Shown one piece after another: positions 1-64,000 of a stretch of DNA of 64,000 bases. The position numbers and the translations under genes are program-made. How positions within the stretch are numbered: the stretch's first letter is position 1; every line of letters begins with the position of its first letter. Source of the DNA: Acutalibacteraceae bacterium (lineage in GTDB: Bacteria; Bacillota; Clostridia; Oscillospirales; CAG-272); contig CAVESF010000008.1 of NCBI GenBank assembly GCA_963618495.1, forward strand, positions 2,749-66,748, written 5' to 3'. Under the pieces are notes generated by a model that saw nothing but the letters and a program-made list of their open reading frames with translations, was not told the origin of the DNA and did no database searches.

Positions 1-122
1 CACAGTTCCCCGCAGGGTATTTTGTCGATACTCTTTGGCAGTTTCATTGCAAAAACCTCTTTTGTCTTATTTTTTATGTCGTTTTGCCTCCGGATATTTT
101 GCCGTGCAAATTTTCAGTGCGG

Positions 123-1298
123 TTATTTGCCTACGGCGATTTCTCCCGCTTTGGCAAGCGAAATCTTTGTGATAACAGGTCCCACTATCTCATATACAAG
201 CGTTGCGCAGAGCACGACCGCCTGAATTTTCATGCCGTATTCCGAGGGAAGCTCGGCTACAGCCATCTGCGCCATACCTACGGCAACGCCCGCCTGCGGC
301 AGGAGCGTGAGACCGAGATAATTGCGCACTTCCTTTGGCGAATGCGTGATTGAAGCTCCGACGAAAGCGCCGGTATATTTGCCGAGCGAGCGGAAGATGA
401 TATAGAGTACGCCGACAAGACCGACCGAGGGCAGAACGGAAAGATTCAGCTCCGCACCGGATATCACGAAGAAAAGCATGAAGAGCGGCGGAGTCCAGCG
501 GTCGACGCCCTCGAGAATCTTTTCGTATTCGCCGCAGAGATTTGCAAAGAGCGCACCTATCATCATGCAGACAAGAAGCGAAGAAAGCGAGAATATCTCC
601 GAAAGAGCGACGCCGACTATCGTCGCCATGACGCAGAGCGAAAGGCGATTGGCACGCGATTTGAAGAAGCGGCAGCAGATTGCCAGCAGAGCGCCGATGG
701 CCGCGCCGATAACGAGTGAGAGAACTATCTCGACAAGCGGCTCGACGAGCATATTTTCAACACTCGGCTCCGTGCCTGTGGCAAGTGCCTTTGCTATCGA
801 GAAAAATACGGAGAATATCATCAGACCGAAAGCATCGTCAAGCGCGACAACGGGAAGAAGCGTGTCGGTAAGCGGTCCCTTTGCCTTATATTGGCGGACT
901 ACGAGAAGCGTAGCCGCAGGCGCCGTTGCCGTTGCTATGGCGGAAAGAGTGAAGGCGATGGATTTATCCGTTCCCGTGACAAGCAGTATCAGAAGAACGA
1001 AAAGCGTTGCCGTGAAAGCCTGAAAGCCTGTTATCACGGTGATTCTCCTGCCGAGTGATTTCAGCGAAGAGAGGCGGAATTCGCCGCCTATGGAAAAGGC
1101 GATGAAGCCGAGGGCAACATTTACTATTGTGTCAAAGCTGTCTATGGCTTCGGCACTGACAAGTCCTGAAACAGAGGGACCGATAAGCAGTCCCGCGATA
1201 AGAAAAGCGGTAACATTCGGCAGGCGTACAAGCTTGATAATGCGCGTCATAAGCAGGCCTGCCGCCATCGCTATGCCGAGCGCGAGTAAAGTATTCAT
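123..1298 (-). CDS. Cation:proton antiporter (Na+/H+ or K+/H+ exchanger superfamily), polytopic membrane protein
   Basis: 391-aa ORF made almost entirely of hydrophobic helices. The N-terminus MNTLLALGIAMAAGLLMTRIIKLVRLPNVTAFLIAGLLIGPS is typical of Na_H_exchanger/CPA proteins. No fused soluble KTN domain is visible. Confidence 0.8.
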   Translation of the reverse strand: MNTLLALGIAMAAGLLMTRIIKLVRLPNVTAFLIAGLLIGPSVSGLVSAEAIDSFDTIVNVALGFIAFSIGGEFRLSSLKSLGRRITVITGFQAFTATLFVLLILLVTGTDKSIAFTLSAIATATAPAATLLVVRQYKAKGPLTDTLLPVVALDDAFGLMIFSVFFSIAKALATGTEPSVENMLVEPLVEIVLSLVIGAAIGALLAICCRFFKSRANRLSLCVMATIVGVALSEIFSLSSLLVCMMIGALFANLCGEYEKILEGVDRWTPPLFMLFFVISGAELNLSVLPSVGLVGVLYIIFRSLGKYTGAFVGASITHSPKEVRNYLGLTLLPQAGVAVGMAQMAVAELPSEYGMKIQAVVLCATLVYEIVGPVITKISLAKAGEIAVGK

Positions 1299-1369
1299 TT
1301 CAGTTTATTCAAAATTATCCGAATATATCGGGATTAGGTCCTTTCGAGTATAAATTTCTTTTTGCCGTG

Positions 1370-1705
1370 TCAGATTCCTTCGGCAAACGATACGGGAACG
1401 GTAAAGATTATACCTGTGCCGGGCTTGTCGAGTCCGCCTGTCGCCTTGTTTACTATGGCACGGGCTGTTTCCACCTGCTCATCGCGGAGTATCACAAGAA
1501 CGGTTTTATTCTGCTCATGGTCGGGATTGATGAATTTGCGGAGCGAGCCGAATATCGGAGGCGGCTCTACCGTCTCATGACCGATATACTGCACCTCACC
1601 CATGGAATCATAGATTGTGGCGCCCTTTATTCCGGCACTGAGAAATTCGCCGAGAAGTTTCGGCAGACACTCTGTTTTATTGAGAATCAGAACGAAAAGC
1701 TGCAT
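1370..1705 (-). CDS. P-II-like (GlnB-fold) small signalling protein, first gene of a two-gene unit with the antiporter
   Basis: 111 aa. The C-terminal GTGIIFTVPV resembles the GDGKIFV motif of P-II proteins, and there is a long central loop. It is co-oriented with 123..1298 and lies 71 nt upstream of it. Confidence 0.5.
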   Translation of the reverse strand: MQLFVLILNKTECLPKLLGEFLSAGIKGATIYDSMGEVQYIGHETVEPPPIFGSLRKFINPDHEQNKTVLVILRDEQVETARAIVNKATGGLDKPGTGIIFTVPVSFAEGI

Positions 1706-1873
1706 ATAAAAAGCCTCCTTAATATTATATATAAAATGACAATTCTCTACATTTTGTGATTATAGCACCGAGCGGCTTTTTTGTCAAGAGCTACGGATAT
1801 TTATGAGAAAACATGTGTACGACAAAACAGACGCGCTCTTCGGTGCGTCTGTTTCAAATATGATTTACTTGGC

Positions 1874-4150
1874 TTATTTAAGCAACTTGAGCGCGGAATT
1901 ATAAGCTTCCGTTATCTGATCTGCCGTGAGTGCGCCGGTGTATATCTTGCCATCCACCATAGTCATTCCCTTTGTCGGGAAATCGCCGCCGACATTGCCC
2001 TTGGTAATATCGTTGCCGAGGCAGAAATAATTGAATGTGCCGTCCCCACCGACCTTGAATGTGCTGTTTATGGCAACCGCAGCATTCAGCTTGCCGTTTA
2101 CATAGATATAGCATTTACCGTCGGATATGCTGTATACGCCGACAACATGAACAAGCTCTGTAGAAGCAGAAGTTGCATATGCTCCCGTATTGTAGCCTGT
2201 GCCGCCGCCTGTGATGAAATAAGGTTTGCCTGTCTTATCCTCGGCAAGACCCCAGCCGCCTGCCTGTGTGCCGCAGATGATGCCCTGAACAGCGCCCTTT
2301 GTCGGCATTACATAGAATGCTTCAACGGAAAAGCCGTTTTCAGCCCATGTCTTGAAAGCATCCTGCGTTGTCAGTTCCTTGAATTTACAGATGACATACT
2401 TGTCTTCCGAAGCCTTGAGCGCATCGGCAGTATATGCCTTGCCGCCGTGAATGACCGTTGCATTTTCAACGGTAGCGCCCATATTTGTCACTTCTATGCG
2501 ACCAAGCGTGTCCTTTACCGTGCCGCCCGAGAAATCGAAATCGGCATAAAGCTCGGCTTTCTTCTCCGTGACTTCGCCCTTTGTCGATTCCCACTCGTAT
2601 ACGAATGTATCGCTTGCCGCATCCCATGAGTCATATGCCGTGAGCGTGACTTTATACTTGCCGTCCTTGAGATTTCCGAGGAAAAGCTCATAGCTGCTCT
2701 TCATATCGCTTCTCTTCGCATGATGATAGAAATCCGAGAGAATTTTCTTGTTTATCACCTTGCCCGCCGTGATATGCTTTATCTCTATTTCATAGTGATG
2801 AGCAAATTCATCGTCGGTAGCCGCGTCGAATGTGAGATAGGTCTTTACGCCTGTCTTTGTATTTTCCCTGGCGTCAATCTTGACATTGCCGAGCACGGGA
2901 GCCTTGTTTGCCGCTTCTCTTGTCTCGCGGCTGTATTTTTTCAGATGGGTACCCTCTGCATCGGGATGAGCTATTGTCCATGGCTCTTCGAAAGGAGTAT
3001 CCTCGGAGAAGAACATCTTTGTCACCTTGACATTGCCGTTTTCATCTACCTGGACAAGCAATCCGGAGGAAATCTCATATCTGTCGTTCATGGTGGTAGT
3101 GCCTGCCATGTTTTCATAGCCGCCCGCTTCTATCGCCATATAACGGACAGATCCGCAGCCGAGCGAAGTGAAAGCGCCCTGCATGATAGAGCGGTTGTCA
3201 TTTATCGGGAAGTGCAGATGACCGCCGAAGGTCACGACCTGCGAATATTTTGATAGTGTGGGAGTAAGATATGTTGTAGACCAATAAGAAGGATTGCCGT
3301 TGAGATCGCTTCCGTAGCAGGTATTGTATATCATCGGGTGCGTGCATACGAAAACATACTGCTCGGGATTTTCCTCCGTAAGCTTGCGGAGCATATTGTC
3401 GAGCCATTCCACAGCTTCCTTTGAATAGGGACAGCCTATCGTGCTGCTGTAGGTTTCCGGCTCGAGCATGAGGAAGTGATAGCCGTTTACTACACAGTCG
3501 CGAACGCCTATGCTGAGGTTTGTATCCTCTGTATCAATGCCCTCGCCAAAGTATTTCTCGCCGAAAGCAAGCTCATAGTCCATGAGATTCAGGCACTGAC
3601 CCATGATGGAATCGTGGTTGCCTGTAACAAGCAGGGTTTTTACATCGTCGGAAAGAGCGCTCTCGAGCGCGCTCTTGAAATAGCCGAGTTCCGCCGCCTT
3701 GCCCGTATCGGCGATGTCGCCGACTACCGCAAGAGCGTCAAGCTTGCCGCCGTTTTTGGCTGCTTCTTTTGTGAGCTGTGCGACAGCACTCTTCACCTTA
3801 TCAACAGCGTCGCCGCTCTCCGCATTTACATGGACATCGGAGATGGCGCCGAATGAGAGAACAATCTTACTCTCGTCAAATTCGGCCGGCTTTATAACAA
3901 CGGGAGGAACGGTTGTTTCCGTAGTTTCGGTCATGCTCTCTGTTGTTTCAGTTGTTTTTGTGGTTTCCGTTGCTTTTGTCGTTTCCGTTGCTTTTGTCGT
4001 TTCCGTTGCCTTTGTCGTTTCCGTGATTTTTGTGCTGACAGTGGTCGCACTTTCTGTTGTGGAATCAGTCATTTCGTTTGGATCCTTTCCGCAGGCGCCG
4101 AGAAGAAGAATCATCGTCAGCGCAAGAAAAACAGCTAAAAATTTCTTCAT
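1874..4150 (-). CDS. Surface lipoprotein with a Thr-rich repeat linker, a calcineurin-like metallophosphoesterase domain and a C-terminal LamG/concanavalin-like domain
   Basis: Signal peptide with lipobox (MKKFLAVFLALTMILLLGAC) and TETTKA repeats. Metallophosphoesterase motifs GDIADTG, GNHD and GGHLHFP are present. RBS AAGGAGGAAGG lies upstream of the ATG. Confidence 0.7.
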   Translation of the reverse strand: MKKFLAVFLALTMILLLGACGKDPNEMTDSTTESATTVSTKITETTKATETTKATETTKATETTKTTETTESMTETTETTVPPVVIKPAEFDESKIVLSFGAISDVHVNAESGDAVDKVKSAVAQLTKEAAKNGGKLDALAVVGDIADTGKAAELGYFKSALESALSDDVKTLLVTGNHDSIMGQCLNLMDYELAFGEKYFGEGIDTEDTNLSIGVRDCVVNGYHFLMLEPETYSSTIGCPYSKEAVEWLDNMLRKLTEENPEQYVFVCTHPMIYNTCYGSDLNGNPSYWSTTYLTPTLSKYSQVVTFGGHLHFPINDNRSIMQGAFTSLGCGSVRYMAIEAGGYENMAGTTTMNDRYEISSGLLVQVDENGNVKVTKMFFSEDTPFEEPWTIAHPDAEGTHLKKYSRETREAANKAPVLGNVKIDARENTKTGVKTYLTFDAATDDEFAHHYEIEIKHITAGKVINKKILSDFYHHAKRSDMKSSYELFLGNLKDGKYKVTLTAYDSWDAASDTFVYEWESTKGEVTEKKAELYADFDFSGGTVKDTLGRIEVTNMGATVENATVIHGGKAYTADALKASEDKYVICKFKELTTQDAFKTWAENGFSVEAFYVMPTKGAVQGIICGTQAGGWGLAEDKTGKPYFITGGGTGYNTGAYATSASTELVHVVGVYSISDGKCYIYVNGKLNAAVAINSTFKVGGDGTFNYFCLGNDITKGNVGGDFPTKGMTMVDGKIYTGALTADQITEAYNSALKLLK
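3945..4034 (-). repeat. Five tandem 18-bp units (plus-strand GTTTCCGTTGCTTTTGTC and variants) encoding (T-E-T-T-K-A)n inside the lipoprotein gene
   Basis: Two units are identical (3963-3980, 3981-3998). A third (3999-4016) differs at one base and is flanked by degenerate copies. All are in frame with CDS 1874..4150. Confidence 0.9.
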
Positions 4151-4388
4151 TTATACCTTCCTCCTTAAATAGAAGATAATATTGTAAATATATATTATCA
4201 TAGAGGTCGTGGGTTATCAACCTACTTTTATATACCAAAGCGGGAACCATCGGTTGCGCATAGAGAAACTGCCGTTTTGTTTTTGTGCAAAATGACGACA
4301 GGCTCGTAAAAACCGCATATCTTCACGGATAAAAAAGCCATAACCGTGCAAAAATATAAAAATAAATTCTGAAAATTGCATAAAACTA

Positions 4389-4417
4389 TTGACTTGCGGC
4401 AATTTTTGTGGTAAACT
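4389..4417 (+). promoter_or_regulatory. SigA-type promoter for tRNA-Ser
   Basis: TTGACT (4389-4394), 17-nt spacer, TAAACT (4412-4417), about 40 nt upstream of the tRNA 5' end. Confidence 0.55.
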
Positions 4418-4455
4418 ATCAAAGCGCGGTGAAAACCGCACCTCATACTTGTTAT

Positions 4456-4547
4456 GGAGAAGTCGCCTAGTTGGTCGAGGGCGCACGACTGGAAATCGTG
4501 TAACCGCCATAAACGGTTCGAGAGTTCGAATCTCTCCTTCTCCGCCA
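4456..4547 (+). tRNA. tRNA-Ser (anticodon GGA), class II with long variable arm, 3' CCA encoded
   Basis: Acceptor stem GGAGAAG/CTTCTCC. Anticodon stem CACGA/TCGTG with loop CT-GGA-AA (GGA at 4491-4493). Long variable arm, T-arm GAGAG-TTCGAAT-CTCTC, discriminator G plus CCA. Confidence 0.93.
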
Positions 4548-4556
4548 TACAACAAT

Positions 4557-4586
4557 AGGATTGATACGAGAGTGTCAGTCCTTTTT
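4557..4586 (+). terminator. Probable rho-independent terminator after tRNA-Ser
   Basis: AGGATTGA ... TCAGTCCT stem (one mismatch) followed by TTTTT. Confidence 0.45.
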
Positions 4587-4647
4587 GTTGGCTCTTTGTC
4601 AATAGTTAGGGTAGAAAAATCTGACGAAAATGTAAGAAATCATTGAA

Positions 4648-4700
4648 AAGCATAGGGGAAGCGTCACGAAACGTAGTGGAGTGGCGCTTCCCCTATGCTT
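4648..4700 (-). terminator. Perfect 16-bp stem-loop, probably a minus-strand terminator
   Basis: AAGCATAGGGGAAGCG (4648-4663) pairs perfectly with CGCTTCCCCTATGCTT (4685-4700) across a 21-nt loop. On the minus strand it is followed by TTTTCAATGATTT. Confidence 0.4.
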
Positions 4701-4931
4701 CGGCGCCGCTTTTGCCTTTAAATTCATCAATTCCGAGTACTTCCGGCAGTCGCATCGGTTTGCTGTATTGGATGTTTAGAAAAAAACTTACATTATATCA
4801 GACTTTTTTCAGATATGCTTGTTCTTTTTTTATTTTCTTTAGCTTATCCGAGGTTCCCCCCAACTTTTATTATAGAACCTTAATTAAATGCTTTTGACTC
4901 AGCCCCTTTGGCTTTTTATACAGGCGTATAA

Positions 4932-5915
4932 TTATCTTTCTCCCCTTGCCAGTTTCTGGCTTCTGATATCCTTTCCCGAGAAAAGTATCAGCTCAAATTC
5001 GCCGAAGATGCGCGAGGTTATGCGGTCGGCATAGCGCGAGAAAAGCTCTTCCTTTTTGATGTTAGTGCTGATTATCATGCTCTTCTCGCCTATCAGGCGG
5101 GCATTGAGCAGATTATAGAGCGTAGCCACGGTAAACTGATTTGAGGCCTCTGTTCCGAGGTCATCTATTATCAGAAGTTCGCAATCGAAGTAGCGTGCCG
5201 TTCTTGATTCGCTTCCCTGCGCCTGATATCCTCTGCCGAAGCGCTCATATTCGAAATCGTTGAAAATATTGTTTGCCGTTTCATAGACAACATCATAGCC
5301 GCGGTCGATAACAGCCTTCGCTATCGCGCTGGAAAGATGCGTTTTGCCGAGTCCCGTCGTACCCATGAAAAGCAGATTTCTTGCCTTTTCATCGCCGAAA
5401 TTTGCGGCGAAGCTCTTCGCCTTTTCAAGCGCACGCTCCATATTTCTGCGTTCGTCGCCGCTATAATAGCTGAGGTCGAAATTATCAAAGCTCTGCTTGG
5501 CAATGAGATTGCCGATACCCGAGCTTTCGTAGCCCGCGAGCACAAGCGCACGCCTCATGCATTTGCACATCACGCCGTTTATCATGCCCGTGTCCATGCA
5601 TTCGGGGCATTCGTAGTGCACATCGCTGTAATCCTCCGGCACACCCTTTGAAAGCAGGATATCGCGGCGGGCAGAGAGCAACTCCTCATTGTCCCTTTTC
5701 AGCGCGTCTATGCGCTCGTGAAGCGCCGCAGGGTCGCCTTTTGCCGCCTGTATCAGCTTGAGTCCCGTCATCGCGAGTTCACCATCTATGCTCGCTATCT
5801 CGGGGAAACGCGCATGAAGCACCTTTTTTCTGCGTTCCGCATCCTCTTTGGCACGCAGATTTTTTGTCATATATTCCTCGGATATTCTCTTGAAATTCGC
5901 CTTATTGTAGCTCAT
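4932..5915 (-). CDS. DnaC/DnaI-type replicative helicase loader (AAA+ ATPase)
   Basis: 327 aa. Walker A GTTGLGKTHL and Walker B LLIIDDLG are present, with an N-terminal Cys-rich zinc module (CPECMDTG...CKC). It overlaps the upstream DnaD-domain gene by 4 nt. Confidence 0.8.
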   Translation of the reverse strand: MSYNKANFKRISEEYMTKNLRAKEDAERRKKVLHARFPEIASIDGELAMTGLKLIQAAKGDPAALHERIDALKRDNEELLSARRDILLSKGVPEDYSDVHYECPECMDTGMINGVMCKCMRRALVLAGYESSGIGNLIAKQSFDNFDLSYYSGDERRNMERALEKAKSFAANFGDEKARNLLFMGTTGLGKTHLSSAIAKAVIDRGYDVVYETANNIFNDFEYERFGRGYQAQGSESRTARYFDCELLIIDDLGTEASNQFTVATLYNLLNARLIGEKSMIISTNIKKEELFSRYADRITSRIFGEFELILFSGKDIRSQKLARGER

Positions 5916-6877
5916 GCTTTATCCCCTCCGATTCCGCGCGATGCGGCAAGATTGAAAAATTCATCGAGGTCAAAGCCCGCCTCGCTCTTGCCAGCGGGCT
6001 TTTTCTTATCGCTCTTTTCGTATTCGGCGACAGACTCGGGTGTTTTCAGTCCTGCCGCCGCCCAATCCGCAAGCATTTTGTTTTCATATGAAAATGAAGG
6101 ACGCGTCACTTTCGGGCTTTTCATCATCTTTTCGTAGCCGTATTCGATAAGCTCAAACGAAATGCCGAGTTTCGCCCAGTTTTCAAGACATTCCTTCTCG
6201 GTTTTTATCAGTGCGCGCTCGCCTATTCCGAAGAGTGTGCGAACTTTATATTCGAGCGAGCGCTTTTCATCCTCGCGCTTGATATATTCCTCAAGCGCGG
6301 CGACTGAGCTTATCCCCTTGTCGTAGAGTCCTATCGCCGTCTGCTCTATGTAGCGAAGAGAACCTTTGCCTATATTCACGCAATATGAAACGAGAAGCAG
6401 GATAAACTCGTTATCGAGTCGCAGGTGGTCGGAGAGATAAACGATTATCTTGGTCTCGGCGGGAGTAAGACCTCCCTTTCCGAGCAGGGTCTGCGTCATC
6501 TCCGCCGTCTCCTTAAGCCTGCCGTTTTCGGCGAAAATCCGCTCTACATCCTCGCCGCTGTATGCCTGTGCGGACGGCTCGTCCGGTTTCTCGGACTTTT
6601 CGCTCTTACGCGCCCGGCGGTTGCGGCTTGCTGTCATATTCTTGCCGTCGTCATCGCATATTTCGAGCACACCGGTGCCGCGCCAGAAAGAAATCGCCGT
6701 CTCTACCTCCGCATCGGGCATGCCGAGCGCATCGGCTATCTCTTCCGAAGATGCTCCCGCGCCACCCGCGGCGGCGATGAGCACGCGGAGCTCGTTGCCC
6801 GATGCTTTTTCTATATGATTTGCCGTTTCGCCAGGCAGATTTATGACCGAGCTGCCGAAAAGAAGCCTGAGTTTCAA
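5912..6877 (-). CDS. DnaD-domain replication initiation / helicase-loading accessory protein
   Basis: The C-terminal half has the DnaD-like repeat region (LRYIEQTAIGLYDKGI..., NKMLADWAAAGLKT). I place the start at TTG 6875-6877, 7 nt after GGAGGA (6885-6890). The track ORF reaching 7165 reads through a DnaA-box intergenic region. Confidence 0.7.
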   Translation of the reverse strand: MKLRLLFGSSVINLPGETANHIEKASGNELRVLIAAAGGAGASSEEIADALGMPDAEVETAISFWRGTGVLEICDDDGKNMTASRNRRARKSEKSEKPDEPSAQAYSGEDVERIFAENGRLKETAEMTQTLLGKGGLTPAETKIIVYLSDHLRLDNEFILLLVSYCVNIGKGSLRYIEQTAIGLYDKGISSVAALEEYIKREDEKRSLEYKVRTLFGIGERALIKTEKECLENWAKLGISFELIEYGYEKMMKSPKVTRPSFSYENKMLADWAAAGLKTPESVAEYEKSDKKKPAGKSEAGFDLDEFFNLAASRGIGGDKA

Positions 6878-6933
6878 GACCGTTTCCTCCGTGATACCTA
6901 TAATTATTAGAACAAAATTAAAAATTACAAAAT

Positions 6934-7152
6934 TGTGAATAAAAATCCACCGTTTTGGGCAAGCTAATCGGTTATCCCGCGGAAAATGAGTTTTCCACAG
7001 GCGATTTTCGGGAAAACCGCCCGACTTCTCCACAAATTCCACAGGTTTTTCCACAGCATTTCGAAAAAAAGTGGCTGTGCAAGGCGTTTTTGCCGTTTTT
7101 GCCTCGGATTTATTAACAGCGCAATCCACAGCCTGTGGAAAACTTATCCGCG
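6934..7152. promoter_or_regulatory. DnaA-box cluster in the tsaD / dnaD-like intergenic region
   Basis: Four perfect matches to TTWTNCACA: 6934-6942 (reverse, TGTGAATAA), 6991-6999 and 7047-7055 (TTTTCCACA), 7134-7142 (reverse, TGTGGAAAA). Near matches: 7026-7034 TTCTCCACA, 7035-7043 AATTCCACA, 7122-7130 CAATCCACA, 7144-7152 TTATCCGCG. Confidence 0.75.
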
Positions 7153-7300
7153 CACAAAAAGCCAATTTTTGGATTTTTATACAGATGTATTAAATGAAAT
7201 AGCGCACAAATTGCCATATAAAAATTCTATATTTTGCCGATTTTCATTTTTCTCCCGCAAAGCTCTTGACAAATGAAAAAGCAAGTATCCGTTTCGCTTT

Positions 7301-8308
7301 TCAGAGCATGAAAAACGCGCTCGCATTGAGCGAAGTGTCGGAAAAGTTCCCCGCAAGATACTCGAAATATCCCGCCGCGGCTATCATTGCCGCATTGTCG
7401 CCGCAGTATTTCACCTCGGGATAGCGTAAAGCTATTCCTCTCTTTTTGCAAAGCTCCGCGAGAGACGCCCGCAAATGAGAGTTGGCAGCGACGCCGCCCG
7501 CAAGCGCGAGCGCACGGAGTTCCGGATGGCGCTCAAGCGCCATATCAAGCTTGATTACGGCTGAATTTACCGCCGCCGAAACGAAGCTTGCCGCCACATC
7601 CTCGCGACATATCTCCTCCCCTTTCTGCGAAGCGGAATTGAGATAATTGAGCACGGCGGTCTTGATTCCCGAGAATGAAAAATCAAGCGTTTCGTCATGT
7701 ATCGCGGCGCTCGGCAGTTTCAGCGTCGGCTTGCCCTCATAGGCGAGCCTGTCTATCGCGGCGCCACCGGGATACGGCATGCCGAGCACGCGGGCTACCT
7801 TATCAAAGCATTCGCCCATCGCATCATCGCGCGTGCCGCCGATTTCTTCTATATTATTATAATCATGCACAACAGCTATCGATGTATGACCGCCCGACGC
7901 CACAAAGGCAAGATACGGCGGCGTAAGCTCTGGCGGGAAGAGATAATTTGCCGCGATATGTCCTTTTATATGGTTTACGGCGACAAGCGGCTTGTCGTTT
8001 GCATAGGCAAGCGACTTTGCAAAGTTTACGCCCACGAGGAGCGCGCCGATAAGCCCCGGACTTGCCGTGACGGCGACAGCGTCTATCTCAGCCATGGAAA
8101 CGCCCGCGCAGGTGAGCGCATCGTATGTTATCTTCGAGATAGCTTCACAATGAGCGCGGCTCGCTATCTCGGGTACAACGCCGCCGAAACGCGCGTGTAC
8201 CTCTATCTGCGACGCCACTATATTCGAGAGAATCTCAAACTTTTCGCCACACGAGAGAACAGCCGCCGCTGTCTCATCGCATGAGCTTTCTATTCCGAGT
8301 ATTTTCAC
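7301..8308 (-). CDS. tsaD: tRNA N6-adenosine threonylcarbamoyltransferase TsaD (Kae1/Gcp family)
   Basis: 335 aa. N-terminus MKILGIESSCDETAAAV and the HxxxH-type metal site (NHIKGHIAAN) are characteristic. Confidence 0.95.
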   Translation of the reverse strand: MKILGIESSCDETAAAVLSCGEKFEILSNIVASQIEVHARFGGVVPEIASRAHCEAISKITYDALTCAGVSMAEIDAVAVTASPGLIGALLVGVNFAKSLAYANDKPLVAVNHIKGHIAANYLFPPELTPPYLAFVASGGHTSIAVVHDYNNIEEIGGTRDDAMGECFDKVARVLGMPYPGGAAIDRLAYEGKPTLKLPSAAIHDETLDFSFSGIKTAVLNYLNSASQKGEEICREDVAASFVSAAVNSAVIKLDMALERHPELRALALAGGVAANSHLRASLAELCKKRGIALRYPEVKYCGDNAAMIAAAGYFEYLAGNFSDTSLNASAFFML

Positions 8309-8352
8309 AAAAATGTCCTTTCTGCAAGGGTTTTAAGTTTTATACAAAAGTC

Positions 8353-8814
8353 TTATTTGCTGATTTCAGATAGATTTGCCTCATAGATTTCGGCATCCTC
8401 GTGCGGAAATTTATAGAAATCACGCCGCGTTCCTATCTTCAGAAAGCCGTGCTTTTCATAGAGATTTTTCGCGGCGGCATTTGATTGGCGCACATCGAGC
8501 GTTGCGCTCATTATGCCGTTTTCACGCGCCCAGCCGAGCAGAGAGACGAGAAGCCTGCTACCGACACCCTCCCTGCGATATGCCGCGTCAACAGCGACAT
8601 TGCAGATATCCATCTCATCAATTACGAAAAATGCGTCGGCATATCCCACGCATTTTTCCCCGTCGAAAGCGCAGAGGATGATGAAATCCTCGCGCGATGC
8701 CGCATCAAGCACGGCAATTTTACTCCATGCATTCTGCCCGAAGCACTGCGCTTCAATTTCGGCAATGCGGCATGCATTCTCCGCCGAAAAGGGGCGGATA
8801 TCAATCTTTTTCAC
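8353..8814 (-). CDS. rimI: Ribosomal-protein-alanine N-acetyltransferase RimI (GNAT)
   Basis: 153 aa. It has the GNAT acetyl-CoA motif (RREGVGSRLL) and the classical position directly upstream of tsaD. Confidence 0.8.
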   Translation of the reverse strand: MKKIDIRPFSAENACRIAEIEAQCFGQNAWSKIAVLDAASREDFIILCAFDGEKCVGYADAFFVIDEMDICNVAVDAAYRREGVGSRLLVSLLGWARENGIMSATLDVRQSNAAAKNLYEKHGFLKIGTRRDFYKFPHEDAEIYEANLSEISK

Positions 8815-9229
8815 TTAAAAGCAACTCCGTTATTCCCGCTTTTATCGCGTCATAGCACTGCGCCATCGCTTCATCGCCCGAAAAAAGCGGCATATTTATC
8901 TCTCCGAGAGAAACCACCTTGTCGGCACATTCTGGATATGCTTCCCTTATCACGCGGGCATAATCCTCACGCATGGCGACGACGATATCCGCCTCCTCCA
9001 TGAGATAGCCCGAAAGCTGACGGGCGCGGTGAAGCCTGTGCAGATTTCCCGCAAGTCTGCGGTCGAGGATGCGGATGGCATAAGGCTCCATTGTGTCGCC
9101 GACAAAGGCATTCAACCCTGCCGACGAGGCGGCATATCGGTCGCCCGCCATATCCATCAGTATGTACTCCGCCATGGCGGAGCGGCATGTATTTGCCACG
9201 CAGACAAAAAGAACCTTTTTTCTGCTCAT
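8801..9229 (-). CDS. Low-molecular-weight phosphatase (LMW-PTP fold), YwlE-like candidate protein-arginine phosphatase
   Basis: 142 aa. The P-loop is VLFVCVANTCRSAMAE (CX5R-S) with Thr immediately before the second Cys. Confidence 0.7.
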   Translation of the reverse strand: MSRKKVLFVCVANTCRSAMAEYILMDMAGDRYAASSAGLNAFVGDTMEPYAIRILDRRLAGNLHRLHRARQLSGYLMEEADIVVAMREDYARVIREAYPECADKVVSLGEINMPLFSGDEAMAQCYDAIKAGITELLLSEKD

Positions 9230-10080
9230 TATTCTGTTTCTTCTTCGTCGTGCACGCGGCAGGGCGTTGCCTCAACGGCATCTGCCACGGGAGCTATAGC
9301 GTCACCCTCGAAAAGCTCGATTGCGCCCTTGTCGCAAAGGTTTGCGAGCGCGGGGTCTATCGGCATCCTGGAGAGGACTGGAATATCATATTCCTTTGCC
9401 ACCTCTTCGACATGGCTCTCTCCGAAGATATGAAGCTCCTTGCCGCAATCGGGACACTTTACATAGCTCATATTTTCCACTATGCCGATTATCGGTATAT
9501 TCATAAGCTGTGCCATGCGGACAGCCTTGCCTACTATCATGCTGACAAGCTCCTGCGGGCTTGTGACAATGATGATTCCGTCCAGCGGGAGCGACTGGAA
9601 AACCGTGAGCGGAACATCGCCTGTGCCTGGAGGGCAGTCAACTACCATATAGTCAAGACTTCCCCATACGGCGTCCGTCCAGAACTGCTTTACGGTACCG
9701 GCGATGACGGGACCTCTCCATACAACGGGAGCGGAAGTGTCCTCAAGGAGCAGATTCAGACTGATGACCTCGATGCCCGTCTTTGTGGTCATGGGCATGA
9801 TGCCGCCGAGCGGTGCCGCCTCGCAGTTACCCTTGAGTCCGAAAGCTTTCGGAATGGAGGGACCTGTGATATCGGCATCGAGTATACCTACGGAAAGCTC
9901 TCTGCGACGAAGCTCTGTCGCAAGCAGACTGCTGACCATCGATTTGCCTACGCCGCCCTTGCCGGAAACGACGCCTATAAGCTTGCCTACGCGGCTGTAC
10001 TGATTTACCGCCTCAAACTGCGGCTTTCTCGAGCCGCAGGAAGCAGAGCATGTTGAACAATCATGTGTGCATTCTGACAT
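9229..10080 (-). CDS. Mrp/NBP35/ApbC-family Fe-S cluster carrier ATPase
   Basis: 283 aa. Deviant Walker A GKGGVGKS, conserved CPDCG motif, and a Cys-rich N-terminus (CTHDCSTCSASC). Confidence 0.85.
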   Translation of the reverse strand: MSECTHDCSTCSASCGSRKPQFEAVNQYSRVGKLIGVVSGKGGVGKSMVSSLLATELRRRELSVGILDADITGPSIPKAFGLKGNCEAAPLGGIMPMTTKTGIEVISLNLLLEDTSAPVVWRGPVIAGTVKQFWTDAVWGSLDYMVVDCPPGTGDVPLTVFQSLPLDGIIIVTSPQELVSMIVGKAVRMAQLMNIPIIGIVENMSYVKCPDCGKELHIFGESHVEEVAKEYDIPVLSRMPIDPALANLCDKGAIELFEGDAIAPVADAVEATPCRVHDEEETE

Positions 10081-10111
10081 TTTTTATATTCCTCTTTTTT
10101 CTCTTATTTTA

Positions 10112-11569
10112 TCAAAGTATCGTGAATCCGAAGAAGTCCTTCGTATTATTATAACATATATCGCAGACCATCTGCGCGAGCCGCTCTATATCGAGCGGAT
10201 ATTCGCCGCGCTCCACATAGCCGCCGATAACGGAGCAAAATATTCTCCTGAAATATTCATGGCGCGTATATGAAAGGAAGCTGCGCGAATCTGTCAGCAT
10301 ACCGATAAACTTGCCGAAAGCGGAAAGATTTGCGAGATTTTCCATCTGGGCACGCATACCGGCGATATTATCATTGAACCACCATGCGCTTCCGTGCTGC
10401 ATTTTCGGCATGCACCAGTCAAAGCCCTCGGATTCCTCGCTCGTGTAGTTGAATGTGCCGGCAAGCGTTGCAAGCGCGGCATTGTCGGTCGGATTGAGCG
10501 AATAGAGTACCGTTTTCGGAAGTGCGCCCTCGGTATTGAGTGCGTCAAGCATGGCGGCAAGGTCTGCAATGCAGTTTTTGCCGTGAATCATATCGTAGCC
10601 CATATCGGCACCGAGTGCGTTTGTCATTGCGCTGTTTGCACGGCGGAGCGTGCCGAAATGAATCTGCATTACCCAGCCGTTTCTTACATATTCCTTGCCG
10701 AAGAAGCGGATGAGCGCGCTCTTGTATATCGTAGCCATCTCTTCGCCGACGCTCTCGCCCGCAAGCGCGCGCTTGAGCACGACATCGGCGATGGCGACAG
10801 CCTGACCCGCTGTTTTGGTACTGTCGAATGTGACATAATTATCGAAACCGTGGTCAGCCGTGCGGCAGCCGAGCGCCTTGAAAAGTGCGATTCTCTTAGA
10901 TAGGACATCGCAGAGCGAAACAAAATCCTTTATTTCGTCCCCGGCAACCTCGGAAAGGTGCTTTATATAATTTGCGAAATCGGGCGCTGTAATATTCATG
11001 CATTTGTCGGGGCGGAACGCGGGAAGCACCTGAGTTTCAAAGCTCGTATCACTGCGCAGAGCGATGTGATATTCGAGATTGTCCGCGGGGTCGTCCGTCG
11101 TGCAGATAAGCTTGACATTCGATTTTTTTATGATGCCGCGCGCACTCATGGAAGGCTCCTCGAGCTTGTCACAGGTGAGTTGCCATACCTCATCGCAAGT
11201 ATCGGGCGAAAGCACGCCGTAATAGCCGAAATAGCGCTGAAGCTCGAGATGAGTCCAGTGGTAGAGCGGATTGCCGATGAGATTCGGCATTGCGCTCGCA
11301 TACGCACGGAATTTATCATAGTCGGAGGCGTCGCCCGTTATCAGACGTTCTGCGATACCGCAGGCACGCATTGCTCTCCATTTATAGTGGTCGCCGTAGA
11401 GCCAGAGCTGCGTGATATTTTCATATCTCTTGTCCTCGGCTATCTCCTTTGGGCTGACATGACAATGGTAGTCGATTATCGGCATCTGCTCGGCATAGTT
11501 ATGATAAAGCAGCTGAGCCACATCCGAATCAAGCAGAAAGTTTTCATCCATAAATTCTTTGATTTTCAT
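10112..11569 (-). CDS. uxaC: Glucuronate isomerase
   Basis: Family-typical N-terminus [37 protein letters not shown]. The start is set at ATG 11567-11569, preceded by AAGGAGAGGG. The track ORF adds 20 unsupported codons. Confidence 0.9.
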
Positions 11570-11732
11570 TTTTCCCTCTCCTTTTATTCCCGAAATAGAA
11601 AAAACAGAGCTTTTTCTTAAATTATACACTATACTTCATTTAATTGCAAGATTTTATCCGATTTTCCCGCAGAAATTTTCCGCAAAAAGCTCCCATGCGC
11701 ACAAAAAAACAAAAAAATATCGGATTTTCCTC

Positions 11733-11761
11733 TTGCAAAACGGGAAAAACTGTGTTATGAT
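11733..11761 (+). promoter_or_regulatory. SigA-type promoter of the pheST leader
   Basis: TTGCAA (11733-11738), 17-nt spacer, TATGAT (11756-11761), with TG at the extended -10 position. Confidence 0.6.
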
Positions 11762-11767
11762 ATTATC

Positions 11768-12016
11768 GTATAAGAAAAATGCTGTGAAAAAGTGGCGTTT
11801 GCCCGTCATATGTGCGGAAAAGAGAGACCCGTCATCGGCTGAAAGCGGGTTCGCATATGAGCAGACCGCCTTTCGCTTTGGAGCTTTTGCCGTGAAAAAC
11901 AGTAGCGGCAGACGCAAGGCTCGCGTTATGAGTCTCAGAGTGCCCGCATATGCGGGAATTCGGGTGGTACCGCGGAATTTTATCTCCGTCCCTTTTTCGG
12001 GGCGGAGATTTTTTAT
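11768..12016 (+). promoter_or_regulatory. T-box riboswitch leader (tRNA-Phe responsive) controlling pheST
   Basis: Conserved T-box sequence GGGTGGTACCGCG (11962-11974) sits immediately 5' of a terminator hairpin. An AGAGA motif is in stem I, with a candidate UUC specifier at about 11850-11852. Its location upstream of pheS is classical. Confidence 0.85.
11982..12016 (+). terminator. Intrinsic terminator of the T-box leader
   Basis: ATCTCCGTCCC-TTTTTC-GGGGCGGAGAT followed by TTTTTTATTTT. Confidence 0.85.
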
Positions 12017-12074
12017 TTTCCCGCCGTATTTTCGCGCATTGAATTTCATTATAATAATTTCGGAGGAATACAAA

Positions 12075-13088
12075 ATGAGAAAGCTGCTTGAAGAAATAAG
12101 AAAAAAAGCAGAAAGCGAGCTTGATTCCGGTGCCGATGCGGAGAGCATCCGTATCAAATATCTCGGAAAAAAAGGCGAGCTGACAGCTGTGCTCCGCCAG
12201 ATGGGTTCGCTCTCCGCCGAAGAGCGCCCCGTGATAGGCGGTCTTGCAAACGAAGTGCGCACATATATTGAGGAGCGCATAGCAAAGAGAGCGGACGAGC
12301 TGAAGAATGCGGCTCTTCGCGCAAAGCTTGCGTCCGAGAAGCTCGATGTCACCGTTCCAGGGACTCCCTCGGCTGATTTCGGTCGTCGCCATCCCCTTGC
12401 GCAGACAGAGGAGCTGATGCGCGATGTATTTATCGGCATGGGCTTCACGATAGCGGAAGGGCCTGAGGTAGAATACGACTACTACAATTTTGAGGCGCTC
12501 AATCTGCCGAAAAACCACCCTGCAAGAGATACGCAGGATACATTCTATATCACTGATAATATACTTCTGCGCTCGCAGACATCTCCTGTTCAGGTCCGCG
12601 CCATGGAGCAGAGCAAGCCGCCGATACGCATCATATCTCCCGGCAGAGTTTACCGTGCCGACCCCGCAGACGCTACGCATTCGCCTATTTTCCATCAGAT
12701 GGAGGGTCTTGTCGTGGACAAGGGCATCACAATGGGCGACCTCAAGGCTACGCTTGAGCTTTTCGCGCAGAAGATGTTCGGTCCGGAGACAAAAATCCGC
12801 TTCCGTCCGCATCACTTCCCTTTCACGGAGCCTTCTGCTGAAGTCGATGTTTCCTGCTTCGTATGCGGCGGTGAGGGTTGCCGCGTATGCAAGGGCGAAG
12901 GCTGGATAGAGATACTCGGCGCAGGCATGGTTCATCCTTTCGTGCTCTCAAACTGCGGCATCGACCCCGAGGTTTATTCCGGCTTTGCTTTCGGCATGGG
13001 CATAGAGAGAATCACCATGTGCCGCTATGGCATGGATGACCTCCGCCTCCTCTACGACAACGATATGCGCTTCCTCAGCCAGTTCTGA
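12075..13088 (+). CDS. pheS: Phenylalanine--tRNA ligase alpha subunit
   Basis: The start is ATG 12075 after GGAGGAA. Class II aaRS motifs are present ([36 protein letters not shown]). The track ORF starting at 11559 reads through the leader. Confidence 0.95.
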
Positions 13089-13108
13089 GAGAAAGGTAGG
13101 TAAAAGAT

Positions 13109-15559
13109 ATGATTTTATCAATGAAATGGCTTTCCGACTTCGTTGATTGCTCGGATATAAATATAAAGAAATATTGCGACAGAATGACCGATACAGGCTC
13201 CAAAGTCGAAGGCTATGAGCTTCTCGGCGAAGAGATAGAAAATGTCCGCGTAGGTCTGATAAAAAAGATTGAGCAGCATCCCGATGCGGAGCGCCTCGTC
13301 ATCTGTCAGGTTGATATGGGCAGCCGTATGCTCCAGATTGTAACGGCAGCAAAGAATGTTTTCGAGGGCGCTTATGTTCCCGTAGCCATGTCTCCCGAGG
13401 GAGAAAAGACAGTAGCCAAGCTAGCGCACGGTGTGGAGATAAAGACAGGCAAGCTCCGCGGCGTTGTTTCCGAGGGAATGTTCTGCTCCATAGAGGAGCT
13501 GGGACTCACCACGCACGATATGCCTTTCGCCGCGACAGACGGCATCCTCATACTCAATGACGAAAATCTCGACGGCAGAACCTTTGCCCCGGGCGATGAC
13601 ATACGCGATGTTCTCGGTATGCGCGATACGGCTGTGGAATTTGAAATTACGCCGAACCGCCCCGATTGCCTTTCCGTCATCGGTCTTGCGAGAGAAAGCG
13701 CGGCAAGCTTTGACCGCCACCTCACGCTTCCCATGCCGAAAGTCACCGAGTCGGGCGACGATATAAAAAATTATCTCGACGTCTCTATTTCCGATACGGA
13801 AAAGTGCATGCGTTACAGTGCGCGCGTTATAAAGAATGTAAAGATTGCTCCTTCTCCGCTCTGGCTGAGAATGCGTCTGCGCGCAAGCGGCGTCCGCCCG
13901 ATAAACAATATCGTCGATATCACAAACTATGTAATGCTCGAATATGGTCAGCCCATGCATGCATTTGATTATTCCTGCCTCACAGGAAAGAAAATAGATG
14001 TGCGCACAGCAGGCGATAAGGAAGAATTCGTCACTCTCGACAATAACAAGCGCGAGCTTACTTCCGATATGCTCGTGATTGCGGACAGCGTGCGTCCCGT
14101 CGCCATTGCAGGCGTAATGGGCGGCGCAAACAGCGAGATAGAAGATAATACAAACACAGTCGTTTTCGAATCCGCCGCTTTCCTCGGAAGCTCCGTCCGC
14201 GTAACGGCAAAAAAGCTGAATATGCGCACGGAAAGCTCCGCCCGCTTTGAAAAGGGACTTGACTACGAGCAGACAGTCGCCGCTCTCGAGCGCGCCTGCG
14301 AACTTGTGACAATGCTCGGCGCGGGAGAAGTCGTAAACGGAATGATAGATGTTTACCCGCATAAAAAAGAAATCTCCACGGTAAAATTCGAGCCGGAAAG
14401 AATGAATCGCTTCCTCGGAATCAATATCACGAGAGAAGAAATGGTAAAGATTCTCGAAAAGCTTGATTTCAGGGTAGATGGCGATACGATAACGGTTCCT
14501 TCCTATCGTGACGATGTCCGCATGATGAACGATGTGGCGGAAGAAGTCGTCCGTATCTACGGCTACAACGAAATAGAGTCCGGCACGATGACAGTTCCCA
14601 TGCTCGTTGGCGGTCTTACCGAAGAGCAGAAATTCAAAAAGGACCTAAATAATCTCCTCTGCGGCTTCGGTCTCTGGGAGATATGGACATATTCTTTCAT
14701 GTCGGCAAAGCTCTATGATAAGATAGGTCTTGCCGCAGATGACCCGCGTAGAAAATCCGTCGAGATAATGAATCCTTTCGGTGAGGATACAAAGACCATG
14801 CGCACCGTTGCTCTTCCCTCCATGCTCTCCATCCTTGAGCTGAACTGCAAAAACAAGAGTGCCGAAAATGCCGCTTTCTATGAACTGGCAAAGGTATTTA
14901 TCCCGCGCGAGGGCGTAGTTACAAACATTCACGGACTCGAGGGCGTTCTCCCCGATGAAAGAATAAAGATAAGCATCGGTCTCTATAATGCAGGCGATTT
15001 CTACAGAATGAAAGGCATCTGCGAAGGCATACTCAAATTTGCCGGAATTGAAAACGCTTCATATAAGGCAAATGCAAATGAGCCGACATTCCATCCTGGC
15101 AGATGCGCCGATATCTTTGCTTCCGACGGCATCCGTCTCGGAACATTCGGCGAGCTTCATCCGATAATCGCAAAGGAAAATTACGGCTTCGATGCTCCCG
15201 TAATGCTTGCGGAACTTGATTTCGCAGAAATATTCGCTCATGCGAGAAAGACCTGCAAATATCGCCCGATTCCGAAATTCCCCGCTACGACAAGAGACTT
15301 CTCATTCGTATGCGATGAAAATATCGAAGTCGGCACGATTGAGGACGTTATGCGTGCAAGCGGCGTGAAGCTTATCGAAGGTATCAAACTCTTTGATGTA
15401 TACAAGGGCGCGCAGCTTCCCGCAGGCAAGAAGAGCGTTTCGTTCTCCGTTTCGCTCCGCGCTCCCGACCGTACTCTCACGGTAGAGGAAGCCGATAAGG
15501 CGGCAAAGAAGATTCTCTCCGCCATCGAGCACGAACTCGGCATCACAATAAGACAGTAA
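13109..15559 (+). CDS. pheT: Phenylalanine--tRNA ligase beta subunit
   Basis: 816 aa. N-terminus M(ILSM)KWLSDFV, tRNA-binding, B3/4, B5 and FDX-ACB regions in the usual order, 20 nt after pheS. Confidence 0.95.
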   Translation: MILSMKWLSDFVDCSDINIKKYCDRMTDTGSKVEGYELLGEEIENVRVGLIKKIEQHPDAERLVICQVDMGSRMLQIVTAAKNVFEGAYVPVAMSPEGEKTVAKLAHGVEIKTGKLRGVVSEGMFCSIEELGLTTHDMPFAATDGILILNDENLDGRTFAPGDDIRDVLGMRDTAVEFEITPNRPDCLSVIGLARESAASFDRHLTLPMPKVTESGDDIKNYLDVSISDTEKCMRYSARVIKNVKIAPSPLWLRMRLRASGVRPINNIVDITNYVMLEYGQPMHAFDYSCLTGKKIDVRTAGDKEEFVTLDNNKRELTSDMLVIADSVRPVAIAGVMGGANSEIEDNTNTVVFESAAFLGSSVRVTAKKLNMRTESSARFEKGLDYEQTVAALERACELVTMLGAGEVVNGMIDVYPHKKEISTVKFEPERMNRFLGINITREEMVKILEKLDFRVDGDTITVPSYRDDVRMMNDVAEEVVRIYGYNEIESGTMTVPMLVGGLTEEQKFKKDLNNLLCGFGLWEIWTYSFMSAKLYDKIGLAADDPRRKSVEIMNPFGEDTKTMRTVALPSMLSILELNCKNKSAENAAFYELAKVFIPREGVVTNIHGLEGVLPDERIKISIGLYNAGDFYRMKGICEGILKFAGIENASYKANANEPTFHPGRCADIFASDGIRLGTFGELHPIIAKENYGFDAPVMLAELDFAEIFAHARKTCKYRPIPKFPATTRDFSFVCDENIEVGTIEDVMRASGVKLIEGIKLFDVYKGAQLPAGKKSVSFSVSLRAPDRTLTVEEADKAAKKILSAIEHELGITIRQ

Positions 15560-15567
15560 AAGAATGG

Positions 15568-15600
15568 AATCCCCCGAAAGCCTTGTGCCATCGGGGGATT
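15568..15600 (+). terminator. pheST terminator
   Basis: AATCCCCCGA ... TCGGGGGATT hairpin followed by a T-rich tail. Confidence 0.8.
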
Positions 15601-15642
15601 TTCTATTTTATACAAAGGTATATTTTCTCTTTTTGTATGCAA

Positions 15643-15670
15643 AAAGGCAGACGTTTTCACGCCTGCCTTT
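15643..15670 (-). terminator. Terminator of the mdh-to-PQ-loop operon
   Basis: AAAGGCAG / CTGCCTTT stem. On the minus strand it is followed by TTTTTGCATAC, 15 nt after the stop of 15685..15990. Confidence 0.6.
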
Positions 15671-15684
15671 CGCTTTACATTCTC

Positions 15685-15990
15685 TTATTTTGCCTGTGCG
15701 TCGGCAAGTTCATCGAGCTTCTTATTTCTGAAATAGAGCGCAACATCTATAGAGATTTCTATGAAATTGAGCACATAGAAGAAGAAACTGAGATAGAAGA
15801 GGAAGCCGGAGGCTCCGCCTACTGTCTGTATAATCTTTCTCGTGATGCCGCATGCATAGCCTATGAGCAGGAAAACCTCAAAGAAAAGGCTCTTGCCCTT
15901 TGCCGTGCGCGAAACGAGTGATTTTCTTATCGAAATAGGCCATGAAAGACCGAAACAGAATATTGTCAAAGCCTCAAGTAAATCTACCAT
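15685..15990 (-). CDS. Small 3-TM membrane protein, PQ-loop/SemiSWEET-like
   Basis: 101 aa with three predicted helices. The motif after TM1, WPISIRKSLVSRTAKGKS, resembles the PQ-loop signature PQxxxNxxxKSxxGxS. RBS AGAAGGTG is present, and the gene starts 16 nt after the stop of the flavoprotein gene. Confidence 0.45.
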   Translation of the reverse strand: MVDLLEALTIFCFGLSWPISIRKSLVSRTAKGKSLFFEVFLLIGYACGITRKIIQTVGGASGFLFYLSFFFYVLNFIEISIDVALYFRNKKLDELADAQAK

Positions 15991-16005
15991 TATTAAACAC
16001 CTTCT

Positions 16006-17607
16006 TTAATTTTGTTTTCTGCGGTAATCGGGAAGCAGCTTCGGCGAAACAGCATCTGTTTCTATACCTGCGGCTTCTCTTTCCGCATCAAATTTTGTTA
16101 TATGCTCAAGCGTAAGCTTTCCTGCATTTACGCTCTTTGCCTGTTCTGCCGCGTTCTTGCCGGCACTTCTGCCGAAAACGATGATATCAAGCAGTGAATT
16201 GCCCATCAAACGGTTGCGCCCGTGGATTCCGCCTACAGCCTCGCCCGCAACATAGAGATTTTCTACATTTGTGGTCATGCCGTTTACATTGATATCGAGA
16301 CCGCCGTTCTGATAATGAAGCGTGGGATAAACAAGAATCGGCTCCTTGCGGATATCTATGCCGTAACTTGCGAACATACGCATCATCGCGGGAATTCTGC
16401 GCTCTATCGTGCCCTCGCCGCCGATAGCTTCTATCATCGGCGTATCGAGCCAGACAGCCTCGCCGCTACCTGTATTGACACCCTCGCCGCGGTCGGAGCA
16501 TTCGCGGATTATGGAAGCCGCCGCAACATCGCGCGTCTCAAGCGGATGCATGAATACCTTGCCGTCGCGGTTTACGAGCTTCGCACCGAGCGAACGCACC
16601 TTTTCCGTTACGAGCGCACCGAAAATCTGCTCGGGATAAGCCGCGCCTGTCGGATGATACTGGAGCGTATCGGCATAGAGGAGCTTTGCGCCTACGCGAT
16701 AGCCGAGAACAAGGCCGTCGGCTGTTGCACCGTAATGGTTCGATGTCGGGAAGCCCTGATAATGCATTCTTCCCGCGCCGCCTGTCGCGATGATGACCGT
16801 CTTTGCACGGGCAACCATCAGTTCATGCGTTTCCATATTCATGAGAACCGCGCCTGCCGCCTTGCCGTTTTCATCGAGGATAAGCTCTATTGCCGCTGTG
16901 AAATCGACTACGGGAATACCTCGGTTGAGTACCTCATCGCGCAGAGTTCTCATTATCTCGGCGCCTGAATAGTCCTTTGCCGCATGCATACGCTTGCGCG
17001 ATGTTCCGCCGCCGTGAGTTGTTATCATTGTGCCGTCGGGTGCCTTGTCAAACTCCACGCCGAGGTCATTGAGCCATTCTATAGCCTCGGGCGCATCGCA
17101 AACGAGCTTTGCAAGCAGTTCGCGCTTTGCAGCGTAGTGACCGCCGCCGAAAGCATCGACAAAATGGATAGCAGGAGAATCATTTGGCTTATCAGCCGCC
17201 TGAATGCCGCCCTCTGCCATCATCGTATTGGCATCGCCTATGCGCAGCTTGGTGACAATCATCGTCTTTGCACCGGCATTGTCCGCTTCTATCGCCGCGG
17301 AAGCACCCGCGCCGCCGCCGCCGATGATAAGCACATCGACATCATATGCAATATCAGAGAGATCTATGTCGCTCGCCTTTATGCGGCTGTGCGCCTCAAG
17401 CATTTCGCAGAGCTCATGCGGAACAGCCTCGCCCTTGTTTGCGCCGATTCTGAGAGTTGCAAATTCGCTCTTCTTATAGTCGGGATGATAAGCCGCGAGA
17501 AGCGCGTCCTTCTCATCCGCCGTCATGCGGGCAGGCTCATATGCGATATTTTCTTTTCTTGCGGCTTCGACAGCGGCAAGAGATTCCTGAAATTCCTTTG
17601 AATACAT
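16006..17607 (-). CDS. Fumarate reductase/succinate dehydrogenase-family flavoprotein, soluble type (non-covalent FAD predicted)
   Basis: 533 aa. The FAD fold DVLIIGGGGAGASAAIEA begins near residue 90. Family motifs LQYHPTG, TEKVR, LETRD, HYQNGG and HGRNRLMGNSL are present. The covalent-FAD site reads DANT instead of RSHT. Confidence 0.8.
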   Translation of the reverse strand: MYSKEFQESLAAVEAARKENIAYEPARMTADEKDALLAAYHPDYKKSEFATLRIGANKGEAVPHELCEMLEAHSRIKASDIDLSDIAYDVDVLIIGGGGAGASAAIEADNAGAKTMIVTKLRIGDANTMMAEGGIQAADKPNDSPAIHFVDAFGGGHYAAKRELLAKLVCDAPEAIEWLNDLGVEFDKAPDGTMITTHGGGTSRKRMHAAKDYSGAEIMRTLRDEVLNRGIPVVDFTAAIELILDENGKAAGAVLMNMETHELMVARAKTVIIATGGAGRMHYQGFPTSNHYGATADGLVLGYRVGAKLLYADTLQYHPTGAAYPEQIFGALVTEKVRSLGAKLVNRDGKVFMHPLETRDVAAASIIRECSDRGEGVNTGSGEAVWLDTPMIEAIGGEGTIERRIPAMMRMFASYGIDIRKEPILVYPTLHYQNGGLDINVNGMTTNVENLYVAGEAVGGIHGRNRLMGNSLLDIIVFGRSAGKNAAEQAKSVNAGKLTLEHITKFDAEREAAGIETDAVSPKLLPDYRRKQN

Positions 17608-17620
17608 TTCCCTGCCCTCC

Positions 17621-18295
17621 TTATTTTTCTATATCTCTGTTGTTGTAGAGTTCTTTCATTTCCTCGATGGGCTTACCCATAAGCGCTTCGATAAGCTCGG
17701 TGAAAGTGCCGTCGTTTATCTCTTTGACTCTGTTTTTGAGATGCTCGGATTTCGGCGCGAGATACTTGCCGTTGAGTCTGCGGGCGAGCATAGCCACCTG
17801 CGGATGGGATATCCCCGCAGGGCAACGGGAGGAGCATACTCCGCACATCACGCAGTCAAAGGATTCCTCGGCGCATTTATCAAATTCGCCGCGCTGAGCA
17901 TATGCGATATACTGCATGACATTGAGTCCCTGCGTACAGCTTTTTGTGCACGCATTGCAACCTACGCAGGCATATATCTCGGGATAAAGCTGCATCATTA
18001 TCTGCTCTGTGGGCTTTATCTTCTCGATATCGTAAACCTGCTTTACAAGCGGGAAGAAAGGCAGGGTGGCAACATACATATTGTTTTCCACCTTGGTCTG
18101 GCAGGCAAGGCAGGTTTTCAGTTCGCGCTCGCCCTTTATGCGGTAAATCGTGGCGCATGCGCCGCAGAAGCCGTTTCGGCAACCGCAACCGCGCACGAGC
18201 TGATAGCCCGCATATTCCATGGCGCGCATTATGGTCAGATTATCCGGCACGCTGTATTTCTTTCCGAATAAATAAATATCTATCATATTTTCCAT
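17621..18295 (-). CDS. SdhB/FrdB-type iron-sulfur subunit (2Fe-2S plus two Cys clusters)
   Basis: 224 aa. N-terminal CGCRNGFCGAC...CLAC (2Fe-2S), then CVGCNACTKSC and CVMCGVCSSRCP. No CCG domain. Confidence 0.75.
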   Translation of the reverse strand: MENMIDIYLFGKKYSVPDNLTIMRAMEYAGYQLVRGCGCRNGFCGACATIYRIKGERELKTCLACQTKVENNMYVATLPFFPLVKQVYDIEKIKPTEQIMMQLYPEIYACVGCNACTKSCTQGLNVMQYIAYAQRGEFDKCAEESFDCVMCGVCSSRCPAGISHPQVAMLARRLNGKYLAPKSEHLKNRVKEINDGTFTELIEALMGKPIEEMKELYNNRDIEK

Positions 18296-18310
18296 GCTAT
18301 TTTTCCTCCA

Positions 18311-19144
18311 TCAATATTCACTGGGAAGCTCGTCCAGCTCATCGCAACGGAATACCGGTCCGTCCTTGCAGACATATTTTGCGCCGACATTGCATCTGCC
18401 GCACTTTCCTATGCCGCATTTCATGCGAAGCTCCAGCGTGGTATAAACCTGCGTCTTGTCAAAGCCGAGCTCCTGAAGCCCTGCGAGTGTGAACTTTATC
18501 ATTATAGGAGGTCCGCAGAGTATCGCTATCTTATCCGTAGAGAAGCCGAGCTCTTTTACATAGTTCGGAACGAAGCCCACATGACCTGTCCACTCGGGCT
18601 GTTCGCGGTCTATCGTGAGATGCACGGAAACGCCCGCGTCTTTTGCCCATTCGTCGATTATCTCTTTGTAATCCACGAGGTCCTGCATGCTGCGCGAACC
18701 GTAAACCACATCTATCTTGCCGTAGCGGTCGCGGTAGTGGCGGCAGTAATTGATGACGGAGCGGAGCGGAGCAAGTCCGATACCTCCGGCAATGAAGAGC
18801 ATATCATGACCGACAAATTCCGTATCCACGGGAAAAGGCTTGCCGTAGGGTCCTCTTATCGTTATCTGCTGACCGACCTCCATGGAGTGAAGCCACTCGG
18901 TTACACAGCCGCATTTCTTGATGGAAAATTCCATATATTCTTCGTTTGTGGGCGAGGAGGTTATGGAGAACATAGCCTCGCCGACGCCCGGGATGGAGAG
19001 CATGGCGCACTGACCCGGCTTATGCTCAAAAGCTTTTTTGCCGTCGGGAGTTACCACGCGGAATGTCTTGACATCGGGCGTATCTATGCGGATATCCGTC
19101 ACTATGCCAATGGCGGGAATAAGCGGTTCTCTCATATCAGCCAT
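18311..19144 (-). CDS. FNR-like FAD/NAD(P)H-binding oxidoreductase with C-terminal 2Fe-2S (FlxA / AsrB / HydG / PyrK-like)
   Basis: 277 aa. Nucleotide-binding motif FIAGGIGLAPL and C-terminal CGIGKCGRCNVG. It overlaps the upstream gene by 8 nt. Confidence 0.75.
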   Translation of the reverse strand: MADMREPLIPAIGIVTDIRIDTPDVKTFRVVTPDGKKAFEHKPGQCAMLSIPGVGEAMFSITSSPTNEEYMEFSIKKCGCVTEWLHSMEVGQQITIRGPYGKPFPVDTEFVGHDMLFIAGGIGLAPLRSVINYCRHYRDRYGKIDVVYGSRSMQDLVDYKEIIDEWAKDAGVSVHLTIDREQPEWTGHVGFVPNYVKELGFSTDKIAILCGPPIMIKFTLAGLQELGFDKTQVYTTLELRMKCGIGKCGRCNVGAKYVCKDGPVFRCDELDELPSEY

Positions 19145-20162
19145 TTTTCTCTCCTCCTAACTTTTTCATTACCTTGACTATGTTCATCTGGATAGGACAT
19201 TTTGAAAGGCATCTGCCGCAACCGACGCAGGAGAACATACCGTCGTTATTTGTCGGGAAATACACGAGCTTGTGCATGAATCTCTGGCGGAAACGCTCAA
19301 GCTGGGTGAGTCTGGGCTGACCTGCCGACATCTTGGTGAAATCGGAATACATGCAGGAATCCCAGCAACGGAAGCGCTTTACACCGTGACCCGTATTGAA
19401 ATCCTTGATATCATAGCACTGGCAGGTGGGGCAGACAAAAGTGCAGGTGCCGCATCCGAGACACGACTGCGAAAGCTCCTTCCACTCGGGTGCGCCGAAA
19501 AATTCATCGGTCTTGCCCGCTCCGAAAGCGTCTGCCGAGAGGGAAGCAAGCGGGAGCTTCTTCATGCGCTCCGCTGTCTGCTTCTTCTGCTCGGAAACGG
19601 GTGCTTCGTCCGCTTCCTCTGTGATATTTTCGAGTCCCGCGAGAAGCTTTTCGCCCTTTTCCGTTTTTGCCTGCATATAGAGCGCGCCGTCTGCTTTCCA
19701 GCAGGCGATATCGCCCGCGGGGTCAGCCGCGTCTATGCCGAATGTATGACAGAAGCAGGTTTCTGCGGGGCGTGTGCAGGCAAGCGACATGATTACCGCA
19801 TGCTCGCGGCGATTCTTATAATAAGAATCCTGCGGCTCGGCAAGGAAAACCTTATCAAGCACATCAAAGCTGCGCACATCGCAGGCGCGCACGCCGAATA
19901 CCACAAAATCCTCGCATTCTTTTCTTGTATCTATTATCTCGATGGTCTTTCCCTCTGTTTTGAAATCCATCAGATTTTCCGTCTGCGGGAAAAAGAAATC
20001 CTTTGCGCTGCGGACGGTATTGAGCGCCTCGGAGAGGGTCTTGCCCTCCTCCCATTTTTCAAATTTCGCGCCCGCCTTTGTATCTGCAGGAAGATAGAGC
20101 GTCTCATTCTGCGATATTGCGGAGAAGAGAGCATTCAGCTTGTCAAGTGAAATTTTACGCAT
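19137..20162 (-). CDS. 4Fe-4S dicluster protein (FlxB / AsrA / HydB-like)
   Basis: The start is set at ATG 20160-20162 (MRKISLDKLN) after GGAAAGGGGAGAG. Cys motifs are CLGCGTCTFVCPTCQC and CVGCGRCLSKCP. Confidence 0.7.
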   Translation of the reverse strand: MRKISLDKLNALFSAISQNETLYLPADTKAGAKFEKWEEGKTLSEALNTVRSAKDFFFPQTENLMDFKTEGKTIEIIDTRKECEDFVVFGVRACDVRSFDVLDKVFLAEPQDSYYKNRREHAVIMSLACTRPAETCFCHTFGIDAADPAGDIACWKADGALYMQAKTEKGEKLLAGLENITEEADEAPVSEQKKQTAERMKKLPLASLSADAFGAGKTDEFFGAPEWKELSQSCLGCGTCTFVCPTCQCYDIKDFNTGHGVKRFRCWDSCMYSDFTKMSAGQPRLTQLERFRQRFMHKLVYFPTNNDGMFSCVGCGRCLSKCPIQMNIVKVMKKLGGEKNG

Positions 20163-21144
20163 TGTTCTCTCCCCTTTCCACAGCCTCGGAGGGCTCAATA
20201 TCCTCTGTTGTGTAATTAACTATCGGAGCGCGGCTTCCGACCTCGGCTCCCGCCTGATAATCGCCGTAGAAACGGTCGATATCGAGAATAAACTTGCGGT
20301 TAAGCAGGTGAAGCGGAATATGCTGAGGGCAAACGCGCGAGCATTCGCCGCAGTCCGTGCATCTGCCGACTACATGGAATGCGCGTATGATATGGAACAT
20401 CTTCTCTTCGAATGAGTCTGATGCCGCCTTGTTTTCAACGCCCGAATCGGGGTTGTCGAAAACGCACTTTTCGCAGGTGCATGCGGGACAGACATCGCGG
20501 CACGCATTGCAACGGATGCAACGCGAAAGCTCCCCCTGCCAGAAAGCAAATCGCTCGTCCGGCGTCATCTTTTCGAGCTTTTCCACCTCGTCGAAGCGGG
20601 TGTTTTCGATAACATCGCCGTCCTCGCCAAGCAGTTCGTCGTAGGCGACATGCTTTTTCGATTTGCAGCAACGGCATCTCTCGGAGATAAGCTCCGCGCG
20701 CGGGAAAGTTTTCTTTCCGTCATAGAGCGTATCTATGACAACGCTGTCTCCCTCTTCGGAAACGGAGAGTATACCCTCGGCATGAGCCTTGAGCGTATTT
20801 ACATCCATCATGCCGTCGCAGGGAACGCCGATGACATATACCTTTTCGCGGTCGAAGCGGTGTTCGGTGAGCAGCTGATTGAAGCTGTATGTATCGCAGG
20901 GCTTGAGGAAAACGAGAACCTTTCCCTCGCCTGCCGTCTCTTTTATCAGATATTTCGAGAAGTTTGCGCCGCAGAAGCCGTTCCAGACGAAATTCTTTTC
21001 TATCTCCCCGGCACTGTGAAATACAGCGGGAGTGATATCATAGTCAAATTCGCCCTTGTGCCAGCCGAGCACACGGTTTACCGTGCCGTCGGCAAGGAGC
21101 GCTTTCGCGCGGGATATGAGAATATCTCTTTTTATTTCTTGCAT
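20155..21144 (-). CDS. 4Fe-4S dicluster protein (FlxC-like)
   Basis: 329 aa. Cys motifs are CIRCNACRDVCPACTC and CTDCGECSRVCP. It overlaps both neighbours. Confidence 0.65.
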   Translation of the reverse strand: MQEIKRDILISRAKALLADGTVNRVLGWHKGEFDYDITPAVFHSAGEIEKNFVWNGFCGANFSKYLIKETAGEGKVLVFLKPCDTYSFNQLLTEHRFDREKVYVIGVPCDGMMDVNTLKAHAEGILSVSEEGDSVVIDTLYDGKKTFPRAELISERCRCCKSKKHVAYDELLGEDGDVIENTRFDEVEKLEKMTPDERFAFWQGELSRCIRCNACRDVCPACTCEKCVFDNPDSGVENKAASDSFEEKMFHIIRAFHVVGRCTDCGECSRVCPQHIPLHLLNRKFILDIDRFYGDYQAGAEVGSRAPIVNYTTEDIEPSEAVERGENNA

Positions 21145-21566
21145 CTCAGATCCTCCAGTCTCTTGTTTTCGCCCAGAGAAGCAACCTTCTCTGCGAAATC
21201 ATTCATCGTAGCGGCAAATTTTGCGCCCTCTGCCGCGCTCACCCATTCAACTCTCGTGCGTTCTCTCTCTATGCCGAGATAATCGAGCATCGAGAAAAGC
21301 AGAGCCATACGGCGGCGCGTATAATAGTTGCCCGAGGTATAGTGGCAGTCACCGGGGTGACAGCCGCAGAGTATCACGCCGTCAGCTCCGCGCTGAAATG
21401 CGCGAAGTATGAACATGGGATTTACTCTGCACGAGCAGGGCACACGGATTATCTTTACATTTGCCGGATAGTTAAGTCTGTTGTTTCCCGCGAGGTCTGC
21501 GCCCGCATAGGAACACCAGTTGCAGCAGAATGCCACAATAAGCGGCTTATATTCGTTTACTTGCAT
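21132..21566 (-). CDS. mvhD: MvhD/FlxD-type hydrogenase iron-sulfur subunit (methyl-viologen-reducing hydrogenase delta-like)
   Basis: The start is ATG 21564-21566 (MQVNEYKPLIVAFCCNWCSYAGAD) after GGAGGTGGA. Characteristic motifs CCNWC, RVPCSCR and LCGCHPGDCHY are present. The track ORF adds 75 unsupported codons overlapping hdrA. Confidence 0.85.
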   Translation of the reverse strand: MQVNEYKPLIVAFCCNWCSYAGADLAGNNRLNYPANVKIIRVPCSCRVNPMFILRAFQRGADGVILCGCHPGDCHYTSGNYYTRRRMALLFSMLDYLGIERERTRVEWVSAAEGAKFAATMNDFAEKVASLGENKRLEDLRCKK

Positions 21567-23551
21567 ATTGCGTCCACCTCCGCCATTATCTGTCTGCTCG
21601 TGAATCCGCGCAGATCCATCGCACCGGACATACAAGCCACCGTGCAGGCTCCGCAGCCCTGACATACCGCTTCGTTTACAGAAGCAACGCGGCGAACCTT
21701 CGTCGTTCTGTCGGGCATTCTGAATTCTTTTTCTATATATGTTATCGCGCCGTAGGGGCAAACCTTTTCGCAGGTTGAGCAACCGTTGCACATCATCTCA
21801 TCCGAGTGAGCGACGCAGGGATTGCCTGTCAGCTTGTCCTTGCAGAGCAGTCCGATAACCTTGGAAGCCGCCGCTCCCGCCTGAGAAACCGTCTCTGGGA
21901 TATCCTTGGGTCCCTGGCATGTTCCAGAGAGGAAAACGCCTGCCGTCGGGCTTTCCACAGGGCGAAGCTTCGGATGAGCTTCCGTGAAGAAATCGTTTGT
22001 ATCCATGCTTGCCGTCAGCATCGTTGCGAGGTGACGGGCTGATTTATCAGGCTCGATTGCTGCCGCGAGAACCACGAGATCGGCATCTATATGGAGCTGA
22101 TTTCCGTAGATGAGGTCGGAGCCCTGAACCTTGAGCTTCTCTCCCTCGGGCGAAACCTTGCCCACCATGCCCTTGATGTAGTGCACACCGTATTCTTCTA
22201 CGGCACGACGGTAAAATTCATCGAAGTTCTTACCCGGGGTACGGACATCTATGTAGAAAACATAAACCTCTGTGCCGGGATACTTGTCGCGGATGAGCAT
22301 CGCGTGCTTTGCCGTATACATGCAGCAGATCTTGGAGCAGTATTCCTTGCCCTTGTCCGCGCACGCCGCGCAGCGTGAGCCTACGCACTGAACGAAAACT
22401 ATCGTGTGCGGATGCTTGCCGTCGGAAGGGCGCAGAAGCGTGCCGCCCGTGGGACCTGCCGCATTCATCAGGCGCTCCAGCTCGAGCGAAGTAATGACAT
22501 CCTTTGACTGCGAATAAGCAAATTCATCGAATTTCTCCATGGAGATGGGATTGAAGCCCGTAGCCACAACTATGGCACCGTACTTCTCTTCCACAAATTC
22601 GTCCTTCGCCTTGTAATCTATGGCTCCCGCGCCGCATACCTTGGAGCAAACGCCGCACTTGCCCGTTTTCAGCATCATGCAGTAGTTCGGGTCTATCGTT
22701 GCCACCTTCGGCACAGCCTGCGCAAAAGGAATGTATATCGCGCTTCTGTTGTTCATACCGAGGTTGAACTCATTGGGTACTTTCTTCTGCGGACACTTTT
22801 CCGTGCAGAGTCCGCAACCTGTGCATATCTCTTCTTTTACATACCTTGCCTTGCGCTTTATCGTGACATCGAAGTTGCCGACAAATCCCTTTACAGCGGT
22901 CACCTCAGAATATGAGAAAATTCGTATCTTCTCGTTCTGAGCGACATCCACCATCTTCGGCGTGAGGATACATGCGGCGCAGTCGAGCGTCGGGAATGTC
23001 TTATCCAGCTGAGCCATCTTGCCGCCGATAGTCGGCTTTGTCTCGACTATATCAACTGGGAATCCCGCATCGGCTATATCGAGTGCTGTCTGAATGCCCG
23101 CAATACCGCCGCCGATAACGAGCGCACGCTTTGTCACCGGACTTTCTCCCGGGGTCAGCGGCGCATTGAGATTTACCTTTGCCACAGCCGCCTTGCCGAG
23201 GATTATCGCCTTTTCCGTGCCGGTAGGCATATCCTTATGTACCCATGAGCACTGCTCACGGATATTTGCTATTTCCACCATGTATGGGTTCAGCCCCGCA
23301 CCTGCCGCCGTCTTGCGGAAAGTCGCCTCATGCATACGCGGAGAGCATGAGCAGACCACGATACCCGAGAGCTTATGCTCGGCTATAGCGTCCTTTATCA
23401 TGTTCTGTCCTGCCTGAGAGCACATATACTGATAGTCCGTGGCGAATACAACGCCCGGCTCATGAGAGAGAGCCGCCGCTACCGCCTTTACATCCACCGT
23501 TCCCGCGATATTCGTACCGCAGTGGCAGACAAAAACACCTATTCTTTGCAT
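21557..23551 (-). CDS. hdrA: Heterodisulfide reductase subunit A-like flavoprotein
   Basis: 664 aa. N-terminus MQRIGVFVCHCGTNI, FAD fold VIGGGIAGIQTALDIA, motif CVGSRC...YCSKICC, and two C-terminal ferredoxin motifs (CNGCSTCEKVCP, CQGCGACTVAC). Confidence 0.9.
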   Translation of the reverse strand: MQRIGVFVCHCGTNIAGTVDVKAVAAALSHEPGVVFATDYQYMCSQAGQNMIKDAIAEHKLSGIVVCSCSPRMHEATFRKTAAGAGLNPYMVEIANIREQCSWVHKDMPTGTEKAIILGKAAVAKVNLNAPLTPGESPVTKRALVIGGGIAGIQTALDIADAGFPVDIVETKPTIGGKMAQLDKTFPTLDCAACILTPKMVDVAQNEKIRIFSYSEVTAVKGFVGNFDVTIKRKARYVKEEICTGCGLCTEKCPQKKVPNEFNLGMNNRSAIYIPFAQAVPKVATIDPNYCMMLKTGKCGVCSKVCGAGAIDYKAKDEFVEEKYGAIVVATGFNPISMEKFDEFAYSQSKDVITSLELERLMNAAGPTGGTLLRPSDGKHPHTIVFVQCVGSRCAACADKGKEYCSKICCMYTAKHAMLIRDKYPGTEVYVFYIDVRTPGKNFDEFYRRAVEEYGVHYIKGMVGKVSPEGEKLKVQGSDLIYGNQLHIDADLVVLAAAIEPDKSARHLATMLTASMDTNDFFTEAHPKLRPVESPTAGVFLSGTCQGPKDIPETVSQAGAAASKVIGLLCKDKLTGNPCVAHSDEMMCNGCSTCEKVCPYGAITYIEKEFRMPDRTTKVRRVASVNEAVCQGCGACTVACMSGAMDLRGFTSRQIMAEVDAICK

Positions 23552-23568
23552 CGCTTGCCTCTCCTCCC

Positions 23569-23961
23569 TTATTTCGAATATTTGCGCATCGCGGAAACGA
23601 TAGCCTGCTGCGGCATATCGTCATCGAGAAGCGCGGGAATATCATCCGCTGTCATGTGATTTGCGCCCTTTTCGCGTATCGCGAGCAGGCGTACCGCCTC
23701 GACAAGCTTTGCGGGTTCGACGCCGCGGGGACATCTGTCCACGCAGGCAAAGCAAGAGAGGCATTTATATACCGATTCCGACTTCATCAGCGTTTCGATA
23801 TCGCCCGTTTCGACCATATATACAAACTGGTGCGGGTGATATTCCATTTCGCCGTATGAGGGACAGGTGCCGGAGCATTTGCCGCATCGCATGCATTTCA
23901 GCGGGTTGACGCCGCTCATGCGGAGCGCCTGCTCGCGGCGGAGTTCGTTTTTACTGCTCAT
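23569..23961 (-). CDS. hdrC: Heterodisulfide reductase subunit C-like (2 x 4Fe-4S)
   Basis: 130 aa. Cys motifs are CMRCGKCSGTCP and CLSCFACVDRCP. Confidence 0.85.
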   Translation of the reverse strand: MSSKNELRREQALRMSGVNPLKCMRCGKCSGTCPSYGEMEYHPHQFVYMVETGDIETLMKSESVYKCLSCFACVDRCPRGVEPAKLVEAVRLLAIREKGANHMTADDIPALLDDDMPQQAIVSAMRKYSK

Positions 23962-24757
23962 TTTGTTCCTCCTTTATGCCAAGAGCCTCTGTGAGAAGCT
24001 CGGTAAAGTAAACTACGGGAAGCTCGCTTCCGCTCTTTACGAGATTGTATTTGCAAAGCGGGCATGCTGTCACTATCAGGTCTGCGCCGTGGGCGGCGGC
24101 GCTCTCGGAAACTGCAGAGGACTTTTTCTTAGCCGAGTCCGCATCCTCAAGCGCGACATAACCGCCGCAGCATTCGTTTCTCATGGGGTAGACCACCGGC
24201 TCCGCTCCGAGTGCGCGGATGAAATCCTCCATTATGCGGGGATTTTCCGCATCGTCAAAAGCCATCACCTTGGAGGGACGCAGAAGCATGCAGCCGTAAT
24301 AAGCGGCTATCTTCTTGCCCGAGAGAGGATTCACTACGGCTTCCTTTACCTTGTCGAAGCCGACGACATCGCGCAGAAGCTCGAGATAGTGATAAATCTC
24401 CGTCTCACCGTTATAGGGTACGGCAGGATTTTTATCCTGCGACATATAGAGATTGACCTTGGCGGCGAAATCCGCATCGGTTTTCATCGCGTGGTTTGTC
24501 TGTTTTATTACATTGTGGCAAGCCGAACATACCGTAACAAGCGGATCACCGGCATCTCTTGCGTAAGCAAGTGCGCGAACGCTCGATAGCTTGGTGGCAA
24601 TTTCGTCCTTTGCGGAGACGAAAACACCGCCGCAGCACTGCCAGTCTCTGACCTCGCAAAGCTCTATTCCGAGTTTTTCCGCGCTCTTTCGCGCATATCG
24701 GTCGAGGTCCTTTGCTTTTGTACGGAGAGTACAGCCCGGAAAATAACTGACTTTCAT
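23951..24757 (-). CDS. hdrB: Heterodisulfide reductase subunit B-like with two complete CCG domains
   Basis: 268 aa. The first CCG domain is PGC...QCCGG...CSAC and the second is YGC...ECCGG...CPLC. Confidence 0.85.
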   Translation of the reverse strand: MKVSYFPGCTLRTKAKDLDRYARKSAEKLGIELCEVRDWQCCGGVFVSAKDEIATKLSSVRALAYARDAGDPLVTVCSACHNVIKQTNHAMKTDADFAAKVNLYMSQDKNPAVPYNGETEIYHYLELLRDVVGFDKVKEAVVNPLSGKKIAAYYGCMLLRPSKVMAFDDAENPRIMEDFIRALGAEPVVYPMRNECCGGYVALEDADSAKKKSSAVSESAAAHGADLIVTACPLCKYNLVKSGSELPVVYFTELLTEALGIKEEQNEQ

Positions 24758-24781
24758 TCTTTACCTCCGATAAACCGTATA

Positions 24782-26164
24782 TCAGACCATCTCTTCGGGA
24801 TGGAATACCTCATCGAATTTTTCAGCCGTGAGGAAGCCGAGTTCAACACACGCTTCTTTCAGCGAAATATTGTCCTTATATGCTTTCTTCGCCGTCTTTG
24901 CCGCGTTTTCATATCCGATATAGGGATTGAGCGCGGTGACAAGCATGAGCGAATTGTGCAGATTGTGATACATCTTGTCCTTATTTGCCGTGATGCCGAC
25001 AGCGCAGTTATTATTGAACGAAACTATCGCCTCGGCAAGCAGGCGCGCGGACTGCAGAAAATTGTATGCGGCGACGGGCATGAACACATTCAGCTCGAAG
25101 TTGCCCTGAGAAGCCGCCATTCCGACAGCGACATCATTTCCCATAACCTGAACGGCTACCATCGTCACTGCCTCGCACTGGGTGGGATTCACCTTACCGG
25201 GCATTATCGATGAGCCGGGCTCGTTTTCGGGAATATGAATCTCTCCCAGCCCGTCGCGCGGACCGCTTGCGAGCCAGCGGACATCGTTTGCTATCTTCAT
25301 CATATCGCAGGCGGTCGCCTTTATCGCTCCGTGAGCAAATACAAGCTCGTCCTTTGATGTGAGCGCATGGAATTTGTTCTCCGCCGTTACAAAAGGCTTG
25401 CCTGTGAGCGCGGCGACCTTTGCGGCTACAAGCTCGGAAAAGCCTTTCGGCGCATTGAGACCCGTGCCGACAGCCGTTCCGCCGAGCGCAAGCTCATGGA
25501 GCGGCTTTGCCGCCATGCGCAGAAGCTCCGCGTCGCGCTCGAGACTGCTTCTCCAGCCGGAAATCTCCTGGCTGAATTTTATCGGCGTGGCATCCTGAAG
25601 GTGCGTTCTGCCGGATTTGACTATTCCCTCGTTCTCTGCCTCAAGGCGCCTGAATGTAGCTATCAGCAGTTCTATTGCGGGGAGCAGCTTGTCCTCTATC
25701 GCAATCACGGCGGAAATATGCATTGCCGTCGGGAATGTGTCGTTGGAGGACTGACTCATATTGATATCGTCGTTCGGATGGCAGAGCTTTTCGCCCGCTA
25801 TCTGATTTGCGCGGTTTGCTATAACCTCGTTCGCATTCATATTGGACTGCGTACCCGAGCCCGTCTGCCATACGACAAGCGGAAAATTGTCATTGAGCTT
25901 GCCGGCGATTACCTCATCGCAGGCGGCGGAAATGGCTTCGAGCTTCTTTGCCGTCATCTTCTCGGGCTTCAGCTCCGAGTTTGCGAGCGCCGCCGCTTTT
26001 TTGAGTATGCCGAAAGCATGCGTTATCTCGCGCGGCATCGTTTCGATATCGACGCCTATCTTGAAGTTTTCATGGCTCCTCTGTGTCTGCGCCGCCCAGA
26101 GCTTGTCGGCAGGCACTTTCATTTCACCCATTGAATCGTGTTCTATACGGTATTCCATCTTCAT
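24782..26164 (-). CDS. fumC: Class II fumarate hydratase
   Basis: 460 aa with the signature GSSIMPGKVNPTQCEA. Conservation is typical of fumarase/aspartase-family proteins. Confidence 0.93.
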   Translation of the reverse strand: MKMEYRIEHDSMGEMKVPADKLWAAQTQRSHENFKIGVDIETMPREITHAFGILKKAAALANSELKPEKMTAKKLEAISAACDEVIAGKLNDNFPLVVWQTGSGTQSNMNANEVIANRANQIAGEKLCHPNDDINMSQSSNDTFPTAMHISAVIAIEDKLLPAIELLIATFRRLEAENEGIVKSGRTHLQDATPIKFSQEISGWRSSLERDAELLRMAAKPLHELALGGTAVGTGLNAPKGFSELVAAKVAALTGKPFVTAENKFHALTSKDELVFAHGAIKATACDMMKIANDVRWLASGPRDGLGEIHIPENEPGSSIMPGKVNPTQCEAVTMVAVQVMGNDVAVGMAASQGNFELNVFMPVAAYNFLQSARLLAEAIVSFNNNCAVGITANKDKMYHNLHNSLMLVTALNPYIGYENAAKTAKKAYKDNISLKEACVELGFLTAEKFDEVFHPEEMV

Positions 26165-26176
26165 CGCTCCTTAATT

Positions 26177-27121
26177 TCAGATTTCGATGCTGTTTATAAC
26201 ATTTTTCAGAGTTTCCGCGCTGTAGCGAAGCTTCGATATCTCTTCATCCGTGAGAGGAATATTCACCTTTCCGCGGATACCGCCGTCTCTGACAAGCGTG
26301 AGCGTGCTGAGGCAGACATCTTCTATTCCGTATTCGCCGTGCATCATCGTGGAAACCGTCATCGTCGTATCGAGACCGCCGAGCAGGCACTTGCAGATGT
26401 GACATACGGAAACGGATACGGCATAGAATGTCGCGCCCTTGCGGGCAATGACTCTTCCGCCGGATTTTCTTACATACTGCTCAACCTCATCGAGGTCAAG
26501 CTCGGGACGTTCGATGCCGGGAGTGATAATGAGTCTGCCGCAGTCCTTTATCGGAACGTTTGAAATATTGGCTACCGACCACGGAATGAAAGAAGAGTCG
26601 CCATGCTCACCGAAAACATAGGCATGAACATTGCTCTGATTGATATCATAGTATTCCGAGAGTCTCGCACGCAGGCGTGCGGTGTCGAGTATCGTTCCCG
26701 AGCCGATGATATGATTTTCGGGAATGTCCGAAAACTTGTGGAAAGTATACGTCAGGATGTCAACGGGATTGCTGACTATTATGTATACGGCGTTCGGTGC
26801 GTATTTTGTAATCTCGGGGATAATGCTCTTTGTGATGTTTACATTCGTCTGGGCAAGCTCAAGTCTTGTCTGACCGGGCTTTCTTGCGATACCCGATGTG
26901 AGGATGACTATGTCGGAATCAGCCGCATCGCGATAGTCGCCCGCATAAACCGAGCATGCATTGCAGAAAGGTGTTCCCTGGCGGATATCGAGTGCTTCGC
27001 CGAGCGCTTTCTCGCTGTTGATGTCGATCATAACGATCTCAGAGGCAAGCCCCATGACTGTAAGCGTATAGGCAATGGTGGAACCTACGCTTCCGGTTCC
27101 GATGATGGAAATTTTGTTCAT
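26177..27121 (-). CDS. mdh: LDH-like malate dehydrogenase (Arg at the Gln102/Arg102 specificity position)
   Basis: 314 aa. Rossmann motif IIGTGSVGS. The substrate loop GIARKPGQTRLEL reads R where LDHs have GANQKPGETRLDL. It sits directly upstream of fumC. Confidence 0.7.
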   Translation of the reverse strand: MNKISIIGTGSVGSTIAYTLTVMGLASEIVMIDINSEKALGEALDIRQGTPFCNACSVYAGDYRDAADSDIVILTSGIARKPGQTRLELAQTNVNITKSIIPEITKYAPNAVYIIVSNPVDILTYTFHKFSDIPENHIIGSGTILDTARLRARLSEYYDINQSNVHAYVFGEHGDSSFIPWSVANISNVPIKDCGRLIITPGIERPELDLDEVEQYVRKSGGRVIARKGATFYAVSVSVCHICKCLLGGLDTTMTVSTMMHGEYGIEDVCLSTLTLVRDGGIRGKVNIPLTDEEISKLRYSAETLKNVINSIEI

Positions 27122-27199
27122 GACTTTTTTCTCCTGTTAAGTAGTTTTTTCAGCCTTGATTTTTGTCGTATATTATATAACAACATTATTTCAGTGTAT

Positions 27200-27228
27200 A
27201 TTATATCGCAGTTTGTCGCATTTGTAAA
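27200..27228 (-). promoter_or_regulatory. SigA-type promoter of the mdh-fumC-hdr-flx-frd operon
   Basis: On the minus strand: TTTACA (27223-27228), 17-nt spacer, TATAAT (27200-27205), about 75 nt upstream of the mdh ATG. Confidence 0.55.
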
Positions 27229-27413
27229 GTCCCTTTTTTTCATATCAGTTATATATATATCGATATATGTAGGAACTATACGAAAAAAGGTGAAAAAACG
27301 CCCTTTTTTGCAGGGTAAAATTTCCCCGCCGCGGCATGATTTTCGCAATTTCCGTGATATTGCATCTGTACGGCAGAGACGGATTTCGGCGAGAGAAAAA
27401 GTGAATATAATAA

Positions 27414-27447
27414 AATGCAGGCAATCCGCGAGAGGATTGCCTGCATT
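27414..27447 (-). terminator. Terminator of the 7-gene ABC/surface-protein operon
   Basis: Perfect 14-bp stem AATGCAGGCAATCC/GGATTGCCTGCATT with a 6-nt loop. On the minus strand it is followed by TTTATTATATT. Confidence 0.8.
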
Positions 27448-27552
27448 CATTAAAACCGATATTACTGAAAAGTTTAAGTTTTCATAAATGTCTTTACCCA
27501 ATAAAAACATTTACCTCTTCACTTTTTCGGTCTGCACTTTTTTAGCAGCTGA

Positions 27553-28605
27553 TTACATGCCGCCAAAGCCGGAATGTTCAATACCCTGTACCAGATATCT
27601 CTGACAGAAGAGATACATTATCATCAGCGGAGCAATAACCATAAGACCTGCCGTATTTCTTACAGCAACCTTATAGGTATCGACGCTTGCACCTGCAAGA
27701 GAGCTGAGCGTATCGAGCGTTGGAGGCATTGTCTGCCAGAACTTCGAGCTTGTCAGAAGTATCGTGTCAGACGAGGGCATGAATGTGCTTGTGTAGAAAA
27801 TATCCGTCCACTGCCATGAGAACGAAAGTATGAATACCGTGATAAGCATCGGTACAGATACGGGAAGTATGATGTGGAAGAATGTCTTTATCGGACCGTA
27901 ACCGTCAACATACGAGGATTCCTCAAGCTCATCGGGAATGCCGCGATAGAACTGCCTCATTATGTAGATAAAGAGTCCGTTCTTGAAAGCAAGACCTGTG
28001 AGTGAAAGAAGAATTATCGGCACGAATGTATTGAGCAGACCCGTGCTCATTCCGAGAGCATCATAAAGTCCCGTTTTGTTGAAGAGACCGAAGATATCAA
28101 AGAAAGCAAACTTCTGAACGAGAGAAGAAGCTATCATCTGCGGAGGTACAATCATCGTGAAGATAACGAGCAGGAAGAGCGCGTTATTGCCTTTGAATTT
28201 GAACTTGGCAAATCCATAGCCGATGAAAGCACAGATAAACATCTGAAGTCCGCCGCAAACAAGCGATATCAGCGTTGTATTGAGCAGTGCTCTGAAATAA
28301 TGGTTTTCCGTGATAAGATATTTGTAGATATCCAGCGTAGGATATTTCGGAATCATCTTTACATCGGACTGAATAAAGTCTGTCGGGCTCATGAACGAAG
28401 AAGAAATCTTCGAGAAGAACGGGAACAGAATGATATAAGAAAGACCGAGAAGAAGCACAAATCTGAAAACAGCCACGAGAATCTTCTTATAGAAGAAGGC
28501 ATTCAGATATTTTGCTTTCAGACGCTGTGCGAGAGGAGTTCTGTCAAACTCTACGCGAATTTTATTCTTGGTTTCTTTTTTAACCTTTGGCATATTGTTA
28601 TCCAT
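27553..28605 (-). CDS. Carbohydrate ABC transporter permease (MalG-like, CUT1), second pair
   Basis: 350 aa, 6 TM, with the EAA loop ESSYVDGYGPIKTFFHIILP. The N-terminal cytoplasmic tail is basic. Confidence 0.85.
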   Translation of the reverse strand: MDNNMPKVKKETKNKIRVEFDRTPLAQRLKAKYLNAFFYKKILVAVFRFVLLLGLSYIILFPFFSKISSSFMSPTDFIQSDVKMIPKYPTLDIYKYLITENHYFRALLNTTLISLVCGGLQMFICAFIGYGFAKFKFKGNNALFLLVIFTMIVPPQMIASSLVQKFAFFDIFGLFNKTGLYDALGMSTGLLNTFVPIILLSLTGLAFKNGLFIYIMRQFYRGIPDELEESSYVDGYGPIKTFFHIILPVSVPMLITVFILSFSWQWTDIFYTSTFMPSSDTILLTSSKFWQTMPPTLDTLSSLAGASVDTYKVAVRNTAGLMVIAPLMIMYLFCQRYLVQGIEHSGFGGM

Positions 28606-28622
28606 TTATATCCCCTCCCCTC

Positions 28623-29636
28623 TCAGTCATTTCTGCGCTGGTAGAACACGAATGTTCTGCATATACCGAATACTATGACAAGCATGAGTATTACGAGCGC
28701 GAAGTAAATCCAGCAAGCTGCCGACTGAACAGTGTCAACGGATGTCATCGAGCCGCCGCTCTTATTCAGAATGAAGCTCATAACCTTGTTTGATTCCGCC
28801 GTGAACGAGTCGATAACCGTATAAACAGAGTTTGCGAGAATCATCGGGCTTATCATCGGGAATGTTATCTTCCAGAAAGTTTCCCATGCCGTTGCGCCCT
28901 CCATCTGGCACGATTCGTAAATCGAGGGAGAGATGGACTGAAGTCCCGAGAGGAATATCAGCATCTGAACGCCGGAGCGGTTTACTATATTGTAAATATC
29001 ATTTACAAGCTGTACGACTACATCCACAAACTTTGATGCTATACCGAGGTTTTGGAAAGCCGCCGTCAGATCCATCGCGGAAACGAAGCTTGTTCCGCCG
29101 TCTACCATACCCATGTCAAGTCCTTCAAGACTGCTCATGCTTGTGATGATGGCGTTGCCGTTGTCTATCTTTGCGATAATGCCCGCGCCGATAACGACAG
29201 GGATAAAGAATATCGCACGGAATGCCGCTCTGCCGACCATCTTCTGGTTCAGAAGAACCGCTACGAAGAGCGAGAGAAGAATGATAGCCACTATCTCTAC
29301 GACCTGGTCAAAGAAGCTGGTGAAGAGAAATTCCTTGAAAAGGATACCCTGCTCGGCGTCAACCGTGAGGTTGAGCGCCGCTTTGTAGTTTGCAAGTCCT
29401 ACCCACTGGAGCTGGTATCCGAAGCCCTCGAGAGCCGAGAGCTGTCTGTAGTCTGCCACGCTGTAGCAAAGAGATTCCCATATGGCCGATGCATAGATGA
29501 ATACGAGACCTATAACAAACGGTGCTACGAATATCCAGCCTACTCTCGACTTTTTCTCTGTCAGAGAGGCATGAGGCGTGAAAAAGTTTTTAAGCTTTGT
29601 TCCGAAGCTTGTTTTTTCTGTTGTCTTGTTGCTCAT
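28623..29636 (-). CDS. Sugar ABC transporter permease (MalF-like, CUT1), second pair
   Basis: 337 aa with the EAA loop ESCQMEGATAWETFWKITFP. A large extracytoplasmic loop lies between TM3 and TM4. Confidence 0.85.
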   Translation of the reverse strand: MSNKTTEKTSFGTKLKNFFTPHASLTEKKSRVGWIFVAPFVIGLVFIYASAIWESLCYSVADYRQLSALEGFGYQLQWVGLANYKAALNLTVDAEQGILFKEFLFTSFFDQVVEIVAIILLSLFVAVLLNQKMVGRAAFRAIFFIPVVIGAGIIAKIDNGNAIITSMSSLEGLDMGMVDGGTSFVSAMDLTAAFQNLGIASKFVDVVVQLVNDIYNIVNRSGVQMLIFLSGLQSISPSIYESCQMEGATAWETFWKITFPMISPMILANSVYTVIDSFTAESNKVMSFILNKSGGSMTSVDTVQSAACWIYFALVILMLVIVFGICRTFVFYQRRND

Positions 29637-29654
29637 TTATATTCACCTCTCCTT

Positions 29655-32600
29655 TCAGTCAATTTTGATATAGCTTCTTGCGGCTATAAGCTCATATCTC
29701 GTATCGGAAACCTTGACGATTACACTGCCTGTAGTGTAGTTTACAAACATTGTCTTACCGTCCGCCATGGTCACTCTTACGATGTCTGTGCTGTTGGTAG
29801 CCATTGCGGAAAGCGCAGACTCGATGTTTTCCTTGGCACGTGCTATCTGCGAGCTTGAACCGGAAGCAAGTGCCTTTTCAAGCGCTTCGTAAAGCTTGCT
29901 GAAGCTTGCGGCTCCCTTTGTTGTAGGTGTCTGCGCCGTAACAACCTCAGAGCTCTTCGGTGCAAAGGTCTTGCCATCTGCGTCTTTCGCATTGATAAAG
30001 CTGTTAGCCTCGAGAACTATAGCCTTGCCGTCCACATAAACAGTTACATCAAATGAGTTGTAGTTGATATAGAATGTTGTTTCGCCCTTGCCGGATGTGT
30101 AGGTTACGCTTACCGCATTTCCCACATTGTTTACATCGATAAGCTGCTTTACGCTTGTGAGATGCTTCTCGGCGGCCTCGAAAGCGGTTTTCTTTGCCGC
30201 TTCGTCTGCAAGCGCGGTGCCTGCCTGTCTGCCGTCGGCAATAAGCTTATCCGTATACTCGACAGCCTCATAATATGCTGTCTTTTTCTCCTCGTAATCC
30301 CTCTCTGCCGAAGTGAGCTGGTCAAAGAGAACATATGCGTCATCTGCGGAGAGTCTGAATGATGTCAGATAGCTGTGACCTGTTATCACGGCATTCTGGA
30401 GGTTCTTCATTTCATCGTTTACCATGTTGTAATACTTGACAACATCGGAATACCATGTCGTGAAGTCTACGGAATAGTAATTGGAAACATCGGTGTAAGT
30501 ATTCTTGAGCTCGTTTGTATTCTGATATGAAAGGATGAAATAGAGTGCGGAGCCGTTTTCTATCGACTTGAGTATTTCATACTTCACATCGCCCGCCATA
30601 TTGACGGCTGTGCCGGCAAAGTTCTTATATCCGTGGAGCACCATGCCTGTGAAAGGAACGGACTGGGAGGATATAGCGAAGCGGCTGTTGTCCATCGGAA
30701 CCTCGATGAGGTCTGTGATGTACGGGAGCGTATATGCGTTGCCGCTGGAAGCGATAACCTTGTTATTGTCCTGCTTTATCTTGTTGAGGAGGAAGATTGT
30801 ATATTCCTTGGAATCCTCACGGGTAAGAGGTCTGTCCATATTGAAGTCGGAGTTGAGATCCGTACCGAGTGTGAGAACGGAGATACTGCCTACCTCATAC
30901 TTCTGATATTTCTTTGCAAACTTCTCATAGAGCGTCATGAAAGCGGAGGGAGAGACGATGTTTGCGTTACCGAATTTCGTCATTATCTGGTAAACGGGGT
31001 CATAGCTGCGCTTTGTGACATATCTGCCGCCCATTGTCTGAGCCGCGTGCTTCTTGTAGGAGAAGCCGCTTCCCGAGAGGACAGCGTTTGCAAAGTCGAA
31101 GTTCGGGAATATGTCTATTCCGTTTTCGGAAGCGAATGAAAGGAGCTTTGAGAGTCCTTTCTTGCCGCCTACCTCCTTATTCCACTTTACATTTGTCGGA
31201 TATGTCGGATATTCTATATTGCCGTTTGCAAATCCGGTAAGAATGAATTTCTGATTTTTGATTCCGCCGTCGGAAAGCATACCGCTCATCGTGATAATAT
31301 CATCAAATGTCGTCAGCGGAATCGTTTTCACAACGGGGATGGAGAGGAATGTGGAATCTATATCAAGTGTACCGAAGCTCTGGATGTAGAGCGGAACGCC
31401 CGAGGATGTTTCCTCTGCCGTGAGTCTCGATATCGTGCCTACGCGCTCGAGATAATCTCTGTATGCCATAGCCATGCCGATATAGGAGGGCTCATATGAT
31501 GTTTCGCCGCTCTGCTTTGCGAGATTGGGGTCGGAAAGCAGGATGTAGCGTATTGCATAGTCGCCGGTATACTTTGTATCCATGCTCTTTGAGATGGAGG
31601 AAGCATTACCGAGCGAGCTGCCGAGCGAAACCGTATCGGTCTGCTTTGCGGAGAAGCTTACATAAACCGTGTTATATTCGCTCTCTGCAGGAGATGCATA
31701 GTTGACCCATGCCATATCTCCGAGGCTGGCTGTGATATAAGCGAAAGATTCGCCGTTCTCGATTATGCCGAAGTAACCTCTCTTGTAGCTTACCGTTTCG
31801 GATTTTGCGGGAGCGTTGCTTCGCTCTGTCGTTGTCGTGATGCTGTAGTCCTCTGTCAGACCGAATACGGGAAGTCTTGTAACCTCCTGATTTGCGCTGG
31901 TGGAGGAAAGATTGTCATAACCGAAGTCCGTGCCGTAAACGGGTGTACCCTGAATACCTTTCTTTATAGAGCCGTCCGCATTGTAGTAATTGAGGAGCGT
32001 ACCGCTTCCGTCGGGTATGAAGATATAGCCGCCGGTCTTTGTCTTGGTTCCGCTGTTCTTTACGGAGCTGCAGCCGAAATAAGGCAGGGGTGTTATCGAT
32101 TCGAGAGTGTAGTTTGTTTCGTTGTATCTTACGCTCTTTGCGGGGATGGACGCGCGGAAGCCGTACTCATCGAAAGTATATTCGATAGCGAGACGGAAGA
32201 GCGCGGGCTCTTTTTCGTTTCCTTCGTATCCTGTCAGCTCATGGTCGTATTCCAGTTCCTCGTATGTGTACTCGGGACAATACTTTCTTATCAGAGCTTC
32301 TATCTGCTTGAGTATCGCGTTTCTGTCAACCGCGAGAGTGTAGATTTTCATTTCCCTGTTGTTTGCAAGGCAGGGATATGTCTTTCTCCAGCCGTCCACA
32401 AGGCTTGCATTAAGTTCGTCTGTCTGGTCCTTGTAGGAATAGTGCGATGTCGTAAGGTTGTCGTAAATGAATTTCTCGTCCTTCGTCATCTCGGATGCCT
32501 TGGAGTCGAGCACGCTGAGAATCTTTTCCTCAAAGCGGCTTGCCTCTATCCATCTCGGAAGGAGTCGCTTGGATTCAACGGTACCGAGAGCATACTCCAC

Positions 32601-33044
32601 TCTTATACCGTTTGAAAGCTGGGTATATGATATCTGATCGCCGAGCAGAGCCGCATGCTCATAGCTGGACATATAGTAGCTCGTATTTGAGTTGTTGTCC
32701 GTATATCTGAGCATTATCTGGCTCATCAGAGAATATCTTATCTTCTCTGCGTTTGAGGGCATTGTGTAGTTTGCCGCGATATCATAAGGGTTTGAAAAAG
32801 TGTATTCGCCGGTTTTCTTGTCTTTGATGGCAAATTCTCCGGAAAGCTCATCGAAATACATCTGATAGCCGTACTCATCGCTGTCGTAAACAAGCTTCAT
32901 TGTATCGACCTTTGCTTTTTCCGATTCATATACCGTCTTGTAATAATCATCTATCACAAGGTCAGCCGCGAAAACAGGCACAGAGAGCGCTGTTATGAGC
33001 ATGATAACAGCAAGAAGAGCCGATATAAACTTTATTTTTTTCAT
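29655..33044 (-). CDS. Large secreted or anchored protein of unknown function (resembles proteins annotated DUF5696, not verifiable here)
   Basis: 1129 aa with signal peptide MKKIKFISALLAVIMLITALSVPVFA. No catalytic motif was recognised by eye. The C-terminus carries two related ~40-aa beta modules separated by a helical linker. Confidence 0.5.
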   Translation of the reverse strand: MKKIKFISALLAVIMLITALSVPVFAADLVIDDYYKTVYESEKAKVDTMKLVYDSDEYGYQMYFDELSGEFAIKDKKTGEYTFSNPYDIAANYTMPSNAEKIRYSLMSQIMLRYTDNNSNTSYYMSSYEHAALLGDQISYTQLSNGIRVEYALGTVESKRLLPRWIEASRFEEKILSVLDSKASEMTKDEKFIYDNLTTSHYSYKDQTDELNASLVDGWRKTYPCLANNREMKIYTLAVDRNAILKQIEALIRKYCPEYTYEELEYDHELTGYEGNEKEPALFRLAIEYTFDEYGFRASIPAKSVRYNETNYTLESITPLPYFGCSSVKNSGTKTKTGGYIFIPDGSGTLLNYYNADGSIKKGIQGTPVYGTDFGYDNLSSTSANQEVTRLPVFGLTEDYSITTTTERSNAPAKSETVSYKRGYFGIIENGESFAYITASLGDMAWVNYASPAESEYNTVYVSFSAKQTDTVSLGSSLGNASSISKSMDTKYTGDYAIRYILLSDPNLAKQSGETSYEPSYIGMAMAYRDYLERVGTISRLTAEETSSGVPLYIQSFGTLDIDSTFLSIPVVKTIPLTTFDDIITMSGMLSDGGIKNQKFILTGFANGNIEYPTYPTNVKWNKEVGGKKGLSKLLSFASENGIDIFPNFDFANAVLSGSGFSYKKHAAQTMGGRYVTKRSYDPVYQIMTKFGNANIVSPSAFMTLYEKFAKKYQKYEVGSISVLTLGTDLNSDFNMDRPLTREDSKEYTIFLLNKIKQDNNKVIASSGNAYTLPYITDLIEVPMDNSRFAISSQSVPFTGMVLHGYKNFAGTAVNMAGDVKYEILKSIENGSALYFILSYQNTNELKNTYTDVSNYYSVDFTTWYSDVVKYYNMVNDEMKNLQNAVITGHSYLTSFRLSADDAYVLFDQLTSAERDYEEKKTAYYEAVEYTDKLIADGRQAGTALADEAAKKTAFEAAEKHLTSVKQLIDVNNVGNAVSVTYTSGKGETTFYINYNSFDVTVYVDGKAIVLEANSFINAKDADGKTFAPKSSEVVTAQTPTTKGAASFSKLYEALEKALASGSSSQIARAKENIESALSAMATNSTDIVRVTMADGKTMFVNYTTGSVIVKVSDTRYELIAARSYIKID

Positions 33045-33062
33045 TTCGTTCTCCCTCCTTGC

Positions 33063-35207
33063 TTAGTTGGAACGGTAGGAAATCTCTGTAATGATATCCG
33101 TTACAAAGCTTACCATTCGCTGAATAAGGTTCGTGAAAAGCATTATCAGGAAGACAATAAACATCATCGCCACGATAGTGAATATCGTCATACCTATATT
33201 TACGCCCATGGAATATCCGTGGGTTGTCATTATACCGAAGAAGAGAAGCATGCCCGTCCATACAAATGCGATACCTGTGAAGAGAGAGATGAATGTCTTC
33301 TCATCGAGGGTTGCAAAGTTGGAAACGATGGTTACGGGGATGAAGAACACGGGGATGGGCATGAGTGAATAGCTGGACGCTATGAAAATGTCCTTGAGTG
33401 TACCTTCGCCGTCGAAAAGTGTTGTCAGGCACCAGTTTGCTACGCACCAGAGGAGGAGCGGAGCAACTACTGTGCTGATGCCGCCGAAGATAGAGCCTGT
33501 AGCGTTGCCGCCGCTGCCGGAATAGAGATAACCGGAGCCGACATTGTTATAAGCAACGGAAAGTGCGGCGAGAATTACGATGAAGATAGAGGCGCGAACC
33601 GAGCCGCGTTTTTCATGCTTCAGATCCCAGTAGCCGTCGAAAGGATGCATCATCACATAGAATGCGTAAAGCACTTCTTCCTTGAAAGTTCTCTTTCCGC
33701 TCTTGGCTGTGGCGTTCTTGTTTACCTTGGCTGCATAGCCGAGTCCCTTTGCAAGGAGGAAGAGCGCGGCAACAATGATGGCAACGACAACGAGGAAGTA
33801 TTTGCCTATCCATTCTCTGCGCAGAGCCTTGTAGGAATCGGAGTAGTTTGCCGTAGAATTTGCTGTCTTGAAAAACTTCATTGCCTCTTCGTAATCGCCC
33901 TGCTGATGGAGGTTTCTGCCCACGCCGACATAAGCTGCATCGAAGTTGTTGTTTCTCTTCAGGATTTCTCTCCAGTTTTCGAGAGCCGAAGAATAGATTC
34001 TCAGTCTGTTGTAGTAGAGAGCGTTGTCAATGACATCGCCGTACTCCGTTCTCTTGTAGATGGTAATCGAGCTTGCCTCGGAGTCTACAACATAGAGGTC
34101 GGAGCCGAAGTATGCGAGAGCCGCGCCCTTCTTGAGGTTACCAAGCTGTGCGCCCTTGTCGCCGAAAGCGAAGAGCAGGTTGCCCTCGGAATCGTATGTG
34201 TAAATCTTGGAGCGCTTTTCATCGAGTATCGACCACATTCCGTTCGGACCGATAGCGACATCCACTATCGAGGAAGGACCTGTGATAACATCACTGCTGC
34301 TACTCTTTGTCGAGCTGTGATCAAAGCTGATTTCACCGGCAGGAATGAAGAAGCCGTTTCGCGTCGTGATATCGTCGCCCGCGGAGTTCATTCTCTTTAC
34401 GGGAGCGTAGTCCGCATTATTGCTTTCGATAGCGCTGATAAGGTCTGCATCATCCATACTGTTTGATGTAACCCAGATATAGCCCTCGTCGTCGAGCGCG
34501 AGGTTGTTGTACTCAGGAGAGATATAGGAAATGGAAACCGTATTCGGGAAGAGCATACGGCGGATACGCATTGCGAGCGGCACGGAAACTTTCTGTGTAC
34601 CTACAAAGGTCTGGAAGTTGCCGTCCTCATCAAGTGCGAAAACGCCGGAATATGTTGCCGCGGAAACGACATACATTCTGCCCGAGTCGGATACGCCTAT
34701 CGCAACAGGTGTAAACACCGTATCTTCGCCCATGACATCCGCTGTCGGCGCGCCTATGGTGCGGACGAAGTTGCCGAGCAGGTCAAATACAACTATTCTT
34801 GCGTTCTGCTTATCGCAGACATAGATGTACTCATCGTTTACGAATGTACCCCTCGGCTCTGAAAGGCTGTCGGGAACCCCGTGCTCGTTATTGAATGTGG
34901 AAATTTCAAATCTGAATTTGAATTCGCTGTTGCAGACAACGATTCTGTTGTTGCCTGTATCGGAGAGGTATATATTCATATCCTTATCAATGAATATATC
35001 CTTCGGCTCCTTGAGCTCTGTATCAATTCCTATTTCATAGGAGGAAACCACTCTGTCCGGAACATATACATCAGGCGAAATGCGCGCCTGACCGGCTATC
35101 GAGTAAGTATATGTCGAATAAGGGGAAGCCGCCGCGAACATAGGGACTATCGAACCGAGAAGGAGCATCAGCATAAGTATGCAAAGAATTCTTGTTATTT
35201 TCTTCAT
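33063..35207 (-). CDS. Signal peptide + NHL-repeat beta-propeller + TPR-like segment + C-terminal Yip1-like multi-TM domain
   Basis: 714 aa. About six NHL-like blades are visible (IYLSDTGNNRIVV, IYVCDKQNARIVVFD, MYVVSAAT, IWVTSNS, IYTYDSEGNLLFAFG, LYVVDSEASSITIY). One TM helix lies near residue 470, followed by about 5 TM helices. Confidence 0.6.
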   Translation of the reverse strand: MKKITRILCILMLMLLLGSIVPMFAAASPYSTYTYSIAGQARISPDVYVPDRVVSSYEIGIDTELKEPKDIFIDKDMNIYLSDTGNNRIVVCNSEFKFRFEISTFNNEHGVPDSLSEPRGTFVNDEYIYVCDKQNARIVVFDLLGNFVRTIGAPTADVMGEDTVFTPVAIGVSDSGRMYVVSAATYSGVFALDEDGNFQTFVGTQKVSVPLAMRIRRMLFPNTVSISYISPEYNNLALDDEGYIWVTSNSMDDADLISAIESNNADYAPVKRMNSAGDDITTRNGFFIPAGEISFDHSSTKSSSSDVITGPSSIVDVAIGPNGMWSILDEKRSKIYTYDSEGNLLFAFGDKGAQLGNLKKGAALAYFGSDLYVVDSEASSITIYKRTEYGDVIDNALYYNRLRIYSSALENWREILKRNNNFDAAYVGVGRNLHQQGDYEEAMKFFKTANSTANYSDSYKALRREWIGKYFLVVVAIIVAALFLLAKGLGYAAKVNKNATAKSGKRTFKEEVLYAFYVMMHPFDGYWDLKHEKRGSVRASIFIVILAALSVAYNNVGSGYLYSGSGGNATGSIFGGISTVVAPLLLWCVANWCLTTLFDGEGTLKDIFIASSYSLMPIPVFFIPVTIVSNFATLDEKTFISLFTGIAFVWTGMLLFFGIMTTHGYSMGVNIGMTIFTIVAMMFIVFLIMLFTNLIQRMVSFVTDIITEISYRSN

Positions 35208-35226
35208 TATTATATATACCTCCTGC

Positions 35227-36111
35227 TCAGTCTTTCATACCGGAAGTAGACATCGTCTCGATAATGTTGCTCTGCGTGATAACGAATACCGCCACAGGAA
35301 CTATCATCATTACGACTGCGGAAGCCATGCCGACGCCGGCACGGGCGATACCGCTGGATACTATCTGAGAGATAGCATAGTTGAATGTCTTGTACTGTTC
35401 GCTCATTATATAAATGGAAGAACCTGTCTGCCACAGACCCTGGAAAGAGTAAACTATCAGAGTCAGCCATGCAGGCTTAACCATCGGCATTGCTATAGTC
35501 CAGTATGTGCGGATTTCGGATGCGCCGTCCAGTCTCGCGGATTCGAGAACCGTATCCGGAACGGAGGACTCCATAAACTGCATCATAAGGAACATACCGA
35601 GCGTACTGCCGCATGCGGGGATTATGATTGCCCAGTATGTATCGACGAGGTGAAGTGCGCTCATCGTCATGAAATTGACAACCGAGCCGACCGTCGCATG
35701 GAACATGAGCGCGAGTCTTACCATTTTCTGCAGAGCTTTTCTGCCGGGAAACTTTATCTTGGAAACGGCATATGCGGCAAGAGAACCGCACACAAGGTTA
35801 CCGAAAGTACCGCCGACGGAGATGAACACCGTATTGAATATGTATCTGGAAAAAGGAACCCACGAGTCTGTCATCGCTTTGAACATATCGGAAAAGTTTG
35901 AAAGAGTCGGGTTTGCGACATAGAATCTCGGGGGATACACCCAGAGCTCGTCAAGCGGCTTGAGCGACTGGATGATAGCGTAGTACATAGGGATAAACAT
36001 GAAGAGTCCGAAAAGCACGAGGAAGAAGGTTATACCCGCGTCGCCTCCGACGGAACGGTTAAGGACAACTTTATGATTTCTGGTTCTTAATTTTGTAACT
36101 TTTCTCGCCAT
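35227..36111 (-). CDS. Carbohydrate ABC transporter permease (MalG-like, CUT1), first pair
   Basis: 294 aa with the EAA loop ESARLDGASEIRTYWTIAMP. Confidence 0.88.
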   Translation of the reverse strand: MARKVTKLRTRNHKVVLNRSVGGDAGITFFLVLFGLFMFIPMYYAIIQSLKPLDELWVYPPRFYVANPTLSNFSDMFKAMTDSWVPFSRYIFNTVFISVGGTFGNLVCGSLAAYAVSKIKFPGRKALQKMVRLALMFHATVGSVVNFMTMSALHLVDTYWAIIIPACGSTLGMFLMMQFMESSVPDTVLESARLDGASEIRTYWTIAMPMVKPAWLTLIVYSFQGLWQTGSSIYIMSEQYKTFNYAISQIVSSGIARAGVGMASAVVMMIVPVAVFVITQSNIIETMSTSGMKD

Positions 36112-36112
36112 A

Positions 36113-37075
36113 TTACTGTCCCACCTTCGAAAGTATTTTCTTTACCAGCATGTTTGCGCCTATCATGATAAAGAAGAGTATTGTTGCTATAGCCGAAGCA
36201 TAGCCGACCTCAAATCGCTGACCGCCGTAGTCCTCGAGATGATGCATTATCGTATGAGCCGCGTAGTTTACGCTGGGGAAGCCCGCGAGCGTTGTAACTA
36301 TCGCGCCGAAACCAAATGACGATGTAATGGACATGATGGCACCGAAAAGAAGCTGCGGCTTCATATTCGGGAGCGTTATGTACCAGAGTTCCTGCCAACG
36401 GTTTCGTACACCGTCCACGGCACCCGCCTCAAACTGGTCCTTGCTGACCGTCTGCAGACCGCCGATGAACGAAAGGAACGAAACGCCGAGCGATGTCCAG
36501 AGGGCAACGACTATACAGAGCGGCATGACATATTTTGCATTCTGGAACCACTGTATAGGCTCGGTGATAACCTCCAGCTTAAGGAGGATGTAGTTTGCAT
36601 AGCCGTATGAGTCACCGCTGAAGAATACCATCCATACGGTGTAGATACCGCCCGAGATAGACGGTGCATAGAAGATAAGCGTTACAAACGACCTTATCTT
36701 CGGAGGAAGCTCGTTTATAAACCATGCGACGAGGAACGAGAGCAGGTATGAAACAGGTCCCGTTACAGCCGCGAAAATAAGCGTGTTCTGAACAGCCGTG
36801 AGGAATACATCGTCGTCCACGAAAAGACGGACATAGTTCTCAAAGAATACGAACTGCGGCGCTTCTATAAGGTTGAATATTGTAAAGCTGAAGAAAAGCG
36901 AGAGGATAACCGGACCTATCGTGAACAGTATGAACACGAAGTAGAAAGGAAAGCACATGATATACGCTGCGTAATTGCGCTTCATTTCTTTCAGTGTCCA
37001 CTGGAACATCGACATTTCCTTGCGGGAAACCGGCTTTTTGCCCATCTGCTTCTCAGCAACAGTTTCTGTAGACAT
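36113..37075 (-). CDS. Sugar ABC transporter permease (MalF-like, CUT1), first pair
   Basis: 320 aa with the EAA loop EAGAVDGVRNRWQELWYITLP. Confidence 0.88.
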   Translation of the reverse strand: MSTETVAEKQMGKKPVSRKEMSMFQWTLKEMKRNYAAYIMCFPFYFVFILFTIGPVILSLFFSFTIFNLIEAPQFVFFENYVRLFVDDDVFLTAVQNTLIFAAVTGPVSYLLSFLVAWFINELPPKIRSFVTLIFYAPSISGGIYTVWMVFFSGDSYGYANYILLKLEVITEPIQWFQNAKYVMPLCIVVALWTSLGVSFLSFIGGLQTVSKDQFEAGAVDGVRNRWQELWYITLPNMKPQLLFGAIMSITSSFGFGAIVTTLAGFPSVNYAAHTIMHHLEDYGGQRFEVGYASAIATILFFIMIGANMLVKKILSKVGQ

Positions 37076-37104
37076 TTGATTTTCTCCTTTATCAAGTATT
37101 TCTT

Positions 37105-37137
37105 CTCCGGAAAGCGGAAGTCTGCCGCTTTCCGGAG
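37105..37137 (-). other. Intercistronic 13-bp stem-loop between the binding-protein gene and the permease genes
   Basis: CTCCGGAAAGCGG / CCGCTTTCCGGAG. There is no T-tract afterwards, so it fits an mRNA-stabilising or partial-termination hairpin as seen in other ABC operons. Confidence 0.5.
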
Positions 37138-37144
37138 GTGTTGA

Positions 37145-40100
37145 TTAACCGAACAGGTCGTAATTTGAGGGAACGAAGAAGTTGCGCTTCAGCTCTGCTC
37201 TCTTTCTTTCCATCTCGCGGTTTATCGTATCGACATAACCGAGGAGCTCATCGCTCGGGTTTGCGCCGTTGTTATAAACCTCAAGGTAAGCAAAGTTTAC
37301 ATAGCGGGAGATGATGTAGCTTCCGGGCATTTCAGGCATACACTTGAGCACCTTGAACTGCTCGCTGAGCACCTTGGATTCGCTTGCCGACCATGACATC
37401 TCGGAGAATGCCTCGTAGTTTGCCGTAGCGTACTTGCCGGCAGGACCGAGAAGCGCTACCAGCTCGTTTGCGTATGCGCTCTGGATTTCCGTGCGCATCC
37501 ACCACTCCATGAATTTGAAGGCTGTGTTCTTCTTCTCTTCCGCATCTCTCATTACGACCATCGCCGTAACGGAGCCTATCGTTGTCTTGTCAACAGTGCC
37601 GTCTTCGCGGACAGTACCGGGGATATTTGTGAAGCCCCAGAGTCCGTTCAGCTCTGTTGCGAATATTGTGAACTGATTGTAGAATGTGATATAGTCAGCT
37701 ATGATTATCGGAATTTCGCCCGTTCTGAAACGGTTTGCCGCATCATAGGTCTTGGGAAATTTCTTGTGTGTGTAAAGCTCGCACATTTCGGTGAATGCAT
37801 CGAGCGCAACATCCGTATCATAAGATATCGTCGTGCCGCCGTTTGTATACAGCGTGCCGCCCTTCTGATAAAGGAAGATATTGAACATTTCGTTGTAGCC
37901 CATGCCGACTTCATAGTTGTTGGAAATGAGCGTTTCGGAAATGGTTTCGAATTCATCCCATGTTTCAGGTGCCTTCGTTATGCCGAGCTCCGCGAGGATG
38001 TCCTTTCTGTAGAACATGACGCTGAAGCTCTGTGTAAGCGGTATACCATAAACTGCCTTTTCGCCGTCGGGACTGTCGAGAGCGACAGTCAGAGGCGTCC
38101 ATGCGCTATCGTGGAATCTTCCTTTCAGCGTTTGGAAATCGTCGCAGTCATAGAGGTTTACAACCGCGCCGCGGACAGCATAGTTGATAACGGTAGAGGA
38201 AGGCTCCTCCATCATTATATCGGGACCTACGCCTGCGAACACCGCGGGAAGCAGTGCGCCTGCCGTAACAACTTTCATATTTACAGATATATTCGGCTCC
38301 ACCGATGAGAAGTTGTTGCTTACAAGGTCACGGATGAGCTGTGCGCGCTCACGGGAGATTGTGGTCCATACGGTAAGCTCCGTCATACCCTCGCCGACTT
38401 CAACTGCGCCGAACGAAGAGTTGTCGCGGAAGAAGCTCCATACGAAAGCGGAAACCTCAAAGCCGAAGTTTTCAAAGAAGTTGCCCTTCGCCTTGTATTC
38501 CTTCTTATCGAGTGTTGCCTCAGCGGGAGCGACTACGAGATAGTCCATTTTCAGAGTCTGCGATGTGACTGTATTGAGCCATGTGCCGAGGTTACCGATA
38601 TCGGTCTTGAGAGCAGTGAAGTTCTTGGCTATCTGACGCTCGCTGTTCTTGGACATCGTCTCGAGACGGCGTGCAATCTTTTCGAGTGTAGCCTGGTTCG
38701 AGCTGCCGCCGCCGGTAATCTGTTCAAAGCGTTTTGCGATATCAAAAAGCTCTGTGGAAAGCTCTCTCATTCTCTTTATTTCCGAAGGAATACGGGAATA
38801 GAACTTATAATCCTGATAAGAGTCCGGAGAAGGACCTGTTATCGAAAGTATCTTCAGATATATATTGTTTATCTCGGTAAGAGCTCTGCGTACCTCGGAT
38901 ATGATTCCGCCGAGCTCGCCGAGTGTAACCTCGAGAGAAAATGTGTGCGTTCCTTTTTCAAGATAAAAGTCAAAGGCTTCGCCGTCAACGCCGAGCGCAG
39001 AGAACTGCCAGTCGGAATTATAGATGAAGTTGACATTGTTTGCCTCATAAAACGGAATCTCGCCGTCTATGCGCAGGCGTCTCGACACGTAAAGACCCTG
39101 AACCACATTCTGAAGGAATCTGGAGTAGATTTTGTAGTATCCGTCCTCGGGAACAGTCACCGTCCACTCTATCCACTGACCCATGGTCGACCAGTTGGAG
39201 CCGCCGATTACATTGCAGAGAATGTAGCTTGCGTGCTGAGGGCTGTTTATTGAAGAAGAACGGTCGTTGTCCGGATAAAGCGTCTTGTCCGATGTGGCGC
39301 TCGCGTTTTCAGCCTCAATCTTTATCGGCGTGGCGGAAGTAGCGTTGTTCGGCTTTGAGTCGTTTAGCTTGCGGTACTCCTCGTATGTAAGCTCGTCTGT
39401 AACGGCTGTGAGGCGAATCTCATCCAGCACGACAGGCTCTCTCTGACCGGTAAGCGAAATCGTATTTTCGCCCGCCTTGAGGTAGAACCAGAAGTTGCCG
39501 TTGTTGTAGCCGGTCGGGTCGCTTACATAGTAGGTGCGCCATTCGGGCGCTTCATACTTCTGCGGACGAGCATCGTTGCCGCTTGCATCCTTATCAAAGA
39601 CGATATTGCCGTTTTCATCGTACTTGTATTCGTCCTTCCAGATTTTTGTCATCAGAAGGTTTCTTACCTCGGTGAAAGGAACTTCGCCGTTGATTCTGAG
39701 CGTTCTTTCTATGTTGCTCGCTTTCGCCTTTATCGGGTAGTAATCCCACTCGATGGCATAAAGTCCGTCCTCAGGCACGGTTACTTTGTACTCGACGGTA
39801 CCGATATCCGGCGTCTGGAGAACATCCTTTCTGCCGTCAAGCTCATCGAGCTTTTCAAAAGGCAGAGCGGCGTCCTTGTCGGTCATTCCCGAGGGATACG
39901 TGAAGCTTGTATATCCGGAAGCCTTTATTACGATGGGCTCGCCGGTATATCTCTTCATGCCGGAATATCTTGCGTAGTATGTGCTCCATGTGATGTCGTT
40001 AAGCTGCTCGAGCGCTTCCGCAAAGCTGTCCGACTCTGAACTTCCCGATGAAGTCGTGGTCGTATCAGCTGCAAAAAGCGTCGTCGCGCCGCATATCGTC

Positions 40101-40153
40101 ATGCACAGTGCAAGCGCAAAAGCAAGCAATCTTGTGAATTTCGATTTTTCCAT
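37145..40153 (-). CDS. Giant extracellular solute-binding protein: signal peptide, two CBM-like beta-sandwich modules, helical linker and a family-1 SBP domain
   Basis: The start is ATG 40151-40153 (MEKSKFTRLLAFALALCMTICGATTLFA) after AGGAGGATCC. Duplicated modules contain VTVPEDGLYAIEW...LRINGEVPF and VTVPEDGYYKIYS...LRIDGEIPF. The C-terminal ~430 aa look like a CUT1 binding protein. Confidence 0.7.
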   Translation of the reverse strand: MEKSKFTRLLAFALALCMTICGATTLFAADTTTTSSGSSESDSFAEALEQLNDITWSTYYARYSGMKRYTGEPIVIKASGYTSFTYPSGMTDKDAALPFEKLDELDGRKDVLQTPDIGTVEYKVTVPEDGLYAIEWDYYPIKAKASNIERTLRINGEVPFTEVRNLLMTKIWKDEYKYDENGNIVFDKDASGNDARPQKYEAPEWRTYYVSDPTGYNNGNFWFYLKAGENTISLTGQREPVVLDEIRLTAVTDELTYEEYRKLNDSKPNNATSATPIKIEAENASATSDKTLYPDNDRSSSINSPQHASYILCNVIGGSNWSTMGQWIEWTVTVPEDGYYKIYSRFLQNVVQGLYVSRRLRIDGEIPFYEANNVNFIYNSDWQFSALGVDGEAFDFYLEKGTHTFSLEVTLGELGGIISEVRRALTEINNIYLKILSITGPSPDSYQDYKFYSRIPSEIKRMRELSTELFDIAKRFEQITGGGSSNQATLEKIARRLETMSKNSERQIAKNFTALKTDIGNLGTWLNTVTSQTLKMDYLVVAPAEATLDKKEYKAKGNFFENFGFEVSAFVWSFFRDNSSFGAVEVGEGMTELTVWTTISRERAQLIRDLVSNNFSSVEPNISVNMKVVTAGALLPAVFAGVGPDIMMEEPSSTVINYAVRGAVVNLYDCDDFQTLKGRFHDSAWTPLTVALDSPDGEKAVYGIPLTQSFSVMFYRKDILAELGITKAPETWDEFETISETLISNNYEVGMGYNEMFNIFLYQKGGTLYTNGGTTISYDTDVALDAFTEMCELYTHKKFPKTYDAANRFRTGEIPIIIADYITFYNQFTIFATELNGLWGFTNIPGTVREDGTVDKTTIGSVTAMVVMRDAEEKKNTAFKFMEWWMRTEIQSAYANELVALLGPAGKYATANYEAFSEMSWSASESKVLSEQFKVLKCMPEMPGSYIISRYVNFAYLEVYNNGANPSDELLGYVDTINREMERKRAELKRNFFVPSNYDLFG

Positions 40154-40226
40154 TTGGATCCTCCTAAAAAGATGGGGTATATCACTTTCGTGACGCACAT
40201 ATTTTCTCTCTGAAATATGCCTTAAT

Positions 40227-40255
40227 ATAATATCATATAAGCGCCGCAAAGTCAA
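40227..40255 (-). promoter_or_regulatory. SigA-type promoter of the ABC/surface-protein operon
   Basis: On the minus strand: TTGACT (40250-40255), 17-nt spacer, TATTAT (40227-40232), about 70 nt upstream of the ATG. Confidence 0.55.
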
Positions 40256-40691
40256 GAAGCACAGAGCAAGGTTTTCCCGTGCAAAAAGGCTTTGCGGACG
40301 GCAAAACGGCGCTTTTTTCCGAACATTTTTGCCTCGGTGTCCGTTTTTTGCATTTTTCCGGCATTTTCGGATGAAAGTGCGGAGTTTTGCGCTTTTTTTG
40401 AGTTTTGTCGCCCGCCGCAACCGTGAGGTTGCACAAGTTTTGCAGAATTGCGATTTTTCTTTGATTTCGCCGCTTTTTCAGCCGTTTTTTGGCTTTTTTC
40501 GTCGTCAACCTGCAATTTGCAATTTATTTCCGCAACCGCAAATTGCTTTTTGCGATAAACTTTTGTCAGTGAAGTCCGTAAAAATACCCCTGACTTTATG
40601 TGCAATTTTCATAATTTCCGCCTGCGTTTTTTGACGCATTGTCATTTTTCACAAAAGTTTTCAATCGGTTTACTTTTAGTTTTAAAAATGT

Positions 40692-40727
40692 AAAAAAAAC
40701 AGGGCAAAACGACGATTTTAGCCCTGT
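40692..40727 (-). terminator. mnmA operon terminator
   Basis: ACAGGGC ... GCCCTGT hairpin flanked by A8 and T4 runs, so it looks bidirectional. It lies 70 nt after the mnmA stop. Confidence 0.65.
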
Positions 40728-40795
40728 TTTATATTAGAATATTAGATTTTCTTGTTTTTGCCGTCAAAATGCGTCGGGCAGACAAAGCCGCTTTT

Positions 40796-41821
40796 TCAGT
40801 CTATAAAACCGCCGAAAAGCACATCGTCTCCGTCATAGAAAACGGCGCTCTGACCCGGGGTTGCGGCGCGCACAGGCACCGCTGTTTTCACATATGCCCT
40901 GCCGTCCGAAACAGTCACCTCGGCGTCCACGGGCTTTGCAGCATAGCGCACCTTGACCTGCGCGCGGACAGTACCCTCAAAAGGCGCAAGCTTCGCGAAA
41001 TTGAGCGACGAGCAGGTAAATTCCGTGCTGAAAAGTGCGCTCTCATTCGATACAGTTATTGTATTGTTTTCGGCATCGATTCTCGATATGAATACGGGCT
41101 TTCCCGCAGAGATTCCGAGTCCCTTGCGCTGACCCACGGTATAGTGCGCTATGCCCTTGTGCCTGCCGAGAACCCTACCGTTTTCATCTATGAAATCGCC
41201 CTCGGGAAGCTTGCCGACAGCCGCCTCTATGAAAGCGGCATGGTCGCCGTCGGGGATGAAACAGATATCCTGACTCTCGCCCTCCGGCACATCTATCCCG
41301 CTCTTGCGCGCCAGTTCTTTCACTTCGCTTTTATTATCGGCAAAAAGCGGACAATAGAGCATGGAAAGCTCCTTCTGCGTGAGATTCCAGAAAACATAGC
41401 TCTGGTCTTTTCTTGCGTCCGCGCCCTTTTTTGGATAATATCTGCCGCTTTCCTCATCATAACCTATGCCGCAGTAATGTCCCGTGGCAATCTTCTCTGC
41501 GCCGATGCTCCCGGCAATGCGGCAAAGCTCCGCCATTTTCACATATCTGTTGCATAGCGTGCATGGATTCGGCGTTCTCGCGCGGCAGTATTCCGAGATG
41601 AAATTTTTCTTCACGCATTCGTCGAATTTCTCTCTGCAATCGACGATATGAAGCGGTATACCGAGTTTTTTTGCGTTAATCTCGGCAGGTAAGGTGTCGG
41701 TATGCTCGCTCATCACGAGTATCGCGCCCTCGACGTCATATCCCTCATTAAGCAAGCGGACGGCGCTGAATGTACTGTCAACGCCGCCGCTCATACCAAG
41801 CAGTATTTTTTTCTTACTCAT
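40796..41821 (-). CDS. mnmA: tRNA 2-thiouridine(34) synthase
   Basis: The start is ATG 41819-41821 (MSKKKILLGMSGGVDSTFSA, PP-loop), overlapping the iscU stop by 8 nt. The track ORF adds 48 unsupported codons. Confidence 0.93.
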   Translation of the reverse strand: MSKKKILLGMSGGVDSTFSAVRLLNEGYDVEGAILVMSEHTDTLPAEINAKKLGIPLHIVDCREKFDECVKKNFISEYCRARTPNPCTLCNRYVKMAELCRIAGSIGAEKIATGHYCGIGYDEESGRYYPKKGADARKDQSYVFWNLTQKELSMLYCPLFADNKSEVKELARKSGIDVPEGESQDICFIPDGDHAAFIEAAVGKLPEGDFIDENGRVLGRHKGIAHYTVGQRKGLGISAGKPVFISRIDAENNTITVSNESALFSTEFTCSSLNFAKLAPFEGTVRAQVKVRYAAKPVDAEVTVSDGRAYVKTAVPVRAATPGQSAVFYDGDDVLFGGFID

Positions 41822-42278
41822 GGTCGTGGTCATGCACATGGTTGTGCTCGGCATCATGCTCGCAGCATGAACAACAGCCCGTGCACTCCGCGCCGGGAAT
41901 CTCCTTTGCGATGCCGTTTTTCTTATAGTAGTCGGCAATAGCCGCGCGAACAGCCTCCTCGGCAAGCACGGAGCAATGTATCTTTATCGGAGGAAGTCCG
42001 TCAAGTGCCTCGATAACAGCCTTGTTTGTGAGTTTGAGCGCATCGTCAACGCTCTTTCCCTTTATCAGCTCGGTTGCCATCGACGATGTGGCAACAGCTG
42101 CACCACAGCCGAATGTCTTGAATTTCACATCGGTTATGATGCCGTTATCTATTTTGAGATAGATTCTCATTATATCGCCGCATTTTGCGTTGCCTACCTC
42201 ACCTATACCGTCGGCGTTTTCTATTTCGCCTACATTTCTCGGGTGCATGAAGTGGTCCATTACTTTTTCGGAATACAT
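41814..42278 (-). CDS. iscU: NifU/IscU-type Fe-S scaffold with a Cys/His-rich C-terminal tail
   Basis: 154 aa. Scaffold cysteines are present (NAKCGD, FGCGAA, HCSVLA). The tail reads CTGCCSCCEHDAEHNHVHDHDHE. Confidence 0.88.
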   Translation of the reverse strand: MYSEKVMDHFMHPRNVGEIENADGIGEVGNAKCGDIMRIYLKIDNGIITDVKFKTFGCGAAVATSSMATELIKGKSVDDALKLTNKAVIEALDGLPPIKIHCSVLAEEAVRAAIADYYKKNGIAKEIPGAECTGCCSCCEHDAEHNHVHDHDHE

Positions 42279-42317
42279 ATTATTCCCTCCTTTTATATGA
42301 AATAAATTACTTTCGTT

Positions 42318-43481
42318 TTACGCATTGTAGAGCGGACTCATGTCGCGCAGTCTCTGAATGATGGGCGGCAGTTTCTCAAGGATATAGTCCACATCCTCGT
42401 CTGTCGTCTCATGCGAGAGGCTGAGACGGAGCGAACCGTGCGCCTTTTCGTGAGGAAGACCTATCGCAAGCAGAACATGAGAAGGCTCGAGAGAGTTGTT
42501 CGAGCAGGCAGAGCCTGTGGAGGCGCATATGCCGCAGGAATCGAGCAGAAGAATCATGCTCTCGCCCTCTATGAAATCAAATGAAATATTGACATTTCCG
42601 GGAAGTCTCTGTGTGGGATGACCGTTAAGTCTTGTATCGGGAATCTTCGCGAGAATCTCACGGATGAGTCTGTCGCGCATGGCGGCGACTCTCTCAAGGT
42701 CGGGCATCTGCTCGCAGGCGAGCTCAAGTGCCTTTGCGAGAGCAACGGCGTATGCCACATTTTCCGTGCCGGAACGCTTGCCCTTTTCCTGACCGCCGCC
42801 CTCTATGAGATTGCGGATGCCGACGCCCTTGCGTATATAAAGGAAGCCCGTGCCCTTCGGCGCGTTTATCTTATGACCGGAGCAGGAAAGCATATCTACT
42901 CCCAGCTCGTGAATATTTATCTTCTCATGGCCGACAGCCTGAACGGCATCGGTGAAGAAGAGAACTTTCTTTTCTTTTGTTATTTTTGCTATTTCGGCGA
43001 TAGGCATAACTGTGCCTATCTCGTTATTTGCGTACATTACGGCGACAAGCGTCGTATCGTCGCGTATAGCGTCGCGCACTGCCTCGGGAGAAATCATGCC
43101 GTACTCATCGACATCGAGGTATGTCACCTCAAAGCCCTCTTTTTTCAGCGCCTCCATAGTATGGAGAACGGCGTGATGCTCAACCTTTGTCGTTATCAGA
43201 TGCTTGCCCTTTCTTATATTTGCGTATGCCGCTCCTCTTATTGCCCAGTTATCGGATTCCGTGCCGCATGAAGTAAAGTATATTTCGCCCGCGTCACAAC
43301 CCATCAGAGAAGCAATTTTTGCTCTCGCCACGCTCAGCGCCTCCTTGGCATTCTGACCGAAGCCGTATATGCTCGAGGGATTTCCCCAGCATTCCGTAAG
43401 ATAAGGCTTCATCGCCTCGATAACCCTCGGGTCGGGCTTCGTCGTAGCCGCATTGTCTGCGTAAACAAATCTTTTTTCCAA
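42318..43481 (-). CDS. iscS: Cysteine desulfurase (NifS/IscS class)
   Basis: 387 aa. PLP-lysine region SCSGHKINAPKG and active-site loop STGSACS. Confidence 0.92.
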   Translation of the reverse strand: MEKRFVYADNAATTKPDPRVIEAMKPYLTECWGNPSSIYGFGQNAKEALSVARAKIASLMGCDAGEIYFTSCGTESDNWAIRGAAYANIRKGKHLITTKVEHHAVLHTMEALKKEGFEVTYLDVDEYGMISPEAVRDAIRDDTTLVAVMYANNEIGTVMPIAEIAKITKEKKVLFFTDAVQAVGHEKINIHELGVDMLSCSGHKINAPKGTGFLYIRKGVGIRNLIEGGGQEKGKRSGTENVAYAVALAKALELACEQMPDLERVAAMRDRLIREILAKIPDTRLNGHPTQRLPGNVNISFDFIEGESMILLLDSCGICASTGSACSNNSLEPSHVLLAIGLPHEKAHGSLRLSLSHETTDEDVDYILEKLPPIIQRLRDMSPLYNA

Positions 43482-43509
43482 GTTTTACACATCCTCTCTC
43501 TGTGCTTTG

Positions 43510-43947
43510 TTATATGAATTTTTCCGCCTGCGCGACAGCTTCCCTGTCGCACCGCTCGTTGTATTCGTGTCCGTCGTGTCCTTTTATCCAGACAAACCTC
43601 AGCCTGTGCATCTCGGAGAGAGAAAGCAGCCGCTCCCAAAGGTCGGTATTCAGCGCCGTTTTTCCGTCGCTCTTTTTCCAGCCCTTTTCTTTCCATCCGC
43701 GTGCCCAGCCGAGCTTCATCGCGTCCACGACATATTTCGAGTCGGAATAAACCGTCACCTCGCAGGGCTCGCGGAGAATCTCCAGTCCGCTTATCACGGC
43801 GCGCAGCTCCATGCGGTTGTTTGTGGTATTTGCCTCTCCTCCCGAAACAAGCTTTTCCTTGCCCTTATACTTCAGTATGCAGCAGAAACCGCCCGCTCCC
43901 GGGTTGCCTTTGCAGGCACCGTCGGTATACATATCAACTTCTTTCAA
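43510..43947 (-). CDS. rnhA: Ribonuclease HI
   Basis: 145 aa. Motifs YTDGACKGNPG, TNNRMEL and WIKGHDGHEYNERCD. Confidence 0.9.
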   Translation of the reverse strand: MKEVDMYTDGACKGNPGAGGFCCILKYKGKEKLVSGGEANTTNNRMELRAVISGLEILREPCEVTVYSDSKYVVDAMKLGWARGWKEKGWKKSDGKTALNTDLWERLLSLSEMHRLRFVWIKGHDGHEYNERCDREAVAQAEKFI

Positions 43948-44058
43948 GCGGCAAACCTCCCATGCTTATTCCAACATTGTATTATAACGCGGGTTTTTCG
44001 ATTTTACAATATTTTTTTGATTTTTTTTGCAGAATTTACAGTTTTTTCATTTTTGCCG

Positions 44059-45102
44059 TCACAGCATGCGGCAAAAATCATCGAAATCCAGCACTACGGT
44101 CTTTCCTCTGTCCGCGCTTTCTCTCGCGCAGAGGGCGAGATATGTGGAATAGAAGCTGCCCATAGCCGATACTCTGCCGGGAATTCCTGTTTCAATCTCG
44201 TTTATAAATTCATCGAAAATACTGCCGGATTTTCCGTATTCCTTCGCTTCCCTTTCGCCGTTTTCGTCGGTGATATAGACCTTGCCCGCACGAATCTCCA
44301 TGATACCGTGTTCGCCGACGGCGCGTATGCGGTCGTCGCCGTGAGTCGGCGCTCCCGCGGGGCGCAGATAGTCTGCGGAAACGGAAACTATCTCTCCCCT
44401 GCTTCCGCGGAAAAGACATATCGCATCCGTTTCCAGCGTGCCGTTGCCGCCGTTTGCGGCTCTGCTCTGCCTTGCCGTCACCTCGGTGAAATGCAGACCG
44501 AAAAGCCGCCATGCCCAATCTATGGCATGTATCGCCACCCAAGGTATCGTGCCGCCGTATAGCTCGCGCTCGGAATAGAACTCTTCCCTCTTGCCGAGCT
44601 TGTATGATTTCTGCGCATTCACGAGCCGGATTTCGCCGAGATCGCCGCTCGCGGCTGTCTTCCATGCCGTCATGAAATGCGGCTCGTCGAGTATTCCGAA
44701 CATTCCGCAGAGGCAGACCCTTTTCCTGTCGTATTTTTCGAGCATCTCTTTCGTATTGACATTGTGATACTCACGCATCACAAGCCGAAGTCCGTCAAGC
44801 GATGTCGCTATCGGCTTTTCTATGAAAACATGCTTGCCGCGGCGCAGAGCCTCTGCGGCAAATTCCGCATTATAGCCCATGAACGAATTTATTATCACTA
44901 TATCCGAGGACGCCTTTTCCAGCATCTCGGCATAGTCCTCATACAGCGGCACATCGAAGCCGAATTTCTGAAAATGCTCGCGCGTGGTATTCTTTTCCCT
45001 GCGGTCGCCCATGCATATCCCCGTGAAGCGAAAACCCGCTCTTTTTGCCGCCTCGAGTGCGTATTCGTAATGACCCGATGAACCGACCTGAATAATATTC
45101 AT
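44059..45102 (-). CDS. Gfo/Idh/MocA-family NAD(P)-dependent oxidoreductase
   Basis: 347 aa. N-terminal Rossmann region followed by the EKP motif (HVFIEKPIA). Confidence 0.75.
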   Translation of the reverse strand: MNIIQVGSSGHYEYALEAAKRAGFRFTGICMGDRREKNTTREHFQKFGFDVPLYEDYAEMLEKASSDIVIINSFMGYNAEFAAEALRRGKHVFIEKPIATSLDGLRLVMREYHNVNTKEMLEKYDRKRVCLCGMFGILDEPHFMTAWKTAASGDLGEIRLVNAQKSYKLGKREEFYSERELYGGTIPWVAIHAIDWAWRLFGLHFTEVTARQSRAANGGNGTLETDAICLFRGSRGEIVSVSADYLRPAGAPTHGDDRIRAVGEHGIMEIRAGKVYITDENGEREAKEYGKSGSIFDEFINEIETGIPGRVSAMGSFYSTYLALCARESADRGKTVVLDFDDFCRML

Positions 45103-45111
45103 AGCATCACC

Positions 45112-46368
45112 TTATTTTTTCTTTATCTGCGCCCAGTATGCTGCGGCGGCACTTTCCGCCTTGTTTTCGCCGAAGCGATAATATTTCCGCTCCTTTAAGT
45201 CGAGCGGCATATAGCTCTGCTCGACATAATGATTCGGATAATCGTGCGGGTATTTGTAGTTCTGTCCCTTATCGCCGATATTTTCCCCGTCGAAATGCAC
45301 ATTCTGCACGCATCTCGGCACCTCGGTGCCTCTGCCCGCGTTCACATCCTCAAGCGCGGCATAGTAGCCGAGATAGGATGAATTTGACTTCGGCGCGGTC
45401 GCCAGCATCACCGTGGCATGAGCAAGCGGAACAGCCGCCTCGGGAAGCCCGAGCTCACGCGCGCTCTCCACGCAGGCGCGCGTTATCGCCGCCGCCTGAG
45501 AATACGCCAGCCCTATATCCTCGCTCGCTATGACCTGTATTCTGCGGCAGGCGGAAATGAGGTCGCCTCCCGCAAGCAGCTTGGCAAGGTAAAAGAGCGC
45601 GGCGTCGGGGTCGGAGCCGCGTATCGACTTCTGAAAAGCCGAGAGCAGGTCATAGTGTCCGTCGCCCGCCTTGTCAAAGCCCGCCATGCCCATTATCTCG
45701 GGCAGGAATGCACGGATATTCTCTTCCGTTATCCCGCCGCATACTCTGTAGACATTTTCGAGCAGGTTAACCGCGCGGCGCGCATCTCCCGAAGCCGCCG
45801 CGGCTATCATGGAGAGGGCGCCTTCTTCGCGTCCTATCTTTTTGCCGTCCTCTTCCTCCATAACGCTCACGGCACGCTCGAGTGCGCCCGTGAGCGCCTC
45901 CCGCGAAAGCGGCTTGAACTCAAAAACGGCACTGCGCGAGAGCACTGCGGGATAAACATAAAAATACGGATTTTCCGTAGTGGAAGCGATGAGCGTTATC
46001 CTGCCGTCCTCGATAAATTCAAGCAGGGATTGCTGCTGTTTCTTATTGAAATACTGAAGCTCGTCCAGATACAGCAGTACGCCGCCGGAGCCCATGAGCG
46101 ACGAGGTATCGGCGATAACCTCCTTTATATCGGAAATGCCCGCCGTAGTCGCATTGAGCTTGTGGAGCGTTTTTCCCGCCGCCTCGGCAATGATATTTGC
46201 CACGGTGGTTTTTCCCGTTCCCGATGGACCGAAAAATATCATATTCGGGATATAGCCGCTCGCTATCATCGAGGCAAAAATACCCTTCTCGCCGAAGAGC
46301 TTAGGATCTCCCGCGACATCGGAGAGACTTTTCGGTCTTATTCTGTCCGCCAAAGGCTGATTTACCAT
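45112..46368 (-). CDS. rarA: Replication-associated recombination protein A (MgsA/RarA AAA+ ATPase)
   Basis: 418 aa. LADRIRPKSL, Walker A GPSGTGKTT, and a C-terminal MgsA domain (HYDLLSAFQKSIRGSDPDAALFYLA). Confidence 0.92.
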   Translation of the reverse strand: MVNQPLADRIRPKSLSDVAGDPKLFGEKGIFASMIASGYIPNMIFFGPSGTGKTTVANIIAEAAGKTLHKLNATTAGISDIKEVIADTSSLMGSGGVLLYLDELQYFNKKQQQSLLEFIEDGRITLIASTTENPYFYVYPAVLSRSAVFEFKPLSREALTGALERAVSVMEEEDGKKIGREEGALSMIAAAASGDARRAVNLLENVYRVCGGITEENIRAFLPEIMGMAGFDKAGDGHYDLLSAFQKSIRGSDPDAALFYLAKLLAGGDLISACRRIQVIASEDIGLAYSQAAAITRACVESARELGLPEAAVPLAHATVMLATAPKSNSSYLGYYAALEDVNAGRGTEVPRCVQNVHFDGENIGDKGQNYKYPHDYPNHYVEQSYMPLDLKERKYYRFGENKAESAAAAYWAQIKKK

Positions 46369-46387
46369 AAAAAACTCCGTTTTTTCA

Positions 46388-47023
46388 TCAGATTTTGCAT
46401 TTCAAGCCCGAAAACGGGCAGGATTCGCATTTCGGCTTTCGCGCGTCGCATGTATCCCTGCCGAACTGCACGAGTCTGTGGCAGAAATCCGACTGCTTCT
46501 CCGGTGCGACAATTGCCGAGAGCGTGCGCTCCACCTTTTCCGGCACTTTGCTTTCGCAAAGCCCGAGCCGATTTGAAATGCGTATGCAATGCGTATCGGC
46601 GACTATCGCGGGCTTGCCGTAGACATCGCCGAGTATGAGATTTGCTATCTTTCTTCCGACGCCCGGGAGAGTCAGAAGTTCCTCCATGCTGTCGGGAACC
46701 CTGCCTCCGTATTTCTCCGTGATTATCGCGGAAAAATCGCGTATATTCTTCGCTTTCACCTTGTATACTCCGCAGGAATAGACGAGCTTTTCTATCTCCT
46801 CAAGCGGCGCCGCCGCCATAGCCGCAACATCGGGAAAATGCCTGAAAAGCTCGCGGCAGACTATATTCACCCTCGCGTCGGTGCACTGCGCCGAGAGCCT
46901 GCCCATGACGAGAAGCCGCCACGGATCGCCGCCGGATTCAAGCGCACAGACGGCATCGGGATATATTTTTTCGAGCTCGGCGACGACATACGCCACGCGC
47001 GCTTTTTTCTCTTTTTCAGTCAT
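46388..47023 (-). CDS. nth: Endonuclease III
   Basis: 211 aa. HhH-GPD region (LLTLPGVGRKIANL) and a C-terminal 4Fe-4S Cys cluster. Confidence 0.9.
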   Translation of the reverse strand: MTEKEKKARVAYVVAELEKIYPDAVCALESGGDPWRLLVMGRLSAQCTDARVNIVCRELFRHFPDVAAMAAAPLEEIEKLVYSCGVYKVKAKNIRDFSAIITEKYGGRVPDSMEELLTLPGVGRKIANLILGDVYGKPAIVADTHCIRISNRLGLCESKVPEKVERTLSAIVAPEKQSDFCHRLVQFGRDTCDARKPKCESCPFSGLKCKI

Positions 47024-47027
47024 ATCG

Positions 47028-47621
47028 TCACTCCGACATATCGAAAACCGATATTCCGTATTCCCTTTTCAGCATATCGCAGAAAAGCGGCACGGGAAAG
47101 CCCATTATATTATAGTAGTCGCCCTCTATGCTCTCGACAAGCGCCGAGCCGATCCCCTGAATGGCATACGAGCCCGCCTTGCCCATCGGTTCGCCCGAGG
47201 CGACATATTTTTCTATATCGGATTCGCTGTAGGCACGCATTTTCACTCTCGTGCGCGCACTCTTGCACAGGGTCTTGCCGCCTCCGATGAGCGTGAGTCC
47301 CGAGTAGACATCGTGATACGAATCGGCAAGAAGCTCCAGCGTGACACGAGCGTGCATTTCGCTCTCGGGCTTACCTATGATATGCCCGCCGTAAACGACA
47401 ACGGTATCGCAGGCGATGATGAGCGTATCGTCGCCCGCATATTTTTCCTTAACCGCATCTGCTTTTCTGCGCGAGAGCGTGCAGACATAGTCCCATGGCT
47501 TCATCTCTTCGTCGCAGGTCTCGTCCGCATCGGGCGAGCATATTTCAAAATGCAGTCCGAGTCTCCCGAGTATTTCTTTTCTTCGCGGCGATGACGATGC
47601 GAGAATTATTTTTTTAAACAT
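47028..47621 (-). CDS. maf: Maf-family nucleoside triphosphate pyrophosphatase
   Basis: 197 aa. N-terminus IILASSSPRRKEIL and motif GKAGSYAIQG. Confidence 0.9.
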   Translation of the reverse strand: MFKKIILASSSPRRKEILGRLGLHFEICSPDADETCDEEMKPWDYVCTLSRRKADAVKEKYAGDDTLIIACDTVVVYGGHIIGKPESEMHARVTLELLADSYHDVYSGLTLIGGGKTLCKSARTRVKMRAYSESDIEKYVASGEPMGKAGSYAIQGIGSALVESIEGDYYNIMGFPVPLFCDMLKREYGISVFDMSE

Positions 47622-47627
47622 ACTTCC

Positions 47628-49745
47628 TCACTTCGGCGAGGAAAGGCGGCAGAATTTTCCGCCGTAGCTCTCGCCTTTTTCCGTAATTCCGATTATGCGG
47701 TCTGTTTCTGCGCGGCTCTCGGATGTGAATATATAATGATAAAATTCGCAGTCCATACCGCTCTTCTTATCGCCCATATAGACGGGAACGCTGTTGAATA
47801 TCACATTTCTGTGCTTATATTCGCGCACCATCGGGAATTTCACCCCGAGCCTGTCGCAAAGGTATGAAAACCTGTGCGTATCGCAGTAGCGGCAGGCGGA
47901 TACCGGCGGCAGTTTCGCGCCGCATATCTCCCTTATCGCGCATTTTTCGAGCGTCATCACGGGGAGCGCACCGTAGATTATCTGCCCGCGCGGTATCACG
48001 GCGACAGGCGATTTTCTCGCCTCGCTCGAAACAATAAAGCGATCCAACCCGATATCCGCCATCTCCGCGGCGCTCTCGCCGTTGCATATGCCGAGGCGCA
48101 GGTCTCCGCAGGCTTCAAAACCGAGTCTCTTCGCCGTCGCGACCTGCCAGAGATTCGTTATCAGCGCATAGCGGCAACCCATCTCCGCCGCCTTTTCCGC
48201 CGCGGCGATGACCTCCGCGAGCTCATGCGAAAATGCTACGGGTGGAAAAGCCACGCCGATATTTGCCGCAGGATTTTCCAGCTTCGCATACTGCATGAGC
48301 GGCACATAAATGCGCTCGAAATAAACCTTTGCCGCTTCCGTTATGCTGTCGGCATAGACGAAATACGCCGTTTTTCCGTGTGCGTCTGCTTTTTCGCCCG
48401 CAAAATTCACTTTTCCCGCCGATTCCGTCAGCGATGCCGATGCCGCCTTCGGCATATCGCTCTTTTCGAGTGGCTTTCGCCCTCCGAGAGCCACCGCGTC
48501 AAGTCTCTCACAGAGAGCGCGGCGGAGCGCGTTTATCTCCGAGAGCGGAAAATGTGCATTCTCCGCTCCCGTTATTTCCGTTTTTTGTGCGCGGTAGATT
48601 GTAGCCCCGAGCTTGGAGAGATTCTCCTCCATGCGGCTCTGCGGTATCGCCGGATAGTCCGCATCCGGCGCGTTTTTGCCTGCGACAGAGGCGCATATCT
48701 CCTCGTCGCCGCGGTATGCCGTGCCATGCAGCACAGGCGGGCGGTCGGCATAAAATTGCGCCTTTATCCGAAGCGGAAGCTTTCGCTCGCCTGTATATTT
48801 TCCGCTACCCTGCGCGGTGCTTGCGCGTTTGTCGTCCTCGGTACGCACGCCAAGCATGGAAGAATCTATCTTTTCCGTGAAATATCCGTCGGTAAAGCCC
48901 GAGCGCGAGAAAAGCCGCGCGAGAGCTTCCATCTCATCTGCCGTCGCGTTTCTGCCCTCATCGAGCAGGCGACGGTATATTTTCACCACGCCGTAAACAT
49001 AATCGGCGCTCTTCATTCTGCCCTCGATTTTCAGCGAAGCCGCACCCGAAGAAATAATCTCCTCAATATGAGAAGCAAGGCACAAATCCTTGAGCGAAAG
49101 CGGATATCCCTGCCCTTTTCCGCAGGAATACGGCAGGCGGCACGGCTGTGCGCACTGCCCCCTGTTTCCGCTTCTGCCGCCGATAACAGAGCTGAAAAGG
49201 CACTGCCCCGAGGCACTGACGCAGAGTGCGCCGTGAATGAATATTTCCACCTCTATCGGCGACTTTTCGCAGAGCGCCTTTATATCGGCAAGCGAAAGCT
49301 CGCGCGGCGCCACCATGCGGAAAAAACCCATCTCCGAGAGCACCCGCGCACTCATTTCGTTCTGCCCAGTCATCTGAGTGCTCGCGTGTATCTCTGTCTC
49401 GGGATAAACCGAGCGCAGTATACGCGCAAGCCCGATATCCGCCGTTATAAAGGCATCGACGCCGAGATTGTAAAGCCCGCGTGCCGTCTCCGCCGCCGCA
49501 TATACCTCGCCGCCGTAGAGCTGCGTATTGAGCGTGACATATGTTTTCACGCCGAGCCTGCGGCAATACGATATCGCCTCCGCAAGCTCGCTGCCGTCGA
49601 GGTTCTTCGCATTCATGCGCGCATTGAAAGCGCCGACTCCGAAATATACGGCATCGGCTCCCGCGGAAACTGCAGCATAAAGAGCCTCGGCGGAGCCTGC
49701 GGGAGCAAGAAGCTCGGGCAGGCGGGCATTTTTCTTGCCGGTCAT
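47628..49745 (-). CDS. Long-form U32-family protein (peptidase U32 / RNA hydroxylation family)
   Basis: 705 aa. N-terminus PELLAPAGSAEALYAAVSAGADAVYFG and the U32 signature E-x-F-x-H-G-A-L-C (EIFIHGALCVSASGQC). Confidence 0.8.
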   Translation of the reverse strand: MTGKKNARLPELLAPAGSAEALYAAVSAGADAVYFGVGAFNARMNAKNLDGSELAEAISYCRRLGVKTYVTLNTQLYGGEVYAAAETARGLYNLGVDAFITADIGLARILRSVYPETEIHASTQMTGQNEMSARVLSEMGFFRMVAPRELSLADIKALCEKSPIEVEIFIHGALCVSASGQCLFSSVIGGRSGNRGQCAQPCRLPYSCGKGQGYPLSLKDLCLASHIEEIISSGAASLKIEGRMKSADYVYGVVKIYRRLLDEGRNATADEMEALARLFSRSGFTDGYFTEKIDSSMLGVRTEDDKRASTAQGSGKYTGERKLPLRIKAQFYADRPPVLHGTAYRGDEEICASVAGKNAPDADYPAIPQSRMEENLSKLGATIYRAQKTEITGAENAHFPLSEINALRRALCERLDAVALGGRKPLEKSDMPKAASASLTESAGKVNFAGEKADAHGKTAYFVYADSITEAAKVYFERIYVPLMQYAKLENPAANIGVAFPPVAFSHELAEVIAAAEKAAEMGCRYALITNLWQVATAKRLGFEACGDLRLGICNGESAAEMADIGLDRFIVSSEARKSPVAVIPRGQIIYGALPVMTLEKCAIREICGAKLPPVSACRYCDTHRFSYLCDRLGVKFPMVREYKHRNVIFNSVPVYMGDKKSGMDCEFYHYIFTSESRAETDRIIGITEKGESYGGKFCRLSSPK

Positions 49746-50005
49746 TATTTCTTGCCGCCGTCAGATTTCTTTTCGTCCTTTTTCGGAGCATCCTCCATCA
49801 GGGATTTCAGACGGTAGTTTTCATCGAGCAGATCAAGCGCGCATACTATAGCCGCCTGAAGCTTCGATACACCGGCTCCCGAGAGTGCATAATAGTTTAT
49901 CTTCTTTGAGAGTTCGTGCGCGAGATGCTGAACATATCTGGGGTCATCTTCACTGCGGAGCTTCAGTTCCTCTCCCGCGATATCGAGCGTGTAAAGTCTT
50001 TTCAT
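49745..50005 (-). CDS. zapA: Cell division protein ZapA
   Basis: 86 aa. The N-terminal pattern is typical of ZapA (YTLDIAGEELKLRSEDDPRYVQHLAHEL), followed by a coiled-coil C-terminus. Confidence 0.75.
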   Translation of the reverse strand: MKRLYTLDIAGEELKLRSEDDPRYVQHLAHELSKKINYYALSGAGVSKLQAAIVCALDLLDENYRLKSLMEDAPKKDEKKSDGGKK

Positions 50006-50046
50006 GGTAACCTCCGTATTTTTCTTTATTTCTTTTTCAAAAACGA

Positions 50047-50075
50047 TTGAAAAAAGTGCGGAAAAATTGTATAAT
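50047..50075 (+). promoter_or_regulatory. SigA-type promoter upstream of thiI
   Basis: TTGAAA (50047-50052), 17-nt spacer, TATAAT (50070-50075). Confidence 0.6.
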
Positions 50076-50204
50076 GATTTCAGGACACGGCAAAACAGCC
50101 GAAAAAAGTCCCGTTTTGTCTATTATAATATATTTTTGCGATTTATGGAATAGGATTTTTAAATTTTCCCGAAAAATTTATCATCCCGAAAGGAAAAATG
50201 ACAA

Positions 50205-51377
50205 ATGAAAGAAATAATTCTCTGCAAATACGGCGAAATCACGCTCAAAGGAGCTAACCGTTCCCATTTTGAGCACCTGCTGAAAAACGAGCTTGTCCGC
50301 CGCACGGCGCAGTTCGGCAAATTCAAAATTTACTATATACAGAGCACGGCATATATCGAGCCGCTTGAGGAGACCTGCGATATTACGGGAGCATACGAGG
50401 CGGCAAAAAATACTTTCGGCGTTTCTGCCGTCAGCCGCGCGATAGAGTTACCCAAAGATATGAACGCCATACTCGAGGCGGCAGGCACGGTGTTTATGCC
50501 CTATCTTTCGGGCGCGCGCACATTCAAGGTTGAATCCAAGCGCTCCGACAAAAGATTTCCGCTCACCTCACCCGAAATTGCCGCCGAGGTCGGCGCGGCT
50601 ATACTCGAAGCCTCTGGCGGTGCGCTCAAAGTCGATGTGCACGAGCCGCAGGTCTGCGTCAGAGTTGAGATACGCGATTTCGCCGCATATATCTGCGCAG
50701 GTCAGGAACGCGCCGTCGGCGGCATGCCGACGGGCTCAAACGGCAAGGGTCTTCTGCTCCTCTCGGGCGGTATCGACAGCCCCGTCGCCGGCTTCATGAT
50801 GGCAAAGCGCGGTGTGCGCATAGATGCGATGCACTTCGAGAGCTTCCCCTATACAAGCGAACGCGCAAGACAAAAGGTTCTCGACCTCGCCGCCAAGATT
50901 GCGGGCTATGCGGGCGAGATACGCGTTCATATCATCTCCGTCACACATATTCAGGAGGTTCTGCGCGACAGTTGCAATGAGGACTATTTCACCCTGCTCC
51001 TGCGCCGCTTCATGATGCGCCTTGCGGAGCGCACGGCAAATAAATTCTCATGCGATGCGCTGATAACGGGAGAGAGCATCGGTCAGGTGGCAAGCCAGAC
51101 GATGAAAGCGCTCCTCGTTACGGACAGCGTCGTGAATATGCCTGTTTTCCGTCCCGTCATCGGCATGGATAAGGAAGATATAATAAAAATTTCACGCAAG
51201 ATAGATACATTCGAGACCTCCATTCTTCCCTACGAGGATTGTTGCACCGTTTTCACGCCCGCTCATCCGCGCACCCAGCCCGAGATTTGCAAGGTTGAAC
51301 ACGAAGAAGCGCGTGTCGATGTCGCCGCTCTCGAAGAAGAAGCCTTTGCCACGCTGGAAACAGTCATAATTAAATAA
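50205..51377 (+). CDS. thiI: tRNA 4-thiouridine(8) synthase ThiI
   Basis: 390 aa. THUMP-type N-terminal region and PP-loop LLLLSGGIDSPVA. No rhodanese domain, as in the Firmicute type. Confidence 0.92.
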   Translation: MKEIILCKYGEITLKGANRSHFEHLLKNELVRRTAQFGKFKIYYIQSTAYIEPLEETCDITGAYEAAKNTFGVSAVSRAIELPKDMNAILEAAGTVFMPYLSGARTFKVESKRSDKRFPLTSPEIAAEVGAAILEASGGALKVDVHEPQVCVRVEIRDFAAYICAGQERAVGGMPTGSNGKGLLLLSGGIDSPVAGFMMAKRGVRIDAMHFESFPYTSERARQKVLDLAAKIAGYAGEIRVHIISVTHIQEVLRDSCNEDYFTLLLRRFMMRLAERTANKFSCDALITGESIGQVASQTMKALLVTDSVVNMPVFRPVIGMDKEDIIKISRKIDTFETSILPYEDCCTVFTPAHPRTQPEICKVEHEEARVDVAALEEEAFATLETVIIK

Positions 51378-51435
51378 TATATCTGCCCTGTTTTTGTGAT
51401 ATTTGCAACATATTTAATATTTTGACTCATTTCCG

Positions 51436-51464
51436 TTGACAAAGAGGCTTCAAGGTGATAAAAT
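51436..51464 (+). promoter_or_regulatory. SigA-type promoter of the minD-like / MGS-like pair
   Basis: TTGACA (51436-51441), 17-nt spacer, TAAAAT (51459-51464). Confidence 0.6.
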
Positions 51465-51506
51465 AATAAAAGAGTTGTCAGAAAAATGTGAGGGAGGCGA
51501 TTTTTA

Positions 51507-52298
51507 ATGGAAAACGAAAGTCTTTCATCAAAAACAAAAGTGATTCTTTTCACCTCCTGCAAGGGCGGCGTCGGCAAGTCAACCGTATGCGCAAATCTTG
51601 CCATGTCGGCGGCTCTCCTCGGAAAGCGTGTGCTTGTCATAGACTGCGATTTCGGAAACAGATGCATGGATATCCTGCTCGGCCTCTCCGATGAGGCGCT
51701 CTATGATATAGGCGATGTCATTTTCGGCAGAGTAACGCCCGAGCGCGCGGTCATCCCGGATAGAAGAAGCAAAAATCTCTTCTTTGTACCGGCACCCTAT
51801 TCATTTGACAGCAGATTCACGGCATTTGCATTCCGCCGCGCTATCGCCGAGTACAGGGACAGCGGCAGATACGATTTCATCTTTATAGATACCCCCGGCG
51901 GCGTTGGCGAACCGCTTCTGCTCTCTGCCTCCGTCGCGGATACGGCGTATATCATCGTCTCCCCCTCCCGTGCCGCCATACGCGCCGCGGAGAGGACAGC
52001 ATCTTTTCTCTATGCCAAGGGCGTTTCCCGCATGAGACTTATCGTGAATAAGCTGAGCGGCAGGAGCGTAAAGGCGGCGAAGCACGATGTGCTCGAAATG
52101 GTGGAAAGCGCATCCGTGCGGCTTATCGGTGCCGTTCCGTATGATCCCGAGGTTATCTACGCAGGCAATGACGGCGCACTCACAGACGAGCTTTTCTCTC
52201 ACAATATCACAAATGCCTTTGAAAATATAGCGAGAAGAACACTCGGTCAGTCCGTTCCGCTTTTCTATCACATACGTAAACTAAAGGAAATAAAATAA
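51507..52298 (+). CDS. MinD/ParA-family P-loop ATPase (orphan, no minC/minE nearby)
   Basis: 263 aa with the deviant Walker A CKGGVGKST and Walker B FIFIDTPGG. Confidence 0.75.
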   Translation: MENESLSSKTKVILFTSCKGGVGKSTVCANLAMSAALLGKRVLVIDCDFGNRCMDILLGLSDEALYDIGDVIFGRVTPERAVIPDRRSKNLFFVPAPYSFDSRFTAFAFRRAIAEYRDSGRYDFIFIDTPGGVGEPLLLSASVADTAYIIVSPSRAAIRAAERTASFLYAKGVSRMRLIVNKLSGRSVKAAKHDVLEMVESASVRLIGAVPYDPEVIYAGNDGALTDELFSHNITNAFENIARRTLGQSVPLFYHIRKLKEIK

Positions 52299-52345
52299 CG
52301 ACGCTTCGGTATGCCGTTTTTCCGAAGCAACGAAAGGAAAAAGAT

Positions 52346-52822
52346 ATGGAAATAGCTATCATAGCACATGACGCAAAGAAAGAGCTTATGGTTCAGTTCT
52401 GCATCGCTTATTGCGGCGTTTTGGCAAAGCATCATATATGCGCTACAAAAGCAACGGGCAAAATGGTCTCCGATGCAACGGGACTTGAGATTGAGCAGCT
52501 TCTGCCCGGCAGACAGGGCGGCATAGACCAGATAATGTCCAGAATAGCATATAATGAGATAGATATCCTCCTGTACTTCCGTGATAACAATACAACGGCA
52601 GATTTCAATGAGCTTCTCACGGACAGCGACCTTGTCCGCGAATGCGATATACACAATACTCCCGTAGCCACAAATATAGCTACGGCAGAGACGATAGTCT
52701 GCGCTCTTGAGCGCGGCGATCTTGACTGGCGTCAGTTTATGAATCCGAAATCGGAATACAACCGTCGCCGCCGCGAAGTAGTAACGCCTCCGAAATGGAA
52801 GAAGCAGACGGAGCGCAAATAA
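52346..52822 (+). CDS. MGS-like domain protein with degenerate methylglyoxal-synthase active site and a basic C-terminal tail
   Basis: 158 aa. It aligns by eye to the bona fide MgsA at 56911..57384, but GTGTT reads ATKAT, GGDQQ reads GGIDQ and PHDPD reads ADFNE. Confidence 0.65.
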   Translation: MEIAIIAHDAKKELMVQFCIAYCGVLAKHHICATKATGKMVSDATGLEIEQLLPGRQGGIDQIMSRIAYNEIDILLYFRDNNTTADFNELLTDSDLVRECDIHNTPVATNIATAETIVCALERGDLDWRQFMNPKSEYNRRRREVVTPPKWKKQTERK

Positions 52823-52842
52823 AGCGAATGTAAATTGAACAG

Positions 52843-52876
52843 AAAAAGCGTCGATGTGGGTGCATCGACGCTTTTT
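52843..52876. terminator. Bidirectional-looking terminator after the MGS-like gene
   Basis: AAAAAGCGTCGATG - 6-nt loop - CATCGACGCTTTTT. Confidence 0.8.
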
Positions 52877-53086
52877 GGATTTTGCCGGCTTTTCGTCAGT
52901 AAAAAGCGCGAAGAAGAGAAAAGTCACTCCATGTTTCCATACGGCGGCAGCAAGCCACCGCCCTACACACAAAACTCAAATATAACAAACAACAAAAAGA
53001 AAAGATACATACTTTATCCGCTTTTTCTTTTGACGAAGCAGGCGCAAAAGAAAAAGCTATAAAAAAGAAAACGCCGATAGGAAATT

Positions 53087-53150
53087 TCGCGCTCTGCGGA
53101 GCGCGACAAGGGCGCATGCCCTTGACCTTGCAAGCCTTTGAAAAGGCTTG
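53087..53150. repeat. Three consecutive perfect GC-rich tetraloop hairpins in a gene-free spacer
   Basis: 53087-53106 TCGCGCTC-TGCG-GAGCGCGA. 53107-53124 CAAGGGC-GCAT-GCCCTTG. 53131-53150 CAAGCCTT-TGAA-AAGGCTTG. Confidence 0.6.
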
Positions 53151-53201
53151 AGCGAAACTTCAATGGCGACGAAAACTTTAATAAAAGCGTCGTCATCATG
53201 C

Positions 53202-53237
53202 AAAAAAGCGATTGCCGCCACAGCGACAACCGCTTTT
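53202..53237 (-). terminator. tcdA/typA operon terminator
   Basis: AAAAGCG-ATTGCCGCCACAGCGACAAC-CGCTTTT with an inner imperfect stem. On the minus strand it is followed by a T6 run, directly after the tcdA stop. Confidence 0.65.
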
Positions 53238-53241
53238 CATA

Positions 53242-53967
53242 TTATTTTTCTCCTGTCAGTATGCGAAAAACTTCGCTCGCAAGGAGCATGCCTGCCGTCG
53301 GCGGCACAAAGGAAATGCTCCCCGGCACCTGCCGTTTATTCTCAGGAAGTTCTATTTTCCCCTCGTAGTCGGCATGCGGCTTTCGCGGCTCTTCCTTGGA
53401 ATAAACCACGCGGAGCTTTTTTATCCCCGCCGCTCTCAACTTGCCGCGCATAACCTTGGCAAGCGGACATACGGAAGTTTTGTAAATATCCGTTATCTCC
53501 AGCATCTCGGGATGAAGTTTATTTCCTGTTCCCATACAGCTGACTATCGGTATTCCCACTTCGTTTGCGCGCTTTATCAACTCAAATTTCGCCGAAACGG
53601 TATCTATCGCATCGACTATGCAGTCAAAGCGCGATATATCGAAGCTATCCGCCGTCTCTGGCAGATAAAACATATTGCGCACTTCGATATCGGCATTCGG
53701 GTCGATATCAAGCGCACGGCGCCTCATAACCTCGGTTTTCGTCTCACCAACAGTCGATGAAAGCGCGACAAGCTGGCGGTTGAGATTAGAAACCGAAACG
53801 GTATCGTTATCCACAAAGGTGATATGTCCAACGCCCATGCGCACAAGTGCCTCAGCACAAAATGAACCGACGCCGCCTATACCGAAAAGAGCTACCCGCG
53901 CGTTTTTCAGCTTTTCAAGCGCACCGTCGCCTATGAGATAAGCCTCTCTTATGCGGCGCTCGTCCAT
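53242..53967 (-). CDS. tcdA: tRNA threonylcarbamoyladenosine dehydratase (ThiF/E1-like)
   Basis: 241 aa. Motif LFGIGGVGSFCAEALVRMGVGHITFVDNDTVSVSNLNRQ. Its start overlaps the typA stop (TAATG). Confidence 0.85.
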   Translation of the reverse strand: MDERRIREAYLIGDGALEKLKNARVALFGIGGVGSFCAEALVRMGVGHITFVDNDTVSVSNLNRQLVALSSTVGETKTEVMRRRALDIDPNADIEVRNMFYLPETADSFDISRFDCIVDAIDTVSAKFELIKRANEVGIPIVSCMGTGNKLHPEMLEITDIYKTSVCPLAKVMRGKLRAAGIKKLRVVYSKEEPRKPHADYEGKIELPENKRQVPGSISFVPPTAGMLLASEVFRILTGEK

Positions 53968-55802
53968 TATATTTCGCCTTTCTTTATCTTGCCCGCGAGC
54001 TTATAACGCATATCGTTTGAAAGAATGCGCTTGCGCAGGCGGATGCTCTTCGGCGTAACTTCGATAAGCTCATCGTCCGCGATAAATTCTATAGCCTCTT
54101 CAAGGCTCATTATTCTCGGCGGAACGAGACGGAGCGCTTCGTCGGCACCCGAGCTTCTTATCGCCGTCAGGTGCTTATTCTTGCAGACATTGACCGCGAT
54201 ATCGCCCGACTTCGGGTTTTCTCCGACAATCATGCCCTCATAAACAGGACACTGATTGCTGATGAACATAACGCCTCTGTCCTGTGCATTGAAAACACCG
54301 TAGGAGGTGGATTCGCCCGCTTCGCTCGCCACAAGCGAACCTGTGAAGCGGCGGGTGATATCGCCCTTATAGGGCTGATATCCGTCGAAAACGGAATTCA
54401 TCGTACCCTCTCCTCGTGTATCGGTGAGAAATTCGCTTCTGTAGCCGAAAAGGCATCTCGAAGGAATGACATATTCCAGTCTCATTCTGCTGCCTACGGG
54501 AGACATATTGACAAGCTCGCCCTTGCGCGCGCCGAGCTTTTCCATAACGGCACCGCAACTGTCCTCGGGAACATCTATCTCCACGCGCTCCATCGGCTCG
54601 CAGCGCACGCCGTCTATCTCGTGATAAAGCACACGCGGCGTGGAAACGCAAAGCTCAAAGCCCTCGCGGCGCATTGTTTCTATAAGTATGGAGAGGTGCA
54701 TTTCGCCTCTGCCGGCAACCTTGAAGCAGTCTGTTGTCTCGCCGTCGGAAACGCGGAGCGAAACATCCTTGAGCAGTTCCTTATAGAGACGCTCGCGGAG
54801 CTGACGGGAGGTTACATATTTGCCCTCCTTGCCTGCAAACGGGCTGTCGTTTACGGAGAATGTCATTTCTATCGTCGGCTCGCTCACCTTGACAAATTCG
54901 AGCGGCTCGGGACAGTCAACGGATGTCACCGTATCGCCTATCGTGATGTTTTCCGCGCCGGAGAAGCAGATGATATCGCCTACCTTTGCCTCGGTAACAG
55001 GAATTCGGCGCAGACCGTCTATCTGGCTAATGCTGACTATCTTGGTCTTCTTCGGAGGGTTTTCCCTGTCATGATAATTGCATATCATGGCTTCCTGATT
55101 CTGGCGGATAACGCCGCGCTCTATTCTTCCTATGCCTATTCTGCCGACATAATCATTATAGTCGATAGAGGAAACGAGCAGCTGGAGAGGACCGTTTTCG
55201 TCGCCCTCGGGCGCGGGGATATAATCAAGTATCGTATCAAAAAGCGGCTTCAGGTCTTTACCCGGCTCATAGGGAGAGAAAGAAGCCGTGCCGGCTCTGC
55301 CCGAACACCAGAGCACGGGTCCGTCAAGCTGTTCATCGGAAGCGTTCAGCTCGAGCAGAAGCTCCAGTATCTCGTCGCCTACCTCGTCGAGCCGTGCGTC
55401 GGGACGGTCTATCTTGTTTACAACTACGATGACGGGATGCCCGAGCTCAAGCGCGCGCTGAAGCACAAAGCGAGTCTGCGGCATGGGTCCCTCTGCCGCG
55501 TCAACGAGAAGAATAACGCCGTTTACCATTTTCAGTATGCGTTCAACCTCGCCGCTGAAGTCCGCGTGTCCGGGGGTGTCGACTATGTTTATCTTCACGC
55601 CGTTGTAGTGAACGGCTGTGTTCTTTGCGAGTATAGTGATGCCGCGTTCGCGCTCCAGAGCGTTGGAGTCCATAACGCGCTCCTCTGTCGCCTGATTTTC
55701 TCTGTAAATACCGCCCTGACGAAGCATTTCGTCTACGAGCGTCGTCTTGCCGTGGTCGACATGAGCAATTATCGCCACATTTCGAAGGTCATTTCTTATC
55801 AC
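53967..55802 (-). CDS. typA: Translational GTPase TypA/BipA
   Basis: 611 aa with a GTG start. G motifs [17 protein letters not shown] and NKID, plus the BipA-specific C-terminal domain. Confidence 0.95.
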
Positions 55803-55851
55803 GGTTCTGTCCTGCCTTTATTTTAGATTTTCATGATTTTCACAAATGGTT

Positions 55852-55880
55852 ATTATAGCACAATTTACTGAAAATGTCTA
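55852..55880 (-). promoter_or_regulatory. SigA-type promoter of typA
   Basis: On the minus strand: TAGACA (55875-55880), 17-nt spacer with TG at the extended -10 position, TATAAT (55852-55857). Confidence 0.55.
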
Positions 55881-55905
55881 TATATTTTGTGTAGTTTTTT
55901 CAAAA

Positions 55906-55947
55906 AAATCTCCGCAAAAGGCAATTTTTGCCGTTTTACGGAGATTT
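55906..55947 (-). terminator. Terminator after the yccF-like gene
   Basis: AAATCTCCG ... CGGAGATTT flanked by A7 and T7 runs, 4 nt after the stop at 55951. Confidence 0.75.
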
Positions 55948-55950
55948 TTT

Positions 55951-56307
55951 TCAGCTGACGCGCGCTCCGAAAGGAAGAAGCGCTATTTTCATGAGCTTGA
56001 AGCACTGCTTGCCGAGCGGAATGCCGATTATCGTGATGCAGAAAACTATGCCCAGCATGAGGTAAGCAACAGCCGCCTCCCAGCCGAAGAATATAAGCCA
56101 GAGGATATTGGCTATCGGATGAGCGTCAAAATTCGTGCCCACTATTTTGCCGACGGGCGTGAGGCATGCCGTGCCTATCTTGAAGCACTGCGTGCCGAAA
56201 GGTATGCCGATTATCGTGATGCACAGGAGCAGACCCATAAACCACCAGCCGAGCGCGGATTCAAGCCCGACGAGAAGAAACCATATGATATTGCCTATTG
56301 TTTTCAT
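55951..56307 (-). CDS. YccF-family inner membrane protein (two DUF307 repeats)
   Basis: The start is ATG 56305-56307 after GGAGGT. Internal duplication: LLLCITIIGIPFGTQCFKIG and IVFCITIIGIPLGKQCFKLM. Confidence 0.8.
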   Translation of the reverse strand: MKTIGNIIWFLLVGLESALGWWFMGLLLCITIIGIPFGTQCFKIGTACLTPVGKIVGTNFDAHPIANILWLIFFGWEAAVAYLMLGIVFCITIIGIPLGKQCFKLMKIALLPFGARVS

Positions 56308-56311
56308 AAAA

Positions 56312-56914
56312 TCAACCTCCGAAATCAAATATACAAAGCAAAAAATCTTTGTCCAGCGCGAGGATTTCGCGCATATCGCGGAATATCTGCCCGCGATAGC
56401 CGCGCAGAGCCGCGTCCGCGCCGACGGCATCCATGCCGAAGTTGCGCGCTATATGGAGCGCACGGTAGAGATGATACTTCTGCGTTACTATGACGGCGCG
56501 GTCTATGCCGAAAAGCTTCTTTGCGCGCGAAACCGTCTCGTATGTGGAAAATCCTCTGTAGTCGAGCAGGATATCCTCATCGGGAATCCCGTTTTCGAGC
56601 GCGTACCGCCGCATAGCGCCGACCTCGTTGTAGTCGTCGCTCTGATAGTCGCCCGAGAGGAGCAGTTTGTTTACCTTGCCGCTTTTATAGAGCGATACGG
56701 CGGTTTTCATCCTGTCCTCGAGCATATGCGAGAGCCTGCCGTTTACAACCGAAGCGCCGAGTACTATGGCGCATTCGTAACCCTCGGGCGTGTCCCCCGC
56801 GCTGTGTATCCTGCCGTTTGTTTCGAGGAATATCCCCGCGGGCGGCAAAAGCACGAGAAGCACAAGTGCGGCAAGCGCTATCAGGGCTATAGTCAGGTAT
56901 TTTTTCTTTTTCAT
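56312..56914 (-). CDS. SanA/YdcF-family (DUF218) membrane-anchored protein
   Basis: 200 aa. N-terminal TM helix followed by a DUF218-type core (AIVLGASV...LLLSGD...STYET). Confidence 0.75.
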   Translation of the reverse strand: MKKKKYLTIALIALAALVLLVLLPPAGIFLETNGRIHSAGDTPEGYECAIVLGASVVNGRLSHMLEDRMKTAVSLYKSGKVNKLLLSGDYQSDDYNEVGAMRRYALENGIPDEDILLDYRGFSTYETVSRAKKLFGIDRAVIVTQKYHLYRALHIARNFGMDAVGADAALRGYRGQIFRDMREILALDKDFLLCIFDFGG

Positions 56915-57384
56915 AGCGTCTGCGCACGCATATCTATATTATGTTTGAAATTCAGCAGCATTCTGCTGTATTCGGCTTCCATGAGCGGACTCGATATGAT
57001 GAAATCCGCCGTCGCGCGGTTATTTGCTATCGGAATATCGTAGACCTGCGCTATGCGGAGCAGTGCTTTCACATCGGGGTCATGCGGCTGAGCCGTCAGC
57101 GGGTCGGAAAAGAATATCACGAGGTCTATATCGCCCTCGGCTATTCTCGCGCCTATCTGCTGGTCTCCGCCGAGAGGACCGCTGTTGAAACCGCGGATGG
57201 GAAGTCCCGTTCTGTCCGCTATCATGCGTGCGGTCGTTCCCGTTCCGCAGAGATTATGACGCTCCAGTATCGCCTTGTTTTTCATGCACCAGTCTATTAT
57301 CTCCGCCTTTTTGTTGTCATGCGCTATCAGGGCTATGCTCTTTTTCTTCGGCAGAGTGCATTCGATATATTGATTTTCAAACAT
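56911..57384 (-). CDS. mgsA: Methylglyoxal synthase
   Basis: 157 aa with all hallmark motifs: IALIAHDNKK, GTGTT, GPLGGDQQIGA, PHDPDVKALLR. Confidence 0.92.
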   Translation of the reverse strand: MFENQYIECTLPKKKSIALIAHDNKKAEIIDWCMKNKAILERHNLCGTGTTARMIADRTGLPIRGFNSGPLGGDQQIGARIAEGDIDLVIFFSDPLTAQPHDPDVKALLRIAQVYDIPIANNRATADFIISSPLMEAEYSRMLLNFKHNIDMRAQTL

Positions 57385-57399
57385 TTATTTTTCCTCCTT

Positions 57400-58212
57400 T
57401 TAAGGTCTTATCTTTTCAAATATGACGGCATAGAAACCGCCCGCCTTTTCCATTTCTTCATCGCTTTGCACCGTCCAGCCCACGGGGCAACCGCCGCAGA
57501 GCTTTGCCGCATGCAGGGCAAAACTTTTTCTGTCGGCAACGGAATATGCGATAAAATGCGGGCGCGCGAGAAACGAAAGCAGAAGATTGCGCAGGATAAA
57601 GTCCTGTGCGGCGTTTCCGGTTCCGTCCTCTCCTTTCATCCTGCACGAGAGCTGACCGCGGACAACGCTCCTGTCGCTTTTGCGGAACCAGCGCACATAA
57701 AACGGATTGAAAGCCTCCATACACCATTTGCCGCCGTAGCTTTTCATCCTCTCGGATACGGCTTTGCAGATGCGCATATCCTTTGTGCTTCTTCCTTTCA
57801 GCTCGACTATTAGCGGCACTCTGCCGGAAACAAGGGCGAGCACCTCGTCAAAACCCGGGATACGCTCGTCTGTTTCCGCAAGCGAAAGCTCCTGAAGCTC
57901 GGCGAGCGTCTTTTCCTCGGGTGTTCCGTCCGTGCCGCACATGCGGGTGAGCGTATCGTCATGGAAAACGACAAGCTTTTCATCCGCCGTGAGATGGACA
58001 TCCAGCTCTATTCCGTAGCCGGCTTCGCATGCGCAGCTGAAAGCCGCGAGCGAATTTTCGGGAATGCCGTCGCCATGCAGCCCGCGATGGGCAAAATGTC
58101 TGTTTTCCTCAAAGAAATCAAATGCTCTGCCTGCGCTCCAGCTCGGCGATATCAGAAAAATATATATGCAGAGTATCAACAGAAGAATGCCGAGTATTAT
58201 CGAAAGAATCAT
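57400..58212 (-). CDS. Membrane-anchored glycerophosphodiester phosphodiesterase family protein
   Basis: 270 aa. N-terminal TM helix and GDPD motifs HRGL...ENS and ELDVHLTADEKLVVFHD. Confidence 0.8.
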   Translation of the reverse strand: MILSIILGILLLILCIYIFLISPSWSAGRAFDFFEENRHFAHRGLHGDGIPENSLAAFSCACEAGYGIELDVHLTADEKLVVFHDDTLTRMCGTDGTPEEKTLAELQELSLAETDERIPGFDEVLALVSGRVPLIVELKGRSTKDMRICKAVSERMKSYGGKWCMEAFNPFYVRWFRKSDRSVVRGQLSCRMKGEDGTGNAAQDFILRNLLLSFLARPHFIAYSVADRKSFALHAAKLCGGCPVGWTVQSDEEMEKAGGFYAVIFEKIRP

Positions 58213-59732
58213 TTGCTCTCCTCCGCTTTCTTATCGGGTATGCTGTCGCCATGGCGCACGAACGCCATAGTCACAAAGGCAAGCGCGACGAATATCGTGG
58301 CATAGATGAAAAGCGACGTCATCTTTATATCCATAAAAAAGCCGCTGAGTATCGGCGTTATTATCTGCGCCGCCATGCTTGCCGTATAATAGAAGCCCGT
58401 ATATTTGCCGACATCGCTTCCGCTTGAAAGCTCCGCCACCATCGGGTATGAGTTTACATTTATCGCCGCCCAGCCGATGCCCGCCATGCCGAAGAGAATG
58501 TTCATCACGAGCATGGATGAGCCGCTTCTCATGAAAGATGCGGCGAAGAAAGCCGAGCCGAGCAGAAGTACGCCTGCCATTATCGTTCTCTTCCTGCCGA
58601 ATTTTGATGAGATGAAACCTATCGGAATATATGAAACAACGGCGACACCCGTCGCTATCATCAGCGTGGTATTATAGTCAAGTCCGAGTATAGCGGAGGC
58701 ATAGAGCGAATATTTGCTCATGACCGCATTATAGCCCATATACCAGAGCGCGACGGATGCAAGTATAAGTATCAGCGAGGTAAGCTGCGATTTTGTCAGC
58801 TTGCGCGAGCCGCTCATAGCCGCCTCGTCGTCCGCTTCGTTTTCTATGCCGAGGCGCAGGCTCTCGTCATGAGCTTCCTCCGCCCATTTCGGCTCTCTTA
58901 CCGTCAGGCGGAATACCGCAAGCGAAACGAGCATTATTCCCGCGATAACGCAGAAAAACGGGAGATAACTCATCATCGCGTTTTCACTCTTGCCAGTGCC
59001 GAAAACGATGCCGAGCGCAAGGACTATGACTCCGCCGAGCGCACCCATCAGATTTATCACGGCATTTGCCTTGGAGCGCAATGGTTTTACCGTCACATCC
59101 GGCATCAGCGCCAACGCGGGCGAACGGAAAGTCGACATTGCGATAAGCGTCACAAGCAGTGCCGCTATGAACATGATAAGCGCCGAGGGATTTGCCATGG
59201 TCAGCTTATGCGTGCAGGCGCGGCGTGCGGGTACGACATAGTTTGTATAGTCTGCGGAAACATTTCCGTCCTCATCGTACATGGATATCTCCGCAAATTC
59301 CTCTTTTGTGAATTTCTCGCGGATATTTACGGTCTCGCCGTCGGGCGTTTTGATATCGGGTATCTCGGTGAGATATATCACTTCCTGCGAACCCTGCGTC
59401 CCGGGAGAGATGGCTTTCAGATTGCGGAGCTGGATGCCGTCGGCAATGCTCATGCAGATGAATGCGGCGCAGGCGATAACCGTGCCTATCATTATAAAAG
59501 GCGTTCTCCTGCCGCGCTTCGATTTCGATTTGTCGGAGAGCGAGCCGAAAAGCGGAAGCATAAAAAGTGCCAGCACATTGTCCAGTGCCATTATCGCGCC
59601 CGAGAGCGTCTGGTTCATACCGAATTTATCGGTGAGTATCTTCGGCACTATCGTGTCATATGCCTGCCAGAAAGCGCATATCAGGAAAAACGCAAAGCCT
59701 ACAAAAATCGTTCTCTTGTAACTCAGTTTCAT
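58209..59732 (-). CDS. MFS transporter (GPH / SLC45-like)
   Basis: The start is ATG 59730-59732 (MKLSYKRTIFVGFAFF) after GGAGAAG. About 12 TM helices with a large central loop. It overlaps the GDPD gene by 4 nt. Confidence 0.75.
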   Translation of the reverse strand: MKLSYKRTIFVGFAFFLICAFWQAYDTIVPKILTDKFGMNQTLSGAIMALDNVLALFMLPLFGSLSDKSKSKRGRRTPFIMIGTVIACAAFICMSIADGIQLRNLKAISPGTQGSQEVIYLTEIPDIKTPDGETVNIREKFTKEEFAEISMYDEDGNVSADYTNYVVPARRACTHKLTMANPSALIMFIAALLVTLIAMSTFRSPALALMPDVTVKPLRSKANAVINLMGALGGVIVLALGIVFGTGKSENAMMSYLPFFCVIAGIMLVSLAVFRLTVREPKWAEEAHDESLRLGIENEADDEAAMSGSRKLTKSQLTSLILILASVALWYMGYNAVMSKYSLYASAILGLDYNTTLMIATGVAVVSYIPIGFISSKFGRKRTIMAGVLLLGSAFFAASFMRSGSSMLVMNILFGMAGIGWAAINVNSYPMVAELSSGSDVGKYTGFYYTASMAAQIITPILSGFFMDIKMTSLFIYATIFVALAFVTMAFVRHGDSIPDKKAEESK

Positions 59733-59745
59733 GATGCTTCTCCTT

Positions 59746-60513
59746 TCAGTGAACAAATTCGTTGTCGCGCGGATAGATTTCAAAAGCTATATCGGGATAA
59801 TCCGAGCGGAAAGCTTCCGCAAAGAAGGAGGAAACGCCTATTTCCGTTTCGTAATGCCCCGCCTCGACTATGCCTATACCGAGCGAAGGCGCGTCCAGAA
59901 CGGCATGATAGCCGGCTTCGCCGCAGAGGAAAACCTCCGCGCCCGCCGCCTGCGCCGCATCTATGAAATCCCTGCCCGAGCCGCCGAGGACAGCGACCGT
60001 GCGTATTTTCCGTCCCGTGAAATGCCCTGTGATATGGCGGCTCACGCGCTCCTTTGCAAGCGCGGCAAATTCCTCCGCCGTCATCTCGCGGGGAAGCTCG
60101 CCTACCCTGCCTATCTCCTCCTCTGCGGGACCGAAAGGACGCGTATTTTCAAGCCCGAGGCTTGCGGCAAGTATATCGTTTACGCCGCAATCGAGCGCAT
60201 CGAGCCGCGTATGGAAGCTGAAAACGGAAATGCCCGCGGCAATAAGGCGGAGTGCCCTTGCGCAGACGGGATTTTCCGTATTTATCGCTTTCAGCGGCGA
60301 GAAAATGAGCGGATGATGCGATATTATCAGGTCATATCCGCCCGCTATGGCGTAGTCTGCCACAGCGTCGGTCACATCGAGCGCGAAAAGCGCCTTTTTC
60401 ACCTCCCGCGCGCCGTCGGCGCAGACCATCAGCCCGTCGTTATCCCAGTCGCACGAGAGTGCGCGCGGTATTTTTCTGTCGAAATATGAATAGAGTTCGC
60501 CTGTCGTTATCAT
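59746..60513 (-). CDS. Nif3-like dinuclear metal centre protein (YqfO/GCH1-type-2 homolog)
   Basis: 255 aa with the IISHHPLIF motif. Conserved synteny with trmK, as for B. subtilis yqfN-yqfO. Confidence 0.85.
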   Translation of the reverse strand: MITTGELYSYFDRKIPRALSCDWDNDGLMVCADGAREVKKALFALDVTDAVADYAIAGGYDLIISHHPLIFSPLKAINTENPVCARALRLIAAGISVFSFHTRLDALDCGVNDILAASLGLENTRPFGPAEEEIGRVGELPREMTAEEFAALAKERVSRHITGHFTGRKIRTVAVLGGSGRDFIDAAQAAGAEVFLCGEAGYHAVLDAPSLGIGIVEAGHYETEIGVSSFFAEAFRSDYPDIAFEIYPRDNEFVH

Positions 60514-60531
60514 GAGCAGATTCTCCTTGAT

Positions 60532-61224
60532 TTATATTTTTGAGAGTGCCGTTATTTCGTCGTAAACGCGCTTTGCCTGCGCATATTCCGCAGTATCGGG
60601 TTTCAGTCCGCGCACCTTTTTGCCGTACATATCGAGATACTTTTCGCAAAGCCGCAGAAAAAGCTCTTCGGTCTCTTCCCTTGCCTCGATATTCCCTTTG
60701 CCGAGGAGAAGCTCCGTCTGTGTGAATATGCGCTTTTTTCCGTCCCATACGACGCGCATTATCTGATATATCTTGCCCGAATCGAGCGCAAGCCGCTCGT
60801 CGGCGATAAGAAATCCGTTTTCCAAGAGCCAAAGGCGCAGCTCGTCCTCGTTTTTCATCGGCTGAAGCACGAGCGATATCTTCTCATCGTGCAGAAAAGG
60901 TGCTTCACTTATTATATCTCGTATCATGAGCCCGCCCATGCCCGCTATCACTATATCGGTAAAACCGCGCTCCTCCAGAGAGTGAAGCCCGTCCGTCAGC
61001 GCCGTATCTATTCTGTCCGTCAGGAGGTGCGCCGCTATATTCTCTTTTGCGCGCAAGATAGGACCTTCGTTTATATCGGAAGCCACGGCGCGGCTTATCG
61101 CGCCGCGCTCGCAAAGGTATATCGGCAGATATGCATGGTCTGTTCCGACATCGCAGAGAAAGGCGCCGCGGCGCACGAGCGCGGCGCAGGCGGCAAGCCT
61201 GTCTCCAAGGGTAATATTAGCCAT
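60532..61224 (-). CDS. trmK: tRNA (adenine22-N1)-methyltransferase
   Basis: 230 aa. N-terminus LGDRLAACAALV...DVGTDHAYLPIYL and SAM-MTase motif IVIAGMGG. Confidence 0.85.
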   Translation of the reverse strand: MANITLGDRLAACAALVRRGAFLCDVGTDHAYLPIYLCERGAISRAVASDINEGPILRAKENIAAHLLTDRIDTALTDGLHSLEERGFTDIVIAGMGGLMIRDIISEAPFLHDEKISLVLQPMKNEDELRLWLLENGFLIADERLALDSGKIYQIMRVVWDGKKRIFTQTELLLGKGNIEAREETEELFLRLCEKYLDMYGKKVRGLKPDTAEYAQAKRVYDEITALSKI

Positions 61225-61264
61225 AAATGTTCCTTTTTTCTATGTAATAAAAATGCATATGCAA

Positions 61265-61295
61265 AGAGCAGGACGCAAAACGCGCGTCCTGCTCT
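61265..61295 (-). terminator. Probable terminator after the DUF1858-like gene
   Basis: AGAGCAGGACGC / GCGTCCTGCTCT stem (12 bp). The minus-strand T-tail is weak (CTTTGCAT). Confidence 0.45.
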
Positions 61296-61338
61296 CGGAG
61301 CGCTCGGAAAGAAGCTTTCCTTTCATGCGCTTTTCTTC

Positions 61339-61542
61339 TTATTTCTTTGAGGCAAGAAATTCGTTTATCTTTTTGACAAGAGCATCCGCATCGGTTCCGT
61401 GAACCATGCAAGCGTCGCCTATGCTTTCGCCTCTGGAATGAGGACAGCCGAGGCAATGCATACCTATCTCAAAGAAAAACTGCGCTGTTTCCGCATCAAA
61501 ATCGAGAACATCTCCGATAAGAGTGTCTTTTGTAACCTGCAT
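61339..61542 (-). CDS. Small DUF1858 / hybrid-cluster-protein-associated redox disulfide domain protein
   Basis: 67 aa. The motif GMHCLGCP is embedded in the family-typical context (TIGDVL...FFEIGMHCLGCPHSRGESIGDAC). Confidence 0.7.
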   Translation of the reverse strand: MQVTKDTLIGDVLDFDAETAQFFFEIGMHCLGCPHSRGESIGDACMVHGTDADALVKKINEFLASKK

Positions 61543-61747
61543 TTTTTATTCCTCCGAATATAATATATTCTTTCTATGTTAGATTATACATTTTATTTGC
61601 CGTAATGTCAAGGCTGATTATCTCTTTTGCGATAATTTTGCCGAAATTTTACCCGAAATGATGATTTTATTCACTGTTTTGTTGTATTTGCACAATAGAA
61701 GCATTGTTTTTTCTACGCGATGGAGTAAGAAAAAACAAGTTTTTCTC

Positions 61748-61776
61748 TTGATAAAATGCGAGAAACAAGATATAAT
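61748..61776 (+). promoter_or_regulatory. SigA-type promoter of the EF-G paralog
   Basis: TTGATA (61748-61753), 17-nt spacer, TATAAT (61771-61776). Confidence 0.6.
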
Positions 61777-61856
61777 TAAGATGTTATGTGAAGTTTGAGA
61801 AGTTGCATACTCCGAACAGCACAGCACAAATTCTATAACCAGAGGAGTTTATATAT

Positions 61857-63929
61857 ATGATCAGTGCAAAAAATTTAAGAGATGTTTGCCTGCTCGGACA
61901 CAGCGCAGGCGGTAAAACTTCGGTAGCCGAGGCAATGCTATACCTTGCGAAAGGAACAGACCGACTCGGTAAAGTTACCGACGGAAACACGGTCTGCGAC
62001 TACGACCCCGAGGAAATCAAGCGCGGACTTTCCATTTCCGCGGCACTTGCTCCCCTCGACTGGAAGGGCTGTGTAATAAATATAATCGACACCCCCGGAT
62101 ACCTTGATTTCGCAGGCGAAGTCGTTCAGGCTACAAGAGTGGCGGACAGTGCCATAATCGTAGTTGACGGCAAGGCAGGTCTTGAAGTCGGCACAGAGCT
62201 GGCTTGGGACTATGCGAACGAAGCCGGAATCCCGAAAGCTTTCTTTATAAATAAATGCGACGACCCCGAAGCAAGATTCAAAAAGGTTTTTGAGCAGCTC
62301 CGTAATCAGTTCGGTCACAGCGTCTGCCCTGTTGTCATCCCGATAATGGACGGCGACAAGATAGCAGGTCTTATCGACCTTATCGATATGCGCGCTTTCA
62401 AAGTAGGCAAAAACGGCTCCACAGGCGACGAATGCCCCATTCCCGCCGACCAGCGGGAAAAGGTGGACAAGTGCCATGATATGCTTCTTGAGAGCCTTGC
62501 AGAGACATCAGATGAGCTGATGGAAAAATATTTTGCAGGCGAAGAGATAACCCGTGAAGAGGCAAACAAGGCTCTGCATGACGGTATCGTCGCAGGCTCC
62601 ATCGCGCCCGTTGTCTGCGGCAGCGCCGCTTATGTTTACGGTATCAAGGTTCTGCTCGATATCATCGCCGATTCTTTCCCCTCCCCTCTCGCGGTAGGCA
62701 AGGAAATCGTCATGGACGGCGACGAGGAGAAAGAAATCCCGATGGACGAAAACGGCAAGACAGCTATTTTCGTTTTCAAGACGGTTGCCGACCCGTTCGT
62801 CGGTAAGATGTCATTCTTCAAGGTAATGAACGGCAAGCTGAATAAAGACGACACGCTCTACAATATCACATCCGGCGGTCAGGAAAAATTCTCCCATGTA
62901 TATATACTCAAGGGTAAAAAGCAGAAAGAGATCGAGCATGTCTGCATGGGCGACCTCGGCATGACGCCGAAGCTTACCAATACAAATACAAACGATACTC
63001 TCTCAGCAGATCCCAACGCTCTGCCCTACAAGAAGATAAAATATCCAGAGCCTTTCTATCAGATGGCTATGCAGCCGAAAGCAAAGGGAGATGAAGAAAA
63101 AATTACTCAGGGCGTTGCCCGCCTCCTTGAAGAGGACCGCACGCTCAGATATGAGAACAATGCCGAAACAAAGCAGATGCTCATCTCCGGTCTCGGCGAT
63201 ATCCATCTCGATGTCGTTCTTTCCAAGCTGAAATCCCGCTTCGGTACATCAATCGACCTCGTTCCTCCGAAGGTTGCCTACAGAGAAACGATAAAGAAGC
63301 GCTATGCCGCAGAGGGCAAGCATAAGAAGCAGTCCGGCGGCAGCGGTCAGTACGGCCATGTAAAGATTACATTCTCTCCCGGCGAAGACCCCGGTCTTAC
63401 TTTCACGCAGAGCGTAGTCGGCGGCAGCGTTCCGAAGAACTATTATCCCGCAGTTGAAAAGGGACTTCAGGAAGCCATGAAGAAAGGCGTCCTCGCAGGC
63501 TTCCCCGTAGTAAACCTCGCGGCTGACCTTTTCGACGGTTCATATCATCCCGTTGACTCAAACGAAATCTCCTTCAAGCTCGCCGCTATCCTCGCATATA
63601 AGGAAGGCATGAAGAATGCAGGTCCCGTTATACTTGAACCTGTAGGCAAGCTTTGCGCATATGCTCCGGACAGCATGGTAGGCGATATCATGGGTATGGT
63701 AAACAAGCGCCGCGGCAGAGTGCTCGGCATGGAGCCCACCCAGAAGAAAGGCGAACAGCTTGTAGAAGCGGAAGTTCCTATGGCTGAAATGGCAGACTTT
63801 GCTATCCAGCTCCGCGCCATCACGCAGGGCAGAGGCAAATATACTCTCTATTTCGACCATTATGAAGAGGTTCCTGCAACCTCCGCGGCAAAGATAATCG
63901 AAGAAGCCAAGAAGGATATGCAGGAATAA
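61857..63929 (+). CDS. Elongation factor G paralog (EF-G II / EF-G-2 type)
   Basis: 690 aa with EF-G domain order. The G1 motif is GHSAGGKTS (not AHIDAGKTT) and the G3 motif is DTPGYLDF (Tyr where canonical trGTPases have His). RBS AGAGGAG. Confidence 0.85.
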   Translation: MISAKNLRDVCLLGHSAGGKTSVAEAMLYLAKGTDRLGKVTDGNTVCDYDPEEIKRGLSISAALAPLDWKGCVINIIDTPGYLDFAGEVVQATRVADSAIIVVDGKAGLEVGTELAWDYANEAGIPKAFFINKCDDPEARFKKVFEQLRNQFGHSVCPVVIPIMDGDKIAGLIDLIDMRAFKVGKNGSTGDECPIPADQREKVDKCHDMLLESLAETSDELMEKYFAGEEITREEANKALHDGIVAGSIAPVVCGSAAYVYGIKVLLDIIADSFPSPLAVGKEIVMDGDEEKEIPMDENGKTAIFVFKTVADPFVGKMSFFKVMNGKLNKDDTLYNITSGGQEKFSHVYILKGKKQKEIEHVCMGDLGMTPKLTNTNTNDTLSADPNALPYKKIKYPEPFYQMAMQPKAKGDEEKITQGVARLLEEDRTLRYENNAETKQMLISGLGDIHLDVVLSKLKSRFGTSIDLVPPKVAYRETIKKRYAAEGKHKKQSGGSGQYGHVKITFSPGEDPGLTFTQSVVGGSVPKNYYPAVEKGLQEAMKKGVLAGFPVVNLAADLFDGSYHPVDSNEISFKLAAILAYKEGMKNAGPVILEPVGKLCAYAPDSMVGDIMGMVNKRRGRVLGMEPTQKKGEQLVEAEVPMAEMADFAIQLRAITQGRGKYTLYFDHYEEVPATSAAKIIEEAKKDMQE

Positions 63930-63972
63930 AAAAGATATTCTCTCGTTTCATTATATTTATGGGTTGGAGAAG

Positions 63973-64000
63973 ACGGACGAAGGGTTACCTCGTCCGTTTT
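63973..64000 (+). terminator. Terminator after the EF-G paralog (cut by the window end)
   Basis: ACGGACGAAGG-GTTA-CCTCGTCCGT followed by TTTT at the window edge. Confidence 0.6.

Follow-up and report, generated by a model that had tools for sequence, protein, structure and literature searches.

Twelve co-oriented genes in the window (the whole 64-kb stretch of DNA that was analysed) bring together a dehydrogenase of the LDH/MDH family, a class II fumarase, a complete Hdr-Flx gene set and an FrdBA pair with conserved catalytic residues, in a tight linkage that is conserved across related genomes. We lean, with modest confidence, towards the interpretation that the host is a gut Clostridium of the Oscillospirales type that works without quinones, and that the twelve genes form one operon encoding the reductive succinate branch, starting from oxaloacetate, with Flx-Hdr-FrdBA as the bifurcating enzyme; if correct, this would amount to "fumarate respiration" without quinones. 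The operon given in a preliminary description of this DNA was confirmed, and the interpretation offered there was, as a whole, partly supported.

Layout and conservation of the operon

The twelve open reading frames lie on the minus strand between a promoter-like site, some 70 nt ahead of the first start codon, and a strong hairpin (Table 1), in agreement with the arrangement of one promoter and one terminator proposed earlier, and a GGAGG-like ribosome-binding site stands ahead of the ATG start of all twelve genes. Calculated from the coordinates, the junctions have gaps of 12, 24, 17, 15, 13 and 15 nt and overlaps of 11, 10, 13, 8 and 8 nt; the earlier estimate of gaps up to about 25 nt stands, whereas its overlaps of 4-13 nt become 8-13 nt. 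The terminator of an upstream ABC-transporter operon is the 5' boundary of the twelve-gene unit. An internal terminator, which the preliminary description had named as evidence that would speak against a single unit, was looked for, and no hairpin comparable to the one at the 3' end was seen within the operon. Purifying selection is strong on all twelve genes (dN/dS 0.01-0.125 against three related genomes, with synonymous sites saturated).

Gene order was compared among 54 related species-level genomes with sufficient flanking DNA. The nine genes hdrB-hdrC-hdrA-flxD-flxC-flxB-flxA-frdB-frdA are contiguous and in the same order in 53 of them, which is the outcome of a neighbourhood survey of frdAB with hdrABC-mvhD-flx suggested in the preliminary description; fumC is also at the locus in 51/54 and mdh together with fumC in 49/54. 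Among Clostridia from gut and rumen, the operon is very common. A 56%-identical homologue (L083) lies in a differently arranged locus, korDABG-hdrA-mvhD-hdrC-hdrB-frdB-frdA, where the Hdr-Frd genes are joined to a ferredoxin-dependent 2-oxoacid oxidoreductase (kor) and hdrB-frdB-frdA still adjoin, so the Hdr-Frd adjacency survives rearrangement. Some FrdBA homologues have no Hdr-Flx genes beside them: in Gammaproteobacteria a NuoF-like gene follows frdB-frdA, in Congzhengia the homologue stands by itself behind a CitMHS transporter, and further ones occur alone or in pairs. The reductase can therefore do without Hdr-Flx, which counts against the reading preferred here. A functional link between FrdBA and Hdr-Flx is well supported by the synteny, the L083 adjacency, the catalytic residues and the 3' neighbours.

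Table 1. Features of the operon and its boundaries, in the direction of transcription.
Feature	Position	Strand	Evidence
Strong intrinsic terminator, upstream ABC-transporter operon	27413..27448	-	15-bp stem, 7 GC pairs, T-rich tail
Sigma-70-type promoter-like site TTTACA-17-TATAAT	27200..27228	-	11/12 consensus, best in 15000-28000; consensus match only
LDH/MDH-family dehydrogenase, "mdh"	26177..27121	-	Pfam Ldh_1_N + Ldh_1_C
Class II fumarate hydratase, fumC	24782..26164	-	Lyase_1 + FumaraseC_C; TIGR00979 698 bits vs cut-off 665
HdrB-like, two CCG domains	23951..24757	-	PF02754 in two stretches; 133 bits to methanogen HdrB 8rvv_B
HdrC-like, two [4Fe-4S] motifs	23569..23961	-	Fer4_8 + Fer4_17; best NCBIfam model CoB_CoM_SS_C; two CxxCxxCxxxC
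Full-length HdrA, FAD + inserted and C-terminal ferredoxin domains	21557..23551	-	NCBIfam HdrA2 786 bits
MvhD/FlxD-type 2Fe-2S subunit	21132..21566	-	PF02662 FlpD, E = 4.8e-56
FlxC-like iron-sulfur protein	20155..21144	-	Fer4 dicluster domain residues 205-276; two CxxCxxCxxxC motifs
FlxB-like iron-sulfur protein, sulfhydrogenase beta / AsrA type	19137..20162	-	Fer4_22; ATG at 20162
FlxA-like FAD/NAD(P)H-binding protein with 2Fe-2S	18311..19144	-	FAD_binding_6, NAD_binding_1, DHODB_Fe-S_bind; NCBIfam HydG/AsrB types
FrdB-like iron-sulfur subunit	17621..18295	-	Fer2_4, Fer2, Fer4_9; weak SdhB and TfrB N-terminal matches
FrdA/TfrA-like flavoprotein, putative catalytic fumarate reductase subunit	16006..17607	-	FAD_binding_2, E = 1.6e-68
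Three-helix membrane protein, 101 aa, conserved, without known family	15685..15990	-	dN/dS ~0.06
Intrinsic terminator of the operon	15643..15670	-	Hairpin -24.5 kcal/mol, z = -6.35, then U run (UUUUU)

Predicted functions of the encoded proteins

Pfam and NCBIfam searches assigned HdrB, HdrC, HdrA, MvhD/FlxD and FlxC-, FlxB- and FlxA-like products, bearing out the complete Hdr-Flx gene set recognized earlier, and HdrB, described as having both CCG motifs intact, indeed carries two complete CX(n)CCX(n)CXXC motifs (residues 9-80 and 156-235). By its sequence HdrA is of the full-length, methanogen type, residues 3-661 aligning to 5-648 of the bifurcating HdrA 5odc_A (E = 7e-203). FlxB matched the NCBIfam models ShyB, HydB and AsrA, all below cut-off, and sulfhydrogenase 1 subunit beta (9nez_B) at 148 bits. 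The start of flxD, the most conserved gene of the operon (median identity 92% among related genomes), is likely the ATG at 21566 rather than the GTG at 21791. The FlxA-like protein is the presumed entry point for NADH. No Rnf or hydrogenase genes were found in the 64-kb window.

The SdhB/FrdB-type iron-sulfur subunit and SdhA/FrdA-type flavoprotein of the preliminary description agree with the domains, catalytic residues and structural matches. FrdB has a 2Fe-2S and two 4-Cys [4Fe-4S] motifs, while domain and motif searches found no CCG domain or 3Fe-4S-type motif, and a homologue (P0123) is a natural FrdB-FrdA fusion. The best NCBIfam model for the flavoprotein is TfrA (332 bits vs a cut-off of 718), with SdhA at 283 bits and nadB at 272 bits; the protein is extended by about 88 aa at its N terminus and is without the Succ_DH_flav_C domain. 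The E. coli FrdA catalytic residues H232, T234, E245, R248, R287, H355 and R390 correspond to H318, T320, E335, R338, R359, H431 and R466, and none of the seven varies in a family alignment that includes sequences as little as 38% identical. Equally invariant is Asn127 in place of the covalent-FAD His44 of FrdA, which indicates that the FAD is non-covalent. The top Foldseek match of the structural model (pLDDT 87.8) was E. coli FrdA 1kf6_A (E = 8.9e-34), and the top 50 were all FrdA, SdhA or flavocytochrome c3.

The first gene had been called an Arg102-type malate dehydrogenase without qualification. The motif, xRKPGQ(S/T)R, is present, with its Arg kept in 49/49 operon-linked orthologues, but the product exceeds the cut-offs of L-LDH models (353 vs 339; 330 vs 304) and falls below that of the MDH model (270 vs 283); it is probably a malate dehydrogenase of the LDH clade with Arg at the position-102 equivalent. 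The class II fumarase passes its family cut-off (Table 1), as expected from its earlier assignment. The pathway oxaloacetate to malate to fumarate to succinate, as read in the preliminary description, is well supported by the catalytic residues, the synteny (53/54), the L083 locus and the transporter and PEP carboxykinase genes found 3' of frdA in relatives.

The 101-aa product of the last gene matched no family in Pfam or NCBIfam; it has 2509 homologues, all named ones labelled hypothetical, and its three-helix model is of low confidence and gave no fold match, so the PQ-loop part of its earlier label as a 3-TM PQ-loop-like protein finds no support. In about 48 related loci the gene after frdA starts like confirmed Asp-Al_Ex (PF06826) proteins, and in two others it encodes a GTP-PEP carboxykinase or a Mem_trans carrier. 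Succinate might be exported by the 101-aa protein, or by the Asp-Al_Ex transporter that holds its slot in most relatives.

Proposed mechanism and alternatives

In the mechanism we favor, the LDH-clade dehydrogenase with Arg102 would convert oxaloacetate to malate and FumC would dehydrate malate to fumarate, which would be reduced by a soluble FrdBA that has non-covalent FAD and lacks a membrane anchor, a 3Fe-4S cluster and a quinone site. We infer that the Flx, Hdr and Frd proteins form a complex with NADH as donor: NAD(P)H electrons would enter at FlxA and pass through FlxB, FlxC and FlxD to the HdrA flavin, there to be bifurcated. The high-potential electron would most likely pass HdrC and HdrB, be handed directly to the clusters of FrdB and reach fumarate by way of the FrdA FAD, and the low-potential electron would go through the HdrA ferredoxin domains to ferredoxin, for a net 2 NADH + fumarate + Fd(ox) -> 2 NAD+ + succinate + Fd(red), and the reduced ferredoxin could then be used for H2 production or by an Rnf-type ion pump. 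Ferredoxin-coupled bifurcation is plausible, being consistent with the full-length methanogen-type HdrA, and from established values we calculate a mean acceptor potential of about -210 mV vs -320 mV for NADH, or about -43 kJ per reaction. Different stretches of the NCBIfam TfrB model match FrdB, HdrC and HdrB of the operon, so that methanogens fuse these three module types beside a fumarate-reducing flavoprotein, which may serve as a precedent for the FrdB/HdrC/HdrB wiring. Counting against direct HdrB-FrdB wiring, the CCG clusters of HdrB are known as disulfide-reducing sites, and we know of no citable precedent for CCG clusters as a pure electron relay. Our literature search found no biochemical assay or purification for any member of the Hdr-Flx-Frd family, and structure searches with the operon proteins found no solved structure of such an assembly; the earlier remark that no enzyme of this composition has been characterized thus appears to hold.

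A non-bifurcating NAD(P)H:fumarate oxidoreductase, in which Flx/Hdr is a plain electron wire to FrdBA that neither reduces ferredoxin nor conserves energy, is on the unlikely side but carries real weight. [quoted passage not shown] However, seven extra genes held under the purifying selection given above are costly next to one NuoF-like subunit, HdrA is complete with both ferredoxin domains and almost as similar to methanogen HdrAs as these are among themselves, the L083 genes adjoin a ferredoxin-dependent enzyme, and the published finding that H2 inhibits the formation of succinate is consistent with ferredoxin coupling (PMC7282089). It is highly doubtful that ferredoxin is the donor, whether by confurcation with NADH to fumarate or in a ferredoxin:fumarate reductase from which FlxA would divert electrons to NAD+. 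Bifurcating modules of the Hdr type can in principle run backwards, and sugar-fermenting Clostridia form reduced ferredoxin at pyruvate:ferredoxin oxidoreductase and need sinks, but fumarate (+30 mV) needs no low-potential donor, energy conservable by Rnf or hydrogenase would be wasted, and the published flux balance of Pseudoclostridium thermosuccinogenes assumed transfer from NADH to ferredoxin and not the reverse (PMC7282089).

Two enzymes might also communicate through a soluble thiol/disulfide carrier, Flx-Hdr reducing the disulfide and FrdBA acting as a thiol:fumarate reductase as in methanogens, which we regard as improbable. DsrC has been proposed as the Flx-Hdr disulfide in Desulfovibrio, and HdrB here keeps both disulfide-reducing motifs. 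The best model for the flavoprotein is TfrA, and the symbiont literature names homologues tfrAB and allows a DsrC-like intermediate (PMC11636981), but the TfrA score is far below its cut-off, neither the operon nor its conserved surroundings include a gene for a DsrC-like protein or small thiol carrier, and the thiol site of methanogen TfrB is its fused CCG half, which matches the separate HdrB here. Because FrdB is without a CCG domain and FrdA has three Cys in all, Cys67 being visibly non-conserved, FrdBA has no recognizable thiol-oxidizing site. That the flavoprotein serves a different pathway, as an L-aspartate oxidase or another enoate or 2-enoate-like reductase, is very hard to credit, although nadB models score just below TfrA and SdhA, the catalytic residues are common to L-aspartate oxidase, and the public annotation is just "FAD-binding protein". 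Against it, frdA shares one operon with fumarase and the Arg102 dehydrogenase in 49/54 genomes, the neighbouring genes encode Asp-Al_Ex, Mem_trans or CitMHS transporters or PEP carboxykinase, the SdhB-like partner, fused to the flavoprotein in P0123, is one that L-aspartate oxidase does not have, and structural comparison ranks FrdA and SdhA first, L-aspartate oxidase being absent from the top 50. Glu121, which we take to be typical of L-aspartate oxidase, appears to align with His in this flavoprotein.

Comparison with known systems

HdrA aligns end-to-end (606-679 bits), and HdrB at 110-133 bits, with methanogen MvhAGD-HdrABC and related complexes (PDB 5odc, 8rvu, 7bkb), which take electrons from H2 or formate instead of NAD(P)H via Flx and have CoM-S-S-CoB as high-potential acceptor; here that acceptor would presumably be fumarate via FrdBA. 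Methanothermobacter TfrAB, a fumarate-only reductase, is likewise soluble with non-covalent FAD, but TfrB combines the three module types that are separate here and oxidizes CoM-SH and CoB-SH with CCG domains of its own, whereas HdrB is the sole CCG protein of this operon; the flavoprotein scores less than half of the TfrA cut-off and differs in its termini. The seven module types (FNR-like FlxA with 2Fe-2S, two sulfhydrogenase-beta-like proteins, FlxD, full HdrA, two-CCG HdrB and HdrC) are those of FlxABCD-HdrABC of Desulfovibrio vulgaris, reportedly described by Ramos et al. in 2015. The order here is hdrBCA-flxDCBA, unlike D. vulgaris, where the proposed high-potential acceptor is the protein disulfide DsrC in ethanol metabolism; this operon has a fumarate reductase instead and encodes no thiol protein. 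To our knowledge, Flx-Hdr bifurcation has not been demonstrated with purified enzyme. The Hydrogenobacter thermophilus enzyme (Miura et al., 2008, per PMC13147460), likened here by description, is also soluble, irreversible, NADH-dependent and multi-subunit with an SdhA-like catalytic subunit, and according to PMC13147460 an association with Hdr-Flx has not been reported for it.

The gene set and the bifurcation idea, implied to be new in the preliminary description, have both been published. Ca. Endoriftia persephone, the Escarpia symbiont and Thioflavicoccus mobilis have Hdr-Flx, korABCD and "tfrAB" in an rTCA gene cluster, for which studies of tubeworm symbionts have proposed a bifurcation of electrons from NADH between fumarate and ferredoxin (Rubin-Blum 2019, PMC6315080; Mitchell 2024, PMC11636981). 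As here, a soluble two-subunit fumarate reductase is co-located with flxABCD-hdrABC, and in the symbionts co-expressed, and the L083 layout kor-hdrA-mvhD-hdrCB-frdBA resembles the symbiont cluster in general kind. The gene order differs from that of our operon, however, and the symbiont system serves autotrophic CO2 fixation in Gammaproteobacteria, with a 2-oxoglutarate:ferredoxin oxidoreductase consuming ferredoxin, in contrast to a fermentative succinate branch with mdh and fumC.

Closest is the "succinate operon" of Pseudoclostridium thermosuccinogenes, CDQ83_RS03365 to RS03315 (Koendjbiharie et al., 2020, PMC7282089; Koendjbiharie and van Kranenburg, 2019 preprint), which, judged by gene order, sizes and the authors' annotation rather than by alignment, has the same succession, beginning with fumC, continuing with seven Hdr-Flx genes and the two genes of the fumarate reductase, and ending in a small hypothetical gene. 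Lengths there and here are 1602/1602 nt for the flavoprotein, 675/675 nt for the Fe-S subunit, 1365/1383 nt for fumC, 783/807 nt for hdrB and 5.35/5.24 kb for a five-gene block. That operon is highly expressed and co-regulated, five genes being merged as one transcript unit, added H2 abolishes succinate formation, and the same hypothesis of NADH-driven, ferredoxin-coupled fumarate reduction was advanced (PMC7282089). P. thermosuccinogenes is a thermophile of another order, its last gene encodes about 82 aa vs 101 aa here, and its co-expressed unit begins with fumC; expression of the adjacent 927-nt gene is lower by a factor of about 50, and mdh therefore apparently lies outside the unit. What is new in the present operon is modest, namely mdh inside the operon and its very wide spread in gut and rumen Clostridia.

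Layout and gene content of the operon

The preliminary description had taken this region as a single unit, and that reading held: twelve ORFs, all on the minus strand, lie between one promoter-like site and one strong terminator (see table). Each begins with ATG behind a GGAGG-like ribosome-binding site, and the eleven junctions consist of six gaps of 12-24 nt and five overlaps of 8-13 nt. An internal terminator had been named as evidence that would count against a single unit; the promoter- and terminator-like matches inside the operon are short, lie within coding sequence, and include none that rivals the two flanking terminators. All twelve genes are under strong purifying selection (dN/dS 0.01-0.125 against three related genomes, with synonymous sites saturated). 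A search of the window for the Rex operator TTGTTAANNNNTTAACAA with up to 3 mismatches returned 0 matches, where 1.8 were expected by chance.

Between 15000 and 28000, promoter-like consensus matches numbered 26 (12.6 +/- 3.6 expected from shuffled sequence) and terminator-like matches 23 (13.6 +/- 3.5 expected), an excess lying mostly inside coding regions that we treated as compositional noise. The downstream neighbors of the operon, on the opposite strand, are pheS and pheT; since a T-box leader precedes pheS, the 509-aa ORF that begins at 11559 is too long and the real pheS start lies further in. A scan of the rest of the 64-kb window for Rnf, hydrogenase or PEP carboxykinase genes gave only housekeeping and sugar ABC-transporter genes.

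Positions of the operon, its boundaries and neighboring features, and of related loci in other genomes
Feature	Sequence	Position	Strand	Remarks
tRNA-Ser (GGA)	window	4456-4547	+	
T-box leader	window	11775-11996	+	99.4 bits
Operon	window	15643-27228	-	twelve genes
Operon terminator hairpin	window	15670-15643	-	-24.5 kcal/mol, z = -6.35, U tail
Gene for 101-aa protein	window	15685-15990	-	last gene of the operon
frdA	window	16006-17607	-	flavoprotein
frdB	window	17621-18295	-	Fe-S subunit
First gene (mdh)	window	26177-27121	-	
Promoter-like site	window	27228-27200	-	TTTACA-17-TATAAT; top consensus match within 13 kb
Upstream terminator	window	27448-27413	-	15-bp; ends the preceding ABC-transporter operon
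Long sugar-uptake region	window	27553-40420	-	two ABC permease gene pairs; 1129-aa DUF5696 protein; 714-aa Yip1/NHL protein; 1091-aa protein with a solute-binding domain as its C-terminal third
Extra operon genes	L001	998-1720 and 8448-9293		close relative
Extra operon gene	L002	4012-4845		close relative
kor-hdr-frd block	L083	811-9771		10-kb contig
frdB-frdA and NuoF-like gene	L084	9366-12891		Gammaproteobacteria/Thiotrichales
Flavoprotein and adjoining Fe-S subunit	L085	10001-12357		proteins P0135/P0286

Pfam and NCBIfam bore out the domain assignments made earlier for these genes, with the exception of the labels on the first and last. The Hdr-Flx module is complete, as had been described. 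FlxA is an FNR-like protein with FAD and NAD(P)H binding and a 2Fe-2S domain, FlxB and FlxC are Fe-S proteins of the sulfhydrogenase-beta/AsrA kind (FlxB scored 148 bits to sulfhydrogenase subunit beta, 9nez_B), and FlxD is MvhD-like. HdrA (664 aa) is full length with its ferredoxin domains and aligns over its whole length with the bifurcating methanogen HdrA of known structure (5odc_A, E = 7e-203; also 8rvu and 7bkb). HdrC carries two 4Fe-4S motifs, and HdrB, which scored 110-133 bits to methanogen HdrB, retains both CCG motifs intact. Successive pieces of the NCBIfam TfrB model were matched by FrdB (19-94), HdrC (123-220) and HdrB (262-486), from which it follows that methanogen TfrB is a fusion of three module types that are separate here.

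The fumC product is a class II fumarase that scores above the equivalog cut-off. The first gene encodes an LDH/MDH-family dehydrogenase that had been described as an Arg102-type malate dehydrogenase, a label that stands only in part. Its motif GIARKPGQTR places Arg at the position-102 equivalent, and this Arg is kept in 49/49 operon-linked orthologs together with an LDH-like GEHGDS motif; residue 102 is said, from work by Wilks and colleagues in 1988, to discriminate substrate in LDH/MDH enzymes. The protein nevertheless missed the cut-offs of the MDH models (NF004863, 270 against 283; TIGR01763, 205 against 352) and passed those of the L-LDH models NF000824 and TIGR01771. Most simply, it may be an LDH-clade enzyme turned towards oxaloacetate, and automated annotation will mislabel the gene.

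A fumarate reductase-type flavoprotein and its Fe-S partner

In the flavoprotein (533 aa, FAD_binding_2), residues 88 to 497 can be aligned with E. coli FrdA, and the FAD Rossmann motif GGGGAG is at residue 96. Its dicarboxylate site is complete: FrdA residues H232, T234, E245, R248, R287, H355 and R390 correspond to H318, T320, E335, R338, R359, H431 and R466, and all are invariant in the family alignment down to 38% identity. The AF2 model (pLDDT 87.8, pTM 0.88), in which about 88 N-terminal residues form a confidently modeled helical extension, had E. coli FrdA (1kf6_A) as its top Foldseek match (E = 8.9e-34, TM 0.71), and the top 50 matches included only FrdA, SdhA and flavocytochrome c3. 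Both the conserved site residues and the fold uphold the earlier description of an SdhA/FrdA-type flavoprotein. The top NCBIfam model was methanogen TfrA (NF004900), at 332 bits far under its cut-off of 718. Succ_DH_flav_C (PF02910) had no match in the protein, and the FrdA alignment stops near residue 497. L-aspartate oxidase was also considered as an identity for this protein and was rejected.

At the FrdA His44 column, the site of the covalent 8-alpha-N3-histidyl FAD, the flavoprotein has Asn127, which is invariant in the family. Non-covalent FAD accompanies one-way fumarate reduction, and we infer from sequence that the flavoprotein would act in this single direction.

FrdB (224 aa) has a 2Fe-2S and two 4Fe-4S domains. 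Both of its ferredoxin motifs are of the four-Cys type and a Pfam search found no CCG domain (PF02754) in it, so that neither the 3Fe-4S/quinone end of SdhB nor the thiol-oxidizing end of TfrB is present in it. The operon contains no gene for a membrane anchor subunit. In P0123, a 727-aa protein in the family alignment A1, an FrdB-like Fe-S protein is naturally fused to the N-terminus of the flavoprotein, which supports FrdB and the flavoprotein as one enzyme.

Gene order in related genomes and the slot after frdA

Members of the flavoprotein family are highly abundant in metagenomes from gut and rumen, and a scan that took one genome for each species yielded at least 591 confirmed flavoprotein relatives (candidate stretches). 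Among the best 80 of these, flavoprotein identity was 72-92% and the genomes were labeled Acutalibacteraceae, Oscillospiraceae, Ruminococcus, Congzhengia, Christensenellaceae and, in many cases, other Clostridia; one of them, at 92% identity, is the cultured isolate Yeguia hominis NSJ-40. Gene order was counted at the 54 loci among these 80 that had at least 9.6 kb upstream. The survey of frdBA contiguity with hdrBCA-flxDCBA that had been proposed as a check came out in favor of the linkage, with hdrB-hdrC-hdrA-flxD-flxC-flxB-flxA-frdB-frdA in this order at 53 of the 54 loci; this nine-gene core was joined by fumC at 51 and by both fumC and mdh at 49. At the nearest locus among the matches listed, the DNA is only about 80% identical; HdrA, FlxD, FlxA and FrdB are 92-99% identical as proteins and HdrB, FlxC and FlxB 77-81%. 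Some close relatives have two extra genes in the operon, a Peptidase_S9 after fumC and a Lactamase_B_2 between flxA and frdB, and at another locus, L059, a metallo-beta-lactamase-fold gene lies downstream of frdA.

More distant homologs were found in other contexts. At L083, a 56%-identical flavoprotein is encoded in a korDABG-hdrA-mvhD-hdrC-hdrB-frdB-frdA block, where korDABG is a 2-oxoacid:ferredoxin oxidoreductase and no flx genes lie between. In Gammaproteobacteria/Thiotrichales genomes (L084), frdB and the gene for a 47% homolog have a NuoF-like gene (Complex1_51K and NADH_4Fe-4S) behind them, the stops overlapping; this set is a candidate for a minimal NADH:fumarate reductase that uses the same FrdBA family. 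At a Congzhengia locus the set is reduced to a CitMHS transporter gene, frdB, frdA and the small gene, and other distant homologs are paired or solitary. From these contexts, the adjacency of Hdr and Frd genes outlives rearrangement, yet is not obligatory. A 43%-identical flavoprotein with an adjoining Fe-S subunit was also found among short unannotated ORFs in a genome labeled Prochlorococcus sp. MIT 1201 (L085), where a fumarate reductase of the anaerobe type is surprising.

The slot after frdA varies. At about 48 loci it holds a protein of 400-456 aa (about 420 aa) with an N-terminus like Asp-Al_Ex (PF06826), counted by regular expression and by reading the N-termini, with PF06826 confirmed for L001 and L005; at about 17 loci, including the window, it holds a 101-aa three-helix protein. 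The gene tables of L001-L082 have only one or the other in this slot, and the alternation suggests a possible transport-related role for the small protein. The succinate exporter SucE of Corynebacterium is, we presume, a member of Asp-Al_Ex. At one locus the slot is filled by a Mem_trans carrier. In one Clostridia genome (L066), the gene next after frdA, about 85 nt on, encodes a GTP-dependent PEP carboxykinase (PF00821, E = 2.7e-167), which takes the operon back as far as CO2 fixation.

The small protein had been labeled PQ-loop-like. We take its motif SWPISIRKSxVSRTAKGKSL to resemble the PQ-loop consensus by eye, but Pfam gave no match to PQ-loop/MtN3 profiles even at E <= 10, and the label lacks support. 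The sole lax Pfam match was to DUF2304 (E = 0.003, below cut-off), and a homolog search returned only unnamed or "hypothetical" proteins. As to a SemiSWEET-like fold, its AF2 model has three helices at low confidence (pLDDT 68.8, pTM 0.43), and with this low-confidence model Foldseek found nothing in the PDB below E = 3.

Proposed electron flow and comparison with known systems

The assignment of a pathway from oxaloacetate to succinate is very probably correct. For the electrons, the bifurcating route of the preliminary description is the best-supported reading. NAD(P)H would enter at FlxA, and electrons would pass by way of FlxB, FlxC and FlxD to the HdrA flavin, from which one branch would lead by HdrC and HdrB to FrdB, then to FrdA and fumarate, and the other by the ferredoxin domains of HdrA to ferredoxin. 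The potentials are -320 mV for NADH, about +30 mV for fumarate and about -450 mV for ferredoxin; by our own arithmetic from textbook potentials, this leaves the four-electron reaction a margin of roughly -43 kJ/mol. Judging from the genes, we consider the chances of a bifurcating Hdr-Flx-FrdBA assembly slightly better than even. We hold more tentatively, at a little under even chances, that this NADH:fumarate, ferredoxin oxidoreductase would be a new bifurcating class in which the HdrB CCG clusters feed an SdhB-like subunit directly, with no thiol, and that hundreds of Clostridia species of gut and rumen would form succinate mainly by this quinone-free "fumarate respiration".

The same proteins might instead form an NAD(P)H:fumarate reductase that does not bifurcate, which we consider unlikely, and the other rival readings less likely still; the NuoF-linked and stand-alone variants indicate that an FrdBA-type reductase can use other electron inputs, and a plain NADH:fumarate reductase would require far less hardware. 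It is improbable that a thiol/disulfide carrier links Hdr to FrdBA, as the FrdBA side offers no site for it, having no CCG domain and only three cysteines in the whole flavoprotein. This lack favors direct cluster-to-cluster transfer from Hdr to FrdBA, and makes "thiol:fumarate reductase", the name given to the symbiont homologs, a misnomer. If the direct HdrB-to-FrdB wire of the bifurcating assembly is real, CCG domains would no longer be sites of disulfide chemistry only. Were the assembly to bifurcate, fumarate would join the short list of high-potential acceptors in flavin-based bifurcation, and energy conservation by quinone-free Clostridia during succinate formation would be explained. 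Succinate is a gut cross-feeding metabolite and host signal, a rumen propionate precursor and an industrial target.

The operon is real and was correctly read, but its kind has already been described and hypothesized, and the novelty implied earlier does not stand: both the gene set and the hypothesis are in print. A "succinate operon" was reported from Pseudoclostridium thermosuccinogenes (Koendjbiharie et al., 2020; PMC7282089), for which ferredoxin-coupled fumarate reduction was proposed; its expression is very high and co-regulated and five genes fall in one merged transcript unit. Compared by order and by the gene lengths in the published expression table, it matches the operon here, with fumC, hdrBCA, flxDCBA, frdBA and a small or transporter gene on one strand; the flavoprotein gene is 1602 nt and the Fe-S subunit gene 675 nt in both, and the others are close. 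The same coupling was proposed independently for tubeworm symbionts by Rubin-Blum et al. (2019, PMC6315080) and again by Mitchell et al. (2024, PMC11636981), where co-expression of tfrAB, korABCD and flxABCD-hdrABC was shown, and a 2026 survey repeats the idea (PMC13147460). A 2024 preprint, using STRING, linked HdrA of Ruminococcus champanellensis to succinate dehydrogenase/fumarate reductase; this species produces acetate and succinate (PMC8865330). In literature and structure searches no Hdr-Flx-Frd complex of this kind turned up that had been purified, assayed or solved, and a purified "bifurcating fumarate reductase" had no literature match.

To these reports we add mdh inside the operon, near-universal synteny in a large clade of Clostridia from gut and rumen, the alternation at the 3' end between a small membrane protein and an Asp-Al_Ex transporter, a residue- and fold-level case for a one-way fumarate reductase, and the argument against a thiol shuttle. 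Since the operon is near-invariant among the best 80 of at least 591 relatives, cultured Yeguia hominis NSJ-40 included, the published hypothesis becomes testable in a mesophilic, cultivable gut organism, an alternative to a thermophile or an uncultured symbiont.

Among known systems, FlxABCD-HdrABC shares its subunit domain features with the operon, but its order is flxABCD-hdrABC where the window has hdrBCA-flxDCBA, and its proposed acceptor is the disulfide partner DsrC, whereas no DsrC-like gene lies in or beside the operon. Complex II has a covalent His-FAD where the window flavoprotein has Asn127, and it has Succ_DH_flav_C, membrane anchors and a 3Fe-4S cluster by the quinone site, all three of which are missing from the operon. 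The Fe-S subunit of TfrAB has CCG domains of its own, unlike FrdB; here, the part of the TfrB model that holds the CCG domains is matched by a separate protein, HdrB.

Follow-up and report, generated by a model that had tools for sequence, protein, structure and literature searches.

The seven co-directional genes at 27553-40153 on the minus strand of the window, the whole 64,000-nt stretch of DNA that was analysed, are best explained, with moderate confidence, as a conserved cassette encoding two CUT1-type oligosaccharide importers and two extracytoplasmic accessory proteins. The first importer would consist of a membrane-tethered solute-binding protein (SBP1), whose CBM-like modules sit on a helical stalk and which would feed the permease pair P1F/P1G, and the second of the pair P2F/P2G, which would be fed by SBP2-type lipoproteins from eight orphan genes, with a single MalK/MsmK-type ATPase powering both. 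The accessory proteins, an NHL/TPR protein with Yip1 as its putative anchor and a DUF5696 protein, may together serve as a scaffold at the cell surface, on which captured glycan chains are held or passed on but not cut. The docking of binding proteins on permeases, co-transcription, the roles of the accessory proteins and the substrate are the parts of this model that we infer.

The seven-gene module and its proposed first importer

An earlier note on this DNA had proposed a seven-gene operon between a promoter-like and a terminator-like site, and all seven open reading frames were found at the positions it gave, separated in transcription order by gaps of 69, 1, 19, 18, 18 and 17 nt. A sigma-70-type promoter is predicted at 40227-40255 (minus strand; TTGACT-17-TATTAT with a TG before the −10 element, 10 of 12 matches), and a terminator-like hairpin with a 15-pair stem and a downstream T-rich tail is predicted at the operon end (27413-27448, minus strand). 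Directly after the SBP1 stop codon lies an intercistronic stem-loop without a U-tract (37104-37138, minus strand), whose fold of −24.9 kcal/mol (z −6.4) was equalled in stability by none of 200 shuffles; it is probably an mRNA 3′-end stabiliser that would favour SBP1 expression over that of the genes downstream. The Pfam scans that the note had called for assigned domains to all seven genes, and the Pfam and NCBIfam profile scans agreed with it in detecting no ABC ATPase, regulator or glycoside hydrolase (GH) domain in any of them. The operon is flanked by housekeeping genes, mdh/fumC downstream and mnmA/iscS-like genes upstream.

The same gene order was observed in three more closely related metagenome loci, whose DUF5696 proteins are 46-50% identical to that of the window, and in every one of 20 loci taken from a diverse set of Clostridia genomes; relatives at this level of protein identity (46-50%) also retain the mnmA neighbourhood. 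Therefore, the seven genes are a conserved module, not a local oddity, and because the gaps are short and the order is conserved, they may well be co-transcribed, as judged from these two sequence features. Of 400 Clostridia genomes sampled, 115 scored above the cut-off for PF18952, and no mention of DUF5696 or PF18952 was found in the literature searched, so that the cassette appears to be widespread and undescribed.

SBP1 (37145-40153, minus strand) is 1002 aa long from the ATG at 40153, which is preceded by AGGAGG 7 nt ahead, and matched Pfam SBP_bac_1/SBP_bac_8 at residues 607-898. In its AF2 model (pLDDT 83.7, pTM 0.79), the N-terminal half comprises a hydrophobic helix, a Ser/Thr-rich linker and two CBM6/35/Golvesin_C-like beta-sandwich modules (about residues 74-249 and 277-410), and the C-terminal part a four-helix stalk (414-530) and the SBP_bac_1 domain (about 534-990). 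As no lipobox was found in SBP1, the N-terminal helix and the disordered Ser/Thr linker of the model are taken as its putative membrane tether. The CBM fusion described in the earlier note is better supported at the family level, where Golvesin_C, CBM_35 and CBM_6 were matched in 10, 4 and 1 of 19 members, respectively, but is only weakly seen in the window copy (Golvesin_C in the N-terminal half, E 0.0023). Foldseek matched the model to the oligosaccharide-binding proteins 9xfu, 5f7v, 5ysf and 3uor (TMt 0.72-0.82), and the best sequence match was Lin1841 (5ysb; phmmer E 6.8e-16, residues 602-983). Related cassettes adjoin genes for GH9, GH31, GH26+CBM35 and a BNR/Sortilin-type protein; together with the oligosaccharide-type SBP domain, the adjoining GH genes make the glycan substrate anticipated in the note plausible.

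The first permease pair consists of P1F (36113-37075, minus strand; 320 aa; UgpA/MalF-like) and P1G (35227-36111, minus strand; 294 aa; UgpE/MalG-like), both assigned to BPD_transp_1 by Pfam and to their subtypes by NCBIfam. EAA-type loops could be read from the translations (FEAGAVDGV...LPNMKP and LESARLDGAS..., respectively), and across the 20 loci P1F was the most conserved cassette component, with a mean identity of 53%, compared with 49% for P1G. Only three sugar-type permease pairs are present in this genome, the third at C18, and one MalK/OB_MalK-type ATPase, at C35:7437-8609, in line with the note's view of one CUT1-type import unit, conserved here in its gene order, whose ATPase is encoded elsewhere.

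Downstream of P1G, the 714-aa membrane protein (33063-35207, minus strand) is ordered as a signal peptide, an NHL-type beta-propeller, a TPR pair, a transmembrane (TM) helix and a C-terminal multi-TM Yip1 domain. Pfam gave Yip1 (E 3.5e-14, spanning profile positions 2-172 of 173), NHL (7.4e-07) and TPR matches, and NCBIfam the ScyF NHL region (4.4e-18). The NHL/TPR part and the Yip1 part are two separate genes in 11 of the 20 related loci. This protein and the DUF5696 protein bear out the note's count of at least two components with no described function.

The glycosidase-like DUF5696 protein

The DUF5696 protein (29655-33044, minus strand; 1129 aa; Pfam E 2.7e-131) begins with a signal or anchor helix. 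Its AF2 model (pLDDT 81.8, pTM 0.79), submitted to Foldseek as the earlier note had suggested, showed a GH129/GH101-like beta-sandwich and (beta/alpha)8 barrel at about residues 282-890, followed by a C-terminal region made of helical hairpins and a small beta module that occurs twice (977-1018 and 1084-1128); the best matches were 5opq (E 5.5e-25, TMt 0.68) and 5wzp (1e-18), then GH101, GH36 and GH31. No direct sequence match to solved structures was obtained, even with a profile search. The family is tied to GH129 by short stand-alone DUF5696 proteins, which matched NagBb (5wzn) in phmmer at E 2.8e-14; of four such proteins, two scored above cut-off for Glyco_hydro_101, and in every one Asp and Glu are retained where NagBb has residues 435 and 478. 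The motifs GGxKG, TR(E/R)E and VP(F/L)..H are common to DUF5696 and GH129.

In an alignment of roughly 11% identity, bridged by four sequences, Thr725 and Ser767 of the window protein fall on the catalytic residues of NagBb, Asp435 and what we take to be Glu478, respectively. Throughout the 41 members of the window clade, the first position is Thr, Ser or Ala and the second Gly, Ser or Ala, and in 27 cassette forms the second was never acidic, with the nucleophile-position Asp kept in a third of them. With Thr and Ser at these two positions, the DUF5696 protein is therefore probably a pseudo-glycosidase, a GH129/GH101 fold without the catalytic Asp and Glu, as far as such a distant alignment can indicate. 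Conserved barrel residues include GG626-627, R742, N769, Y771, P797-F798 and N815. Among the carboxylates, D345, D373, D733, D819 and E829 are invariant in the window clade and D729 is kept in 33 of 41 members; E829, the sole barrel carboxylate conserved across the whole DUF5696 family, is placed by the model where a helix ends and a strand is about to begin, and is read as lying on the non-catalytic barrel face.

Alternatively, the protein could be an active extracellular glycosidase or transglycosylase that uses non-canonical residues to trim oligosaccharides before import, which would make the operon a machine for capture, processing and import as the earlier note had envisaged. We consider this unlikely. 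The high-confidence GH129/GH101/GH36/GH31-like fold would suit such an enzyme, as would the nucleophile-position Asp retained in some cassette forms and the clade-wide carboxylates, of which D729, D733 and D819 could in principle replace the catalytic residues. A shift of this kind has a parallel within the same fold: the acid/base residue of the GH129-like ZGAL_3152 is moved relative to that of NagBb, and the catalytic Asp435 of NagBb (Asp486 in ZGAL_3152) is the one residue common to both (PMC5698469). It is this shared position, however, that is replaced in all 41 clade members, the Glu478 position is acidic in none of the 27 cassette forms, and E829, the only carboxylate kept family-wide, appears to face away from the active site. 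Furthermore, the GH genes adjoining the cassette differ widely in specificity, which points to a role that does not depend on the substrate. A processing role is thus doubtful.

Candidate binding proteins for the second permease pair

P2F (28623-29636, minus strand; 337 aa; MalF/UgpA-like in NCBIfam) and P2G (27553-28605, minus strand; 350 aa; NCBIfam MalG 3.6e-19) both matched BPD_transp_1 in Pfam and carry EAA-type loops in their translations (YESCQMEGAT...FPMISP and EESSYVDGYG..., respectively). P2F is only distantly related to P1F (E 4e-06); its TM3 and TM4 are separated by about 60 aa that were judged by eye to be an extracytoplasmic loop. The earlier note had stated that this pair lacks an SBP of its own, which is correct within the operon but not beyond it. 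A conventional SBP_bac_1 lipoprotein of ~480 aa, SBP2, flanks the cassette in 11 of the 20 related loci, following P2G in nine (directly in seven, one gene further in two) and preceding SBP1 in two. No SBP2 gene lies beside the operon in this genome, but eight dispersed orphan genes elsewhere encode SBP2-type lipoproteins, which hhalign aligned with SBP2 (probability 99.3%, E 4e-20, 388 columns), whereas SBP1 did not align with them; no permease gene was found within 44 kb of an orphan or on its contig. Three of the orphans adjoin genes for long sigma-70 fusion proteins.

The SBP2 profile matched 19 of 22 cassette-positive versus 1 of 20 cassette-negative genomes, as raw counts uncorrected for phylogeny or a sugar-using lifestyle; cassette-positive genomes with no match number five (G177, G193 and G004 in this comparison, G412 and G415 in a separate count), and two cassette-negative relatives had matches (G401 and G410). 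In relatives, SBP2 copies range from 7 upwards, with at least 73 in the largest set, versus 8-18 permease genes of all kinds; relatives with 20 to at least 73 copies have 8-15 such genes. Judging from the adjacency in other genomes, the binding protein of pair 2 is most likely supplied by the eight orphans, although P1 or the third permease pair could be their docking partner instead. The earlier note had set against its single-unit view the case of two independent operons with an SBP encoded elsewhere; the eight orphans come close to this case.

The note had also suggested that the DUF5696 protein may be a non-canonical substrate-delivery partner. It would then serve P2F/P2G as a binding protein that arose from an inactive glycosidase, and the pair would need no classical SBP. 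Its gene always lies immediately upstream of P2F, often overlapping it (e.g. L038 and L044-L047), a conserved barrel without catalytic residues is what a binding pseudoenzyme would have, the five genomes above gave no SBP2 match, and the TM3-TM4 stretch of P2F, if outward-facing, could dock such a partner. We nevertheless regard this as improbable: 11 of the 20 loci have an ordinary SBP gene next to the cassette, this genome has eight permease-less SBP2 homologues, no SBP-like two-lobe fold was found in the DUF5696 model by AF2 and Foldseek, and we know of no type I ABC importer that is gated by a TIM-barrel protein. The proposal is unsupported as written and, given the SBP2 genes, no longer needed.

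Very unlikely, finally, is a module that senses or recycles an envelope glycan, for example in signalling or as the cell turns over its wall or capsule, without nutrient foraging: it would explain the housekeeping-gene setting, with the mnmA neighbourhood kept in relatives, and the lack of GH genes in the vicinity (the seeds tried for GH9, GH10, GH26, GH43, GH74 and CE8 recovered no homologue from this genome), and the sigma-70 fusion neighbours would fit it, but cassettes of other lineages are embedded in polysaccharide-utilisation loci (GH9, GH31, GH26+CBM35), every import part is present, and dozens of binding-protein copies fit broad scavenging better than single-polymer recycling.

Relation to known systems

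The proposed pair of oligosaccharide importers most resembles the CUT1 systems (TC 3.A.1.1), such as MalEFGK2 of E. coli and the Firmicute MsmEFG-type importers with a shared MsmK/MsmX, in its MalF/UgpA-like and MalG/UgpE-like permeases with EAA loops, its SBP_bac_1 domain and an OB_MalK-domain ATPase encoded elsewhere. It differs from them in having two permease pairs with two extra conserved genes between them, a 1002-aa SBP1 in which beta-sandwich modules precede a helical stalk, and candidate pair 2 binding proteins encoded in eight copies outside the operon. The best structural matches of SBP1 (TMt 0.72-0.79), Lin1841 of Listeria innocua (5ysb, sophoro-oligosaccharide), 9xfu (cycloisomalto-oligosaccharide) and 5f7v (cycloalternan), all bind gluco-oligosaccharides of several units, but at about 19-22% identity they are too distant for their specificity to be transferred to SBP1; these proteins are also only about 390-440 aa long, lack the N-terminal modules and come from ordinary loci with one SBP and one permease pair.

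The predicted DUF5696 fold is that of GH129, represented by the NagBb alpha-N-acetylgalactosaminidase (5wzn/5wzp) and the GH129-like ZgGH129 (ZGAL_3152, 5opq), and of the GH101 endo-alpha-GalNAc-ases, from which the protein differs in its Thr725/Ser767 pair and in always being encoded within an ABC-transporter cassette. For the Yip1 domain, a lead is offered by Bacillus subtilis YknW, a Yip1-domain accessory membrane protein that is encoded and works with the YknWXYZ ABC transporter; that system, however, is an exporter with a MacB-type permease, and YknW has no NHL propeller or TPR. Binding-protein genes that far outnumber membrane units, as the eight SBP2 genes do here and their counterparts in relatives, recall the Bordetella 'Bug' receptors of the TTT family, an orphan binding-protein expansion sharing few membrane units, although those belong to TTT rather than ABC CUT1 transporters and to another phylum, whereas here the candidate shared permease belongs to a fixed cassette that also encodes two accessory proteins.

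Operon structure and its occurrence across Clostridia

On the minus strand, seven ORFs delimited by translation and assigned with Pfam and NCBIfam follow one another in the same direction from 40153 to 27553. They encode, in order, a giant solute-binding protein (SBP1; 37145-40153, 1002 aa), whose C-terminal 400 residues form an SBP_bac_1/SBP_bac_8 domain, a first pair of permeases, UgpA/MalF-like P1F (36113-37075) and UgpE/MalG-like P1G (35227-36111), a 714-aa protein in which NHL repeats and TPRs are combined with a complete Yip1 domain (33063-35207), an 1129-aa protein matching DUF5696 (29655-33044; Pfam E 2.7e-131), and a second MalF-like and MalG-like pair, P2F (28623-29636) and P2G (27553-28605). 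The intergenic gaps from SBP1 to P2G measure 69, 1, 19, 18, 18 and 17 nt. An AGGAGG motif precedes the SBP1 ATG at 40153, and motif scans placed a promoter-like site at 40255-40227 and a terminator-like hairpin at 27448-27413, both on the minus strand. The ORF, domain and motif scans thus upheld in all parts the seven-gene arrangement described in the earlier note, including its order, gaps, promoter, terminator and domain content. In the 69-nt gap 3′ of the SBP1 stop codon, a stem-loop without a U-tract was found on the same strand (37104-37138; −24.9 kcal/mol, z −6.4). Such a structure after a binding-protein gene is the usual way of keeping its message above that of the permeases, and the one observed here probably makes the SBP1 part of the transcript more stable. 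The operon is flanked by housekeeping genes, mdh/fumC downstream and mnmA with a class-V aminotransferase gene upstream, and no glycoside hydrolase gene that would point to a substrate adjoins it.

The genome carrying the window is a 1.9-Mb gut Clostridia genome near Candidatus Apopatosoma intestinale (94% protein identity). A contig search with the single 1129-aa protein returned only three near-identical loci, and numerous full-length homologues of this protein occur in metagenomes. On three metagenome contigs (L035-L037), with DUF5696 proteins 46-50% identical to that of the window, all seven genes recur 3′ of mnmA in unchanged order, and the genes downstream of them differ from those of the window. 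Using the DUF5696 profile PF18952 on 400 evenly sampled Clostridia genomes, matches over the cut-off were obtained in 115, roughly a quarter. When 20 kb around 20 of these matches, drawn from many families, was surveyed, the order giant SBP, P1F, P1G, NHL/TPR/Yip1, DUF5696, P2F and P2G was kept at every one of the 20 loci, with the NHL/TPR/Yip1 protein split into two genes at 11, and every cassette-length DUF5696 match inspected sat in this gene order. Mean identity to the window proteins across the 20 loci was highest for P1F (53%) and P1G (49%), followed by P2F/P2G (about 38%), SBP1 (36%), the Yip1 protein (33%) and DUF5696 (30%, the lowest). DUF5696 proteins of the cassette kind were also found in cultured Paenibacillus, Thermobacillus (T. 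composti) and Mahella (M. australiensis), and a Roseburia isolate is a further carrier. The operon is therefore one instance of a widespread cassette. At the locus of a Mahella australiensis-like genome (L040), the DUF5696 gene is apparently split into a 150-aa N-terminal fragment (6332-6784) and the remaining 727 aa (9546-11729), and the 498-aa ORF lying between them on the opposite strand (7954-9450, minus) may be an insertion element.

The DUF5696 protein and its GH129-like fold

Over residues 262-894, the 1129-aa protein scored 439.5 bits with PF18952 (cut-off 25.6); DUF5696 was its sole Pfam match, Glyco_hydro_101 not being matched, and neither the single sequence nor a 41-sequence profile gave a meaningful match to the sequences of solved structures. 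For the structure search proposed in the earlier note, a confident AF2 model (pLDDT 81.8, pTM 0.79) was used; in it a beta-sandwich precedes a (beta/alpha)8 barrel, as in GH129/GH101, and the best Foldseek matches of the model were two GH129 structures, ZgGH129 (5opq; E 5.5e-25, TMt 0.68) and the alpha-N-acetylgalactosaminidase NagBb (5wzp; E 1e-18), ranked before GH101, GH36 and GH31.

Four short DUF5696 proteins of 563-608 aa stand alone, outside any ABC cassette, at L071:6501-8192, where the gene adjoins a GH38 gene, L072:6091-7869, L073:6589-8388 (minus strand) and L074:6537-8363. Two of the four passed the Pfam cut-off for Glyco_hydro_101, and one of these two, the only short form searched, matched NagBb (5wzn) directly with an E of 2.8e-14 over 400 residues. 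These short proteins are probably real, unclassified GH129-like glycosidases. The link between DUF5696 and GH129 is drawn from the fold and these short relatives only.

To compare catalytic positions, 27 cassette forms, the four short forms and NagBb residues 228-628 were joined in a bridge alignment of low identity, the register of which is set by the common motifs GGxKG, (L/M)TR(E/R)(D/E) and VP(F/L)...H. D733 or D729, at first considered as the nucleophile from the family alignment, was displaced when the bridge alignment set Asp435 of NagBb on Thr725 of the window protein. Asp435 is one of the two catalytic residues of NagBb and the one conserved in the GH129-like enzyme ZGAL_3152 (as Asp486) (PMC5698469). 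Within the window clade, the position is occupied by Thr in 21, Ser in 19 and Ala in one of 41 sequences, and the four short stand-alone forms all have Asp there. The second catalytic carboxylate of NagBb, which we take to be Glu478, falls on Ser767 of the window protein (Gly in 36, Ser in four and Ala in one of the 41 clade members); this position is non-acidic in 27/27 cassette forms and Glu in 4/4 short forms, and a conserved G-N-x-Y follows it in the cassette forms.

A less likely reading is that the cassette protein is an active glycosidase using non-canonical residues. GH129-like enzymes can relocate the second catalytic residue (PMC5698469), and D729, D733 and D819, which are conserved within the window clade, are possible alternative carboxylates. 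Across the whole cassette family, the family alignment revealed no conserved barrel carboxylate except E829, which the secondary structure of the model puts at the end of a helix, ahead of a strand, and which was therefore taken to be on the non-catalytic face. Judged from the low-identity bridge alignment, the cassette-type DUF5696 is most likely a glycosidase-derived pseudoenzyme that keeps a conserved pocket. With Thr725 and Ser767 in place of the catalytic Asp and Glu, the processing step that the earlier note had assigned to the operon appears doubtful.

The window clade also carries a C-terminal extension of DUF5696 (residues about 900-1129; window 29655-30700) that is absent from the shorter cassette forms. 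Two long helical hairpins make it up, and after each comes a small beta module with the motif (A)DGKT-F-(V/I)NY; the motif is similar to the C-terminal strand in NagBb and in the short DUF5696 forms.

Permeases and the probable binding proteins of the second pair

All four permeases matched BPD_transp_1-type families of MalF-like or MalG-like kind in Pfam and NCBIfam, and an EAA-type cytoplasmic loop could be read in each translation, so coupling to an ABC ATPase is expected of all four. One OB_MalK-type ATPase is encoded in the genome, outside the operon (C35:7437-8609; ABC_tran 5.6e-31, OB_MalK 1.5e-14). Between the two pairs, the permeases share only a distant relationship (E about 1e-6), and the pairs thus do not stem from a recent duplication. 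Only three sugar-type permease pairs were found in the genome, P1, P2 and one on contig C18; since the cassette supplies two of the three, it probably serves as the main carbohydrate gate of the organism. The third CUT1 pair (C18:965-4422) is followed by a 534-aa SBP_bac_1/SBP_bac_8 protein whose hydrophobic C-terminal end may act as a transmembrane anchor replacing a lipid anchor.

Beside pair 1 an SBP_bac_1-type binding protein, SBP1, is encoded, and the operon holds none for pair 2. In other lineages, a lipoprotein of about 460-510 aa (SBP2) lies 3′ of P2G, directly or one gene on, at nine of the 20 loci; SBP_bac_1 was confirmed by Pfam in all five SBP2 proteins tested, and in two further genomes (G080 and G316) an SBP2 homologue sits just upstream of the giant SBP. 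No SBP2 gene is present beside the window operon, where P2G is followed by the terminator and the mdh operon and SBP1 is preceded by mnmA. The genome does encode eight paralogous SBP2-type lipoproteins (about 540 aa), all of which have a lipobox Cys and a Ser/Thr-rich linker: three in tandem at C1:111861-117078, two at C23:17912-21268, and one each at C13:31766-33400, C34:13510-15120 and C7:46933-48546. These are orphans, with no permease gene on their contigs within 44 kb. Aligned as a family, they matched the SBP2 alignment with an hhalign probability of 99.3% (E 4e-20, 388 columns) and did not match SBP1. A single-sequence search of 34 other genomes with an orphan lipoprotein retrieved nothing, and the family was seen outside its genome only by profile.

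The profile built from SBP2 and the orphans, at E <= 1e-10, found matches in 19 of the 22 genomes with a cassette and in 1 of the 20 without one, these being raw counts that ignore kinship. A cassette without an SBP2 match was seen in G177, G193, G004, G412 and G415, and an SBP2 match without a cassette in G401 and G410. When copies were counted in 21 close relatives at E <= 1e-20, four same-genus genomes were found to carry 7-9 SBP2-type copies with 17-18 BPD_transp_1 genes of all kinds, G411 carried 20 copies with 11 such genes, G417 31 with 15, and G406 at least 73 with 8 found. Because the copies in G411, G417 and G406 far outnumber the permease genes, SBP2-type proteins are for the most part orphan receptors and must have very few membrane units to share. 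From their adjacency in other lineages, we infer that they partner P2F/P2G. The earlier remark that the second pair lacks a binding protein thus stands for the operon itself, and the lack is best explained by binding-protein genes elsewhere, namely the eight orphans.

Three proteins of about 520-540 aa adjoin orphan SBP2 genes (C13:33450-35018 and C13:35182-36756 (minus strand), and C34:16046-17674). They combine N-terminal sigma-70 region 2 and region 4 with a long uncharacterised C-terminal extension, and may be regulators of the adjoining genes.

Surface components, substrate and comparison with known importers

The SBP1 model (pLDDT 83.7) begins at the N-terminus with a hydrophobic helix, from which a disordered Ser/Thr linker leads to two beta-sandwich modules; a four-helix stalk and then a canonical SBP domain come after them. 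SBP1 has no lipobox, and the arrangement of helix and linker suggests an uncleaved signal anchor. The best structural matches of the SBP domain were binding proteins for large gluco-oligosaccharides (cycloisomalto-oligosaccharide, cycloalternan, sophoro-oligosaccharide and maltodextrin), and its best sequence match was Lin1841. In the Foldseek search with the whole model, the SBP domain dominated the matches and none placed the N-terminal beta-sandwich modules. Across 19 SBP1 family members these modules gave weak Pfam matches to Golvesin_C (10), CBM_35 (4) and CBM_6 (1), so that the label CBM-like seems reasonable across the family and weak for the window copy.

Residues 517-687 of the 714-aa protein match the multi-TM Yip1 profile PF04893 over its full length (positions 2-172 of 173; 53.5 bits, cut-off 28.6; E 3.5e-14). 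The NHL propeller and TPRs of this protein should be extracellular, anchored by a transmembrane helix and the Yip1 domain. As NHL propellers and TPRs are protein-interaction modules, a scaffold role is hypothesised for this protein. To our knowledge, the one bacterial precedent for it is YknW, from the YknWXYZ exporter of B. subtilis.

Related cassettes adjoin genes for GH9, GH31, GH26+CBM35 and a BNR/Sortilin-type protein, and further neighbours look by eye like GH10, GH43, GH3 and pectinesterase; given this variety, the module appears substrate-agnostic. With the seeds tried, three GH13 genes and one each of GH31, GH3 and GH38-like type were detected in the window genome, and none of GH9, GH10, GH26, GH43, GH74 or CE8. 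This enzyme set is not enough for naming a substrate, and gluco-oligosaccharides are a weak guess. Seven dockerin-bearing proteins are also encoded, including a 1173-aa BspA-type LRR protein at C7:50814-54335, and on their account the organism may build cohesin-dockerin surface assemblies.

The interpretation in the earlier note is supported in part: the operon fits a machine dedicated to importing glycans, built from CUT1 components and two accessory proteins without a described function. If this reading holds, a major oligosaccharide uptake route in gut and fibre-degrading Firmicutes uses parts absent from textbook ABC importers, namely a propeller anchored by Yip1, a giant SBP on a stalk and a pseudo-glycosidase. 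What is probably the main carbohydrate gate would be served by an orphan binding-protein family that is greatly expanded in related genomes. A more far-reaching model, which we regard as rather improbable, is that the cassette would be a generic two-channel import engine, in which interchangeable orphan SBP2 receptors, each capturing a different glycan fragment, would all serve P2F/P2G through a docking platform of the dead GH129-like DUF5696 and the NHL/TPR/Yip1 scaffold, with CBM-bearing SBP1 feeding P1. If true, this would be a Gram-positive counterpart, using a pseudo-glycosidase as its adaptor, of the "many receptors, one transporter" systems.

A full-text literature search retrieved no paper on DUF5696 or PF18952, nor on Yip1 together with an ABC transporter, a solute-binding protein or a glycoside hydrolase. 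Relative to the literature, the cassette stands out among ABC sugar importers by its dual-channel layout and by two accessory proteins without precedent, and the window adds to this a tie to a strongly expanded orphan binding-protein family and a residue-level case for its DUF5696 as a putative pseudo-glycosidase.
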